In this document: piece after piece, positions 1 through 62,971 of the stretch
Layout: every line of letters starts with the position of its first letter
Position numbering within the stretch: position 1 is the first letter of the stretch
Assembly: GCF_000002075.1 (NCBI RefSeq)
Contig: NW_004797741.1
Coordinates: 436,822-499,792 of the forward strand
Source: Aplysia californica
Taxonomy: Eukaryota
Length of the DNA stretch: 62,971 nucleotides
Reading direction: 5' to 3'
Program-made: the position numbers and the translations under genes
The notes under the pieces: generated by a model
What the model was told of the DNA's origin: nothing
The model's input: only the letters and a program-made list of their open reading frames with translations
Database searches by the model: none

Positions 1-1669
1 GGGGGGATTTTTTTGTTTACATGAAGGATTTTAGTTTTAATTTGCTTTAGTGGTGACTAAATGCAAAATAGGTTACTGCAAAAGTCAAGCAGTCTTGTTT
101 TCTCGCAGTACCTTTTGAAGGCATTTTCAAAATGAAGTGTAGTCCGGGAAGGATGCCCCAACCACAACTGCAATTGAATCATCTGAATATTCAGATATTT
201 AAAAAATCTCTCGAATCTAGCTCTAGAAATTGAATTCAATGCAAAAAATGCTTCCTCCCAGTCCTTGCAGAATGGCATGAATGAAAGTAGCAATGCCAAT
301 CGGGCTTCCGCACATGGTGAAAATTTGGTCCCTGTTTGCAGGTGAACTTTTGGACCCGGTCGGAACAATAGTGACAAACTTTCTCGAGCTCGTTCTGCGC
401 TATTTCTGGACCAACGTGAATGAAATTAGGCAACCATTCAGAAAATAGGGCAAACTAATGATATGTGGAAGTTGAAGATCGTACACATAAATTAACCTAC
501 TTTCGTATCGACTACATTGAAAACTAAAAGGAGTTTTTGATGCCAAGATGGTAAGAGATCCATCTTTCCTCTATAGTAATTTAAAATTTGAACGTTCTGT
601 GTCAAGTAGGTTTGTGCACAATTTACCATCTATAAATGTACCACTACCCCCCTGTCCAAAGCGGCTTCGCGCGGAGACCGGCCATTTTCTCCTCACTCCC
701 TATGAAAATGTTGTGACCTACAAATCCCCGCATGACTATTCCGAGCCTGTTCATTGGTCACTTGAAACAGGGCAATGGCTTGCGCGCACATCCGGTTGTT
801 TTTCTCTCTGTTCCCCTGTAACATCGCAATGGGGATATTCCGAGGCGAGCTTATCGGGTGTTCGCGTCTCAACGGGATGAAGGGGATTTTAATTGAACGG
901 CATGTTAGATTGAATTAAGCTAGGTGCAAGGTAACTGCTTTGCTCCCTTCACGACCTTGACCTTTTTCACTCCGCTTTTTGTGTACTGTGAGCGGAATGT
1001 AATCCCAAAAATGATCCCAATCTACTCCCTGTCATCTTTCCTAAGGGAGAGCAAAATGCAGTGACACTGAAAATCTTACTTAGTAGAGAGCTGTAGTTGT
1101 AATCAGAATTTTAAACATTAAATAAAAACATATTTGCTTCCAGTTTCAGTTTGTTTCGGGGGTTTTTTGTCCTCTCGTGTTGCGTCCAGCCCTAGCCCTC
1201 CCCCTATCCCCGAGTGCGTCTCTTAAAAAAATCAATAATCTCCCCCCCATTCCTGAGTCCTGTACTTCGAAGCGCTCAGAACACGCGCAGGTTCATTGAC
1301 CGGTCACAATGGCGAGCCCGAAAAGATGCTTGTATAACTTTCTTTTCTTTATGTTGTCCCCCTGACAGTGACAAATATTGATTTATTTTCATGGCAACAT
1401 CACGTTTGTAATGCCGAACCTTCATGTTACAATAATTGTTGCGTTATCAGACAATTACTGACAAATTTCTAGGTGGTAACGAAAGCGAAAGTAAAGGCTT
1501 ACTGGACGCTCTGTTATGAAATTTAGTGGGTATCATGCTGAACTATAGAGCGGTTGACCCTAGTGCGTCATCTTCGAAAAAGCGCAAACTTTGCAAACAG
1601 AGTTACCCTACTTGTGTGAAAAACAATAAAAGTGACACTCTTTTTGGCTGAGTGAACTATCTCTTGGAC

Positions 1670-1790
1670 CCTCCGGTTACTGTGTACGTTGATACTGAGA
1701 CTACGTGCCCAGTTACCGTGTACCTAACCTGAGGCTACGCGCCTGGTTACCGTGTGAACTTGAGGCTACGCGCCCGGTTACCGTGTGCGT
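1670..1790. repeat. Short tandem array (~30-35 bp, GAGGCTACGCGCCCGGTTACCGTGT), likely a MULE subterminal relic
   Basis: About 4 degenerate units. The motif resembles the termini of the elements at 2135 and 51490. Confidence 0.6.
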
Positions 1791-2134
1791 AGACACAAAA
1801 CTTGGATTGCAGCTAATGGTGTAAGAGTGGTGACTGCGTTATTCTGAGGCCACTTCTCGCATTATATGTAGCGGGATTTACCTGATGTTTTCCCTTTGAC
1901 GAATCGGTCCCGCATAAGGTGCGGGACGTTGACGGTAGCGTCAATGTACTTGCCCCGCAGCTTGTGCAGCACACGTCGCGAGTGAGTTAATGAAAGAAAT
2001 TACAAAATCGCTGTTTAATGAACAACAAATGAAATTGAATGGCATCCAAACGCCCACTACCAAAACAAAAACATTGCCAATTGCTCTCACTCTCAGTAGT
2101 AATCTATAGCTCTCTAGCCTCTCTATTTACACTA

Positions 2135-3579
2135 GGGAGTGTCAGACCCGGTAACCGGGAACAAAGTCACAAAGTATACAGGCCCGGTATGGGAACTCTT
2201 TTGTGATTTCGGAAAGTTCTTCTTGGCTCAGAGTAGACCTAGATCTAGGTTCTTCTTCTAGATCTATGGCCTAGGTCTAGATCTAGACAGACAGACATAA
2301 ATCATTGATCTAGTTTCGAGGCTAGCCTGGATCTAGATCTAAATGAAGATTGCGAATGTCTTTTCGATGAACGATCGTTTTTCCTCCGTTTTGGAGTTGG
2401 AGAGGAATCACAATTTGAAGAAAAGAACAATGTCATAACTAATTACAATCGAGCTGTCACCCTCTCTAGTAGGCACTACTTGATGGTGGTCCCGACTTGT
2501 GTAGGCCTAGATCTACTGAAATATCGATACTGATTTAAATAGTCGGTATCAATGTTTTATATTTTATCAGTAGCTTAGATCTAAACCTAGCCTACAAAAT
2601 GAGCAGTAAAATTTCACTTGTTTTTCACAAGGCAAGGGGGGGTTGCCCCCCTGACTTTAAAAAAAAAAAATCATCGGGTGTTTCAGGGGGGGCATGCCCC
2701 CCTGAATTTGAAAACGATTTTATGTTTTGAAATTAGGTTTGAAAGGCTATCTCTCCATATCGGCACGCGAATCAAAAAGTAATTGTTTAGACTTAAATCT
2801 AGTACCAAAAGTAATCGTTGTTGGGGTCAAAACTAGATCTAAATTCTAGATTTTCCCTGTCACAAAAGTCAGGACCACCATATTTTTCAAGAAAGTGGCT
2901 ATTCTCACCCGCCCGGAAGTTCTCGCAAGATCAACTCCTCCCCTCTTCTCTCTCTCTCTGTCTCTTTCTGAATACTGTCTAACGGTGTGGACGATCAAAT
3001 TGACCAAAACAAAGTTAATAAATGATGTTAAAACATAAAAAAAGTAAATTAATTTGGCTGTCTACAAAGATGCTACGGCTATTTAACTTTTCGAATCGAG
3101 CCGAACTACGCGGGTCACCATTTTGTTTTGCCCGGAAATTCTCGCGCTACTCCTCTCTCTCTCTCCACTGCCCACAGACAAAATTGTACGCTTTTAGTAG
3201 GCTACAGTTGTAATGGAACGTTTGTTCACAGCACAGAATTCTACAATTTTTCTGTTATCACAGTGTAGAATTCTGTGGTTTAGGGTGAACGCAAAATTTG
3301 GTGAACGCGCACCGGGTGAGAATAGCCACAAGACTCGCCTGCACTATTCTCACTCCGGGTGAGAATAGAGGTGGCCCTTTTTCAAAGTAGAGTAGTGCCC
3401 CCTCTCTAGATCTATTTCTCTCTCTCTCCTCTGTCTCTGTGTATCGCTCGCATTCTCTTTTTCTTTGTTTGTCTCTGTCTTTCTTTCTCCCCACCTATTT
3501 TCCACTGTATCTTTCTCTCGTTCCCTCCTGTCAACTAGGGCATATGTACATTTTGCTAGCACTTCCCCTTGCTCTCTCT

Positions 3580-3614
<35 letters not shown>

Positions 3615-3713
3615 TCGGGTCTGGGCGCTGAAACTTTCCGAAATCACAAAAGTCCTACCAGGTCTGCATACTTCGTGACTTTGTTCCCGGTTACCGGTTC
3701 TGTATACACTTCG
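2135..3713. mobile_element. Non-autonomous Mutator-like (MULE) element with nested repeats
   Basis: ~80-bp imperfect TIRs (2135-2218 vs 3631-3713) and a perfect 9-bp TSD TTTACACTA (2126-2134, 3714-3722). Confidence 0.8.
2895..3376 (+). repeat. Dispersed repeat, copy A (GGCTATTCTCACC/GGTGAGAATAGCC family)
   Basis: Collinear similarity to 39278-39785, e.g. ttttcgaatcgagccgaactacgc..gccattttgttttgcccg. Confidence 0.75.
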
Positions 3714-3812
3714 TTTACACTATCTAGGCCTAGTCACTAGGCTAGGGCTAGGCTACAGGTAACACACTAAACTACACACGTACTCCTTCAGTTCAACAGT
3801 ACAGACACAGGA

Positions 3813-3938
3813 CTAGATCTAGAATCTAGATATAGATCTAGAATATAGATCTAGATCTAGATAAAATATAGATGTAGATCTAGATTCTATATCTAGATCT
3901 AGATCTAGATCTATATCTATAGATATAGAATCTAGGCC
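3813..3938. repeat. TAGATC/TCTAGA palindromic low-complexity tract
   Basis: Dense AGATCT/TCTAGA overlaps; similar tracts at 2236-2341 and 40001-40210. Confidence 0.85.
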
Positions 3939-3982
3939 TACACAGTGCAACAGTTCCATTCAATCATCAATCGTTCAATTAC

Positions 3983-4004
3983 CATCATTTGAAATGTAAG
4001 GCAT
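3983..4004 (-). CDS. Candidate first coding exon MPYISND(G), selenoprotein K-like; the rest of the gene would lie left of the window
   Basis: caaagATG CCT TAC ATT TCA AAT GAT G|GTAATT: A at -3, phase-1 donor, and resemblance to the SELENOK N-terminus MVYISNG. Only 7 codons are visible. Confidence 0.45.
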
Positions 4005-4199
4005 CTTTGTCTTTAGCAGTTACTTGTTGGAAGGCACCCTGCTGACGAGGTTCTGAAAACAAGAACACTCCCAACTTCCTTCATGGAAGCAAATACGAGA
4101 AAACAGATTTTTGTTACAGTTTGGGACTTGCTTCTCTCACTCAATTCCCTTTCGAACTTTCGATGGATGTGACACGCAACATAAACAACGTTGGACAGA

Positions 4200-4720
4200 G
4201 TTGATATTTTTTTGGAATCGGCGCAGTACACTCAACAGTGAATCAGCTCATTTGAACGTAGGCTACGCGGTGTGATAGCCAAGGCCTACGTAAACCATTG
4301 TGGTTTGCTGTTTATGTTCTGGCCCAAACTAAAAAGTAATCCAAGAGGGGAACGACGTATTGCCAGAAATTTGGATCTGCTGATTTGATTCCGCAGTCAA
4401 GGTACTCATTTTTTGATGACGTTTTGTGGTTTCCGGGATACTCTTGAAAACTATTTTCGTTTCTCTTTCAGTGGTGTAGTAACCTCAGGACAACAACAAT
4501 CAAAGTTGGGATTTGAAAGACTTTTCTGGAAGGAACAAATTCAGATGCACGAATGTTGACAACACACCATAGTTTTCAGTAGTTCTGTAAGTTGTTAGTG
4601 AGACAGGGTGAGTACAGCAGTCATTGAGAATGTCTTTGTCTTGGCGCTCAAAGAGTGCCTCTGTCGCTATTCCTATTCCTAGTGTCAGTACTGTGGTGAC
4701 AGTGAGTACCACCGTCCGTT
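4200..4720. promoter_or_regulatory. Putative bidirectional promoter and YOD1 non-coding first exon
   Basis: Unique, CpG-retaining sequence with TGACG and TTCCG motifs. Plus-strand donors GTAAGT (4587) and GTGAGT (4608, 4702) could splice to acceptors at 7580/7643/7675. The minus-strand ATG exon is at 4004. Confidence 0.45.
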
Positions 4721-5672
4721 ACTGATGACTAGGCCTGACGTCGTAAATCCGTGGTTTGTCAATTCAAAGCCCAAGTTCAAGTTATCCCCCCCCCCACCCC
4801 CAATTATTAGACCATAACCGGCCATTCTAAAACTGTCAACAGCTGTCTTCTTGATCTAGACGGCAGCCTGCTGACTCAGTAGGTCTTTTTTCTTTGCAAA
4901 TTGCAGGAGACTGTTCGGTTCGGTTGTCTGTGATTGTGCAGCACCCATCTTCCGCCGAGATTGATTCTGATGCTGTACACTACGTAAATTGAGAAAAAAG
5001 ACTAAGAGTAGGCCTACTGTTCGGTTCAGCTGCCGTTGTGCAGTCGTGTTGCCACCATGACTGACAACAGAGTGAAAATCCCTCAATGACGTCAAACAAG
5101 ATATAATGGCTGTTACTATAAATAGGCCAGTAACGTACATCTGATGTTCTCTAATTATCCGCTTGTGAGCTTGACTGCCTGCATGCCAGCATGATGAAAT
5201 GAATATAATATGTCAACAAACTGTTGGCCAATTTGAGCCGGGAGACAAGTTTTACTCAATTGATACTGACTCATCAAACTCAACATTCTCCCAACAAAAT
5301 CGAAGCCTATTGTATTTTAGGATCCCTCCTATTAATTGAAGTGTTTTCTTCTACTTCTAGATTTTCAATTTTGTTCTTAGTCGCAGAGTTTGGGTAAGGC
5401 TAACTCATGCATTTAATTGTGTGCCTGGGCCACTTGATTGGGGTTGTTTTACTGCCGGATTATAGTGACTCAGCACAAAAACTTTTCAGTTTCAAGCTTC
5501 AAAATAGAGAGTTCATTGTGGGGTTGGTTTCCATCCCTGTGTGTTCTGCTGGTGTGTTCATTTGACCTCAGCTTTAGTTTTGTCCGCACCCAAATTATGA
5601 TCTGGAAAGTGATAATGTGGGAGGGAATACATTACATTGGTTCAACAAATGTATTAAATTTCATTTTAAAAG

Positions 5673-5856
5673 CAGGGATGCCAAATCTCCAGTTTTTCCG
5701 GCTTTTTCCGGGTTTTTTATACACTTGCAAAGGAAAGGGAAATGTAAAAGAAATGTTTTTGTTTACCCATTTAAGATTTTACAAGGTTTGTTTTAGGTGA
5801 GGTGTGATGCTCCGCTCATTTTCAGGGTTTTTTTCAAAAATCATTTGGCATCCCTG
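5673..5856. mobile_element. hAT-like MITE
   Basis: TIR CAGGGATGCCAAAT / ATTTGGCATCCCTG with a flanking direct repeat TAAAAG. Confidence 0.65.
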
Positions 5857-7684
5857 TAAAAGTAGAGCTGTAAAGCACAAAGTACACTCAAAGCTCTTGA
5901 CCTTGGGCCCCTGGGGGCTGTATTTTTTGCACCCCGCTATATAAAGCATTTTCGACACCCTCGCTTTCCAGTGGGTCTCATCAGTCTGGCCCCGCTTAGC
6001 TTTACGTGTACCAGGCATCTCATTTCTGCAGCCGAAGTGTGTGTGTGTCTGTCTGCCTGTGTTTGTGTGTATTTGTGGCCTACTTTCAGAACCTAACTTG
6101 AATGGTCTGTATTGGTTCAAAAACGAGGCGTACGTAACATCTTGTTCAAAACAAGTTAAGTTCTTTTTTTTAGCAATGAAATTTGAACAAATTGACCCAC
6201 TTAGATATATATATGAGAAACTCGAAAGCATAATCAGGAAAAGAATCTTTCATATGAGCTTGATTTTACATTGAATGATCTGATATTTAAATACTGATGG
6301 TTTTTAAATTGTGTGCAGTAAATTTGAGAGCAAAACTTTTGGTTATTGACCTATATATATATAATTTTTACTTTTGAACCACAGATTAATTGTGATATCA
6401 ACAATAGCATCTAAAAAGGTTAAATTTGAATGGGCATAGCCTCGCCTCTTTTTTTGTCACCGTAAGTGTGTGCTATTAGCTCCAAGAGACAAATGTAATA
6501 AATCACTGAAGTCATGGGGGGCATGAAAAACGCTGGGGTTTTTTTCAGTTTAAAAACTCCACAGTTCTTGGTCACTTTTGTTGTCTCGACACTTTTTATA
6601 GAGCAATGCATTTTCTGTTTTGAATTAGTTTTGGTTAACAGAGGGTGTTTTGGGAAGGAAAACCAGAGGGAAAAGGAGGAAAAAAGGCATGTACAGTATA
6701 ACACGGATAGGTCGAACACAGAAGACTCGAAATCATGCTTCCATCGAACTGTGCCTGTGGTTCTGTATTTTTCTTATAAACTTTAACTTTGTAAGAAAAT
6801 TACGCGAAGCTCAAACACAAAGGATAGTTGAACTAATTACGCCACCATAGTGGTCTAAAGTCAGTGTTCTTTGAGGTGCTCTTGAGACAAAATAATAATT
6901 ATTTAAAAAACGGAAAAGGGCAAGGTCGTTAAAATACCACCTTCCCCCCTCCACAGGAGCAGCTAGCCGTGCTATTTTTAGCGTGCTGCTCAACATGAAT
7001 GGCTAGCCCCTAGGCCTAGCTAGGCATTGGTGGAGCAGGTGAGAGGAAGGGTTGTGCATCACACGATTGACCGTCCCACCCCTCTTCGCAAAGGACTGCG
7101 TGTATGGTGGGAGAGGCAGGGAAGGGCTGCATTGCTCTCAGACAAGTGAACGGAGGTAATCGACCTATTATTTTGCCCCTAAAGTTGCAATCTTTGATGC
7201 TTCCCTTGATTCTCTGACACAGCCGATGCCATTATAACACTGTTCTCGTATCCCTCGAAGTACAGTCCCAACGAATTCGAACTATCCATGTTATACTGTA
7301 ATATGATAGTAATGTGATAATTGAAAAAGTTCAAGAGATGAGAGAGGGCGTGACAGAGAGGTTGTCCATTTTCATTTTGACTTCAAAAATTATATCTTGC
7401 AAATGGATGATTTATTGAGAAAGAAGCTCTCAAACTCCTGAGAGCAATTATGGGCCGCTTAACAGTTAAACAGGGCACTTTACTCTATGTATGTTTAATC
7501 ACTTACAAATTTTCACACTGCTAGTCTAGGCCTAGATAAGATTATGTTATTTATACATGGTTGTTTTTTTGTTTTTTCAGTGTTAGTCATAGATGGAGGA
7601 AGGACTAATATTATACTAGCTTTTTGATTTTTTTTTCATTTAGTATAAAAATTGTTTCTTTCCGTCAATTGGCAGATCCTGAAA

Positions 7685-8638
7685 ATGTCAGGTCAACAAC
7701 TTCGACTGCGGGTACAGACCAAACTAGGACCCAAGATGTTGGATGGTTTATATCTAGCCTCAACTGTAGGCAAGTTGAAAGAAACTATTTCAGCAGCTGC
7801 CGACATACCACCACATAGAATAAGATTAAGACAAGGTTACCCTCCAAAGATTATCGATATAAGCAATGACACTGCTGAGTTGTCAACATTACCGTTTCGC
7901 TCTGGTGACACTATCATAGTTGAGGAGGATGAGTCTCATTCCCAGGGCATGGTCCCAGAGACCAGTTCCTCCTCATCGGACGATCGTCTCGACACTCTGC
8001 TCCACCATCAGTTGGAGGAAGGAGCATCTGGAATACTCACCCGACGTGTTGTGCCAGCAGACAATTCCTGCTTATTCACAAGTACTCACTTGGTCATGAG
8101 TGAGGGTGCTTTGGACTCCAGCGAGGCGAGCCACCTAAGGGAGGTTATCGCCGGCATCGTCTCAAAAGATCCAGTTACTTATTCAGAAGCTTTTCTAGGG
8201 AAACCAAACAAGGAGTATTGCAAATGGATTCGGGACAAGAATTCTTGGGGAGGAGGAATAGAACTGTCTGTCTTATGTCAATTTTACTCTACAGAGATTG
8301 CTGTAGTGGACACTCAGAGCGGGAGAGTGGACAGGTTCGGAGAGGACAAGAATTACAAAGAGCGAGTTTTCCTCATCTACGATGGAATCCACTACGACCC
8401 TCTGGTGTATGAAGCCGTAGACCAATCTGGGGGAGTTTGCACAAAATTCTCCATACACAATGCTGTCATCTTGGCTCAGGCTCTAGAATTAGCCTCCGAA
8501 GCAAAGTCAGTACGCCAGTTCACTGATGTGGAGGGGTTTTCTTTGAGGTGCCTAGTATGCCAGACGCCTCTGCGAGGACGGAAAGAAGCCACTGATCATG
8601 CCCAGGCCATGGGGCATCTCAACTTCGGTGAATATTGA
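7685..8638 (+). CDS. YOD1: Ubiquitin thioesterase OTU1/YOD1, 317 aa, CDS without introns
   Basis: First ATG is at 7685 (aaaATG). The protein has an N-terminal ubiquitin/UBX-like domain (LRLRVQTK...GYPPK...GDTIIVEE), an OTU domain with catalytic motifs PADNSCLF, WGGGIEL and YDGIHYDPL, and a C-terminal C2H2 finger (CLVC...HAQAMGH, NFGEY). The ORF track start at 7652 is a non-ATG extension. Confidence 0.96.
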   Translation: MSGQQLRLRVQTKLGPKMLDGLYLASTVGKLKETISAAADIPPHRIRLRQGYPPKIIDISNDTAELSTLPFRSGDTIIVEEDESHSQGMVPETSSSSSDDRLDTLLHHQLEEGASGILTRRVVPADNSCLFTSTHLVMSEGALDSSEASHLREVIAGIVSKDPVTYSEAFLGKPNKEYCKWIRDKNSWGGGIELSVLCQFYSTEIAVVDTQSGRVDRFGEDKNYKERVFLIYDGIHYDPLVYEAVDQSGGVCTKFSIHNAVILAQALELASEAKSVRQFTDVEGFSLRCLVCQTPLRGRKEATDHAQAMGHLNFGEY

Positions 8639-10167
8639 TCAAAGTTAGACTCTTGCTGCCTGTATCAATCACATATCTTATATTTATATCAGGGTGCAGT
8701 TTTGTTCAAACAAAGGACCCAAAAATAAGAATGGATGTCATAAAACATTCAAATTAGTCAGTGGATAGTTTTATTCTTTCCATCTCAACCGGAATAATTG
8801 TGACTCTTGAAATGGACATAGAAAGTTCTGGGTCTCTAATGTATACTGAACTGCGACTGCTGATAGAAAAAAGAAAAAGAAAATTAAATGACTTGGATGA
8901 GTTTCATTGAAACCCTTTATTTTTTTAGCTTCCTCTATTCCAAGCATTTTTAATTTTTGTTGGAGTTGTGGAATACATGGTAGTATTGGTAGTGGTCGTG
9001 AAGGGAATAGTTCTTGTTATAGGTGATGATGTGAGCCAGAATTTTTTTGGCATCCTACAAATCTTATTTCATATTTGTAATAAAGTGAGCAGTAATTCCT
9101 ATGAAGACCGAACTACAGTGTCAATGAAAGGGAGCACAATTTTAGCTTTTCAATTTACGTTTTAAAAAACGTTATTCTTGTTTTTAGTTGTTTTTTTAAC
9201 GTTGCTTTTAAAATATTATGTTGTTTCAGGATTATAGTTCATTAATGCGAACATTCTGGAATGCTGTCTCTCTTTTACTGTTATTTTTTTCTTTTTTATG
9301 TGTTTTTGTATTAGTAAATAAAGTTCTTCAAGTTGTGATCAGTTTAGCAAATTTTTTTTACGTTTTAATTACTGTTTGGAAAACATTGTTTGGTTTTATA
9401 TATATTATATACCTCATAATACTATATTTTGAAGTTTCTCTGTGAAAGAGAAACAGTTATGGGACCTCTAACTCTTATCTATTTAAGTCAGTCCAGTTTA
9501 TGGACATAGTCATTTCAAGTATGTTTTATGTTTTTGATAATTTATAAAATAAAAAAGACTGGATTGGTGGAATTTATTTGATTTGGATCTTCAAGTTTTT
9601 AGGAACACCCGAACAAAATGCTCATCTACAGGTTACAGGCTGCTGGATTTTCATAGAGTGCTCTTTGTACTGAACCGCTATAAATCTTGTTTGTCCATGT
9701 GCACAACTTTCATTTAAAACTACCGTCAAATACATTTTCTAACCTTTGCTTTGTTGGGATTCTTTCAAGCTTTACAAATTTTTACTTAAACTTTTTTTAT
9801 CCAAGTAGCCATTTCCTGAGTGTAGTCACTCTATCATGTCAGGCACAAATCTGACTGTGTGGCGCGATTTTGACCATATTTGCAGTTATTGTTACTGAAA
9901 ACTACCTTTCAAAATGTAAGAAACCGATACATTTTTGCAAATGTTTACAGTAGAAATGTATGGAAAATGCCTTCTCAGCCTTTTGTGTAGTACTACTACA
10001 GACACATTGTACAAAACTATTGTAAAACAGAATGAAATTTAAGATTGCACCATATTTGAGGCACGGAATAAATGCTGCATATTAAATTATGTGTGTGACA
10101 CATATTGGGAGTACTTATTATCTGTCCATGCGTACACATGTACGCAGCATGACTATTGTTCATTGTT

Positions 10168-10560
10168 TCAGGAAGAAACATCCTTGCAGTTCGGACACAT
10201 CCACTGATGCTCCGTTGCTCTCTCCAAAATGCCGCTGAGGGTCTTTCTACTGATTGTGCCAGTGCATATCTGGTTGAACGTTCTTCTGTTCTTTCCTGCA
10301 AGGATGCCAGATTTTCTACTTCCTTTCTGAAAACCCAAACCCATCATCCACTCCACAGCAGTACTGGCCTCTGCCTCCTTATCTTCCTTTTCAGTCAGGT
10401 GGTGAGAGAGACATTCAAGGATCTCGACCTTGTCTGGTTGAAATGTGCTGTCTACTGAGGTGGTCTCACCAGCCAGTCTGTCGGCTTTTTCATTTCCTTT
10501 AACACCTGCATGGCCAGGGCAGAAATGTGTCGATTGCCTGTGAATGTTACATCTTTCTAT
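10168..10560 (-). mobile_element. LINE 3' fragment (RNase H C-terminus + Cys motif; I/ingi/Nimb-group-like)
   Basis: PGHAGVKGNEKADRLA is the RNase H motif; a terminal CPNC follows. Confidence 0.75.
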
Positions 10561-11122
10561 TGTTAGCTCTATAGCTGAAAGGTCTTCTAAAAATTGTATC
10601 AAAGTAACAAGGACCTGAAAAAGTAATAGTCTCCTCTACTTATTAATATAATAAGAATAAGATCCCTCTCCATTCAATTCAGGAGAGAAATCAGAATGTC
10701 CTGAATACAGTCAAATCTGTTCATTGTGCCCCATCTTGTAATGACAACCCTGTCTACAGCTGCTGATATCCCTGTACTCCACGCAAAAAAAAAACACCCA
10801 GGTTATTTTGACCCCCACCCCCTTTTTTGGGGGGGGGGTCTATATTAATTTTTTTTTTTTTTTTTTTTTATTAATATCTTACAAAATTCACATTCCTCTG
10901 TTCAATGCCACTGGACCAGATTTTTTCAAACTCGTTGCTGGCAGTTAAGAGGTTTAACCACATGTACTTCAGCAGTGTCCTCTCTTAATTGCAAGTTTAG
11001 TTTTTATTTGAATTTATAATTTAAAACAAATCTTTTCCAGGATATCATTTTTTTTTTCTCCAACTTTAAGATTGTCAGTCAAAAAGGCACATATGATTGT
11101 AAACGGTTTATTGTTTGTGAGT

Positions 11123-11156
<34 letters not shown>

Positions 11157-12309
11157 TTGTGCATGTGAGCTGTCTGTGTGTTCATATTATATTTTTATGA
11201 GTGTATAACTATAACACATTTGTTCCCAAAACCTACATAGTTGTGAACTTAAATGCATGTGTGTGGGAATTTTGTATGCATGTGCATTACAGTTTTGTTT
11301 TTGACTGACAGAGGTGTGAAAGTGTACTAGTAATACTCAGTTTTTTTAATAACTTTGAATTTTTACAAATTGAGGATGAAATTCCTGTCAGCTGCATGAT
11401 ACAGAGGCATCAGTATTGTTTATATTTGCGCCAGAGAACATTGATTGTTCGACTTGTTGAAAATGTGTCATATAAAAGCATATGGAGAGACTGCTTGAAA
11501 GAAATCAAATACAGTGTGTTGTTTCAAGCCATTCACGTACGTGTGCCATGTACTGTACAAATACAAATGAGTGACAGAACTAAAGCAAATCAAAGAGTAA
11601 AAATCTGAACTATATTTTTAATGTATATTTTGTCACACTAAGTGAAAAAAATTACAGTAATTTTTTTTAAAGGCAGTTCCTCAATCTGTTATAATGCAGC
11701 ACGAGATACAGTACTGGAGGTCAAGTAATATTATAATATATTTATGTGGAAGAAATATGTAAACGTCAACCCCTTTCATTGTTCTAAAGGTACTGCTTAG
11801 GTTGATGTACAGTTCCCCAAAAGTATTATATTACTTTACTTGGGCACCTCTGCTTATATTCATGTAGTTTTCATGCTTTTCCAACAGGTGTAATGGTATT
11901 CAAGCAGTGTACCTCGACTCCAAATCTTTGGTGATGTTAGTACATGTACATTGTAATGTTAATGACATAGCTTGTACCCTCGCCTCAAATCAAAATTATT
12001 TATTGTTCCCCTTCTATAGAGATGGGACACAGAATGGCCAGCATAAATACATGTACTGGATTATTGTCTTTGTGAAGTTTTGATTTTCTCTCAAGTACAA
12101 GTACAATATGGTATTAGACTAGAGTAGGTAGAACAAAGTTTGCGGAATCTGAATTCAGCCCGAGGTCTGGTGACTCAATTATGTTAAATTAATATTTTTG
12201 GCTTGATGAAGTTAATTAATGTAATTGTTGGCATTAGAAATAAATCATTTATGTTTTTATCACTTCTAGCCAGTGTAAATTATTTTGCAACATGGATGAT
12301 TAAATAATA

Positions 12310-13100
12310 CAGTGGAACTCGCATTCAACGAGAACACGCATTCAACAAGATGAGATAGATTCCCCATTTTTTGTTCTTCTTTGAAATCAATAAAAATAAC
12401 CTGGATTCAACGAGCTTGGATTCAACGAGGTCGCTTCCAGGGTGAACAGCCCCCGCAGACGTGGCTTCGCTCCTTTTTCTCCCAGAACGAACTTTATCTA
12501 TTCCCGGAAACGATCCATTGCACCTGCATCGTGAACTATTATTCACTTAGCCGATTGCATGCGACCAATCAGCGGCCTTTTTTCATACCAACACATGCGT
12601 TGTTGGCACGTGCACGTGTCTACTCTGGCGTGTGTCGGGGAGTCGGTTGGGCAGCCTGCACAGGTGTGGCTGTGTGTGCGTATCGGCACTAACAGTCCGA
12701 GCGTTGAACGTCGCAGATACAAGCGAGTCACAATTTTTTCCTCCTCGGCAACTAATCATTAACGATGAAGCTAGTCTTGACGTAGATCTAAGTAATGAAT
12801 TGTGTGCTGGTCTATGGAATCAAAAGTTGCCGTATGCTTGGCTCTACACAGCAACACAACTTTTTGGTAAACAATCGAGATGACATAGGCGGGTGCATTC
12901 GAACGAATCTGTCTTTTTTTACACAGCTTATAACATGCATGCATTTCAGGCACTACTTGTGACTTCTCTTTATACGTTACCCATTCTTGCTCAGTGCCTG
13001 TAATTATCTACACAAAACCTCTTGTTTGCTATAAAGAACACTCGGATTCAACGAGATTTTAGGTCAGGCCCGGCGACCTCGTTGAACCCAAGTTCCACTG
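12310..13100. mobile_element. Tc1/mariner (pogo/Tigger-like) MITE
   Basis: TA|CAGTGGAACT...TTCAACGAG ... CTCGTTGAA...AGTTCCACTG|TA, with internal GGATTCAACGAG repeats. Confidence 0.8.
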
Positions 13101-14556
13101 TATATGCCATACTTGCCACCTTCTGCCAGTGTCTACAGTATTGCAAGGAATTGTCTTCTATTCCTGCAGCTAAAACTTGAATTCTTTGCATCTGCATGTT
13201 AAATATGCATAGAAGCTAGCAGAGGGTTATTGCTATTTTCATCTCTGTTCTAGATCAGGAACCTACTTGAAGCTGAAGGGGAAGGTTTTGTTTCAGATTC
13301 CCTCCTAACTGTGTGGAATATCATAGACTCTTGACCATTTTGTTTCTTGTGTACGTTCTTTTTGTCTGGGCAGTGAAAAGGTATTCTTTTACTTTTATGG
13401 ATAGAGGAGAGAAGTTCTCTTTGTTTTTAACCTGTGAAAATGATACGTGAAGTAAATGCAGTATTTGTTGTCTGCTTGAGACAATTGCAGGCGTTACTGC
13501 AGTAGAACTTAGTTCAGTATGATGTTGGTTATGAAACCATTAAGTTCATGATGAACTGACTCGAGCTGCCATTTTCTTGTCAAACATGTTGATGCTTTAG
13601 CGATATTTTACTGCATTGTGTTTTATGATGTGATTAACATTTTTTTTATTATTTATTTTTTTCAACTTAAGTATAATTTCATCTTTGTTTCGTTAATCAA
13701 TAATTTTCAATAAACCATCTTCGCTCTTCCGACGAATAAGTTTATTTTGCTCTTGAAGTTATGTTTTTTTAGATTAATTTCAATGTTATGTTTGTGAACA
13801 TTTCAAAGTGGTTACTGTACTGTTGATAAAGTGCAAGTATAAAAGTTTCATCTGTGGTTGCCAAATATAAAGCCATCTATTCAGCTTTGAGTCTGACGTA
13901 ATTCAAAGGAGAGACCCTTTGACGTGTAAAGCCAGTGATTTTGTTATTCTGATTTAGGCCTACATACTATGAATTACCTTCTCTTGCATTTATTTTTGAC
14001 AGGGGGTTGGAGAGTGCAACAGACTGGCAGATTACTTTCCACCGTTTTTACATTTTGATCTGTCTTGCTTTTTATCCCCCAAAATGACTGTTAAAGCATC
14101 TATTTGCCTTTCATTACCTCAAACTCAAACTGCAGTTTTTCTAAAGCAAGGTGAAAGACAAGATTGGAATTAATTGAAGCTTTCCCATCACTATAAAATT
14201 GAGTTGCTGATAGAACAGAAAGAATCCTGGCTCACATAGTGTGACATCATAGTGAGTGAGCACTATTCCTGTCTGTTTAAAAAAGTGTCCTTACTTTACA
14301 CACCCTCGTCTACACAATTTAAATCATTTCAGACTATTCAGAGGCAGAGGCAGTGTCAACCTTGCCTGTCAGAGCCAACCTGGGCTGAGAAAGATACAAC
14401 ATACCTGCATAAAAACTGATACACTTGATAAAAATTATCCCCATACAGGAATGAAACTCAGATCTTCTGAGTGTGATGGTGAAATTAATAACCACTACAC
14501 CACAGACAATACACACCAAAAATAGACAATAACTTTTTACATTCTGCAAACACATG

Positions 14557-14562
14557 TTTATT
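14557..14562 (-). terminator. Candidate CXXC1 polyadenylation signal AATAAA
   Basis: tttatt on the + strand ~65 nt past the stop codon. Other candidates lie further downstream. Confidence 0.45.
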
Positions 14563-14627
14563 TCATATATCTCTCTATACTCTATACAATAAAACTGTAC
14601 ATTGGAAGGAACAAAAAATAGCATGAC

Positions 14628-14768
14628 TCAGTTTGGGGTTGTCTTCATGGGCGTAGTGGGATCGTGGTCAACAGTCTGGTGTAACATGAGTCCCAGCACA
14701 CCCATACGGTTGGACATTGCCATTCGAATGTTGCGCTCTTGCTCAAACAGATCATCCAGTTTCATCCA
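14628..14768 (-). CDS. CXXC1: CXXC1 exon 14 (terminal)
   Basis: WMKLDDLFEQERNIRMAMSNRMGVLGLMLHQTVDHDPTTPMKTTPN*. This exon is not in the ORF track. Confidence 0.95.
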   Translation of the reverse strand, partial: WMKLDDLFEQERNIRMAMSNRMGVLGLMLHQTVDHDPTTPMKTTPN

Positions 14769-17700
14769 CTGAAAGAACAACAAAAATTACTTCTGTAGGA
14801 GTTTAACGGTACTTGCAACACAATTAGTTTAGGCCATGATGAGCGCCTTAGAGGTGTTACTAGACGAGTAGACGGCAACATAAGAAGGAAGAGACATTAA
14901 TCATTAATAAATATAGATGTTTGATGGGAAAGAAGGCAAACCAAACCAGAGCACCAGCCAACCACTAACAGATTATAACAAAATTGAAAAATTACCACAT
15001 AATTTACTTTGAAAGATAAGACAACAATATAATGATGGTTATAAACAGCTTTATAAAAAGCAAGACAGATCACAGCCAATGACAAAAGAGCCCGATATGA
15101 AGAAAAAATAGGACATACCAGAAGAGACCTCAAAATGCTTTCACCAAACAATTAGAAACCAACAGTCACATCAGCTTCATGTTCGTGAATAACGAGCTAA
15201 AAGTGTTAATTTATCTTTGCCATTTTATATAAATAGAGAATAGCCAGTTTTCGTATGACTTGATATAAAAACGTCAAAGTCAAAGCAAAAAACTGAAGAA
15301 AAAGTACATGTAAATCACAACAACTCAAGACAGTGATCTCTTATTCAGAGCCACTGGAATGGCCTTGTTTGTTTTTTATTCACAATAACCAAGCAAAATC
15401 TACCAGTACCAACCCCCTTTTCTCCAAACATTAATGTTGAAGTGTTGTAAGGAATACAGTTAAACACTGGCAGAACAAGCCCGGGCAGTAAAAATGGTTA
15501 TTTTAAGATTCTTTATACTTTATTCAGTAGTTCTTTATTTCAGTCAACACACACACACAAATATACTTTTCCTCACATAGTCCTTTTTGGTCAAAGTAAT
15601 ACAGTGGAGTCCACTTATAACGAGTCCAGAAATAACGAGAAGTCTGTTATACTGTTATAAAGACACCATTCTAAAACCCCTTCTTTTCCCCTTCTTTATC
15701 TTTGTAATAAAATACTGTTATAGCACAATCAGACAAACACGCGAGTCGGTTATAGCGGGATATTGCTGCTGCTATGCACAGCGCATAGGCCAATTACACA
15801 TGATAAAACCTCGCCAGTTGAGAAACTTGTTGGTGATCTAGCGAAACCAAGGACCTTACATCAACTCCTTGAGCGAAACAAAGAATAGGAGCTCTTCACT
15901 TCTCCGTTGCGGGAATGGAGAGGTCACAATGCTGTGATGGATGGGGCGAATGTGACATGCACGCAAGCAGAAGGAACGCACCACGTGGTGTAGTGTGGTT
16001 GGGAACAACACAGCGGGCGAGTTAGCCTAGAGCACTATCTGTCAACATTGCAAGCGCTAGAGATAGAAACCCGATTGGATTTTTGATCAAGTAAGACCAA
16101 GAGGTCATATTGAACAATATCATCCTCAGGGGAGATAAAAAGAAATAAACAGAACACCAAACTCATAGACTAGGCCTACAGTATTTTTTTTTTTTTAATT
16201 TATTACTGGATCCCTTATAACGAGAATCATGGTATAACACACATTTCGCACTGGTCCCCTCCCTTTCGCTATAACAGGATTCCACTGTAGAAGGAATAGT
16301 ATACATGGTACATATGTACTGTATAAAGTATTTCTTCCCAAGAAAAGAAAAAAAAGAAGTTATTGGTGTTGCTTCTTCTCCCTTTCGCCAACATCCATGA
16401 CAAACTTTTGTATCCCCATGAACATAAAAAAACTGCCCCCCCTCCCCCCATTATTGACCATGAAAAAGAGGCCTAACAAGTGTCTCACCCCTATTTTTAG
16501 ACAAACGCACACAGCGCGTATGAAACTCCAGCGCACCCGCCAGCCAAAGGTAGGCCTAGAGCCTCCCCTCCCCAGGGTCCCAGGCTAGGAGTAAGGCTTG
16601 GCCGAACAAAGTAAAAATGAAGCGAATCCATTATGTCAGCCATAGGCTTAAGCCTCTATACGTTCTTACTCTGAACTTGTGCTGATAAGTGTAAGGACAG
16701 TGTGTAGCCACTGTGTAGGCAGACTCGCATGGCAGTTGGGCAACTCTTGGTTCGGTCAACTCAAAGAGACAAGCTGGTTCATTTCTTCAGTCGTAAATAA
16801 AAAGGAAAAAGACTTGTTGGGCAAGAGAATTGGTTTGTTACAGCCGTCAGTTTGTTATTGTATGTTTACTAAAAGTGTCAAAATATAAATGACACAAAGA
16901 GAGAAAAAAAAACGGGCAAAGAAATGTGTTCTTTAAATTTCTGTCAGTTCTTTACAGGTGTGCTCTACTTACTATTTTGGTACCAGTAATACTTCCGGCA
17001 GCAGATTATTTATAGCAGACACAAAAAAATAATCTTTGGACATACATCATGTTCCATTAGCCAACATACTCTTGATTTTTCTCAAGAGCGAATGATAATT
17101 TTAACGAGCTCTTAGTCTATGTTAATGCTGATAACCAAAAGCAACCACAGTAATCTTAGAGTTCAATAAAGTCGATTCTTTTATAACTCACTCGCTGCCA
17201 GCTTCTTACTAATCTAAGCTCAGACCAAGCTGCCTGCCAGCTTTTTTTTTTTACCTTTTTCAAAATTCAGTTACTCTGTACCTATTTACGTTAGATTTAT
17301 GAAAATTGGCCAGTTTCAGAAAGAGATGTTGCCTCTTTACAGAACAGGAAAAAAAAAACAAATTTTGGGGACTAAAACTTTTTTTGGGCCTGACAAGCTA
17401 GTACAATATTTTTGCAGTGTTTATGAGAGTGTTGCTGTTTCTGTTCTAAAAATACTAAATATGTATGTGTATAATATATACACACAAAAATATTTTACCC
17501 TTTCGCACTTAGTCACTTAGCAGGCTTGGCCGGCTGTGCCCCCCCCCCCCCCCATCCTTAAGACAAGGGCAATAACTCCAGGAAAATTGAAGGGGTACCT
17601 TACAAAAAAAAATTGTATAAAATCACAAACACAACCAAAAATGATGAAAATAGTATTTTCTGAAAGGAAAATGAATGAACTAAATTACTAGTACAAAATT

Positions 17701-20700
17701 ATAAGTGGAATAGAAGAATATGAAATTATATGAGAGGTCTTTCTGAGATGCGTGTCTTGGATTCAGAGTAATCAGAGTCTAGATCTAGATCTCGTATACA
17801 TTTCTTCAACTCACGAATTTTCTGCCACTGACAAAGAGGTAATCCACACAAAAGAAATACAACACATTCACAGAGATTGAAGCCTCTGGTGGAAACTTGA
17901 AAGCACCTAAAAGACTTTTCTTTGGGTGTTTTTATTTTGTTTCTGTCGTACTTATATCGGGCAGCTTTGCGCCCATGCATCCTAGAGACATGATGGCGTG
18001 TTTACAACTAAAATCTCCTCCGACTTTTGTGCCCGCTCAAAAAGTGACTCTTTGTGCTAGCGAAACAAGAAAAACACCATAGTAAACCGGAACTCTTCCT
18101 CTATAAAGATAGCTAAGTGAAACTTCTGATGATAGTAAAAGTAGAAGCAAAGAAACAAACACCCCCGTGGCGGGCGCTATAGGGATGAGCGGGGGTCACC
18201 GGCACGGGCGCATACGGGCTCTGTAAGTGCGAAACGGTTAATAAAACAAAGAAATCTGAATTGATAAGTTTACGGTGACTTAGGCTACACTATTTGGAGC
18301 GTCACCACCAGAATCACTAGTACTTGTACTAGTACAGTGGAATCCTGTTATAACGAGAGGGAGGGGACCGGTGCGAAATGTCCGTTATAGCAGGATTCTC
18401 GTTACAAGGGATCCAATTATAAATTCAAGGGAAATGATAAAGTAAAGTAGGCCTAATCTATGAGTTTGGCGCTCTGTTTATTCCTTTTTGTATTTCCCCT
18501 GATGATGACTTGTTCAACATGATCTCTAGGTCTTACTTGATCAAAAATCGAATTAGGTTTCTTTCTCTAGCACTAGCAATGTTGACAGCTGGGCGTTGGC
18601 GATCAGAAAGAAGGGGGTCTGGCTCTAAGCTAACTCGCCCGCTGTGTTGTCCCTCACCCCACCACACCCTGCGGTGCGTTGCGTCTGCTTGCGCACGTCA
18701 CACATTCACTCCATCTATCACAGCATTGTGACTTCTCCATCCCACACCAGAGAAGTGAGAGGCACTGTATGCCTAGATAATCTAGACTAGGCTGGCCTAT
18801 CACGCGATGCGTTCTGCTTGTCTGCGCATGCCACTCACTCCCCACTCATTTGCTCCGGCCTTCATCATTGTTGGTTCGCGTGGGCTCTCCCATTCTTAAT
18901 TTCGCTGGATCACCAACAACTTTCTCAACTGGCAAGGTTTTATAATATGTAATTGGTCTGTGCGCTGTGCACAGCAGCAGCAATATTCCATTAAAACCGA
19001 CTCACGTGACGGTCTGATGGCGCAATAGCAGTATTTTATTTACAAAGATAAAGAAGGAGAAAAAACTGGGTTTTAGAATAGTCTTTATAACAAACTTCTC
19101 GTTGTTTCAGGACTCGTTATAAGTGGACTCCACTGTACTAGTACAAGCTTGCTGTTGTCGACAGGCAATCTACCTCTTTCTCTCATCTCAAACTACCATC
19201 ACTACCATAATTTTGCACTTCATCATCTGAATTCGAGTTCATTGAATCTTATGGATTCAGAATCTCAAAAATATTACGAGCCATCTTCAATTCACATTGG
19301 CAAAAGAATCACGTTAGCGTTTGGTCGACCTCAGCTGACTGACATTTAAAACCAAACCCAGAATTAGGACAAAGGGAACTCCTGTTCCAAAAATAGGCAG
19401 GACTTCATGGGAAATCATTTAATAAAGTGAAACTGCTCTGAGTGGTCAAAGGAATGTTACTCTAGAAACTGGGCTATGCCGTTGCTGCATATGTGATGGT
19501 TATTAGTAATACTGTGGAATCCTGTTATAACGAAAGGGAGGGGACCAAAGTAAAATGTCCGTTTTAGCAGGATTCTTGCTATAAGGGATCCAGTAATAAA
19601 TTCAATGGAAACTGTAAAGTAGGCCTAATCTATGAGTTTGGTGTTCTGTTTTTACTTTTCCTATCTCCTCTGATGATGATTTTGTTTCAACATGACCTCT
19701 AGGTCTTGCTTGATCAAAAATCGAATCAGGTTTGTTTCTCTAGCGCTTGATCTAGCGATGTGGACTGACAGCTCGGCGTCGGCGATCAGAAAGAAAGGGC
19801 TCTGGGCTAACTTGCCCGCTGTGTTTTCCCCCCACCCCATCCCACCCTGTGGTGCATTCTGTCTGCTTGCGCACATCACACATTCGCTCCATCCATCACA
19901 TTGCTGTGACCTCTCCATCCCCACATCGGAGAAGTGAGAGGCATGGTAGGCCTTGATAATCTAAACTGGCCTATCACTAGATGCGTTTTGCTTGTCTGCG
20001 CATGCCACACCCTCCCTACTCAGTTGCTCCGGCCTTCATTGCTGACACACGCAGGCTCTCCTATTCTTTGTTTCGCAAGATCAGCAACAAGTTTCTCAAC
20101 TGGCAAGGTTTTGCATTATGTATAATTGGCCTTTGCCATGTGCACAGCAGCAGCAATATTCCGCTATAACCGACTCGCAATTGTGTCTGATAGCGCTATA
20201 GCAGTATTTTATTTACAAAGGTAAAGAGGAGAAAAAAACGGGGTTTTAGAATAGTGTCTTTAAAACAGACTTCTCGTTTTTTCCGGACTCGTTATAAGTG
20301 GACTCCACTGTATTAGTCTATCCCCGCAGAATTATGCAAATTTAGACGGCAAAATTATGCAAGTTACTGTAACACCATTCGCGACATGTTTTGCACTTTT
20401 TCAACAAGAATTTTCATGTTTTATGTACAGAAAAATTGAAAACAGAACATATCACTATAATCAGTATCTGTAATTTGTTGTGTATTTGGAAAGAAAACAA
20501 TACACATCAGTCAGATTTTTTTTTTTTAAACCACCAAAAAAATATAATCTTTGTAACTTCCAGCTGTAGATCTAGATCTATAGAGAAAAGAAAAATGTTC
20601 CCTAAAAAAAATTTTTTTTAAGGACATCTGGAACTCTGATGCTGGCACATCACTAAAACCAGGGACACCTGTCAAACATGAAACAGCAGACATGAGAACA

Positions 20701-22512
20701 ACTTTTGATGGATTGAAAAATTGAACATGCTGAAGGAACAAAATCCCTGACTGACACATAACCATCAAGATCTTCTAACAAGGGAAATAACCAACTTGTC
20801 ACTTAAATGAGACTTATTACGTTGATTACTTCCCTTTAGTCACATGGCGAGGCGTTAATTGTTTTGAGACAAAAGGAAAGAAACATGAAAAAGAACGCAG
20901 GGAATCCAAAATTATGCAACCGCGGCCGCACAATAGCATATTCCGACGGGGACAGATTAGTAGAAATAAAGAGGAAAATATGCGACCGGCACGGGTGCAG
21001 TGCCTATTGACCGACATGGGTGCGGCAATGACGGTGAGTGAGTTATGCGGCCGGTGTAGATAACAACATTTACCTTTACCTTTCGCTTCCCTCCCTCCCT
21101 CATTCCCTTCTGCCAGTCTCTCACCTGTCGGAGTCTCTGCATATCGATTTCCGCCCGCCTCAACTTTTCCCAACAGAAGTGTTTCACACACTTCCTTTTT
21201 GGGGCACGACACAGCACGTCGCCTTCAGTGAACAGGTTGACTGGGATGGGGCAACCGCAGACAGCATCAGGGTTGACCTGCCAGTGAATCAATTTTCATG
21301 TTTAGTAAGCTTTTTTTGCTGCACTTGCTACACAATCAGGTCAGATATATATGTCTGGAAGATTAGAGGTGTTCCAACAAAGTAACAAACACAACAAAGA
21401 AATTGAGAGATTTATAAAGGAAGATAGATCATGTTTGATTGGAATGAAGGAGCATACCACACCAGAGCACCCGCCAAATACTCGCATTCAGTTTTCATTC
21501 ATAGATTCAAATTCAGACTTAATTAACATTTTTGTGATAACTCTTCAATCACTTGTTAGCAGTATACAAAGACTTCCAAAGAAAAAAACCTCTACCATTG
21601 GAAGAAAACATTTTCCAAGGACACAACAAAAGTTTAACAACAAATTATAAAGAATAAAACTGAACACACAGCTTATGGACATGGCACAAAACAATTAAAT
21701 TAATAAAGCATATACAACAGTCAGACCTCTGTAAGACGGCCACCCATTGTCAAGGAGAAAAGTGGCCGTATAAGACAGGTGGCTGTCTTAGGCAGGACTG
21801 ATCAAGATGAAACAAACCCAATTCCCAATCGAAAGTAGCCGCATTATTGTTGTTTTTGTTGTTGTTGGTTTGTATTTTGTTTGTTATTTTTATTTTGTTG
21901 CTGATTTTGTGCAAGGGTGACAATAAAACGAAATGTATCAGACAAGGAGGACCGAGTGCTATGGTAAAACAAACATGTCGCCACCACTCGAAGAACGAGC
22001 GACGCTTCAGCAACAAGTCCATGTTGACGTCCATTGTTACTTTGTTACAGACTGGGTAAACAGTGACCACTCATCTCACTTACGATTTGTGTATGAGTTC
22101 TGGGCGGGGTTTATGGGTTATGAGGGATCACACGCTTCCGCGGCCGCGTTGGACAGGTGCCCGTTTTAAACAGTTAAATTATATCTAGAAAAAACGTAAG
22201 GGGGAAATGGAAAGTGGCCGTTTGTACAGGCCGTCAGGGCAGGTTCGACTGTATACATGGGAAGATTGAAGAGTCCAAATCTTATTGTGTCTAAAAACTA
22301 AAAATAGGAATTACAGTCAAACCTTGTTATACTACCACCTTTGGGACAAGCTCAAAGTTGGCAAAACTGAGAGAAGTGGAGCTAGGAGTTTGACAAGTCT
22401 CATCTGTTCAACTATAGAAGGGACAGCCTAAAGACAAGGGAAATGATTGTGGTGTGTGATCTGTATTTGAAAAAAGTGTCTCTTTGTTGGTAGTTTATGT
22501 AATGTAATAAGA

Positions 22513-22545
<33 letters not shown>

Positions 22546-25500
22546 GTCTCTCCCTCCCTCCCTCCCTCTCTCTCTCTCTGTGTGTGAGTGACTGTCACTC
22601 CTCAGGTCGCCTCAGACTTGTCACATAGACTCGAGTGTGATTCTTTAGAAATAAACACTTAACAGGTGCTCACACTCACAAGCCTGGCAATACAACTAGG
22701 GAGGGACAAAAAAGAACAATGTTTGACTATATCGATATGAACAGACATATAAACTTATCTTTTACTGTCTAAAATCTTATACAGAAAAGAAAAATCGATA
22801 GCAACTAATTTGAAAGCAGCACAAAGACCACTACAAATATAACTGATATGAGGAAAAATCAGAAGAAAAATAGAAACTAGCAGAGAACGAAAGTGATTCG
22901 ATAAAGCCAGGTGGCATCTTCAGATTAAAACCATGCATTATTCAACCATAAACTTTTTTTTTACAGATCTATTATCCCAATGTATCCCCTGCTGATCCAA
23001 GTAGGCATACAGTTAACTGTACAACAAGGATGGAATTCAGAGAATGCGTAACCATCTTAACACATTACACCCTAACTCGCCCCGGAATTCCCTTACGCGC
23101 TCCACCCTGACTCGCCCGGAACTGACCGCGCCGACCTAGCGTCTTTAGAAACAAAGTTTCGTGGCCGTGATTTTGATTTGCATAGTTATAGCAAAAAGTT
23201 TCTTCTTTCGTTTGATACCGAAACGAAATTTTTCGGGCCAGTAGTTTTAGTATTAGAGCTGATCGAAGTGCGATCGCGTTACCGACACTTCGAAAGTGTC
23301 TCCACTTGTTGAAAAGCGACTCAATTGAATTCGAAAACGGAAATAACGATGGATTTGACCAAAAACAAGCACATGACAAATCAGATGGCTCAGATTTTGA
23401 TGAAATTGTTGTTGGAAGAGTTTGGGGCGATTCCGATTGATCAGAAGGAGAAAATCTAGAATTTAGATCTAGGGCCTGACCGCGAGGCTGAGAGTGAGAG
23501 TGACGGGTCGGACACCCCGATTGAACTGAAGTCAGAACATTTCCAACAGTTTGCGCATACATAAAGTTATATTTTTCTGAAACTACATTCAGTTTTCTTT
23601 AAAACTTTTATTTTTTCAGGATTTTTGGAATTTGTTTAGTATTTTTAAAATGTGTTTAGGATCTAGGAATGGACTTCCCGTCCAGGCCTTTAGGGTGTAA
23701 TGTGTTAAGCAAAGATCACACAGTACAGGAGTACAAAATTTGAAATGAAGAAAAGCCTATTAATAGGTACCAGAAACTAAATTTTCAAACTAGCTGTATG
23801 CCAAATTTATCTGTTCCATTTGAAAGGCCTATATCCACTGAGCATTTTGGTACCATTCTTTAACATCTCCGTCAATTTTTAAGAAAATTGTAGTTGTTTA
23901 AAATTTGATCAAATTTGTTAAAGTTAGTCACTGGCTGCAACCCCATGTTTGACAGACAATGAAAAAGTAACAAGTCCACTAAACATCTCCACATTAACAG
24001 AGTACAATCACTATAACAAATATATGGAGCATAATTTTTTTCAAGACTGTGAGATCATTACAAATCAGTACTTTATCACCTCAAACACGATATCTGTGGT
24101 TATTTCGACAAAAACACCGAGCGTTGACCCGGCCGGCGTCGCATCGGCCCCCGCGGTGAGCAAGTCGGCTCTATACTGTAGTGTACCCCGCGTGCGGGGT
24201 CACATGCTTTCTGAGTCTCGCGGAAGGATTGATGTAAAATAATTCCAATTTAATTACTTTATTCTAATAGGAAATGAACTGATCTTTTAATTAATCATTT
24301 TTATAAGCCGGTATTTTCCATATTTTGTGTAAAAAGTGATCTTCAAACATTTTGACGGTATTTTTAAAAGCTTTCTATAAAGACACCAAAGGCTAAACTT
24401 ATATCACAGGAAAGCCTGTTTAAAGCTCTACAGTTCTCCGCCAATGAAAAGACGGTATTTAATCATCCCTCATTCCGCGAAGCATTTGAATGCACGCGAG
24501 TCAATTTTTCAACCGGCCGACCTCGCATTCTGACCGCGAGGGACTTCGCTTTCGTCGGCGATTCTCCAGCTCCTAATAATTGGACATATAAACAACTTAC
24601 ACCATTGTAACGAGGAAAAGCTGAACTTTTACAAGGTGTACGGCATTTGGTGTTTTATAGCGAAAGAGCAAAGAAATAGCGATCGGAATTAACCCGATTT
24701 TACCGATACCACGCGGTCGGAAGGCCGAGAGTGCCCGCGAGGCCGTGTTTACGCTACCTACTATTAATACGTTCGGACTATTCACCAAAGGATGGAGGTG
24801 AGGGAGAGATAAAGAGAAACAAAACCCAAAATTATCCCATCATTTTAGAAAGGGCTTTGGTACTTCAGGCCTACACTTACCTTAGGCTCCTTTGTGTGTT
24901 CAGGACACAGAATTTTCAAACGTTTACAGTACATCTTCTGCTGAGGGTTGTAGAAGTCACAGAACATGGAATTTCCTTCAATGCGGGTCTTGTAAATGGA
25001 CCAAAAGGAGGTTTGCGCCTCAAACTGTAAAAGAGAACAACAAAAATTACTGGAAAAGTTGCCCACCTAACAACCTGCCACTCTGTTCAACACATCCTTC
25101 TTCAAATAAAAAGGACAAAACGTATTGTTCAGATCCTGCCTTGTGAACACACTGAATAAACTTGAAAGAAAGAACGTGTTTGAAAAACAAATACTTACCA
25201 AGGTCTATATCACAAGCAAACACTACCCTTGAATGTGAATAACAACAAAGCAGAACAAAACTTAAATGATTCCAGTTTCTAAAATTGTCAAAGTCAGAAA
25301 AGCAGTAAGTAGAATGACCATCGCTGTGGTAAAAGTTGTAAGCTTCATAACGTCTTGATTCAAGCCAGGACACCCGGTCTTTCAAACACAGACATTTTAA
25401 ACAGAGGTTACACTTTCCTGTTAAAAAATACAATTCAATGGACTTCCCTTTCATACACATCACATTGAGACAAGGGTTTGGTTGGAGTTATTTATTAATA

Positions 25501-28500
25501 TTTTCACATAATATAAAAGGCTATGTATCTCACACCTTCAGATAGCACTTCTCCATGTGTCTGAGGGCACCCTTTTGACTGACTTCACTACCACAAGTCA
25601 CACAGTAAATGCTCAGCTCTGTGTCCTCATCCTGCTCAGCACCCTGTTTAATGAAGAAAGAAAAAATGGAAATGATGCAAAATGCAGAGAAATCCTGTAG
25701 CAAATCATTTAAAAGATACAAAACAAAATGAGTTTTACATCACATGAAAAGGAGTCGTAACAACCTTTTCTGTTCTATATTACCGGTAATGAAAAAAATA
25801 TATCTGCATGGGAGTACAGCTTTAATTTCTTTGTTGTAGCAATAAGTGGGGCAAAGAATAAAAAAAATATGAGAGCATTATTAACCAGGTTAGCATTTAG
25901 ACAATCAATGCTTTTTTTTTCTAATTCTGTTGAGGAACACTTTGCCCCTTTCTTCTCCCCCTCCCCCCCCCCCATAATAATCATGTAATCATGTCAAAAC
26001 CTTTCACCCAAATTACTAAAAGCAATAGTGGCTACATTCACAATTAATTCAAGTAACTCTTTTGTTAACACTTTGAGGTCACTTGGCGTATTAATGTGTT
26101 GGTGAAAATTATCCGTTTTGGTCACCTGGCGCAGTTCTGCGTCAGGCCCGAGAAGTCTGTTGCAGTCATTCTCCTGGCTGGGTGACTAGATGGGGTTCTC
26201 TGTACTGCTGGCTGTGTGACTATAAACTGTTAACTCACTTGCGACTGGGCCCTTTCACCAGTCACAAGCGTTGAAGACTGGCGTTTTGGGGGGTATTTCA
26301 ATAAATCACCACAACTCTCAGAATTACCCTATTGTAATCATTTTTTGACACAGTAAAGTAAAATTCAAGCTTAATCTAATACAAAAAACTAAAGTTGTCT
26401 AAGTCTAATACTTTAATTTGTATGATATTTTAAAAATTGGCATGAATTTGATTTTCGAAAAATTTCCAGAGACGTGACAAGTAGAATGAAATTCACTGCA
26501 ACAACAAAAATAAAAGTTCAAAGTGTTCTGGTTTGATTTGTATACATGTGCAAGTGTTTGGTGGAAATATAAAAGCTGGTCTGTGAATTGATTCAGACCC
26601 ATACACTGAATTACATGAGACAGATGTACGGCACGACGTTGTGATTTCGTTGCGCGAAAAACAACACCGGTACTAGTGCTAGATCTAGCCCTAGAACTAC
26701 GACTCGGGCCGTGTTCGGGTACATATCCAGGATCCTAACTATTAGACACATCATATTCTGAGACACTAGAACTAGTAAAACGCACAGAAGTATAGAAAAC
26801 GGCGAAATTATGTGATTCTTGTTCATGCGATTTCTTCGACCATTACTACGACGCGACTGTCGGATTACTATGAGCTGTATAGAAAAAAACAAAGCGCGAG
26901 TTCCGGTCTGTTCAGCCCCAGTTGGGGTCACTGTCCTTCACCTTCAATAACTTAAAAACTACCGGCCCCAGAGATACGAAACGAAGTCTAAGTAGCTCAG
27001 GCTTGGCCAAACACGGGTCTCGCGATCCGTGCGTGATTTGTAGAGCGAAAAAAAAATTCCAAAGTTGGTCACGCAGGGCTTGTGAGACCCGTCGCGAGCG
27101 TCATGGCGGGGGTCACGCAACTGTTGTGTGACCCGTCTGAAGTGAGTTAAAATACATCACAGTCACTGAAATCTGCAAAACTACCTTTCAGAAAATAATT
27201 GAATAGCCTGTGACAGATACCTCTCTGGAATAATAATATAGCAATCGGAAACTGATCACGCTGACCACACACCTCCTGTTCTGCCACCACAGAGAGATGT
27301 TTTCCTCGCTCCACTAGGGCATCCAGCTCTTGAATCTTCAGGTCCAGCTGGCGGAGTTTTAGTCGAGCCTCAATCGTTTCTTGACGCAGTTGCTCTAAAA
27401 GTTTTTTGTTGTTATCTTCTCCAACACATGGACTGCTGTGCCACTGCTGAATTCTGGACGGTAGGATTTCGTAGATACGGCTGAATGATAAAAAAAACAT
27501 TTTTAAGAAAAGGCAATTTGATTCCATTTCGAGCCGTTGTCTTCAAACATGAAATCTACAGACATGTACATCAAAAGCCCTAATGAGAAATAAGATATTC
27601 ATGCAAATGTGTTTACAAAGGATAAGGTGATAAATAGTTTACATTACAGGTCAAATTCTTAAGAAGCTGGTTAGCTCAGAAAATTAAGTCTGTGATAGGC
27701 AACAGCACAAGAAATAGACTTTAGAGACCATCCATAAAAAAATATATTGATAGAATTAAAAAGGTCTTAAAATAAATATAGACATAATACTGAATAATAG
27801 TAATTTTAGTGAACAAAAATCTTCTGCTTTGTCTCCAAATTTCCCCACTCTGACCATCAACTAGCTTCCAACGCTTTTTTTCACTGAAAACAAGACAAAC
27901 GAACCAGCTTTAAGATGATACCAATACCTCCACATGCCCCAAATCTGACGAGCGCCTGATTCCACCGTGTCGTGACACAAATCGTTTATTACATTACACT
28001 GGTCAACAATGAAAAAGACTTGAAAAAAAAAGATGTTGAATCCTATGGAATTTGATAAGCTGATTCCAAATATGTTGTGTGACAGTGATGGTCAAAAACA
28101 GCAGTGTACCTCTTTGCTAGCTTCATCCCGCACTCATCTGAACAATATTTGGAGCCAAGCCTGGCCGGCTCTATGCACGCTGGGCCATAGCACTGTCTGG
28201 GCATGTCGTCATCTGTTTCAAGAGCATCATCAACTTCTGTACGTCTCCTTGATAAACTTGACTTCTGACGACTTTTCTGTGAATTAATAGCACACTACAG
28301 ATCGTCAAGACCATGCAGTGAATATGTCTTTTTTAAACATCTGAGCACAAATTAATATGATTTAACTGACAAAAAAATTACAGCAAAGAAATAAGAGGCA
28401 AAGAATCTAGGGAAACTTGGAAAAGTCTGCAGACTGCTACAATGTACTGCTGTGGAAAAACCATCAGGGCACAATTCACAAATCTATCCAACTGTTATTT

Positions 28501-31500
28501 CATTATTACCCCAAGAAAAAGTCAGAGCGAGGCTTAAAGCAAAACATCCAACATGCACGGTCAGCTGACAAAGGTGGTTTTCTTCATGAGCAATATCTTA
28601 TTTTAACATTGTTCCACCTCTCAATTAATATACGATAGCAGCATTCAGCAACAGGACAAAGAGCTCTCTAATACTAACTACAGCACAAGACAAAGTTTTC
28701 TAATATTTTTTGTCAGTGAAACAAACTAACGTTGATGAAACTAATTCCTGCATACCTAACAAAAATTAAACATTTCATTACCTGAGGCTTTTCCGGTGTT
28801 TTCTTGCCTTTTTCTTTACTTTTCACCTTCTTTTTATCTTTCTTTTTCTTTGGAGATGCTTCAGACGAGCTTGTTCGTCTTTCACGTTTCTTCGGTGCCA
28901 CTTTGACATTTTCATATGCCTCTTCCTCGTCAAAGTCATCTCTACAAGACAAAAGAACAGAAAAACATATTTAACAATGTGAACAGAAATAAGGACAAAA
29001 AATATCGCTCATTAAGGACATAACTTCCACTGAAGCAATTTCAATTTCTAGGATATTCAATCTAAAGCTTAAACCAAATCTTGACCAGAAGGCTACATCC
29101 CAGTGCAAAAAAAAATCCCTACAGACAATATCGGACACTTCTTATTAGATGACACTTCCATAATATTGTCATGCAGCGCCGTATATATAGCTGCTTCACA
29201 ATGCAATTTCTGTTTTTGAAATACAAATATCTTATGGGAAGTCAACATCCTGACTTGTCAAAAGAATTCATGATCTCCAATGATAAGTGCTGATTCAAAG
29301 TGACAAGGCCAATAAGGACAAAAACACAATAAGAAAAAAATTCTAATAAGCACCATCTAGTCATAAAATTATAACAGACTTCAACCCTGCTGAATGAGAT
29401 AAAATTTAGACAAATACAATACTTTGGTGACTTAAAATGACATGAGACCATCATGAAAGAGGTGCTTGAAGGAGGGATGTGGGAGCTTTACTTTTTTTTT
29501 AGTAAGGTTTTATAGTGCTCGCAACTGCATAAGGTCATATGAGCGCCAAGGGGTGGATGTCAATAGAGAAGTCCAAACTGGGAATCAGGCTTACTCTGCT
29601 CACCTCTCTAGCCTCAACAGCACAAGGTCTGCTTCGAATATCAAGGCACCCCGGAAAAAGCAGTTCACAAGAGAGTGACAAATACACAAAAGAAGTAGAG
29701 GAAAAAATGACGATAGTAAGGATGAGTAAAGACAAAGCAGCAGTTCCCCCTATGTTGTTGCGGCACAGTATGAGCATGATATTGATAAATCAGCCCATTT
29801 GCAATTCTACTGTGCATAAGAAGAACATGTTTACATCCCCCTTTTGGGAATAGCCTAAAGACAACTTCAGTCAGTGGCACTGCCCTGGTGGGGGCAGGAG
29901 AGCCAGGGGAAGACGAAGAGTAATATGGATGGACATCATAAGAAGATGGATTGGCCTGGCTATAGCAGGGTGGAGGTTCCTTATACGTCAACCTCTGAGT
30001 CAGAGATGACACCTCCAGGTATAATAGACTTCATCATATCTCCAATTAAATTACAACAAACATTGTTTACAAAAAACTGTAACACCACAGCTGTAAGAAC
30101 TCACTCAAAGTCAGACAAATCAGTAACTGCTCTTTCTGAACCAGTGTCCGTGGCAACAGATCCTTTATCGCTTGTGGAGATTCCCTGGACATAAAAAAAA
30201 AAGAAAGTTAAAAAACATCTCTTCTAAATTGCTTTCAACACTTGGTTGGGTTTTTAACTTCACAAAAAAATGGATTTTGTTTCTCTGTGAAAATAACTAA
30301 TTTCTAAGCATTATGAGGCATGTATAAGGTGAAGTTTGACACAAGCAGAGAAAGACCACAAAACCCCAAATATACAGCATATATTGGGCCAAGTACAATC
30401 TCACAGGTTCAGTTCCAAGCCCCCGAACAGCTTCCATTACATTCTTTTAGAAGATGTCAAAACGTATTTGTATTTATTCTTTTTTAAAAAGCAACAATTT
30501 TTAACAGTGTGAATTGTAGTAATGACAAAAGCTATCGCTCAATAAGAACACAACTCCACCTTGAAGTGCATTCAAGTTCTAGAACATTTAAAGAGTACAA
30601 AGAAAAGAGTTAACCATATATCCAAGTGCAAAAATATCCTTTGAGACAACATCAATAACTATAACCATATATCCAAGTGCAAAAATATCCTTTGAGACAA
30701 CATCAATAACTATAACCATATATCCAAGTGCAAAAATATCCTTTGAGACAACATCAATAACTATAACCATATATCCAAGTGCAAAAATATCCTTTGAGAC
30801 AACATCAATAACTATATCACAATATCTAGGCTTTAGCCTAGCATCTGCGTTTGTTGCCATTATTTTTTTCCAAAAGTAGCCCAAAAAATGGCAAAAGTTG
30901 CCATAAAAGTTGCCATTAATTTTCAAACTTTCAACTCTCGGTGATGACGCATAGCAAATGTTGATAGAGGCAACTTCATCTAAAACACCAGAATTTCTTT
31001 TGCTCTGTTTTAAGCATCCAGAATATCATTTGCTGCATTTTGCAGCCACGCAGTAGTTTTAGTGGAGGTTTTACGGTGCTCGCAACTGCAAAAGGTCATA
31101 TGAGCACCAGAAGAATAGAGGTGTTACAAGAGAGTATCAAACATAAAAAAGAAGAAGGGGAGAAAAGGACGATAGATGTTTCATAGGAAAGAATAAGCAA
31201 ACTACACCAGAGCACCCGCCAACCACCCACACACTGAGCATTAAAACGTGAAAAATAAAGGTTTCACAACAGAATGAAATCAAAATTAGAACAGCAAATA
31301 AACAACCACAAAAATTAACAAATAAGGGCGTGTGTCAACCCGTCCATAGACTGGCTGTTTTAACCCTAAATGCATATAATTCAAGAAAAAGTACAGGATC
31401 TAACATGTAGATCATGGAATCACACACAAGGGGCCTGCCAGTGTCAGAATTCGTTTTTGGAGGAGACACGCTGTAATTAACATAACACATTTTTTTTAAA

Positions 31501-34500
31501 AAGGTAGGAAGAACATTACGTTATATAAACACACACAAAAATGGAAAATCAACACATTGGAACAATAACGAGAAAAAAATTAATTAACACACCAACAAAA
31601 TAAAACACAACAAAGAGGGAAACATGAAAGAGAAACAGCAATATAAATACAGTAGTCTCCGCTTAAGATCCCGGTGCTCGGGAGCAAAGAAATGCGGGAT
31701 CTTAGGCGAACCGGGATCTTAACCGACGAACCCAGGAAAGAATCTATGGTGACCCATGTTAATGCTCACAATCGGTAAAATGGTCTCCCTCCACTCTAAA
31801 ATGAACTGACGTGACCCCTTGGTGGGTTTATGGCATATGGCGAGCGAAGAGTGGTTAACCTTGATGACCTATCAAAGTGCATAGTGGGATGAGGCGTGCC
31901 ATTTTCACTTATTATCCTATTATGAGTCTCAAGATCTACGCTTATCCAGTTGCCCATCCCCTTTATCTGCTGAAAATTTATAGCTTTCCATCTCTGACCG
32001 TGCCCCCCCCCCCACCCCCCCAACCACCTTTTTCGTTACACCCCATTACGTTGTGAACACACCAATCAAAATTCAGTCTGTCTCGCAAATTCGGGAGTAG
32101 AGACAACGGCTGCAATGGTCAAGGAAGAGTTCACGGTTCGATGTGATCCTGCCTGGAGGGAATGTGTAGGCCCTACCCTCCCAACAAGTGATGTAAGTTT
32201 AGGGGGAAAGCTCAGGCATGAGTGCGATTCGTGGGGAAAACAAACGTGTTGGTCAGTTCACACCCCAGTGTGATTCCGTCTGGGGCAAACATTGTATCGC
32301 TTCATCGAGTTTTACAACGTGTATGTGATCACATTCACGATAGTGGCTGATCTTTGGCGGGAAAGACAGTTTATTGATCTAAACTTTTCACTCTTGGCTG
32401 TCCCGCCCGGGTTTTTGTTCCGCAAATTATGATCTGAAATGCGGGATCTTAGCCGAATGTAGACCTTCAAAGTGAATCAGAGAGGGATCTTAGGAGTGAC
32501 TTTTGTATAGCAAAAATTATGTTTTCTTAAAACAGCGGGATCTTAAGCGAACAGGGATCTTAAGCGGTGGAATCTTAGGCAGAGACCACTGTAGTATGTA
32601 ATGTAGCCTATTTATATTCTTCACAAGAAAATTACAAATCAACGTTGTGTTAACAAGTGAGAAAGAGACGAAGTGAAGCGAAAGTGAAAATAAACTTTCT
32701 TTCTAAAAGTAAAGAGATTTGGTTGGGGGGTTTTTTCACGAATATTATTCCCAGTTTTCGCTGCTGTTGTTTTTAAATTTTTTTTTCTTTCTGGCGGTGA
32801 TATATTTGTAGGAAAAATGCAAAAATCGCGGCCGCGATTCGCGGGTACAAACGCTGATGCTAGTTTAACCCACAAGTAACAAGCTGGAAGAGAGTCAGTC
32901 AGTGAGCTATGCTTCATTTTACAAGAAGCAACTAATTACTTATTATGACTTCAAAAAAAAAAAACAGCTAGGAAAACGAATGTAAGGCTAGCTCTGTCAG
33001 TAAGGAACAATAGACAAGCACACTCACATAGTTCGTGCACTGCCGGAGTCTACACTTCTGGCGCAATTTGTTGATGCCTCCAAACTTTCTCATGTCCTGC
33101 AAGAAATGGGGAAAACAGGAAAGCAATGATAGTATCATCCAGCTCTTTCAAGAAATTATTTCTTATTGGATTAAAACCATTAAAGTGAAAACAAGGAAAG
33201 AGTCCAAAGGTGCCATAATTAAAACTTCGAAACTTGAAAGTAAAAACTGTAGTTTTGAGAAATCACTCAGGATAATATTAATAGAGCCAACAGCTGGTCC
33301 GTTTTCATGATGTTTTTTCCTCAAAAAGAACCTGTAAGTGTTTCCAGTTGAAACAAATGCATTTAACACCTTGCAGTCACACAATCAGCAGTACAAAACA
33401 CCCCATCTGGTCACCCAGCCAGGAGACCGACTGCAGGGGACTTCTCGGGCCTGGCGCAGAAGTGCGCCAGGTAACTGGAACGCATAATTTTCACCAGCGC
33501 ATTATTGCACCAAGTAACTGCAAAGTGTTAATTAGGTTCATTTTTCTGCCCAATGAATTTTTAAAAAATGAAACAACAAAAACAAAAACTTGTCACACTA
33601 AAACATAAGTAATAAAATATTTTCACTAAACAAATGAAGGAGCTCTTGGGCTTAAAAAAACATCTAAAAAAAAATTTAATTAATGGCAAGCAAAAGACAA
33701 CTATCCATAAGTATCTCTATTCGCGTACTTACCTTACAGAAATCACATCTGCCACAGTCCTCGTTCCTGTGACAAGCACTGCATTCACCACATCGTCGGG
33801 TCGTCCGACTTTTTGCCATCTGTAAAAGTGACATTGGAAGAAAGAATACACATGTCATTTTTCTTTTACTACAAAAGGCATTTTAAGGGCATCAACTCAA
33901 AACTTATTTTTAGTAAAAGCATACTGCTCTCAAACAAAGAGATAAGAAAAACCAAGCAACACAAAGATACTCTTTAAACAGCAAAAAATACTTTTCCAAC
34001 TTGGGGCAAATATATGCTGAAATAGCATTTTCAAGAAAAGTTAAGAATCTTGGCATCTATTTTGATTCCAGTTTGTCAATGTCGGCTAAGGTAAATCATC
34101 TGATCAGCTGCATGTATTTAGAAATAAGAAAAATTAATAAAATATGTCATCTGATCAATACTACATATACTGCTTTACAAGTTTTATCAAGACTTGATTA
34201 TTGTAACTCCTTGTTAGCAGGAATATCACTGGAGAAAGTTAGCAGACTTCAAACAGTCCAAAACAATGTAGCACGCTTAGTTTTATGGAAAAGAAAACGA
34301 GACTCTGCTACACCTCTTTTACAGACATTGCATTGGCTTCCTGTTGAGAAAAGAGCTGAGTACAAGTTGGCCAACCTATATCACAAATGTTTGAATGATA
34401 ATGCGCCATCATATTTATTAAGACTGTACATTCCAACTCCCAGTTTAAGGTCATCAGCTGACAAAAAGAAATTTCTTTAACCATCTATGAAACTTTAAAC

Positions 34501-37500
34501 AATGGGTGAAAGAGCATTTGAATATCAAGGCCTCAAGATCTGGAATGCTTTGCCAAGTACTTTAAGAGATATCAAATCTTTTGATGCATTCAAATGTCAG
34601 ATGAAGTCATCTGTTTTTAAATTAATAAGATGAATATTTGGAGTGACTTTCTTTGGGGCAGAACGTTTTGTTACTGTAGTACATTGTATTCTATTGTAAA
34701 GTGCTCAGAGCCTGTGTACTTTATCGGGGCTGAGCACTTTATATAAATGTCATTTATTATTATTAAGAATATAAAAACTATTTGTATAACTTTCAAAGTT
34801 TGATTTTTTTCCCTGAGAAAGGGGAGGGGGAAACCATTCTTCTCTGAAATAATGAAAAGCTGACATAGAGGATTGAAGTAATTAATGAGAGGAGTAAAGT
34901 ACTGGGTCTCCAGTACCAGATTCGGGATGTTGACATTTCTCGTGTAAGCAACAAACATAAAGCCTATTGTTTCTTGAAACTACAAAGATTTAAATATTCT
35001 TTTAGGGAGAAATTCTGTTAACAGAGAAAAAGAAATAGAATAAAAAACAAATTGTGACCATGGTACAGCTTTGTGTAAACCATTTAAATTGTGATAGATA
35101 CTTTTATATGCTTCTTGGAAAAAGAAAGTGATTGTGTAACACATTCCATTTGAAAAAAAAAATGATCTGATTCAGCTCAATATTACCATATTATTATTAT
35201 GAATATGATTACATGAACGAGAAATAAGTTCAGCAGAAGATCCAGTACAGAAGAAGAGTTAACAACGGCCATACCATTTTCTCCCTCAGCTTCGACCTGT
35301 ATTCTTTGTGATGCTTGTCAAATCTCTCCTGGTCACTGGATTCACTCACTCTCTTTTCCTTCTTTTTGTTTTTGTACTGAATTTCAAGACTGGGATTCCG
35401 AGCTAGCAAAGACACATCAGACCATTTTAAAGAACATGAGAGGCATGACACAAACCGATCTAAATAATCAGATTTCAAAATGGAAATTTGAACATTACTT
35501 CATTAACAAAACAGAAAATAGCAAACCAACTGATAGAAGAATACTAGTTGTGTAATCATGAAAGAACATAGATTTCAATCCCCAGGAACATTAAGGCAAT
35601 AGATATAAAGAACAGACAAAACGAAAGAAATTTATACAATATCTCACTCACTACCAGCCATTTTCAGGGTCATTATTCCCTGTGTACCAGCCATTTTAAG
35701 GGCAATTTTTAAAATTCACTGTGCTTTTGCTAATTAACATAGAGACTTGAAATTTGAAACATTGTTTTTTAACATAATAAAGATTGCCCTGGTGAAATAA
35801 CAACTTTGTTTTATGGTGACCTTTTTTTTCACAAGTTTTCAAAAATTGGTCAAAAACTGTTTTCCCTTTGTGTTTCTTACTCAAGCCTTTTCCCACTACT
35901 GCAACCCTAGATCTAGGTATTGGAGGCCCTACTAAACCTTACTCTTCTTTGCCTACTTTGGTGGTTCGTAAGAAGGATCATTAATTTCCCCACCCAGTCC
36001 TTCATAACAATCTTCGACCAATTCATCGATTTCCGAGTTACTTTCGCAGTCAAAGTTTGAAAACTGTCAAAGACAAGCAATCTGCCATTGTTGGAAACGT
36101 AATGGTAAATTCAGTTCTAATGGCGGTTGTCATAAAAGTCATTAACTCAACTTGCGCTCATCTGATTTCGTTTCGTTTGTTTCTAATGAAAGATAACTGA
36201 ATGGGATAAGAAAAAGACGCACCAGTACCGCAAACAGTGCGGTTTTAACGTGAGAAAAACATTCCAAAGAGTGAAACCGCAAGGGTTGAGGGTGTGGTAT
36301 CATGGCGTCGGAGCTACTTTTATCCACAACAGTTGCGGGTGTGGTTGCGGGTGAGACATTCCATTTTCACATATCATTATTAAAAAACACAAGGGGGGGC
36401 AGGGAAGGAGAAATTGATTTCTTATTATTTCCAAACGATAGTTGCATGGAAAAGTAAATAGTTATTCTTCATCATGAACTGGAATATAACGCTTTAGAAA
36501 AATTAAACACCCTTTTCTGTTCCCATTTTGAGTTTTCAATTGTTAAACTGCAGCTGGAACATCAGGAAAGACAAAATACAGAGATAAATCAATCTTGAAC
36601 TGTTCAGTTGTCACATAAGTACCTGCTGATTACACACACATGCTATGTCAATTTGCAAATTCATGCAGCACACTTACCTCGACATGCATCACAGTAGTAA
36701 CGCTTAATGGACCTGGCATCCAACTGGGTCACACCTATACAGTCACCATGGTACCATTCTTCACAGTGATCACATCCACTGAGAAATAAAAATCCAAGAT
36801 GTTCAGACAGTAGCACTTGTACAAAAACAAAAGTAAAAGTATAAAAAAAAGCTTAAACAGGTCACAGCCACAAATTCTTAAAGAAACAAACAACAAAATA
36901 AAATGCACAAGTGCACTACATATATTAGAAATTCGAATACCTTTTAATATGAAACTTTCACTTTTGTGATTAACAAGGCATCAATGATTCATTTTCTGAG
37001 TTTTTCATGTACTTATGCACTGAAGGTAAATCTTTCCAAAAGTCTTGTTTGTGTGAGACCCTTCTTTCAGACTTTGCCACATTCATAAACCAAACAAGAT
37101 GTAAGCAAGGCATACAACGTGTACATTTAAATTTAATGCTTTCAGTGTAATCTGGACAGGATACACAATGCGAAAAGATTTTGAAGCAGTAAAACTAGAA
37201 CTGAAGACTATATTTCATTCATGGATAAGCAGGTTTGAGGTACAGGACTCAAACAAAGACTAGTAAAGACTCACATCATAAACCTTTCACAGTCTGAAGA
37301 GCGGCAGATACAGTACAGGGTGTCCCCGACATCACCAGTGGCTTGCTCCATGGCTTTGATCAGTAAGTTTACTTTAGCTTGTCTTTCCGGCAGCACAAAC
37401 TTATGAGCAATCTCCCCCTTTTTCTCCTTTTTCTATAAAAGACAAAGTTGAAAAAAGGAAGCACATAAAAATCATAACAATATTAACGACCACAATCAGC

Positions 37501-40500
37501 TCTTCATTTTCCAGTTCTATCTTAACATTGACAATCTTTATAAATTGAATGAATATATTCTGATAATCTCAAGTTTTGCTCGGAAGGGGGGGGGGGGGTT
37601 GAGAAAAAGAAATATTGTATAAAAATTGTTTTAAAGTGTCATATTAAAACTAGTATTGCATTTTAACTGCCTAGCCAACTATGTCTATCCTGGGTTACTA
37701 AACGGGGAAAAAAACTCTGATTTAATTCATTTCATCATATTCTCAAACTGTAAGGCACAGTAAACATACACTTAGCTATTCTAAACAGAACGCAAGAAGT
37801 AAGTGTATGCAAAACACTTGCTTTCCCCCAAAATCAAACTTTCTGATTGGCAGTGTAAATCATGAGTAAATGCATCATAATGAATTTTTAATACTAAATG
37901 GTCTTTACTACAATACTCGTTTGAGAAGCATAATAAACGTGAACATTACTTTTTTTAGCATCTTAGCTTTTTAGCCTAAGCTGGGGGGTTTTCTGTCACT
38001 GCAAAAATGTTAAAGTAATCCCTCCGTCTTCATACACACTTCTTGACCAAGAGCAAAACATTTGGATTATAATGGTGTTGATGATAAGTCTTTCTGAAAC
38101 AAGATACCAGTGCCATGATAGTAGAGAGGCTCAACAAAAACAAAGGGAAGTATATTTTACTTCCACCCCACTCACTGTTTTTTCCTTTCTGGGTGCAGTG
38201 GCAGGCAGTAACACAGAAGATATATGACAAGCCCTTTACCTATTAACGCACATAGTACATGTACACACAACTTTTACTTTCAACTCAATTTTGTGAAACT
38301 TTTTTTTTTTTTTTTCAAGTGACAATTCCCCTCAGATCGTATAATATACGAAAGAGAGCACAGAGCCTTCCTTCAAAAGAGATGTATGATTATTATGTGA
38401 GTTAAAAAGAATTTTGGGGCTCTCATAGTCTAGAGGTTCGGTGTTCACCTCTCAATCAATAGGACCCGGGTTCAAAACCTGACAGCGAGCAAACATTTTC
38501 TCCTCTCTCATCTTTTCCTGGTCTCTAGTCCTATTCTGTCACCTGCTTTCACCTTCACTTCCTACCCGAGCCTTCTCATGGCTTTCTCCCCCTTTAATCT
38601 TCACTCTTCATACTGTTCTCCCGGTTCCTTCTTATTGCTGTCTTTCAGACATACCTCTGATCTTACGGCAGGTAAGATCTAACACCTCTAACCTTCTCGG
38701 ATAAGGGCAAGAAAATCTCAGGAGGTCAAGTGAGCAGGTTGCCCACGTTAAAGATACCTATAAAATTGGTCTTAAAATTAATAAGAAGAGTAGACTTTGT
38801 TGGCCACCACCGAGGCAAAAAATCAAAATTCAATAACTGAAAATACTCTTCTAATCACTTGTTCGTGTATAAAAACATGAGAGTACTTCCAAACTCAGAA
38901 TGAGGCTGCCAGATGGCGAGGGGCCCTACAAGTGGGAAAAATAATCATATAGGCCTAAAAACCAGTTGCATTGCAGGTACAAGAACTAGCAATCAATTCC
39001 CCTCAGATCTAAATCTAGCAGGGGAATGCAAAAAGAAAGAGAAGAATTTCAAAAGGAAAGGGCAAAAGTGATAATACCCTCCAACTGAATTAATTATTGT
39101 TTTTAATGTTGTTAAGAGAGATTCCATGATGAAGCCCACACTAAAGGTATAGCCTGTTGGGCTAGATTATATCAAGACCCACCTAAGACAAGATACCAGT
39201 ACTATTTTATTGGGGAAGCGGCACGGGTGAGAATAAAAATACGAACACCTCTAATCTCGGGTGAGACTTGCCAGCATTGGCTATTCTCACCAGGTGTAAA
39301 ACAAAACCTGTTTTTCCTTATAATTTACTGAATACTGTCTATCGGTGTGGCTGATCGAATTGACAAAAACAAAGAAACAAACGATGTTATAGCACAAAAG
39401 TAAACTAATTTGGTCGTCTACAAAGACTTTGGCCATTTCACTTTTCGAATCGAGCCGAACTACGCCGGTCGCCATTTTGTTTTGCCCGAAAGTTCTTGCT
39501 ACTCTCTCTCTCACTCCATCTCTTTCTCCCCTCTCTCTCACTCACTGCCTGCAGCCAAAATTGCACGCTTTCAACACAAGAGCGCTGGAACCTTTGTTGA
39601 TTACACTGGTATCACGGTGAATGTACACCGGATGAGAATAGCCAAAAGGCTCGCCCTCTCACCAAGAGTGATCGGCCTGAGTCGATGACCTAAGCTGTGA
39701 ACACACACCAAGTGAGAATAGCCAAAAGGCTCACCCTCTCATCCTGGATGAGAGACCTACAACTGCACTATTCTAGAGGTGGCCTTTTACTTTTATAGGA
39801 CAGAGAATTGAGAATGCAATCTTACAACCACAAATTGAAAGGAAAGACTTCCGTAACGAGCGACCACCCCAACAAACACTATAAAGAATAAAGAAGCGAC
39901 CTAACCCTGACCCAAACCCTACTCCTACACATTCCAATCTGTCTCATAGTGGTCGCTCGTTACAGAAGTCCTCCCAATTGAAAGGTACAGTACGTAGACA
40001 TAGATTCTAGATTTAGACTCTAGATCTAGATTAGTAGATCTTTAGATCTCTAGATTTTATATTGTGGTCATCTATCTACTTTTGTAGTTGGATTTGTAGG
40101 ACACATTTTAATTGTAGGCCTCCATGTAGCTATTGTTTATCATTGTTTATACAAACTAGAATCTAGATTATATCTAGTCTAGATCCAGATCTATACTTAG
40201 ATTTAGACTTAGCCTTTACTGGCCTATTAGCCTACTTATAAAATTTTAATAAAACTAAAATACATTAAAATCATTTCATTTGATTTGTATCATAGTATCA
40301 TACCAAACCAGTGGCTCACCACATCCAGTCCAGACAATGCTCACTCTAACTCTAAGGATAAAAATGTAACAAATCTTCTGCTATTTTGAACTAATTTCCA
40401 CTCAAACGGTGTTCTCAATCTGGTTTTTTGTATCGCATGCACAACCGGTTGCACTATGAATTACAGTCGATTAGTATTGAACCTCCACTGGCAACTATTG

Positions 40501-40683
40501 CACATGAAAAAAACAAAACAAAACGGGGTTCATATCCGCTTAACCTCTACCAAATAAGACGGAGCGCTCTTTCTTGAATTTTGATTTTTCTTGACATCTG
40601 CCCTTTAATCTAAAATCCAAAATTAATTAATGTCTAATACTATCTCAACTTACCGATGTATGTTCTGTACCACCTTCAGCCAT
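14628..40683 (-). CDS. CXXC1: CXXC-type zinc finger protein 1 (CFP1, SET1/COMPASS subunit); 14 coding exons, 1734 nt, 577 aa
   Basis: Exons joined by hand: 40654-40683, 37275-37432, 36678-36778, 35275-35402, 33733-33819, 33028-33096, 30105-30184, 28782-28941, 28110-28276, 27273-27480, 25536-25643, 24881-25024, 21125-21277, 14628-14768. All introns are GT-AG and the phases match. Domains are PHD (YCIC...MIGCDHCEEWYHGDC), CXXC (CGECSAC...CGRCDFC...KFGG...QKCRLRQC), SET1-interaction region (QCYGPAC...SKYCSDECG) and C-terminal WEKLRRAEID...LFEQER...MLHQT. Confidence 0.96.
15602..16287 (-). mobile_element. Tc1/mariner MITE family X, copy 1 (inverted relative to copies 2 and 3)
   Basis: TA|CAGTGGAGTCCACTTATAACGAG ... 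GGATTCCACTG|TA; reverse-complement match to 18335-19135. Confidence 0.85.
17498..18237. mobile_element. piggyBac-like non-autonomous element
   Basis: TIR CC(C/G)TTTCGCACTTA with TTTA/TTAA flanks. Confidence 0.65.
18335..19135 (+). mobile_element. Tc1/mariner MITE family X, copy 2
   Basis: TA|CAGTGGAATCCTGTTATAACGA ... CGTTATAAGTGGACTCCACTG|TA. Confidence 0.85.
19512..20310 (+). mobile_element. Tc1/mariner MITE family X, copy 3
   Basis: Same termini as copy 2 (one substitution) and a collinear body; TA TSD. Confidence 0.85.
21125..21277 (-). CDS. CXXC1: CXXC1 exon 13
   Basis: VNPDAVCGCP...CRAPKRKCVKHFCWEKLRRAEIDMQRLRQ; GTGAGA donor. Confidence 0.95.
21718..22251. mobile_element. Tc1/mariner-like MITE
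   Basis: CAGTCAGACCT ... AGGTTCGACTG|TA, with internal GTGGCCG repeats. Confidence 0.6.
23061..23704. mobile_element. piggyBac-like non-autonomous element
   Basis: TTAA|CACATTACACCCTAA ... TTAGGGTGTAATGTG|TTAA, a perfect 15-bp TIR. Confidence 0.85.
23760..24780. mobile_element. Probable DNA-transposon relic (CpG-rich, ends ...TTCGGACTA)
   Basis: A CpG-rich island in an otherwise CpG-poor intron, with no coding capacity. Only one terminus is recognisable. Confidence 0.4.
24881..25024 (-). CDS. CXXC1: CXXC1 exon 12
   Basis: FEAQTSFWSIYKTRIEGNSMFCDFYNPQQKMYCKRLKILCPEHTKEPK; GTAAGT donor. Confidence 0.95.
25536..25643 (-). CDS. CXXC1: CXXC1 exon 11
   Basis: GAEQDEDTELSIYCVTCGSEVSQKGALRHMEKCYLK. 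Confidence 0.94.
26069..26229 (-). mobile_element. 161-bp piggyBac-type MITE, copy 1
   Basis: TTAA flanks; reverse-complement homologue of 33367-33527. Confidence 0.75.
26234..27146. mobile_element. piggyBac-like non-autonomous element
   Basis: TTAA|CTCACTT...AAGTGAG|TTAA with a CpG-rich interior. Confidence 0.7.
27273..27480 (-). CDS. CXXC1: CXXC1 exon 10 (coiled coil)
   Basis: RIYEILPSRIQQWHSSPC...LLEQLRQE...EQE. Confidence 0.94.
28110..28276 (-). CDS. CXXC1: CXXC1 exon 9
   Basis: ...MPRQCYGPACIEPARLGSKYCSDECGMKLAK. Confidence 0.94.
28782..28941 (-). CDS. CXXC1: CXXC1 exon 8 (acidic and basic linker, NLS-like)
   Basis: DDFDEEEAYE...PKKKKDKKKVK...PEKPQ; GTAATG donor. Confidence 0.87.
29503..29890 (-). 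repeat. Retroposon (LINE 3' end or SINE) copy
   Basis: Collinear with 51045-51430, with partial copies near 21360, 31065, 44235 and 56090. The tail reads ggcgctcatatgacc...gcagttgcgag..taaaacc on the minus strand. Confidence 0.7.
30105..30184 (-). CDS. CXXC1: CXXC1 exon 7 (linker)
   Basis: Poly-T/CAG acceptor, GISTSDKGSVATDTGSERAVTDLSDF, GTGAGT donor. It supplies the phase 0->2 change needed between exons 6 and 8. Confidence 0.8.
30611..30816. repeat. 51-bp tandem repeat, 4 identical copies
   Basis: Unit TAACCATATATCCAAGTGCAAAAATATCCTTTGAGACAACATCAATAACTA. Confidence 0.95.
31650..32591. mobile_element. Tc1/mariner MITE
   Basis: TA|CAGTAGTCTC ... GAGACCACTG|TA, with repeated subterminal GGGATCTTA(A/G)GCGAA. 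Confidence 0.8.
33028..33096 (-). CDS. CXXC1: CXXC1 exon 6 (CXXC domain, KFGG motif)
   Basis: DMRKFGGINKLRQKCRLRQCTNY; GTGAGT donor. Confidence 0.95.
33367..33527 (+). mobile_element. 161-bp piggyBac-type MITE, copy 2
   Basis: TTAA|CACCTTGCAGT ... ACTGCAAAGTG|TTAA. Confidence 0.8.
33733..33819 (-). CDS. CXXC1: CXXC1 exon 5 (CXXC domain, first half)
   Basis: MAKSRTTRRCGECSACHRNEDCGRCDFCK; GTAAGT donor. Confidence 0.95.
34001..34765 (+). mobile_element. 5'-truncated L2/CR1-group LINE (RT C-terminal region + 3' tail)
   Basis: VKNLGIYFDSSLS, SRLDYCNSLLAG, LQTVQNNVAR and LHWLPV motifs, a degraded continuation, and a (TTA)n tail. Confidence 0.85.
35275..35402 (-). CDS. CXXC1: CXXC1 exon 4
   Basis: RNPSLEIQYKNKKK...REKM; phase 1 in and phase 0 out, matching its neighbours. 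Confidence 0.88.
36678..36778 (-). CDS. CXXC1: CXXC1 exon 3 (PHD finger)
   Basis: GCDHCEEWYHGDCIGVTQLDARSIKRYYCDACR; GTAAGT donor. Confidence 0.95.
37275..37432 (-). CDS. CXXC1: CXXC1 exon 2 (start of PHD finger)
   Basis: ttttatag acceptor; KKEKKGEIAHKFVLPERQAKV...LYCICRSSDCERFM; GTGAGT donor. Confidence 0.93.
38416..38835 (+). mobile_element. tRNA-Glu-derived SINE, copy 1
   Basis: A box TAGTCTAGAGG, CTCTCA anticodon-loop relic, B box GGTTCAAAACC, and a CACGTTAAAGAT core; homologous to 41846-42310. Confidence 0.75.
39278..39785 (+). repeat. Dispersed repeat, copy B, in CXXC1 intron 1
   Basis: Matches 2895-3376, and both end in ...agaggtggcc. Confidence 0.75.
39841..39974. mobile_element. 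134-bp MITE with ~26-bp TIRs and a 9-bp TSD (MULE-like), containing CCCTAA-like units
   Basis: GACTTCCGTAACGAGCGACCAC / GTGGTCGCTCGTTACAGAAGTC; flanks AAATTGAAA / CAATTGAAA. Confidence 0.75.
40001..40210. repeat. TAGATC/TCTAGA low-complexity tract in CXXC1 intron 1
   Basis: Direct reading. Confidence 0.75.
40654..40683 (-). CDS. CXXC1: CXXC1 exon 1 (MAEGGTEHTS)
   Basis: acaATGG start, ends at a GTAAGT donor, phase 0 matches exon 2, and a CpG-containing promoter-like region lies just upstream. Confidence 0.8.
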
Positions 40684-40689
40684 TGTAAA

Positions 40690-40830
40690 AGATGCGTATT
40701 GTCTTAACAGCCTCACAAATCAAATAATAAGTGCCAAAAAATAGCCTGCTGTATTTCGTGTTGTTCATACAATGACGACGGAAGCGCTTCCCCTCGGCTC
40801 GGCTTTGGACAGGGCAAAAAGAGAATGATA
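40690..40830 (-). promoter_or_regulatory. Putative CXXC1 5'UTR and core promoter
   Basis: Lies immediately upstream of the ATG, is locally CpG-rich, and has an ETS-like CGGAAG (~40779) and a TGACG half-site. Confidence 0.5.
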
Positions 40831-41153
40831 ATTTTACTCTCCGACAACGAAGAGTTCTTGAGCCCGTCGTTGAGAAACAGGGTCACTTAATACCTTCGGT
40901 AAAGAAAAATACATTAATGTGTGCGCAAAGGAGTACAATTATTGTAAAGATACGTTCGCCTCCGAGTACAGAATTTTCTTCCATTTGTAATAAATACAAG
41001 TCATATGTGTACATGTTCATTGAAAGCGTCATACCGTGGCTTAGATGCTCAACCTTTTTCTAATCTCGGGCCTACGAGTTTCATACTGAAAGAGTAGAGT
41101 AGAGGATTCTGAAAGAACTAAAGAAATCAACAGGAGACATCATACAGGATAGC

Positions 41154-41845
41154 ATGCAATTTACCTATTGTGCCAAGATGGGCGTAGAGGATGCCATTCT
41201 TTCGTTCTTAGATAACAACTTTAAACTCATAGACCCATCACGGAATTACCTCAGGATACTTTCTGCTGATTTGTCATTCGCCGTCAACACAATCCAACTC
41301 CACATAATGGTTTCAAAATTAATAAACATGAAAACAAACAAGAACATGGTAGGGGGGATTCTTGATTTTTGTACCCAACACCCTTAATAGGTAAAATTAA
41401 ATGGTGTAAAATCCGACCTAATATACACGAACACCAGTGCGCCCCAAGGTATATCTCCCCTGTCTGGTTTACGCTCTACACCAACGACTGTACTTTTAAT
41501 TACAAAAACATCAAACTAATAAAATTTGCGGATGATTCCACTCTACAAGGCCTTATATCAACAATTAATGAGAATGAATACAGGGACAAGGTATTTTTTT
41601 AAAAACCCAACAAATTGGTGTGATAATTACTACGTCATTAAAAAAAAGGCAAAGGTTAATGTACTTTAGAGTTTTAAAAGATCAATTGCAACCACTATTT
41701 ATTAAGGATGAGGAAGTGGAGGTTGTAGACGCCTACAAATATCTTGGAATAACCATCGACAACAAGCTTGACTGGCATCCCCACCATGCTGCTCCTGTGT
41801 GTAAAAATTTAAACCAAAGAATGTGTCTTTTAACGAAATTAAAGA
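41154..41845 (+). mobile_element. Degenerate LINE reverse transcriptase (Rex/Babar/L2-group-like)
   Basis: Frameshifted RT motifs GVEDAI, DLSFAVNTI, FTLYTND, KFADDS and YKYLGITIDNKLDW. Confidence 0.85.
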
Positions 41846-42310
41846 GAGCTCTCGTGGTCTAGAGGTTAAGGAGTTTGCCTCTCATTCAATGGGTCTAGGG
41901 TTCGAAACCTGGCTGCGGTGGAAAATTTTCTTCTCTAAAAATTTCTCCTTTCACCTCCTTTCCTGCTCTCTAAACGTGTTCTGTTATCTGTTTTCGTTTC
42001 CAATTTCTCCCCCCCCCCCACCCACCCACTCCTCCCATTTTGTCCCCTCCACGGGGCTCCTGACTCGTTCTGCAGCCTTTCTACTGCTACTCTTTGGCTC
42101 CTTCTTACTACATGTACTGTCTTTCAGCCACACCCCTGATCTTAGGGTTTGTAAGAATAGTAAGATCTAATATCTAGCCTTCTCGGAAAAGGGCGAAAAT
42201 TTTCGAAAGCTCGTGTGCAAGTTGCGTGCGTTAAAGATCCCTTGGAGGTGCAAAATCGTTATCAGTAGGCTTCGGCCGCCACCCGAGCAAAATTCAAAAT
42301 AGTTTCTACC
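41846..42310 (+). mobile_element. tRNA-Glu-derived SINE, copy 2, followed by (CTAT)n
   Basis: TGGTCTAGAGGTTAAGG, GGTTCGAAACC and CGTTAAAGATCCC; it truncates the adjacent LINE fragment. Confidence 0.78.
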
Positions 42311-42319
42311 ATTATACAT

Positions 42320-42320
<1 letters not shown>

Positions 42321-42376
<56 letters not shown>
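42321..42376. repeat. (CTAT)n microsatellite
   Basis: Direct reading. Confidence 0.95.
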
Positions 42377-42585
42377 AACGGGAGTTAAATTCGGAATTCG
42401 ATCCACGGCCACCCGCTCCATAGTCCAGTGTGAGCTAACAGTAAAAAAGGTGGTGTGATATTGCTTTCACACGTCTTCCAATACGGTAATTTTTTGTAAG
42501 TAGAGGAACTAGCTCCGAATCAAGGAGGTACTGTGTACATCATTAGATCAAGAACGACCTGGTCTAGACCAGGTTTGTCTTCTTC

Positions 42586-42587
<2 letters not shown>

Positions 42588-42673
<86 letters not shown>
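42588..42673. repeat. (AG)n microsatellite
   Basis: Direct reading; other (AG)n tracts at 51877-51925 and 59027-59073. Confidence 0.95.
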
Positions 42674-42677
<4 letters not shown>

Positions 42678-43319
42678 GGAAACTGTATGGCAACCTCTAC
42701 TGAATGTTTCGAACCGTAAGAATCTTGTCGCTTACAAGGATTACAAAATAAGAAAAATTAACATCGGAGGATTGGGGGTGGGGGGGGGTCGTTTAAAAGA
42801 GTGCAAACCACATATTTCCTGACAGAATAGAGTAACATTATTATATCCCTTTAGTCTGTTGTCGTCCGACAGTGGGACAACATCACATTAATCGCATTGC
42901 GATGCGACTAGAAATTAGCTGCTGTCTTTTGAATATAATTGATTAATTTTAAATAGTGTGTGTTGAGGATACTTTGCCACTTTTCTTAGCAACTTTCCTG
43001 TCAGCCCGGCTGTTGGAAGGGAGGTTGTGCTGGGGAAGATATAGTCGGTCACTCACGGCCTGTAAACGGACAGTCTGACGAGAGAGAGAGAGACAGAAAA
43101 GAGGAAGGGAGAGAGCGTAAGTCAACCCACTTTACGGGAAATCTACAAGGCACTACTCTTGATCAATTCAAATAAAGGTATCAGCACCTATGGTAGGAGT
43201 TCGTATCTATTACTTCGAAATGTTAGTTTAAAGATGTAGTATTGTATTGCTGTGTTCCGTAACAGTGAGAGTGCAACACAGTAGTAAGGTAATAAAGTGC
43301 GGAAGATTAGAGGTGTTAA

Positions 43320-43661
43320 CCCCTTCGCTGCCAGGCCCGAGAACTGAGAGATGAGGCAAGTCTTCAAGTAAAAACGCATTTCCGCGTTTCATAAATCTTA
43401 GTTTATTTAAAGGAATAAAAACAACTCATTGTAGGCTACTTTTTGTTTGGTTTTGGGAGTTCGGTATCGTCGTTGTCCCAAAAACCGTCAACACTCAACT
43501 CCACAACCAAAAGGGGGGAGGGTTATCGGTGGGATGAGGATGTGTTGTTAGTCAAGGATGAGGAGTGGCGAATGAGTGGTGGGGTATAAGACAGGAGTTT
43601 GCTTATTTCGTAGGCCTATAATCCAACCAGAGAGATCGACTTGGGCCTGGCAATGAGAGGG
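43320..43661. mobile_element. piggyBac-type MITE
   Basis: TTAA|CCCCTTCGCTGCCAGGCCC ... GGGCCTGGCAATGAGAGGG|TTAA. Confidence 0.75.
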
Positions 43662-44229
43662 TTAAATATAAAGCCTAGCATTACCCGCTTATACAGCGCA
43701 GAAAACATAAAGCTAAATAAACTGTGCGTCATCAAACTCTCACACATAAGAGTCGCCCAAAATACGGTCACTCAAATCACATAACTGAAGCGAGAGCCCG
43801 CCGTAGCAGTGAANNNNNNNNNNNNNNNNNNNNNNNNNNNNNNNNNNNNNNNNNNNNNNNNNNNNNNNNNNNNNNNNNNNNNNNNNNNNNNNNNNNNNNN
43901 NNNNNNNNNNNNNNNNNNNNNNNNNNNNNNNNNNNNNNNNNNNNNNNNNNNNNNNNNNNNNNNNNNNNNNNNNNNNNNNNNNNNNNNNGGTAGATATCTG
44001 ATGGAAATAAGGAGCAAACCACACTAGAGCCCCCCCCCCCCTTTTCCATCTACCCGCGGTATAAATCAATTACTGTCAGCGCCTCCTTGTCAGTTTTACG
44101 TCACGTGCCTTTAATTTGTGTCCTCTTTGCTTGGTCAATACCAGTGTCAGGCCGACGAGGTCGTGCTGTGTAGGAGGGAAACTACTATCAGACAGATGAA
44201 GATGGACATACTTTTTGTTGTTGTTTTAG

Positions 44230-45120
44230 TATGAGTTTTACGGCACTTGCAACACAAGTAGGCCATACAAGTGCTGATGATTAGAGGCTTTACAATAGAA
44301 AAGACAAACACAAAATGAAAAGGAGGAGAGATGAGGACGACACATTTTTGGATAGGAAAGAAGGAACAATTAAGTCAACATATCCCATACCGATGGGGAT
44401 CAAGGACTGGTGATGGATCTCATTTAAATATTGAGAAATGCCTAAGCGTCTCAAACAGCTTCTCCCAATCCAGCCAACCGTACCTGCCCGTGGTGGTCCC
44501 TGTCCTCACTGACACGGCTCTGGCGAATGGCGAGTTGTTGGCGCCAACAAACAAACCACCCCCGTTTCCTAGAGGGGTTAAAACAACAGGATGGGAGCAG
44601 GTGTGGCCCCACAAGGTGCAGGAGGCAGAACCCACCGATGTGTGGTAGACGCTATGCTCCTCACTAACACACCCCTACCCTCCCTTGAGTGGGTGTCTAA
44701 TCTGCCTAACACCTCTACTTCTTTTATCAACACACCCTCTGTGGCTGAGAAGGTACCAGCCAGTTTGAGAGTGTCTGGGTGCAAGGGATGGACCGAGCGG
44801 AATGCCTGACTTGTTTTCTGGCTGTGAAACCTCTTAGTAAAGGCACAACGACCCAGGACGTGACGATCCAATGGCTTTCCCATTTGGCCGATACCTCATG
44901 AAAGAGTCGAAAACTTTAGCCAGTAGCCATTGGTGGCGGGGAATGGGCAACGTGAACCCCTGGAATTACACGGTCACTGGACAGTTAGGTCTTTCCAGTC
45001 TCATGAAAACTCCTTGTACCCTCATACCCTCAACATGAATGGCCCCTTCTCAGGGTGGGCAGGCAGTCCACAGACACCCCAGTCCACAATGCCATGACAT
45101 CCTATTCCGATATTAACTAT
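44230..45120 (-). mobile_element. Probable degraded LINE-derived sequence
   Basis: A GC-richer block whose left end resembles the 29503-family tail; no intact domain is visible. Confidence 0.35.
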
Positions 45121-45739
45121 GGACACAGAACAATTATTAACATATTATTGCAGCGTCTGATGAACAGACCCCCCCCCCTTTTTTTTTCTCCCCATGAGCG
45201 CGCTCTTTTCTGAAAGGTTGGACAGTCTGAGCTCTTTCAGTCATATCACATTGGGACAGGAGACCAGACTCTAAGACCTTTAGGGTTCCAGTCCATTCAC
45301 AAAGATTGCTGGTTTCTAGATCTTTGTTCTTCAGACCTCAATTTTTTTCTCATTTTTCTTTTTCTGTGTAAGTTCAACGTTTTACGAGACACAGACTGAG
45401 TCATTTCGGAGGCAGGTTCTCTCTTGCACAGCCCTCCTTACAGTGAGTTGAACAGGCAGTTAACCTGAACAAGCATGTTAACTCCACAAGACCTTTCACT
45501 TTCAGGTGGGATGTAGCAGCACAACAAACAAATTTCTGTCGACATGAATCAAACTTTATAACAATCACAGAATAACAGTACACTGACGAGTTTCTCAGTT
45601 CCTTTTATTTATTTCTGCTTCAGGATTAAAGCTGGGTCAAGTACATTTAAGTTCACCACAGAGTCAAAGGTGCGATTTATTTAAGTGCACACAACATATT
45701 ATTATGACATCTTCCTCCTCCTCCCCAGTACTCATCTAC

Positions 45740-45945
45740 AAGATTGTGCTGAACTTATTGAGTTGAAAAACTTAACCAACTCACAGAAGTCCAGGGTTCG
45801 AATCAAAGCAATATTTCCAAACTTTTCCCAACCTTCCTGGAATGTTTTCCCCCTCTCAGCCCGTTGTTTGGGCAGGGGACAGAGTGCTCCATCGCCTTTA
45901 AAATGACCTACAGTAGTGACTAATAGGACATTAAACTTAAACATT
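45740..45945 (+). mobile_element. Possible degenerate SINE
   Basis: B box GGTTCGAATC and a tail atgaccta...ggacattaaacttaaac. Confidence 0.35.
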
Positions 45946-48900
45946 ACAAATATGGTTCTGTTTTAATCTACAGCCATGCAACTGTATACAACAAACATTT
46001 CCTGGCTTTTGCAGTGTAAGAAACACTTTCTTTCCTTCTCTATGATACTAAAAATGCAAGTGCAAATGACAGAAGCAAAGTGTTTAATGTATTACTATTA
46101 TGACTTTGCGCAAGATCTCGCAAACACCCTTGCCCTCTGTAGACGGCAGCTGAATGTAAAAAGATAAATGCAAAAACACAATGATGGTGTTGTATGGTAC
46201 ACTGAAAATAAAATAGCAGAGTATCAGGCTCAATGACAGAGGAACAGAAAAGATCAAATCATCATACCCAGAAAAAAGCATTGCCACAACTAAAGGAATT
46301 TTTCAGTTATGGTTGTACTATAATCTCCATGGTGAGAATAAATGGATTTTCATTTATCATCCATTTACTGCTTTCTTGGAATAAAATGATTTAAAGCATT
46401 CNNNNNNNNNNNNNNNNNNNNNNNNNNNNNNNNNNNNNNNNNNNNNNNNNNNNNNNNNNNNNNNNNNNNNNNNNNNNNNNNNNNNNNNNNNNNNNNNNNN
46501 NNNNNNNNNNNNNNNNNNNNNNNNNNNNNNNNNNNNNNNNNNNNNNNNCATCATATGTTCAAACAGTCAATGTGATGTGACCTTCTATACCCATTGACAC
46601 TGAACAGAACATCACACATCTTAACATGGGTATTTCACATACACATTATAGCTTATCGGCCTTTCAGGGTTACACATTACATGTACACTCTTGAGAAAAA
46701 ATAATACATGTACATGCAATATGACATCAAGGTGACTAGTCAAAACTTTACTCTCATTGAAAGAGCATGCATTTCCAATGGATAAAGCATTCATTTTTAT
46801 GGAGTTCCCAGCTTATGAACAATTAGTAGGCAGATTGGGTGAAACAATACTGATTGAAACAAAAACAAAAAGAAAACTAAGAAATTCTGTTTGGCAGCAT
46901 TGCATTCAGATAAACCTTATAAGATACTGAACTCTTTGTGAAAAGTATACAAAACTTTCACCAGCATCCCCTAAAGAAAAGCATTCTGATGTAACCTATC
47001 AAATTGTCCTTGCCAAGTCAGGGACAGCTTTCCTAAGAAAATGGTAGAAGAGCACTGCTATCAGAACAAAATTGTCCCACACAGATAGAAATGAGGAATG
47101 TTACCCACAAGGATATGAAACAACATAGACAACAAAATGGCAAGTAAAAGTTTTAGGAAATCCTAGTACAAGCAATTGAACTCATTGGGAAAAAACTATT
47201 AAAAAATAAAAATTAACTAATGAGAACAAAGAGCCTACATGCTGTCATTAAGTTTTATGAATATGTCCAAGTGGTGCACCCCAACACAGACTTCACTAAA
47301 AGATGCTTATCACGTCAACAGCAAGATTATTACTTATTGTTACTTGACTTCAAGTGAACAACAAAACAGAAATGAAACCAGCAATTGGACATTAAAAATT
47401 TGATGTAAATTACTTTTTGTTTTAGTCCTCAAGATAAAAAAAAAGAATCCGCCCTAAAACATGTACTGGTTAAGGCCCCTCACACAATACACAACAATAG
47501 ACGGAAAGAACGTTTAGTAATCTCTGGTCCCTTTCCACGGCCATGTGTATCGTTTGTTGAGAACAAACTGCAGTCAAACCTCATCATATTGCCGCACATC
47601 ATGAAGCCCACATTTTAACTTCGCATACAACAAGTGCACTGAAGAGTGGCAGCGAAAAAAAGTTGTGCTACCACTGTGAATGCTATGGCACTCTTTGTCC
47701 ATTAATGTCTTGAAAAGGAACAGCCTTGTTGACCTGTTACCGACAATGACCTGAAGCACTACAGAACAAATTTGCTCACCCGGTTTGAAAGGCACACCAT
47801 GGGTATACACAAGTTTGCAAGTTTGACTAAAAAGTACAAGTATCATTTTATCCCTCTGAGAACTTTAGAATTAGAATTAAGAATGACATTCCAATGTACT
47901 TGTACAAGGACACTGTGACCGACAGTGACACATGAGCTCTAGATGGTGTGCTCCAGCAAGGCTTGTTTTCTCTAACTACAGTGTTTGCAGCCACTTCACA
48001 GAATTGGATTAGGTCATATTGACATATTTTGCTCTGGTGAAGGAAAAGAACCCTCACATACTTACAGCAATTGAAAATAAAATCCAACCCAAGACATATA
48101 TTAATTCAACGCAATGACCTACTAAATCTTTGCAAGTCTTCACAATGAAAATGTGCGGATAGTTTAGGTCTTTGCCAATATGAACAGGTTGATGATTTTA
48201 AGTTTAACCGATTAAAATAAAACTTGGAAGATGCCTAAAATAAAATGAGACAGACAAATTCTACCAATGTATGAAGACCCCTTCAGAACACCTTACCGAA
48301 ATGTTGATTTTGGTGGGAAAGAGTTGGCGACAGAAAGAGGTCTGACTGTAGTCTAGTATGTGCATACAGCTGAACACGATAATCCATCTCATCATCCTGA
48401 CTTCCAAGTGTTAACAGGACCAAAACAAAAAAAATATAAACTGATAGTCCAAATAATGGGTGACACAAGGAATAGATATGGGCATCCAAATATTACATGA
48501 TAAGGGAAAATGGATAAAGAAAAAAAAGTAGAGATGTTGACCTCAAATCAGCATCACAAAAGAAGGAATGTGTGTCCATGCAAATGAGGTGAAGAATTAG
48601 ACTTGGATGTCCACAAGACAGCAGATTGGGAATGTGGTTAATATAATTCTTTCAACAATGCACTAAACTCTTGTGTCCATAGGTGAGTTTGCACCAAGCG
48701 ATTCAAAGACACCGTTTAGATATAGTCACTTTGAGGTAAACTTAACTAATACATACTATTCCTTTTTTTGCAGAAGCAATTCCTTGGGACAGTTTATCTC
48801 ATTCCTCAAGTTAAAACCTAACACTACGCCAACAATCGAGTAAAATAAAAACCTTAAAGGTTTTACCCACATGTTTTCTTTTTAAAAAACCAGAAACAAA

Positions 48901-49635
48901 CTCATTTTTCTGCAAAGTTGACACTATCACATCAGATAAAAGAAAAAAAGTTCACATTAAGAGGTAGCTGGCCCTTTGCGCACATACAGCATTATCACAT
49001 GCATGGTATTATCACAAGACACACATACATCTATACAGCATAAGGGCAATACAGAAAAACAGATTCAAACTCGAGATCACAAAGACTTTTTGTTTCATCC
49101 CTTGAAGTCTTGAGTTCAGCTCATTAAGTCACCCACACATGATTGTCATGAAGAAATAAAAAACACAGTGACAGAATTAAGACAAACTGTGATGGTGAAA
49201 CGTCCTCTCCAGTGTCCAACACAAGAACCTCAAGAACAAAAAATAAAACATAAAATCGATTGTGGGAAAAATATAGGAGTGATAGTACTCCCACTTGTTG
49301 ACTCTCAAATGAAGTGCAAGGAAAAGCCATCAAACACTGCTGACAGGATGAAAACGGCAAAAAATGAGATTGGTACTGAAGTCCAAGTCCTTCACCCGTT
49401 GTCCTCTCAGCTTTCACACTACAGCTGCCCAGGTTGGTTATCATTTACCACATGTCATGGACAATACGTAGGTCACCACCATGTGGAGTTTTGCTCAAAA
49501 CAGTTTTCACAATCTGTTGTTGCCTCTTTTTATGTATAAAATCTTTAAAATCATGAAGAACTGTGCGCAGGAGGGTGAGTAGTCAGTGTCTTGGGTCTCC
49601 CTCACTCAGCACTTCCCATGAGCAGGTGAGGGAGT

Positions 49636-49714
49636 CTAAGACATCTCAAATGCATTGCCCCACAACAAGATTTTCAGCTTGGGTTTGGAGGAGGTCACTA
49701 TCCTCAGTCTGTAT
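49636..49714 (-). CDS. Probable terminal exon of CARD-LRR gene (YRLRIVTSSKPKLKILLWGNAFEMS*)
   Basis: Strong ttttctttcctcag acceptor and an LRR-cap-like LKILLWGN before TAG. It needs an unseen phase 0->2 exon. Confidence 0.55.
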
Positions 49715-51873
49715 CTGAGGAAAGAAAACATTTTCAGGATAGAGATATTAAACGATATGGGGTGAACATCAACAAATACAATCACTCATTAACAATGGGG
49801 AAACAAAATTTTTGTCAGAAGGAAAACTATTGTTCTAACTATGCCTGAACTGAGAGTAAAACTGAGTGTTTTCCAGTTGGAAACAGAGGCAGCAAATACT
49901 AATTTGGGACCAGCCATGTGCAAGAGTTCAATTAACACAAGCCTTATCAAACAACTCCATAACTCTGTTCCATGCAATATCGTGTCAGTCGTCTTGCAAT
50001 AAAACTTACCATTTTTGTCCTCATCATCATCGTTATTTCTACTATTACCAAAAAGCTGGACTTAATACAAGCAGAAACAAATCCACACGTTTTTTTTGGT
50101 GGTCCAACCAACAAATAATCTTGAGTAAACATTAATTCTAAAGAGATCTAGAGATATTCAGCAAAAATGCTATTATTATTGACCATGGACGTAAAAGAAC
50201 AGATACACATTTAAGAACAAGAGGAGGTCTGAAATAGAGGTCCATGAAGTGGTTATTACATTACAGACTTACTAAGTCATGGAAATTGGGGAACAGTACT
50301 GAACAATGTTATGTTTGTCAAAGGTTTCTGAACAAAACAAGAATTTTTCTAACAACAAATGTTCAATTAAAACACAATATAGTTAAAACAGTATGCCAAT
50401 CCTCCTCCTCCCCCTCCTAACCCNNNNNNNNNNNNNNNNNNNNNNNNNNNNNNNNNNNNNNNNNNNNNNNNNNNNNNNNNNNNNNNNNNNNNNNNNNNNN
50501 NNNNNNNNNNNNNNNNNNNNNNNNNNNNNNNNNNNNNNNNNNNNNNNNNNNNNNNNNNNNNNNNNNNNNNNNNNNNNNNNNNNNNNNNNNNNNNNNNNNN
50601 NNNNNNNNNNNNNNNNNNNNNNNNNNNNNNNNNNNNNNNNNNNNNNNNNNNNNNNNNNNNNNNNNNNNNNNNNNNNNNNNNNNNNNNNNNNNNNNNNNNN
50701 NNNNNNNNNNNNNNNNNNNNNNNNNNNNNNNNNNNNNNNNNNNNNNNNNNNNNNNNNNNNNNNNNNNNNNNNNNNNNNNNNNNNNNNNNNNNNNNNNNNN
50801 NNNNNNNNNNNNNNNNNNNNNNNNNNNNNNNNNNNNNNNNNNNNNNNNNNNNNNNNNNNNNNNNNNNNNNNNNNNNNNNNNNNNNNNNNNNNNNNNNNNN
50901 NNNNNNNNNNNNNNNNNNNNNNNNNNNNNNNNNNNNNNNNNNNNNNNNNNNNNNNNNNNNNNNNNNNNNNNNNNNNNNNNNNNNNNNNNNNNNNNNNNNN
51001 NNNNNNNNNNNNNNNNNNNNNNNNNTATATATATATATTAAGTAGAGGTTGTTCGGCACTCGCAACTGCATAAGGGCATATGAGCACCAAGGGGTGGATG
51101 TCAACAGAGAAGTCTTTACAGGGAATCAGGCTTACTCTGCTCACCTCTCAAGCTTCAACAGCACAAAGTCTGTTTCGACTTTCAAGGCACCCCGGAAATA
51201 CCGAGTCACAAGAGTGTGACAAACATACAAAAGAAGCAGAGGGAAAATGACAATAGTAAGGATTAGGAAAGAAAAAGCAGCAGTTCCCTGTTGTAGATCA
51301 GGCACAGTTATGAGCGTGACATTGATGAATCGTGCCCATTTACAATTCTACCGTGCATGAACGAGAAATGTCCCCCCCCCCCTTTGGGAGTGGCCTAGAG
51401 ACACTTCAGTCAGTGGCACCGCCCCTGGGGGTTTTAATGAACTCAAAACTAACTTGCCTTGTTAATGTACTTAACAACAGTTTATTTTTGGCCGGTGCTA
51501 CTCGCCCGATGTTGGGTGACTAGCGCCAGGCTACTCGCCCGATGTCGGGTGACTGAGGCTACTTGCCCGATGTCGAGTGACAAGCGCCAGGCTACAGGCC
51601 CTATGTCGGGTGACTATAGCGCCAGGCTACTCGCCCGATCTAGGGTGGCTAGCGTCAGAAATGCAGCGCCGTGATGTTATTAAAGATTGTCTAACTACTG
51701 TTTCAATTCAATTGCCCTATCTCATGTCTGAACGAGACTTGGGCGCTAGATCTACCTCGTCTTCTTAGCGCGTGACACGAGTGTGTAAACAAACGTTCTA
51801 GCACTGAGTTGAAAGCAAAAAATTTTGTCTTCGGGGAGAGAGAGAAAGAGAGAGGAGGAGGAGGGGGGGGGAG

Positions 51874-51931
<58 letters not shown>

Positions 51932-54900
51932 CTGCAATCTGCGATTGCAAACGTTCACGTGAAAAGTGGCAAAATTTTGAAATTGTTTCACTTAGGTCTT
52001 TAAGACTTTGGAAAGTTTTTTCCCACATATAATTCAGCTGCCATGTTGACTGATCCGACTCTTGACTTGGAGGACAAGAGGTGACCGACTGAGTGATTGA
52101 TCACGCGAATTTTAAAGGAGCATGCGCAGAAATCCCCACGGGCCAGAACTCGGAACATGCGCAGAAATCCCAAGGGCCAGAAGCCGCAGGCCAGGCGGGG
52201 CTAATCGACCGAATTTGTTCGCCCGGAACATGCACCGAAATCCTAGATCGGGCGAGTAGCCTGATGCTAGTCACCCGACATCGGGCGAGTAGCCACTCCG
52301 TTTATTTGTAAAGCAGTTCAATTTTTACATTATTTTCCCTTTATCTATTTATTTTCTGTAATTATTCCCCCAAACAGCCCCGAAGCTGATAGAAACAGTA
52401 ACAAAGTCATGAACGCATTGTATTCATGCTCTAACTACATACACACTGCTTCTAACGCATAGGCAGAGGAAAACAGTAAGAGTTAGTTGAAGGGCACAAC
52501 ATCGAACCCAATTTGTCTGAAAAGACTCAAACAACATAAATACTGCAATAATTAGTAGGAGAGAACACATTAAAACATCCACCAACCACTCACAAAACAG
52601 AGCAACATGAACAAACCTGCAAAGAGGAGGTCCTCTCTAAGGCAGGAGCCAGCTTGCAGATGCCCGAGTCCAACAACAAGTTGGTGCTCAGATCAAGCTG
52701 GCGTAACTTTTTGGCGTGTGTGATGAGCTCGGCCAGACTGTCACAGGCTCCACTGGTCAGGCCACAGTTCTCGACACACAGCTCGCTGCAGCTGGACTCA
52801 GGGAGGAACTTCACCAGCGCCTGGGGAAAATTTCAAATTTGTTTTCAGATTACTCATTTGTTGTTGATTTAAATACAATTGACATACATATTCCCTGTAT
52901 AAAGGAGTCCAAAGAAGGCCATGTGAAAACTGGAGAAGAGTCACATGGAATGATATACAGAAAAGTGGAAAGACATGGAATAATGTCAAAAAGTGAACCT
53001 AGAGGATAAGGAAAAATGGAAAGTGCAATTGTCGGAGGCCTGAGCCCTGATCCAGGGTGAGAAATGTTATGATGATGGAGAGGAAGTCAAAGAGACAAGC
53101 AAAAGAGCACAGCAGAGACCGCTGATTTCTCCAAAAGCAGGACACATTTATTAAACTGTTCAAGTCTGCTATATCAGGTCGGGAAGTCGGGATAGTCACA
53201 GAGTCAGGGCACACCTGTCAAACACAGCATCGGATTTGCTTCATCTTGACTGAATCCGGAAGTTAAAACCAGCCAGCTATGATCTGCAATGAGTGCAGAA
53301 TCTATGTCACTAACCGGGGCACCAAGGTTCAAAAGGTAAAACACAAAACCTCTCCAGTGACTGTAATTATAGCTCCAAGAGCAACATCCGTAAGTCTCGG
53401 CTGCAACTGTAGGGGATTCGAAAAATTTCACAGATGCTCTGGTACATGAACATTTCAACCAACTGATTGGGGGGCGGGGGTGGGGGAGGGGGAGGGGCGG
53501 CTCGATGTGCTGTGGTTCAGGCATTACACCCCTCTCCCCCTCCAGAATAAGTTTTGGCCTAATTTTACCAAGAGGTCACCCTCCAATTGGTTGTTTGTAG
53601 ATTTTATTTAAATTTGATTATGACGCATTAAAAAAAAACTAACACATTTGATTTTAGATGATCATATCATCGATGTGCAATAAGCTGCATCAACTTAGAC
53701 AACTCTTTTATGTCGCCACCATCCGGCAGACCATGCAGAAGTGGAATAGCTTAAAAATTAAGAGTACACTGCTCGGAGTTGAGGGGAGAAGACTAAAAGC
53801 AAAAAAAGAATCGACAGTTTAAATGTGATTATAAAAAGTCAATAAACCAGTACGAAATCCTTTCCAATTTCAGTTACAAACATCATATATTATTTAGTCA
53901 ACACAATAACAAGACGAAAGATTNNNNNNNNNNNNNNNNNNNNNNNNNNNNNNNNNNNNNNNNNNNNNNNNNNNNNNNNNNNNNNNNNNNNNNNNNNNNN
54001 NNNNNNNNNNNNNNNNNNNNNNNTGCTGCTGCTGCTGCTGCTGTTGGTGTTGTTGCTAATACTGCTGCTGTTGTTTACGTTGTTGTTGTTATTGTTTGTA
54101 GGGAAAGGCTGAACTTTGGTTTGCAAGTTGATTCTTTTAAAAATCCGTTTGCTTTTTATAGCGGGTTAAACTTTGTTGATTTTATTTCCTTTTTTTAATT
54201 TCTGGTCTAGGTTTTGATGTAGACTTTAGAATATTTGACACGCCTTATGGTGAAGCCTTTTCCCAAAGCTGTTCGGTAGCCTGTTAAAAAAAACAACAAA
54301 AAAACAAAGAAAACAACCGCAAACATACACACAAAAACAAAGAAAAACCCATCTCCCCCTTTTCCCCAAATCCACACAATAACCCTCTAAAAATGGCAAC
54401 AAATCTAACAGACTTGGAGAAGTATATTTCCTATGTCGTTGAGGACCTCCTCAGCAATAATATTATTTTTACAGTCATCACAAAAATAAGATGGAAGAAT
54501 GGAACCCCTCACCTTTCCAAATCCAACCCAAACAATAGATAAATCCTTCAAAAATGGCAAATACGAACCGACTTGCAGAAGCATATTTCCCTTATTGTTG
54601 AGGAGGACTATCTCCGCAATTAATAATAATATTATGAAAACTGTTATGATCCTTCATTTCATTTGTTGCTCTGAAAGCCCGTTGTAACCGCAACAACAGT
54701 AACACCCCCCTCCCCAATCCTCAATTCCCCTTTCCACTTTTCAACACAATGTTTCCCGATAAAAAAAATGTAAAAAACGACTTTGCCCTACCTGCATGCC
54801 TTCATTGCCGATGGTGTTCCTACTGAGGTCCAAGACACAGAGGCTTCTGTTCCTCGCCAGACCCTCTGACAGCGCATAGCATCCCGGCGCCGTGATGTTG

Positions 54901-55764
54901 TTGTTCCTCAGCCTGAGCTTCTGCAGGCTGGAGTTGGACCTCAGCATATCTCGCAGGTGGGAGCAGCTCTCGTCGCTAATCTCCAGGAAGCTCAGGTCAA
55001 GGTCGACCAGAGTCCGGTTGGCGGCTACGGCTGAGGTGATTGTCTTGATGGCTGCCAGGTCGAGGCTGGTGGAAGAGAGATTCAGGTTGCGTAGGGATTT
55101 CGTATTCTGAAGAAGCTCGGACAGCGAGTCCGCCCCGACCTGGTCCACGACGTTCAGACGCAAGTCCAAAGAGTGCACAGTGCTGTTCTCCTGAAGCGCC
55201 TTCGCCACCACGCTTATGTCCACCCCCGAGAGCTGCGTCTTGCCAAGGTGCAGCTGACTGATGCAGTTGTGAGACTTGACCATCTGAGCCAGCGCCTCGG
55301 CCCTTCGTCCGGAGAGGTCGTGACCCGTGACGCACACACTCATCATCACCAGACCCGGGTACGCCCCCGGTTCGCCGTTGCGACACGAGTCGGAGTCTCC
55401 CTCCAGTAAGGAGTAGGCCGATGCCCGGGAGGACGCTTTGCTGAGCCTCTTGTCCCCACTGGCCCGCACACGCTCCAGCTCCACCAGAGGCTTGAGGGAA
55501 AGGTCAGGGGCCAGGTAGCCCACGTCAAAGGTCACGTTCTTCTCCTCCTCCAGCACAGAGCTCTCGCTGGCGCTGCACTGCACCTCGTTGATGATGCGGT
55601 CCATCTCCCGCATCACCTGGAGGACCTGGAGCAAGCAACACACTCAATATGAGCTGATTGTTTTCGTTTGACTTTAGTAAGAGTTTTACAGCGCTTGCGA
55701 CACAAAGACGTCATAATGTAAGTGTTGAAGAAAAAGTAGATAATATTATTGGTTTGATGCTTCA

Positions 55765-55848
<84 letters not shown>

Positions 55849-56412
55849 TCACATTCTCTCTTTCACACATGTCTGTGCACATAACAATAATGATGCAGTT
55901 GGATGCTTGCACTCACAAACAGGCTCAGAGTCACATGCATAATAGATTCTATATAAATGACAACAATAGTTAAAATTAATAGTCTTAAGCTGGATACGTA
56001 ATCAGTATTCTGATTGTGACCCAATGGTATTCTGATTGTATGCTTTAAAGGTCATAGGAATTCTTATATTACAAGATGGTATTACTAGTAAGTAACAGAA
56101 AGGAAACGAGGAGAGATAATGATGATAGATGTTTGATAGGAAAGAAGGAGCGAATAACAGAAGAGCACCCATCAACCAGGGTTGGTGATTTTTTATATTT
56201 TTTTCATAAAAATAAAAAAAATCGATTTTTTAAATTTAAATCATGATTTTTTAAATTTAAATCAGATTTTTTGATTTTTTTGATTTTTTAAAAAATGTCG
56301 ACACAGTTTGGGATTTTTGGCTACTAAAAGTATGTTCTTTTAGTGCAAAATGCATTGTCTTTATTTTAACTAATGATTAAATTAAGCAACCTCAAAAGAA
56401 AGCCTTAATCTG

Positions 56413-56471
<59 letters not shown>

Positions 56472-59022
56472 TGAATTATGGCTACAGACAAAAAATGAAG
56501 AAAATGTCAGTCTAAAAGGAAGGGGGGGGGGGTAATTATGCATAGATAAACTTGCATTTTATTACAGTGTGTGTGTGTGTGTGTGTGCATGCGCTTGTGT
56601 TTGTGTAAAAAGAAAAAGAAAATGTTAATTTCAATAATGAAAAAAAAGTAAATTGAATGCTGTATTATTTTACAGTGACAGGGGGGAAAGCAGACTTTTA
56701 AGCATGATTTTATTAGTCTACTAAACCTTATATGTTTTATAAAACCAAGGAAAGGAATTCTGAATATTTAAAGATGTAAAAACAGAATACATTTTTTAAA
56801 AGTGATTTAAATCACTGGGTTAATTGAATATTGTATTATTTTACAGTGACAAGGGGGAAAGCAAAATTTTAAGCATGATTATATTAGTGTACTAAACCTT
56901 ATATGTTTAATAAAACCAAGGAAAGGAACTCTGAATGTTCAAATATGTAAAAACTGAATACATTTGTTAAAAAGTGATTTAAATCACTGATTAAAAAAAA
57001 AAAATCAAGTTGATTGAAATATACAAAAAATCAACTGATTTAAATCAACCCAGCTCTGATTTCAATTATGGAAAAAAAAGTAAATTGAATACTGTATTAT
57101 TTTACAGTGAAAGGTGGGAAAGAAGACTTTTAAACATGATTATATTAGTCTACTTAACCTTATATCTGTTTTATGAAACCAAGGAAGGGAATTCTGAATG
57201 TTGAAATATGTAAAAACTGAATAAAAATGTAAAAAATTTTTAAGTGATTTAAATCACTGATATTTATCCAAAAAATCAAGTTGATTTAAATCAAAAAAAT
57301 CAACTGATTTAAATCAACCCAACCCTGCCATCAACCACCCTCACTTGTTGTTTGTTTTCGTTTGGATAAAGAAAAGCACAATAATGGTCATTTAGTGCTG
57401 GGAAAAAGCAAGATGGACAGACAGAAACAATAGAGCAAAAAGAAAAGAAGCAGGATGCTCCAGTGGCTCCCTCCATTCACCCACAATCTGAACTGAGAAA
57501 TGGTAATCAGGAGGTGCTACACGATAGATAAAGGGCAGTTGTGGATGAGATGAGAGAATAAAAGATTGAGAAAAGATAAGAACACAAACACAATAAAAAA
57601 GAAAGACTGACAGACTGATCAAGGTAAAAGTGGGAACGAAAAGAAATGGCCGTCTAACAAGTAGGGTCTGAAACATCACAGCCACAAGAACAGCATGGAA
57701 TTACCTCTAGGATCTCAGTGGAAGCTCCAGAAGTCGCTAGCACATCACAGAATGCAGGAATGAGTTCGGGTTCACCATCTCCCATCAAATCTACCAAACC
57801 CTCACACACCGAGCGTCGATCCCGTGTCCCTGCGTACGTCTGGATGTCCACGTCGCTCAACAGACCAGCGTCCTTCAGCCTGCCCAGCATGGGGTAAGGG
57901 TCAAACCGTTGCCGGAGCAACTCCCCGACATTGTTCATGATGTGACGCTGGCGAGTTACCTCCCCTTTCTCGCTGGACCGTCGACGCACTCGGCCGGGTC
58001 TCTTCGCACGCAGCTCTGGCGTCACGATTTTAGGCCTTTGAGCCGAGACTTCGGGCCGCGACGTCGGCTGCTGCGCGGTCGATGGAATGGATGCTGTATT
58101 TTCCTCAACGTCAGCGCCTTGGGCTGAAGACGCTGTCTGTATAGAAGGATCTGTTGCTGCTCTCTGTACAACTGCGGTCAGTGGTTCTTCGTGTCCTTCA
58201 CTGGCGAGGCTATCGTGGTGCAGTCTTTGCTCTCCCGTGCAAGGAGCTTTGCTGACGAGGTTGTTGTTTTCCCCTGCGTTCTTGCTCTCGGCCTCATTCC
58301 CTGAGCTGTCGCCGTGGCCATCCGACTTGGAGGAGTCCGAGGAGAAGGCTTGAATCTGTGCTTTGAGTTCCGCCACTCGCTCACAGTTCATGTAAGTGGC
58401 TTCTTCAGTTTGGTCCTGGTTCGCGTCTGGATGCCTTCCTGAGTTGGTGGATGGGGTACTGGGGAAAACACACAAAGAGGAGGAGAGAATAAAGATGTAT
58501 ATGAGATATTAATTCAAAATGAGAGTAGAAAAAATATCACACAGACGCAGCTACTACGTGGCGTGGAAAATTTAAGTGTCAATATCGTGGCCAACCATAC
58601 TAGCTTACCGTTAGAGGGAGAAGACCATCACATTTTCAGGAATTTAGCTTTTAAAAGGTAAAAAGGACACTCCAAGCAAGGCACGAACAATAAATAAAAA
58701 GCCTCGCTTGGGTGGCTAGTTCATCGTGCCCATCATGCGTCAAATCACATACAACTGCTAAAACCTGTTTTGTTAGTAAGGCAACCAGACAGGAACCAGT
58801 GCTACTTCATCACCAAAACGAAACCTTCTATTACCCCCAGTCTTTCCAAACTAAAGAACAACGTCCAAGCGCCAAAAAACGTTGCTTAAAACACATTAAA
58901 AATAGATAAGATAAAAATTAACTTAACTTTGCCTTCAACTTAGGAAGAGCCTTTATTGCGTATTCCCTGTCAAATTTGGACAAACAGGACATAACTTTAT
59001 TTAAGAGAGAGGTTAAAATGGG

Positions 59023-59075
<53 letters not shown>

Positions 59076-59285
59076 GAACTGCATGCTTCCAACTTCCCCA
59101 AATTTTGAACTTTCGACGACGTTAGGCATTTCTTACCGGAACAAAAACAGCCTAGGGGGTTTGGGTGGCGGCACGGCGCCGCTGGTAAACCTGGGTGCCG
59201 GCGGCGGGTTCTCCACCACATCGGGCAGCGCGCTGGACAAGGGTGTGTAGTGCCTGGAGTCCTCTCTGCCCGTGTCGCCATCACC
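49636..59285 (-). CDS. CARD-like + ribonuclease-inhibitor-type LRR protein (NLR-like, no NACHT); partial model
   Basis: In-frame GT-AG exons at 59137-59285, 57705-58458, 54792-55625 and 52617-52820, with a probable terminal exon at 49636-49714. One exon is probably hidden in the gap at 50424-51025, and the 5' end is uncertain. Confidence 0.85.
50424..51025. other. Assembly gap (others: 43814-43988, 46402-46548, 53924-54023, 59462-59561)
   Basis: Runs of N. Confidence 1.
51045..51430 (-). repeat. Retroposon copy homologous to 29503-29890
   Basis: Shared blocks such as gggaatcaggcttactctgctcacctctc and acttcagtcagtggcac. Confidence 0.7.
51490..52300. mobile_element. MULE-like MITE with subterminal tandem repeats
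   Basis: GGCTACTCGCCCGATGTCGGGTGACTA occurs ~5 times at the left end and inverted twice at the right end; 9-bp flanks TTTATTTTT / TTTATTTGT. Confidence 0.75.
52617..52820 (-). CDS. CARD-LRR gene exon: two further LRRs
   Basis: ALVKFLPESSCSELCVENCGLTSGAC...LRQLDLSTNLLLDSGICKLAPALERTSSLQ; phase 0/0. Confidence 0.9.
54792..55625 (-). CDS. CARD-LRR gene exon: linker + six to seven RI-type LRRs
   Basis: LxxLxLxxNxI repeats at 28-aa spacing: ISQLHLGKTQL, VHSLDLRLNVV, LRNLNLSSTSL, LVDLDLSFLEI, LQKLRLRNNNI, LCVLDLSRNTI. 834 nt, phase 0/0. Confidence 0.93.
55766..55846. repeat. (AC)n microsatellite
   Basis: Direct reading. Confidence 0.95.
56177..57327. mobile_element. hAT MITE with an internal triplicated segment
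   Basis: CAGGGTTGG ... CCAACCCTG TIRs, a perfect 8-bp TSD CCATCAAC, GATTTAAATC repeats, and three ~170-240-bp internal copies (56640-57320). Confidence 0.88.
56414..56468. repeat. (TA)n microsatellite inside the hAT MITE
   Basis: Direct reading. Confidence 0.95.
57705..58458 (-). CDS. CARD-LRR gene exon: disordered region + CARD-like death fold
   Basis: Lies within ORF 57654-58475. The C-terminal ~80 aa (HIMNNVGELLRQRFDPYPMLGRLKDAGLLSDVD...LVDLMGDGEPELIPAFCDVLATSG) follow the CARD six-helix hydrophobic pattern. Confidence 0.85.
59137..59285 (-). CDS. CARD-LRR gene exon (Pro-rich)
   Basis: GDGDTGREDSRHYTPLSSALPDVVENPPPAPRFTSGAVPPPKPPRLFLF; ctag acceptor and GTAAGA donor; phase 2 joins the next exon in frame. 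Confidence 0.8.
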
Positions 59286-61910
59286 CTAGGAGGAGCACAA
59301 GAAGGAAGAGAATACATTAAGACAAGAGATTACATGTACACATATTGATCTCATTTTATGTGTTACTAAGGGTATACATGATATTATATCTCTTTCTCCT
59401 TCATTACTTCCATTACAAATGCCCTCCCCCCACCCCCGCCCCCCGCAGTCCCTTTCCTAAGNNNNNNNNNNNNNNNNNNNNNNNNNNNNNNNNNNNNNNN
59501 NNNNNNNNNNNNNNNNNNNNNNNNNNNNNNNNNNNNNNNNNNNNNNNNNNNNNNNNNNNNNAATATATATATATAATATACATACGATTATATACATACT
59601 TGCATACATTCTAGATTACATCTCGCGCGTGTCTGCTGGGTGGCCGAACGCGAATGTATATAATCTTAGCCTCTGTTTACGGCTCTGATAACCACCTCTT
59701 TTGTCATCATGGAGCTTAGACGATCGCATGTATGTGTTTATTTTTGTCTTTAGCTTCTGTGCTTGATTTGGCGAATTCTGTTTGTAGTTTTATGTTACTC
59801 CCTTATGCTTGGCCGAACCCCCTTGGCCTTTCTCCTCTTATGCCTATATGCCCTGGCGCTTGCTGCAGGTTGTAAAAGGCGTTTTTATGAGGGAACGTAC
59901 AGCTGCAGCGGTTTATGGTGTCAGCAAATGCGCCATGTCGGCTGGACGCTTGCCATAGAGGTTTCCATCCTCCTATTGGTTTATGCATGTTGTAGTCTAC
60001 AAGTTCGTTCGGTTTTCCTTCCTGTCTGTTGTTTTCGTCTCTCTGTCCCCCTTTTCAAGTTTTACCCACTTACTATCTTTACTCACTCACTCACACGTTT
60101 GCACACATACACGTGCATGTGCAGTCTCATCCTCTCGCTCTCTTTTACGCACACGTTCTGTCTCTGTCTGTCTGTCTCTCTCCCTCTCTTTCATAAAAAA
60201 AAAAAATGACACCCACACATCCACGCCCACACACATACACACTCCCGTGCTGGCACAGTGAACACTGACGTTTTTTTTCCTCTTTAAATGATGGTACTTC
60301 TAAAAGAAATTGTCTTGAACATGCCAGGTCTGACACTAAATCCAATAAATGGTTACCCAGAAGTACCTGGTTTATCACCCCGACGTCCCTGGTTTATCAC
60401 CCCGACCCCCCTCTTTATCACCCATTCTTTCTCTTTTGCCATTTCCACCGAGTGATAATTATTTCTCTCTTATATGTATACCCTAAGCGACGGAAACAGT
60501 GCGCCGATCGAGTGCAAAAGCAAAGTTCGACAAGGAAGTAACTTCAGATTCTAAACTCTTTCAAGCCCAATGCCCAATTTGTCTGCAAAAGTCTATAACC
60601 AGGACCCAGGTCTGAAAAAGGGAAAAATGGGGGGGGGGCACACCCAGTACATATACGCATAATAGCAAGAATGGCATACTCCATATTCTAGTCTTCTTTA
60701 ACTTTTTTAATTTACCGGGCTTAGTGACTTCAAAATCCCCAAACAGCATTGGTGTTAAGTGGGGCGGCGAGTTTGGATCTTATCAAATCCATCACTACCA
60801 ACATTCGAGGGCCACATTTACGTGCTACAAAAAAAAATTACTTCGAGCATCTAGAACAATCGACAACACTGACGTCACTCTTCTGAGTAGAGAGACGAAC
60901 TGCTCGCTCAGCTGGTTCCAGCCTTTCAATGTTTCCGTAAAGCAGTAACGTTCTGAGCAAATGAGGATAAGTAAAACTTGCATCTCTATGTTATGGATCT
61001 ATACAAGCCTCTTTACCGCCTACTTGATTCAAAACACTCCACAGGACTTTAAAAAAAGAAACTACACGGAAGTATGTTAACCTTTGAATATTGTGACTGG
61101 CGTTGGATTGACCTGGAGGGGGGGGGGGGGGGGGGGGGGGGGTTACCGTAACATGAGTGGGTACACTCGCGTGGACGGCGGAAATACCAACCAATCAATA
61201 TAATTATAGAAACAGACGCAAACACACACGTACATGGGGGAGGGGGGCGGGGGACTTAGGATTTGGTTTTTCCAAGTATTTTCTGACACAACATAAAGGT
61301 TGCTGTCAACCAAATACAATGGACATGGGGAAGGACAGTGAGTATTTTGTGGTGTTTTTTGGGTGTTGTTTTTCGTTTGTTTGGTTTCTTAAATTATCTT
61401 TTAAATTGCTTTTTAAACGATCCCTTACTTAACATACACATTGCAGCCAACCACATTCATAAGGGGGCTCGAAGTCTGTTGGGATTTTAAAACAATTTTC
61501 TCACACAATATAAACGTTGCTGCAAACCAAACAATATAATACTTGGGGGTGGGAGTGTTTTGGGATTTTTAAACAATTCTCTTTCACACAATAAAATTTG
61601 CAGACAAACGAATAGTATTTAAAATATATCTGAGCTTGCTGACAGGAAAAGGGAAAGACGAAATAAGGAGTAAGCTAATACGGTTTTGCTTTAAAAAGAT
61701 GAAGTGCACCAACTTAAAGAGGAAAAGCTGCCGGTAGCGAAATTTTGTGGAGAAGTGCTAAGCACTTTGTCACTTGAAGAGTCATGAGACTGAGACTACA
61801 AGGGAAGAGACTCTAGGAAGGAAAAAGAATCTTTGAATCGAACATCATGCTTGGATTTCCACAAGTTGGCCAAAAGTTCTGAACCAAAAGTGTCTCAGTC
61901 TTCAGCTTAC

Positions 61911-61955
61911 CAAACATTTGTCACAGAACCATGAATACCAACTATAGTAACGCCT
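61911..61955 (-). CDS. Candidate upstream 45-nt exon of CARD-LRR gene (RRYYSWYSWFCDKCL)
   Basis: tttgttcag acceptor and GTAAGC donor; open in the phase needed to join exon 59137-59285. Confidence 0.4.
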
Positions 61956-62971
61956 CTGAACAAATATATAATATGTATATGTACATATAAATATATATAA
62001 TTGACAAGGAGAGGCAACGTTCTCGGATTCACGCTAACCAACACAAAGAAAACGACGTTGCAGCGAAGATATTTTATAATACATGTATATAAGATGCACC
62101 CAAAGAGACAACCAAAGATGACACACCACAGTGCAGAATATCGACCTTTTCCTAACACTCACTGCAACCGACATTTTCTGACACGCCGCAATGGCCTCCC
62201 ACATACGCCCTCATTAACAAGAGATACAATGAAGACTAATACAGAACAAGCAATATTGTCTGTCGTGCCAGAACAGTGCCTATCAGAATATAAGGGCAAT
62301 GACTTTGAGTTGACCTTATTCAGGGCAGTTTGACCGCTATTGTCACCTCTGCCCCATTTCTCTGGCTTCTACGGAGAAAAAAACCCTGTCAGACATCACG
62401 CTAAACACACACTTAGTAAGGCTGCTCCTTGTGAATGCGAGATTCTCAGGTTTCCCGAACTGCCCTAGCTGCCGTCGCTTGAGCCGTCAATTTCTGAGAC
62501 CTAGATTAATCAGTCTTTCCCGTGACAAAGACAAGGGAGGCCAAAACCGTGCGAGATCAGATAGCAAAGGAAACTACGAGGAGGCTGACTCAAACAAAAG
62601 ACAAATAAATATGTCAAACGTGAGAAATCATGGCATGGAGAAAGGAGACTATCTGACTCGGACCCGGAGCGGGGCACCAACTTCCATAGTCACGCTTGTC
62701 ACAGAAACAAACCCACAAAAAGAACAACGACAGAATCGAGTAACGAGAGCCGCGTTACTGTTTGGCTTGTACTAAACTGTTCCTTCAGCATCGCAGCAGC
62801 TACGCCTAGAGGCGGGGAGCTTCTCACTATAAGTACAGCTCCGACATTGCAAAGCAAATAGACAGGGATATGGAAGCGAATCATAGATCAAGAATAAGTA
62901 CAAGAACAATACACTGGACATTTATTTCACCCTTTGTCGCCCATATAGCAGTACGGTAAGACATATAATAT

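What the first reader, a model, noticed from the sequence alone, without database searches (positions are those of the whole stretch)
3983..8638. Possible SELENOK-YOD1 head-to-head pair: two p97/ERAD cofactors on one short promoter
Seen: a minus-strand ATG exon MPYISND-G|GTAATT at 4004-3983 points out of the window. It lies ~600 bp from the plus-strand splice donors (4587-4707) that probably end YOD1's non-coding first exon. Known: human selenoprotein K starts MVYISNG, and as I recall its first intron also follows a very short phase-1 exon. SELENOK and YOD1 both work with p97/VCP in ER-associated degradation. Inference: a bidirectional promoter could co-regulate an ERAD module, with TGACG/TGACGTCA sites (4436, 4736, 5087) as candidate bZIP/UPR elements. 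The identification rests on only 7 codons.
Basis: partly seen in the sequence, partly recalled or inferred. Interest (0 to 1): 0.7.

Follow-up and report, generated by a model that had tools for sequence, protein, structure and literature searches.

The report
Snail SELENOK–YOD1 head-to-head gene pair
Two ordinary, already annotated protein-disposal genes, selenoprotein K and the deubiquitinase YOD1, point away from each other with about 240 bases between them in this gastropod and are likely neighbours in related snails and sea slugs too, so they probably share one promoter, but joint induction by ER stress is untested.

Summary
Confirmed. The minus-strand MPYISND exon is exon 1 of a six-exon SELENOK gene: all five introns are GT-AG, the protein equals a database selenoprotein K, and it ends GGG-UGA-GR with a SECIS candidate. 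The plus-strand ORF is single-copy YOD1/OTU1. Spliced contigs leave the window at both first-exon donors; their outermost ends (4226, 4465) are 238 bases apart. New here: accession numbers place the two genes side by side in 4 of 4 other euthyneuran gastropods tested and in 0 of 16 outgroup species, 8 of which carry them on one chromosome; orientation there was not seen. The UPR argument needs repair: TGACG occurs at chance rate (63 vs 60.6), the sites at 4736 and 5087 are intronic, and the core has no canonical ERSE, UPRE or CCAAT. It does hold four ACGT cores and a near-XBP1 site (4415), resembling this genome's UPR promoters more than six control promoters (small, post hoc). Verdict: a real, lineage-restricted bidirectional pair of known genes; ERAD co-regulation is plausible but unshown.

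The parts
3983..4004 (-). SELENOK exon 1, coding part (MPYISND + G, phase-1 GT donor at 3982-3981)
   Evidence: Exons 2-6 lie left of the window on G000 C471: 432712-432628, 431607-431589, 430590-430538, 426609-426545, 423925-423882 (Sec UGA, then GR, stop); SECIS candidate 423305-423237.
4005..4226 (-). SELENOK 5' leader in exon 1 (outermost contig end 4226; true start not mapped)
   Evidence: contigs reach 4155 (X4), 4210 (X11), 4226 (X6); all 4 runs lack 6 letters at 4004, one copy of a short duplication just before the ATG.
1..3982 (-). Window part of SELENOK intron 1 (about 8.1 kb in all), rich in repeats
   Evidence: Exon 2 found 4.1 kb left of the window as the best PF10961 match in G000; high repeat depth.
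4227..4464 (.). Intergenic core, likely shared (bidirectional) promoter: TATA-less, no CCAAT, CpG o/e 0.96 vs 0.63 background
   Evidence: Bounded by contig ends; composition and motifs. Promoter function inferred.
4256..4422 (.). Cluster of four ACGT cores (4256, 4288, 4355, 4419)
   Evidence: 40 of 5000 dinucleotide shuffles and 5 of 1061 background windows reach 4; post hoc among 24 motifs.
4415..4423 (+).
   Evidence: GATGACGT 7 times in 289,708 bases; consensus from PMC8910952 passage. Binding untested.
4431..4436 (-). CCGGAA, ETS-type core, common in bidirectional promoters (recalled)
4465..4607 (+). YOD1 non-coding exon 1, donor GTGAGT at 4608
   Evidence: X11 contig 4465-4606, X1 contig 4478-4606, each running on with 126 and 30 unplaced letters; depths 5.4 and 11.4 match the YOD1 coding contigs (4.4-5.1, 12.5). 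The join to the next exon is inferred, not listed in the cut joint table.
4736..5094 (+). Intronic TGACG (4736) and full CRE TGACGTCA (5087) in YOD1 intron 1
   Evidence: outside the shared core.
6957..7155 (+). YOD1 non-coding exon 2, probably alternative
   Evidence: joint 7153/7674 GT..AG in X1, X4, X6; records in X4 and X6 begin 29 unplaced letters before it, so it is spliced from upstream.
7676..8638 (+). YOD1/OTU1 coding exon (ATG 7685, 317 aa: UBXL, OTU, C2H2 zinc finger; GYPP 51, DNSCLF 126, GIHYD 234)

Best explanation
SELENOK and YOD1 sit head-to-head with at most 238 bases between their transcribed ends and are likely driven by one compact, CpG-rich, TATA-less bidirectional promoter that would keep both on as housekeeping genes, with probably only modest bZIP input through its ACGT sites. 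Shown: both gene structures, splicing at both first-exon donors, the spacing, the motif content. Inferred: the genes lay on one ancestral chromosome, were brought together by rearrangement within it in the ancestor of euthyneuran gastropods, and stayed together because a break in a shared 240-base promoter damages both. On this reading their common link to p97 is compatible with, but not the cause of, the pairing.
For: Gene identity and structure. Divergent spliced leaders 238 bases apart. CpG o/e 0.96 vs 0.63, no TATA, ETS core. Neighbours by accession in 4 of 4 other euthyneurans, in 0 of 16 outgroups, 8 of 16 on one chromosome. Such pairs are common and sticky: 1,262 human pairs, 62% within 400 bp; 68.8% kept between human and chicken vs 56-60% of same-strand pairs (PMC1487180 abstract and section 7). 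Retention not explained by a functional link between partners (PMC3403606 abstract). No canonical ERSE/UPRE/CCAAT in the core, whereas CALR has a perfect ERSE, DERL1 a perfect UPRE, BiP a one-mismatch ERSE.
Against: No start site, strand or expression level could be measured: only assembled contigs were available. The ACGT cluster groups this promoter with UPR genes: ACGT sites per 350 bases were 5 here, 4/1/2 in CALR/DERL1/DERL2, and 0,1,1,0,0,0 in six proteasome/CCT promoters, and TGACGT was in DERL1, DERL2 and here but in 0 of 7 control windows, which favours rival 1. PMC1487180 (abstract) reports that head-to-head genes tend to share functions. I had no control for how often arbitrary neighbours stay adjacent across euthyneurans, and orientation in the other species was not seen.
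Confidence: 0.55

Rival explanations
1. Selected ERAD module: the shared promoter is an XBP1s/ATF-responsive switch that would raise the membrane adaptor (SELENOK) and the p97 deubiquitinase (YOD1) together under ER stress, and this benefit would have kept the pair together for over 200 million years.
For: Both proteins are p97 cofactors in ERAD; the GYPP-type loop is kept in 116 of 120 YOD1 relatives (its role in p97 binding is recalled). Human SELENOK has an ERSE (PMC6555942 passage). GATGACGT at 4415 (0.006 expected per 238 bases); four ACGT cores (40 of 5000 shuffles); ACGT per CpG 5/14 here and 7/39 in three ATG-anchored UPR promoters vs 2/72 in six controls (Fisher p 0.001 and 0.009). 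Neighbours in 4 of 4 other euthyneurans.
Against: No canonical ERSE, ERSE-II, UPRE or CCAAT in the core. The motif was chosen after scanning 24 motifs; the control set is small (first exon located for 6 of 16 control genes; a seventh window was intronic) and the prediction stated in advance for GRP94/TRAP1 could not be scored. Not adjacent in 16 outgroup species. A YOD1 review holds no 'ER stress' or 'unfolded protein', SELENOK-p97 binding depends on SELENOS, and one review lists YOD1 under proteasome and lysosome functions rather than ERAD.
Confidence: 0.22
2. Two independent core promoters back to back: the genes are neighbours by rearrangement, share only an open chromatin region, and stay adjacent because gene order decays slowly in this lineage.
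For: Neighbours are often retained without a shared promoter (56-60% of same-strand pairs between human and chicken). Both genes lie on one chromosome in 8 of 16 outgroups, so mixing within it can bring them together. YOD1 has motif-rich intron 1 (CRE 5087) that could regulate it alone.
Against: 238 bases or fewer leaves little room for two separate proximal promoters (inference); this spacing is typical of bidirectional pairs (PMC1487180 abstract).
Confidence: 0.21
3. The seven-codon exon is a chance match and not part of a SELENOK gene, or YOD1 starts near 7.5 kb.
For: 14 similar ATG-donor units occur in the window by chance; the runs are only guessed to be RNA.
Against: The six-exon model equals database protein P0121 letter for letter up to the UGA; the same contigs carry exon 1 and exons 5-6; the exon 5-6 joint is in 3 of 3 RNA-like runs and absent from the probable DNA run; YOD1 leader exons lie at 4465-4607 and 6957-7155.
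Confidence: 0.02

Closest known systems
Selenoprotein K (SELENOK; Pfam PF10961 SelK_SelG)
   Same: 95-codon frame, one N-terminal hydrophobic segment, Gly/Pro/Arg-rich tail, UGA third from the C-terminus, SECIS-like hairpin in the 3' UTR; identical to database protein P0121, which its source names 'selenoprotein K [Aplysia californica]'.
   Different: P0121 stops at the UGA (92 aa) and so lacks Sec-Gly-Arg. Human SELENOK has an ERSE in its promoter; none is present here. 3' UTR about 3.1 kb by contig cover.
YOD1/OTU1 deubiquitinase (UBXL PF21403, OTU PF02338, zf-C2H2 PF24560)
   Same: All three domains, catalytic Cys and His motifs aligned to PDB 4boq; single copy.
   Different: Whole coding sequence in one exon behind two non-coding exons. 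Human YOD1 is at 1q32.1; human SELENOK is on chromosome 3 (recalled; one search found no paper to cite), so they are unlinked there.
Head-to-head (bidirectional promoter) gene pairs, as surveyed in PMC1487180 and PMC3403606
   Same: Divergent genes under 1 kb apart, spacing in the commonest class (1-400 bp), CpG-rich and TATA-less core, retained over long times.
   Different: This particular pair appears restricted to euthyneuran gastropods and joins two non-homologous cofactors of one ATPase; I found no description of it. Bidirectional activity itself is untested.
UPR promoters with ERSE (CCAAT-N9-CCACG) or UPRE (TGACGTGG/A)
   Same: ACGT cores are dense; one site is a single mismatch from the XBP1 consensus, like the TGACGTT site 100 bases above DERL2's ATG.
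   Different: No ERSE, ERSE-II, UPRE, CCACG or CCAAT in the core, unlike CALR, DERL1 and BiP of the same genome.

Membership tests
SELENOK | Match to PF10961 over the whole protein | tested here: met
   P0121 (identical to the exon model): 114.9 bits, cut-off 23.3, profile 1-86 of 86; exon 2 is the best of 20 matches in G000.
SELENOK | Single N-terminal membrane segment followed by a Gly/Pro/basic tail | tested here: met
   Read from the sequence and the alignment with 20 relatives; no membrane predictor was run.
SELENOK | In-frame UGA third from the C-terminus | tested here: met
   After the first stop the frame reads GR then stop; definition from PMC9344019 passage.
SELENOK | SECIS element in the 3' UTR | tested here: inconclusive
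   AUGA/AA/UGAU hairpin about 590 bases after the UGA: best of my pattern scan and top Rfam match SECIS_1, 20.8 bits, E 0.12, below the gathering score of 35, in a 301-base stretch chosen afterwards; not found in the 30 kb scan; folding energy z -0.28.
SELENOK | Selenocysteine incorporation, ER location, p97/Derlin binding | not testable with these tools
   Needs bench work.
YOD1/OTU1 | UBXL + OTU + C2H2 zinc finger | tested here: met
   all three above their cut-offs.
YOD1/OTU1 | Catalytic Cys and His of the OTU domain | tested here: met
   DNSCLF and GIHYD align with 4boq; 4bos/4boz differ at the Cys.
YOD1/OTU1 | p97 binding through the UBXL domain | not tested
   GYPP loop present (role recalled); no complex was predicted.
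Bidirectional (head-to-head) gene pair | Divergent genes with 5' ends under 1 kb apart | tested here: met
   Contig ends 4226 and 4465; strands from splice sites and reading frames; exact starts not mapped.
Bidirectional (head-to-head) gene pair | One promoter element drives both directions; correlated expression | not testable with these tools
   Only assembled contigs; their depth cannot rank genes.
Bidirectional (head-to-head) gene pair | Arrangement conserved in relatives | tested here: inconclusive
   Adjacent by accession in 4 of 4 euthyneurans, 0 of 16 outgroups; orientation and spacing not seen.
Canonical UPR target promoter | ERSE, ERSE-II or UPRE near the start | tested here: not met
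   0 exact matches, and 0 one-mismatch ERSE/ERSE-II, in 3981-4607; consensus per PMC8910952.
Canonical UPR target promoter | XBP1-type ACGT-core sites | tested here: inconclusive
   Four ACGT cores and GATGACGTT; enriched against shuffles and six control promoters, but post hoc.
Canonical UPR target promoter | Induction by ER stress | not testable with these tools
   No stress RNA data.

The most novel reading that the evidence does not exclude
Euthyneuran snails and sea slugs assembled a two-gene ERAD module from genes scattered on one ancestral chromosome: a 240-base XBP1-type bidirectional switch co-induces the p97 membrane adaptor SELENOK and the p97 deubiquitinase YOD1, and has held them together for over 200 million years.
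Probability: 0.2. Interest if true: 0.58.

Novelty: new member of a known kind. Interest (0 to 1): 0.36.

Why it matters
Both genes are known, and head-to-head pairs are common, so the bare arrangement is ordinary. The useful part is the history: linked but apart in other molluscs and a sea urchin, adjacent in every euthyneuran I could test. That gives a datable birth of a bidirectional pair whose partners serve one ATPase, a clean case for the open question of whether such pairs are kept for co-regulation or just because a shared promoter cannot be broken. It is testable in laboratory snails and sea slugs with a 240-base dual reporter and one ER-stress RNA-seq. If co-induction holds, it would also be a first sign that YOD1 is a transcriptional UPR target in an animal (I saw no such statement in the one YOD1 review searched).

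Tried and rejected
No RNA holder is listed as RNA on record; runs were judged RNA-like only from spliced joints. Contig depth (SELENOK contigs deeper than YOD1's in 4 of 4 runs) was not used: the tool says it cannot rank genes. Rfam scan of 30 kb found no SECIS at E up to 10. Metagenome scan with YOD1 gave one distant 1.25-kb contig, useless for gene order. TGACG enrichment: rejected. HSE, CARE, CRE, TATA, ARE, GC-box, NRF1, YY1 motifs: none in the core. SELENOS as a positive control: only a weak match, not used. MANF promoter was located partly by its ACGT peak, so it was left out of the statistics as circular; BiP was anchored on its ERSE and donor and is not in the Fisher tests; the HSP60 window was intronic and dropped; 9 of 16 proteasome/CCT first exons were not located. 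The prediction written in advance for GRP94 and TRAP1 could not be scored: their first exons were not found, with assembly gaps in the way. Seven euthyneurans had only one of the two genes in my lists (Elysia marginata, E. chlorotica, Plakobranchus, Lymnaea, Biomphalaria pfeifferi; Candidula, Bradybaena) and were not counted. The primary SELENOK-p97 paper PMC4706009 is not held. Earlier scan notes: nothing. No structure or complex prediction was run; none bears on the question.
Full report
Setting. The window is G000 C471:436822-499792 in a 927-Mb genome. The nearest named relatives of its YOD1 are euthyneuran gastropods (73-77% identity: Physella, Elysia, Lymnaea, Plakobranchus, Bulinus, Biomphalaria).

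The plus-strand gene. ORF 7685-8638 encodes 317 residues with UBXL, OTU and C2H2 domains, aligns to solved OTU1 structures with the catalytic motifs intact and is the only match in G000. It is YOD1/OTU1.

The minus-strand gene. The best of 20 PF10961 matches in the genome lies 4.1 kb left of the window on the minus strand (E 4.9e-6). Reading the neighbouring DNA gave five more exons. The six-exon model has five GT-AG introns, equals database protein P0121 letter for letter up to a UGA, and continues Gly-Arg-stop. P0121 is named selenoprotein K by its source and scores 114.9 bits on PF10961. Sec third from the end is the family mark (PMC9344019, passages). A SECIS-like hairpin lies about 590 bases past the UGA: best of my scan and top Rfam match there, but at 20.8 bits against a gathering score of 35, missed in the 30-kb scan and unremarkable in energy (z -0.28). 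It is a good candidate, not proven.

Transcripts. Of 24 runs listed, 18 hold the YOD1 stretch; none is on record as RNA. I laid four on 1-12000 and four on L007, six different runs in all. All four runs have a contig over SELENOK exon 1; those listed reach 4155, 4210 and 4226 and leave at the donor. The X4 and X6 records of the same length and depth cover exon 6; the exon 5-6 joint is in X4, X6 and X15 and not in the probable DNA run X2. For YOD1, contigs in X1 and X11 cover 4478- or 4465-4606 and run on with unplaced letters at the GTGAGT donor, at depths equal to the coding contigs; exon 6957-7155 is joined GT..AG to the coding exon in three of four runs. The joint from exon 1 onward is inferred, since the joint table was cut. 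Contigs show neither start nor strand, so 238 bases (4227-4464) is an upper bound on the gap.

Gene order elsewhere. No other animal genome is searchable here, so I compared scaffold lengths and accession numbers of named YOD1 and SELENOK proteins. In 4 of 4 other euthyneurans with both genes they share a scaffold and have consecutive or nearly consecutive numbers: Physella acuta XP_059169723-4 and XP_059169726-7 (599-kb scaffold); Bulinus truncatus KAH9518919 and KAH9518918; Biomphalaria glabrata KAK6994790 and KAK6994789; Elysia crispata RRG08_009484 and RRG08_009483 (291-kb scaffold). In 16 other species (4 vetigastropods/neomphalines, Babylonia, 8 bivalves, a chiton, 2 sea urchins) none is adjacent by this measure: 8 share a chromosome with numbers 81 or more apart (Mya WAR25430 vs WAR25325; Gigantopelta, two Haliotis, Liolophura, Pecten, Argopecten, Diadema setosum), 7 lie on different scaffolds, 1 is undetermined. 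Caveats: that numbers follow position is my assumption and is loose for RefSeq; orientation and spacing were not seen; seven euthyneurans had only one gene listed. PMC9392753 (passages) dates the split of Sacoglossa from the pulmonates at about 235 million years (191-260), a minimum age for the adjacency.

The promoter. The core is CpG-richer than background (o/e 0.96 vs 0.63) and lacks TATA, CCAAT, ERSE, ERSE-II, UPRE, CRE and CARE. To ask what a UPR promoter looks like in this genome I read five: CALR has a perfect ERSE 148-166 bases above its ATG, DERL1 a perfect UPRE at -85, BiP a one-mismatch ERSE, MANF a GATGACGTGA site further up, DERL2 only TGACGTT at -100. So canonical elements are used here and this core has none. 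Against that, the core has four ACGT palindromes (about 1 expected by shuffling; 40 of 5000 shuffles and 5 of 1061 windows reach four) and GATGACGTT at 4415, one mismatch from the XBP1 consensus quoted in PMC8910952 (passage); the 8-mer occurs 7 times in 289,708 bases. In 350-base windows ACGT counts were 4, 1, 2 for CALR, DERL1, DERL2, 5 here, and 0, 1, 1, 0, 0, 0 for six proteasome and CCT promoters (rank test p 0.02; Fisher per CpG p 0.009 and 0.001). The motif was picked after scanning 24, the sets are small, and my advance prediction on GRP94 and TRAP1 could not be scored. This is a lead.

How it most likely works. Shown: two intact genes, divergent, with a gap of at most 238 bases. Inferred: one bidirectional housekeeping promoter; origin by rearrangement within an ancestral chromosome; retention because the shared core cannot be split. 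Head-to-head pairs are numerous, mostly within 400 bases and retained more often than other neighbours (PMC1487180, abstract and section 7), and PMC3403606 (abstract) found that retention is not explained by a functional link between partners. The functional tie here is real but loose: SELENOK reaches p97 through SELENOS, YOD1 through its UBX-like domain in ERAD and lysosome clearance (PMC12188669 and PMC5468458, passages; PMC10405438, passages). Human SELENOK has an ERSE (PMC6555942, passage). I put 0.55 on the housekeeping reading, 0.22 on a selected stress-responsive module, 0.21 on independent promoters.

In print. Searches for YOD1 with SELENOK (4 papers, 3 listed), for SelK/YOD1/OTU1/selenoprotein K (40 of 271 listed; one held names of both genes, a VCP review) and for Aplysia with selenoprotein K (1) showed, from listings and abstracts' beginnings, no description of this pair. 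Subscription journals and supplements were not searched. Earlier scan notes held nothing.

Verdict. Observation confirmed; gene identities supported; UPR argument partly wrong as written, and open. New member of a known kind; interest 0.36.

Noticed in passing
window 3810-3940; also L007 1110-1190 and near the first exons of HSC70, HSP60, MANF, CCT6: Runs of TAGATCTA/TAGGCCTA palindromes sit beside first exons; 12 of the window's 22 TAGATCTA copies lie in 2240-3414 or 3814-3913 clusters, 6 of them within 170 bases below the SELENOK donor. May mark promoter-flanking DNA in this genome.
   Followed up: partly
window 7104-7155 into 7676: If exon 2 is included, the YOD1 leader has four short upstream ORFs and one 64-codon out-of-frame ORF that overlaps the main start, a layout like ATF4's stress-gated leader (recalled); the exon-skipping form has only two short ones.
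   Followed up: partly
window 4004-4009: All four runs lack one copy of a 6-base duplication just before the SELENOK ATG; allele difference or assembly error.
   Followed up: no
Bulinus truncatus KAH9518918 and KAH9518923: Two SELENOK-like genes five accession numbers apart on one scaffold; the copy next to YOD1 is annotated with an aberrant C-terminus, the other with an aberrant N-terminus. Local duplication or annotation error.
   Followed up: no
database protein P0121 and relatives: The gastropod SELENOK entries aligned end at the Gly run before the UGA, so the Sec-Gly-Arg end is missing from them.
   Followed up: partly
G000 C2:2591849-2602248 (L038, L039): A second BiP-like HSP70 with a signal peptide and a KEEL end, besides the KDEL-ending BiP on C734.
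   Followed up: no
window 27150-27542 minus: Exon of a CXXC1/CFP1-like gene (PF12269), the next gene recognised to the right of YOD1.
   Followed up: partly
window 54744-58508 minus: Large exons of a leucine-rich-repeat gene (LRR_6) with an upstream exon of no Pfam match.
   Followed up: partly
window 9440-12000: Contigs at YOD1-like depth continue to at least 12000: a long YOD1 3' UTR or the 3' UTR of the convergent neighbour.
   Followed up: no
L007 1310-1474: Exon of another spliced transcript about 2.5 kb beyond the SELENOK 3' end, in 3 runs.
   Followed up: no

What the first reader, a model, noticed from the sequence alone, without database searches (positions are those of the whole stretch)
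49636..61955. NLR-like protein joining a CARD-like domain directly to RI-type LRRs with no NACHT/NB-ARC
Seen: in-frame exons give a disordered region, then a CARD-like fold (~57950-57730), a ~100-aa linker, and at least 8 LRRs of 28 aa. The only intron between CARD and LRR (55626-57704) is gap-free and filled by a hAT MITE and microsatellites, with no Walker A-containing ORF. Known: NOD1/NOD2/NLRC-type receptors need a central NACHT ATPase between the death fold and the LRRs. Inference: this could be an ATPase-free sensor/adaptor, or a decoy regulator of invertebrate CARD/caspase signalling. I do not recognise the architecture as a named family.
Basis: partly seen in the sequence, partly recalled or inferred. 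Interest (0 to 1): 0.75.

Follow-up and report, generated by a model that had tools for sequence, protein, structure and literature searches.

The report
Mollusc CARD–LRR protein without an ATPase
This is a real, expressed sea-hare gene whose protein joins a death-fold (CARD) signalling domain directly to leucine-rich repeats with no ATPase engine between them, and it belongs to an unstudied family kept in snails, bivalves, cephalopods and chitons.

Summary
On the minus strand, exon 58458-57705 is spliced in frame to exon 55625-54792. Transcript contigs from two runs of two studies skip exactly the 2079-base, gap-free intron.

The first exon ends in a divergent CARD. Pfam misses it in this species. 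A model built with 32 aligned sequences (pLDDT 83) matches solved CARDs at Z 12.4-7.4. In a search of 48,161 chains, 35 of the top 37 rows are CARD proteins and death domains rank below them.

The second exon carries a 93-residue linker and ribonuclease-inhibitor-type LRRs of 28 residues. Nine LRRs are encoded in the window and 11 in the RefSeq model.

No Walker A occurs in 0 of 31 family proteins, or on the coding strand of 49000-62971.

The gene is already modelled as an uncharacterised RefSeq protein of 871 residues. Relatives of 36-58% identity were found only in molluscs. I found no paper on the family.

The LRR is the best conserved domain, and the gene is single-copy. I therefore favour a membrane-tethered CARD adaptor over a fast-evolving pathogen sensor. 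Function is inferred, not shown.

The 5' exons and one LRR exon are not in the window.

The parts
59137..59285 (-). Coding exon for aa 148-197 of the RefSeq model. It is disordered and ends in the family-invariant PPKPPR motif followed by LFLFR.
   Evidence: tblastn gives 100% identity. The X1 and X8 contig pieces cover 59137-59285 and join to 58458. Borders are AG/GT. Invariant columns are P187-R192.
57705..58458 (-). Coding exon for aa 197/198-448: a disordered stretch of about 160 residues, then the CARD.
   Evidence: An exhaustive HMMER search with this exon found 13 relatives.
57705..57953 (-). Divergent CARD (aa 366-448). Helix 6 probably runs on into the next exon.
   Evidence: AF2 with alignment gives pLDDT 83.3. 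VIA-align gives Z 12.4-7.4 to solved CARDs; 35 of the top 37 rows among 48,161 chains are CARD proteins. Pfam CARD hits 10 of 20 orthologue segments, but not this one.
55626..57704 (-). Intron between the CARD exon and the LRR exon. It is gap-free and filled with microsatellites and a 154-nt unit in three copies. It has no NTPase coding capacity.
   Evidence: The joint skips 2079 bases in X1 and X8. Open stretches are at most 102 aa, with no Walker A on the minus strand.
55347..55625 (-). Conserved linker (aa 449-541). It holds no known domain and a serine-rich stretch.
   Evidence: Pfam gave no family here in 6 full-length members. The best Atlas feature score is 0.83, to LRR clusters only. 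Mean pairwise identity is 42%.
54792..55346 (-). Ribonuclease-inhibitor-type LRRs: the units that start at aa 542, 570, 598, 626, 654 and 682, and the first part of the unit at 710.
   Evidence: Pfam LRR_6 E 3e-13. PDB phmmer gives LRRC34 at 2.9e-26 and ribonuclease inhibitor at 2.8e-23.
52617..52820 (-). LRR exon (aa 727-794): the end of unit 710, units 737 and 765, and the first two residues of unit 793.
   Evidence: tblastn gives 100% identity. The X1 loose end beside 54791 equals 52790-52819. Borders are AG/GT.
50424..51025 (.). Assembly gap. It lies where the exon for aa 795-844 (the last two LRR units) would be expected. I did not fill it.
   Evidence: These residues have no match in the window or in the two flanking pieces I fetched at E<=1, and none was listed in the assembly at E<=0.001. 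That the exon sits in this gap is inference.
49636..49714 (-). Last coding exon: the family's most conserved tail (..YRLRIVTSSKPKLKILLWGNAFEMS) and the stop codon.
   Evidence: tblastn. The acceptor is read from the sequence only. Tail identity across the family is 80%.

Best explanation
SHOWN.
- This is a single-copy, spliced, transcribed gene. An identical RefSeq model exists: 871 aa, 'uncharacterized protein LOC101861307'.
- Its protein has, in order: a long disordered N-terminal half with conserved WKFWRRLS and PPKPPR motifs, a divergent CARD, a 93-residue conserved linker, 11 ribonuclease-inhibitor-type LRRs, and a highly conserved C-terminal tail.
- It has no NACHT, NB-ARC or any P-loop.
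- It belongs to one orthologous family that I found only in molluscs: gastropods, bivalves, cephalopods and a chiton.

INFERRED (about 0.4-0.5).
- It works as an ATPase-independent adaptor tethered to a membrane.
- The MGxxLSC start of the RefSeq model and of 6 other family members suggests N-myristoylation plus palmitoylation.
- The strongly conserved LRR would bind a conserved, probably endogenous, partner, or hold the CARD in check.
- The CARD would recruit another CARD protein by homotypic contact, for example an initiator caspase or one of the orphan CARD proteins of this genome.
- Clustering at the membrane, or partner binding, would replace the oligomerisation that a NACHT provides in NOD1, NOD2 and NLRC4.
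For: Splicing and expression. The joints 55625/57705 and 58458/59137 occur in one contig each of X1 and X8, which come from different studies. Exon B words are held by 18 runs from 7 studies. Splice sites are canonical.

Single copy. The CARD segment has one genomic match. Other LRR matches in the genome reach only 26-29% identity.

CARD.
- Model pLDDT is 83.3.
- Z is 12.4-7.4 to CARDs, against 6.9-5.7 for death domains and at most 3.4 for unrelated folds.
- Pfam CARD hits 10 of 20 orthologue segments, best E 1.1e-6.
- A profile search against PDB sequences gave 12 hits: 8 natural CARD proteins, 3 designed proteins (two of them titled as computational designs, one on the Apaf-1 CARD template 1cy5), and 1 unrelated.
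- Atlas features point to CARD clusters at 0.89.

No NTPase. Walker A occurs in 0 of 31 proteins and not on the coding strand. No NACHT hit appears at E<=0.1 in 7 scanned proteins.

Family..

Conservation. Mean pairwise identity is LRR 54.5%, tail 80%, CARD 44%, disordered part 27%. The MGxxLSC start occurs in 7 of 31 models.

Possible partners. The genome holds at least 6 other CARD-coding loci. The Aplysia immunome paper names orphan CARD proteins in passages I read.
Against: - No binding, localisation or functional data exist.
- This species' own CARD gets no Pfam or PDB sequence hit. Foldseek E-values are weak (0.1-5). Z values near 12 are within the range the tool warns can occur for helical bundles.
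- The acylation signal sits in exons that are not in the window. It is seen in only 7 of 31 models; the others start differently, as isoforms or incomplete models.
- Two raw poly(A) RNA runs show zero depth on the exons, so expression is not general.
- The best LRR matches include axonemal LRR proteins (LRRC34, DRC5), which could point to a non-immune role.
Confidence: 0.5

Rival explanations
1. Decoy or brake. The protein sequesters CARD partners, as CARD-only proteins such as ICEBERG do, or caps CARD filaments. The LRR and the membrane anchor keep the complex inactive.
For: There is no oligomerising ATPase. The CARD fold is close to many filament-forming CARDs and to ICEBERG (Z 9.1). The gene is single-copy and conserved.
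Against: A simple decoy would not need 11 strongly conserved LRRs, a conserved tail and conserved N-terminal motifs. No data bear on activation or inhibition.
Confidence: 0.2
2. Direct microbial sensor. The LRR recognises a pathogen molecule and the CARD signals, standing in for the very small NLR set of molluscs.
For: The domain order is CARD then LRR, as in NOD1 and NOD2. Passages of PMC9334734 report only one NACHT-LRR protein in this species. LRR similarity to NLRP5 and NLRP14 is E 1e-18 to 1e-19.
Against: The LRR is the most conserved large region, at 54.5% mean identity and never below 40% across molluscan classes. The gene is single-copy with no expansion. Both are unlike typical arms-race receptors, though a conserved microbial ligand remains possible.
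Confidence: 0.15
3. Non-immune scaffold. The protein is a membrane or cytoskeleton-associated LRR protein in which the CARD is only a protein-protein module with no tie to cell death or immunity.
For: The best LRR hits are LRRC34, DRC5 and ribonuclease inhibitor. The family shows housekeeping-like conservation and a one-to-one pattern. RRLS, PPKPPR and (in gastropods) PxYxN look like kinase and SH3/SH2 docking sites. That reading of the motifs is recalled knowledge and was not tested.
Against: CARDs with solved structures are almost all in death or innate-immunity pathways. No localisation data exist.
Confidence: 0.13
4. Artefact. Two genes are fused by mis-modelling, or a NACHT exon is hidden in a gap or lost by mis-assembly.
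For: The locus has three assembly gaps. The 5' exons map best to other contigs.
Against: The intron between CARD and LRR has no N and is skipped exactly in contigs of two runs. The same architecture without Walker A occurs in 31 of 31 proteins from many species. The X8 contig has only 438 nt upstream of the 59285 exon, too little for a NACHT.
Confidence: 0.02

Closest known systems
NLRC-type NOD-like receptors (NOD1, NOD2, NLRC4)
   Same: N-terminal CARD and C-terminal ribonuclease-inhibitor-type LRRs in the same order. The CARD model aligns to NOD1 CARD at Z 10.5-10.8 and to NLRC4 CARD at Z 10.0-10.1.
   Different: There is no NACHT or Walker A at all. There is a long disordered N-terminal half with a likely acylation signal. 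The gene is single-copy with a conserved LRR. By definition it is not an NLR.
Apaf-1 / CED-4 / Dark CARDs and MAVS / RIG-I CARDs
   Same: These are the best structural matches: MDA5-MAVS entry Z 12.4; Apaf-1 CARD Z 12.1, rmsd 1.7, 85 residues. Apaf-1 CARD is also the best natural sequence-profile hit (E 0.31). Like MAVS (recalled), the protein combines a CARD, a proline motif and a membrane anchor.
   Different: Sequence identity is 9-17%. These rows are tied within about 1 Z, so no subfamily can be assigned. The anchor would be an N-terminal lipid, not a C-terminal helix. Bivalves have this family as well as MAVS.
PIDD1 (LRDD)
   Same: A death-fold domain and LRRs in one protein without an NTPase (recalled knowledge).
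   Different: PIDD1 has N-terminal LRRs of another type, ZU5 and UPA domains, and a death domain rather than a CARD. No such Pfam hits appear here.
LRR-only ribonuclease-inhibitor-like proteins (RNH1, LRRC34, LRRC74A)
   Same: 28-residue LRR_6 units. These are the best sequence matches of the LRR exon and of the linker-LRR start.
   Different: They lack a CARD and the N-terminal motifs.

Membership tests
CARD (death-fold superfamily, CARD subfamily) | Six-helix antiparallel bundle of about 85-90 residues | tested here: met
   AF2 with 32 aligned sequences gives pLDDT 83.3 and six helices. Apaf-1 CARD aligns over 85 of 91 residues at rmsd 1.7, Z 12.1.
CARD (death-fold superfamily, CARD subfamily) | Closer to CARDs than to death, death-effector or pyrin domains | tested here: met
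   Search of 48,161 chains. Rows 1-37 have Z 12.4-7.4; 35 are named CARD proteins, one is a designed protein and one is unnamed. Rows 38-50 are death domains plus full-length ASC, at Z 6.9-5.7.
CARD (death-fold superfamily, CARD subfamily) | Match to Pfam PF00619 at the curated cut-off | tested here: not met
   The window's own sequence has no hit at E<=1 and is not among the 6 genomic hits. Orthologue segments: 10 of 20 hit at E<=1, best 1.1e-6. Membership therefore rests on fold plus family-level sequence signal.
CARD (death-fold superfamily, CARD subfamily) | Homotypic CARD-CARD binding or filament formation | not testable with these tools
   Needs pull-down or polymerisation assays.
NOD-like receptors (NLR) | Central NACHT/NB-ARC NTPase with Walker A | tested here: not met
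   [AG]xxxxGK[ST] occurs in 0 of 31 family proteins and not on the minus strand of 49000-62971. No NACHT appears at E<=0.1 in 7 proteins. The transcript joins CARD to LRR directly.
NOD-like receptors (NLR) | C-terminal ribonuclease-inhibitor-type LRRs | tested here: met
   LRR_6 E 3e-13. Eleven 28-residue units. NLRP5 and NLRP14 match at E 1e-18 to 1e-19.
Ribonuclease-inhibitor-like LRR proteins (Pfam LRR_6) | Tandem 28/29-residue LRRs matching LRR_6 | tested here: met
Unnamed molluscan CARD-LRR orthologue group | Collinear WKFWRRLS, PPKPPR, CARD, linker, LRRs and the ..RIVTSSxPKLKILLWGN tail | tested here: met
   The RefSeq model, identical to the window's exons, aligns end to end at 35-58% identity with 25 members. 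The window itself encodes PPKPPR, the CARD, the linker, 9 LRRs and the tail. The WKFWRRLS exon is not in the window.
PIDD1-like death-fold LRR proteins | ZU5 and UPA domains and a C-terminal death domain | tested here: not met
   No such Pfam families at E<=0.1. The fold is a CARD, not a death domain.
Dually acylated (myristoyl plus palmitoyl) membrane proteins | N-terminal Met-Gly-x-x-x-Ser/Thr with a nearby Cys, and lipid attachment | tested here: inconclusive
   MGSHLSC begins the RefSeq model, and MGxxLSC begins 7 of 31 models. That exon is not in the window. Reading the motif as an acylation signal is recalled knowledge. Lipidation itself is not testable here.

The most novel reading that the evidence does not exclude
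Molluscs, which have very few NLRs, keep an ancient phylum-wide signalling platform that needs no NTPase. It would be a lipid-anchored CARD-LRR receptor that seeds CARD filaments at a membrane when its LRR is engaged. That would be a third way to build a death-fold signalosome, beside NLR/Apaf-1 wheels and MAVS-type tail-anchored filaments.
Probability: 0.15. Interest if true: 0.8.

Novelty: new variant of a known kind. Interest (0 to 1): 0.5.

Why it matters
CARD signalling is normally started by an oligomerising engine (NACHT, NB-ARC or a helicase) or by a membrane-anchored adaptor.

Here a CARD is wired straight to NLR-like LRRs, and the family has been kept as a single gene across molluscan classes. 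Either the LRR alone can control a CARD, or membrane clustering replaces the ATPase.

It also gives a concrete candidate for intracellular CARD signalling in animals whose NLR, MAVS and RIPK sets are reduced, according to passages of PMC9334734 and PMC11103948. Domain-based immune surveys miss it because they require a NACHT.

If it turns out to be a housekeeping scaffold, it is simply one more lineage-specific domain combination.

Tried and rejected
Single-sequence searches for the CARD found nothing. Pfam gave no CARD at E<=1 and PDB phmmer gave 0 hits at E<=10. The single-sequence AF2 model was weak, at pLDDT 65.8. I did not take these as refutation, because the alignment-based tests were positive.

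Foldseek E-values never reached 0.001. I relied instead on VIA-align Z values and on the clean ranking of CARD proteins.

NACHT hidden in the intron or in a gap: rejected.

Two separate genes: rejected.

The spliced contigs could be DNA of a retrocopy. This is unlikely. The runs' 'RNA?' label is only a guess, but the genome holds just the intron-bearing copy.

PIDD-like reading: rejected.

A cryptic domain in the linker: Pfam found nothing, Atlas features reached only 0.83, and structural TM stayed below 0.4.

The PxYxN motif is not family-wide. It occurs in 15 of 26 aligned proteins, all gastropod-like rows.

Relatives outside molluscs: none named. I ran an exhaustive HMMER search with the CARD exon (13 hits), a profile search and a chiton CARD-plus-linker search (5 hits). 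The last two are limited to shared words and to a length window. Several hits are unnamed, so absence elsewhere is not shown.

Literature. 'CARD-LRR', 'LOC101861307', 'CgNLRC4' and six orthologue LOC numbers each gave 0 papers. Passages read with the find mode in PMC9334734, PMC11508797, PMC11874512, PMC3308963, PMC8260672 and PMC11103948 do not mention this architecture. Supplementary tables were closed. Those of PMC9334734 in particular may list the gene under a CARD category.

Raw poly(A) RNA runs X21 and X22 gave zero depth on the exons, so they say nothing about strand or level of expression.

Each exon was searched on its own. For whole-protein work I used the database protein P0035.


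Full report
WHAT IS THERE

The finding lies on the minus strand of a eukaryotic window. Its two large open stretches are 57654-58475 (273 aa) and 54741-55643 (300 aa).

Reading the DNA and checking the borders gives exons with canonical AG...GT sites:
- 59285-59137
- 58458-57705
- 55625-54792
- 52820-52617
- a terminal coding piece of about 49714-49636, with the stop codon at 49638-49636

The 58458-57705 exon ends on a complete codon and the 55625 exon begins on one. The two therefore read through as ..STEILE|VLQVMREMD...

GAPS FIRST, AS ASKED

The intron between the CARD exon and the LRR exon (55626-57704) contains no N.

Gap 53924-54023 lies in the next intron. The X1 transcript contig continues from 54791/2 into letters identical to 52790-52819. 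No exon of that transcript is hidden there.

Gap 50424-51025 lies between exon 52820-52617 and the last exon. Residues 795-844 of the RefSeq model have no match in the window or in the two 10-kb flanking pieces I fetched at E<=1. None was listed anywhere in the assembly at E<=0.001. That exon probably falls in this gap.

Gap 59462-59561 lies upstream of exon 59285-59137.

Residues 1-147 are not in the window. Their best matches are on two other contigs: C529 at 98% identity for aa 1-102, and C620 at 92% for aa 99-149.

TRANSCRIPT EVIDENCE

Exon B words are held by 18 runs from 7 studies. All are labelled 'RNA?' or '?', which is a guess by the tool.

I laid four runs on 54700-59400. One contig of X1 (5485 nt) and one of X8 (5745 nt), from different studies, cover 54791-55623, 57703-58458 and 59137-59285. 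Their joints skip 2079 bases (CT..AC on the plus strand, cut +2, which is GT..AG on the minus strand at 57704/55626) and 678 bases.

The genome has only the intron-bearing copy. These joined forms are therefore best read as spliced RNA.

The two raw poly(A) RNA runs, X21 and X22, had zero depth on the exons. Their reads fell only on intronic repeats. Expression is therefore not general.

IDENTITY OF THE GENE

An exhaustive HMMER search of 1.84 billion representatives with the CARD-bearing exon found 13 proteins at E<=0.001.

One cluster holds P0035: 871 aa, XP_012941933.1, 'uncharacterized protein LOC101861307 [Aplysia californica]'. It sits on a contig of 642,332 bases, the length of this window's contig. 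P0035 maps to the window's exons at 100% identity. The two long alignments read through into intron at an exon end, which lowers their overall figures to 99.6% and 95.3%. It uses the same CARD|LRR junction.

P0035 served as the spliced protein.

THE CARD

Taken alone, the sequence evidence is thin.
- Pfam gives no CARD hit for this species' segment.
- Its exon is not among the 6 CARD loci that PF00619 finds in the genome.
- PDB phmmer finds nothing.

At family level the signal appears.
- 10 of 20 orthologue CARD segments hit PF00619 at E<=1, best 1.1e-6.
- 2 of 7 full-length proteins hit it weakly, at E 0.007 and 0.019.
- A profile of the 20 segments found 12 PDB sequences at E<=10. Seven are Apaf-1 CARD variants and one is CED-3 (E 0.31-1.5). 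Three are designed proteins (E 0.003-0.11); two of them are titled as computational designs, one on the Apaf-1 CARD template 1cy5. One is an unrelated thymidine kinase.
- Atlas features put the segment nearest to CARD clusters, at 0.89 with 175-182 of 256 shared features. That is a lead only.

The fold test is the strongest.
- With a 32-row alignment, AF2 gives pLDDT 83.3, pTM 0.70 and six helices.
- Foldseek lists almost only CARDs, but at E 0.1-5.
- VIA-align's second look gives Apaf-1 CARD Z 12.1 (rmsd 1.7, 85 aligned) and the MDA5-MAVS entry Z 12.4. Unrelated folds score at most 3.4.
- The Foldseek-independent search of 48,161 chains puts 35 named CARD proteins among its first 37 rows (Z 12.4-7.4). 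Death domains follow at Z 6.9-5.7.

The tool warns that helical bundles can reach such Z values by arrangement alone. What persuades me is the full-domain coverage, the clean ranking and the family-level Pfam signal together. I file the segment as a divergent CARD. I cannot assign a sub-type, because the top rows are tied.

THE REST OF THE PROTEIN

Exon B gives Pfam LRR_6 at E 3e-13. Its best solved relatives are LRRC34 (2.9e-26), ribonuclease inhibitor (2.8e-23), NLRP5 and NLRP14.

Units of 28 residues start at aa 542, 570, 598, 626, 654, 682, 710, 737, 765, 793 and 821 of P0035. That makes 11 units, 9 of them encoded in the window.

The precomputed PF27087 tag on all members is 'LRR_TMOD-LMOD', another LRR model.

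The 93-residue linker has no Pfam family and no convincing Atlas neighbour.

NO NTPASE

[AG]xxxxGK[ST] occurs in 0 of 31 family proteins. It does not occur on the minus strand anywhere in 49000-62971. The one hit there is on the opposite strand.

The intron's longest open minus-strand stretches are 62, 102 and 75 aa. The intron is filled by (AC)n, (AT)n and (GT)n runs and by three copies of a 154-nt unit with palindromic motifs. I did not test whether that unit is a hAT element.

THE FAMILY

Searches with the closest full-length relative, with a 26-sequence profile and with the chiton CARD-plus-linker region returned collinear proteins of about 610-890 aa.

The named species include:
- gastropods: Arion, Lymnaea, Physella, Biomphalaria, Elysia, Haliotis, Littorina, Pomacea, Babylonia, Nucella
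- bivalves: Pinctada, Pecten, Mizuhopecten
- cephalopods: Argonauta, Octopus, Acanthosepion
- a chiton: Liolophura

All are 'uncharacterized' or 'hypothetical', auto-named 'CARD domain-containing protein', or mislabelled NLRP5, NLRC3 or 'LRR and PYD domains-containing 2-like'. Beyond these, only generic LRR proteins scored.

Family-wide features:
- WKFWRRLS, present in 25 of 25 rows that cover it
- an invariant PPKPPR
- the tail ..RIVTSSxPKLKILLWGN

An MGxxLSC start is seen in 7 of 31 models. A PxYxN motif is seen only in gastropod-like rows (15 of 26).

Mean pairwise identity by region:
- tail 80%
- LRR 54.5% (minimum 40%)
- CARD 44%
- linker 42%
- N-terminal part 37%
- disordered middle 27%

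In this genome the gene is single-copy. Other LRR matches reach only 26-29% identity.

HOW IT MOST LIKELY WORKS

Shown: the architecture, the splicing, the absence of a P-loop, and the conservation pattern.

Inferred from established knowledge of CARDs (homotypic recruitment and filament seeding) and from recalled motif rules (Met-Gly-x-x-x-Ser plus Cys for dual acylation, PxxPxR for SH3 binding, RRxS for basophilic kinases): the protein is a membrane-tethered adaptor. Its conserved LRR engages a conserved partner or restrains the CARD. Its CARD recruits another CARD protein without any ATP-driven oligomerisation.

I put this at about 0.5. The rivals are a decoy or brake (0.2), a direct microbial sensor (0.15), a non-immune scaffold (0.13) and an artefact (0.02).

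The conserved LRR and the single-copy state are the main argument against an arms-race sensor. They do not exclude a receptor for a conserved ligand.

COMPARISON WITH THE KNOWN

The protein works like the two ends of a NOD1/NOD2-type receptor, but it fails the defining NACHT test. It is therefore not an NLR. It is not PIDD-like either.

I found no paper that describes the family:
- 0 papers for four identifier or name searches.
- No mention in the passages I read of six papers.

The Aplysia immunome survey, in the passages I read, counts one NACHT-LRR gene (LOC101849611). It required a NACHT, so it would not have listed this gene as an NLR.

VERDICT

The function remains open.

The gene model itself is already public. 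What is new is recognising a phylum-wide, NTPase-free CARD-LRR family with a probable lipid anchor. That is a new variant of a known kind, of moderate interest.

Noticed in passing
outside the window: G000:C529:51309-51614 and G000:C620:369726-369878: The first 147 residues of the RefSeq model are not on this contig's searched part. Their best matches (98% and 92% identity) lie on two other large contigs. A second, partial RefSeq model (P0001, 316 aa, 99% identical) exists on a 562,250-base contig. This suggests assembly fragmentation or a haplotype duplicate of the gene's 5' end.
   Followed up: partly
window 56108-56426: An intronic repeat has very high depth in the RNA-type runs: word depth 3274 and 7502 in X1 and X8 at 56113-56269. 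It also shows a recurrent 'goes back 40' joint at 56147/56108, in 162 reads of X21 and 143 of X22. That indicates a multi-copy, transcribed element with a tandem variant elsewhere in the genome.
   Followed up: no
window 56648-57334: Three copies of a 154-nt unit (90% and 68% identical to the first) lie with palindromic GTGATTTAAATCAC-type motifs between them.
   Followed up: partly
window 7652-8638 (+): A single open frame of 328 aa. I ran no search on it.
   Followed up: no
window 10168-10602 (-) and 34001-34480 (+): Open frames of 144 and 159 aa that look to me like RNase H and reverse-transcriptase tail fragments of retroelements. The label is recalled and not tested.
   Followed up: no
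window 54700-59400: Two raw poly(A) RNA-seq runs of the same species label, about 14.8 million reads each, have no read on any exon of this gene. Contigs of two other runs carry the full transcript. Expression is probably restricted by tissue or state.
   Followed up: no
window 49636 downwards: The X1 contig has about 3.6 kb beyond exon B, but only about 0.44 kb of coding sequence remains. The mRNA should therefore have a 3' UTR of roughly 3 kb extending below 49636. I did not map it.
   Followed up: no
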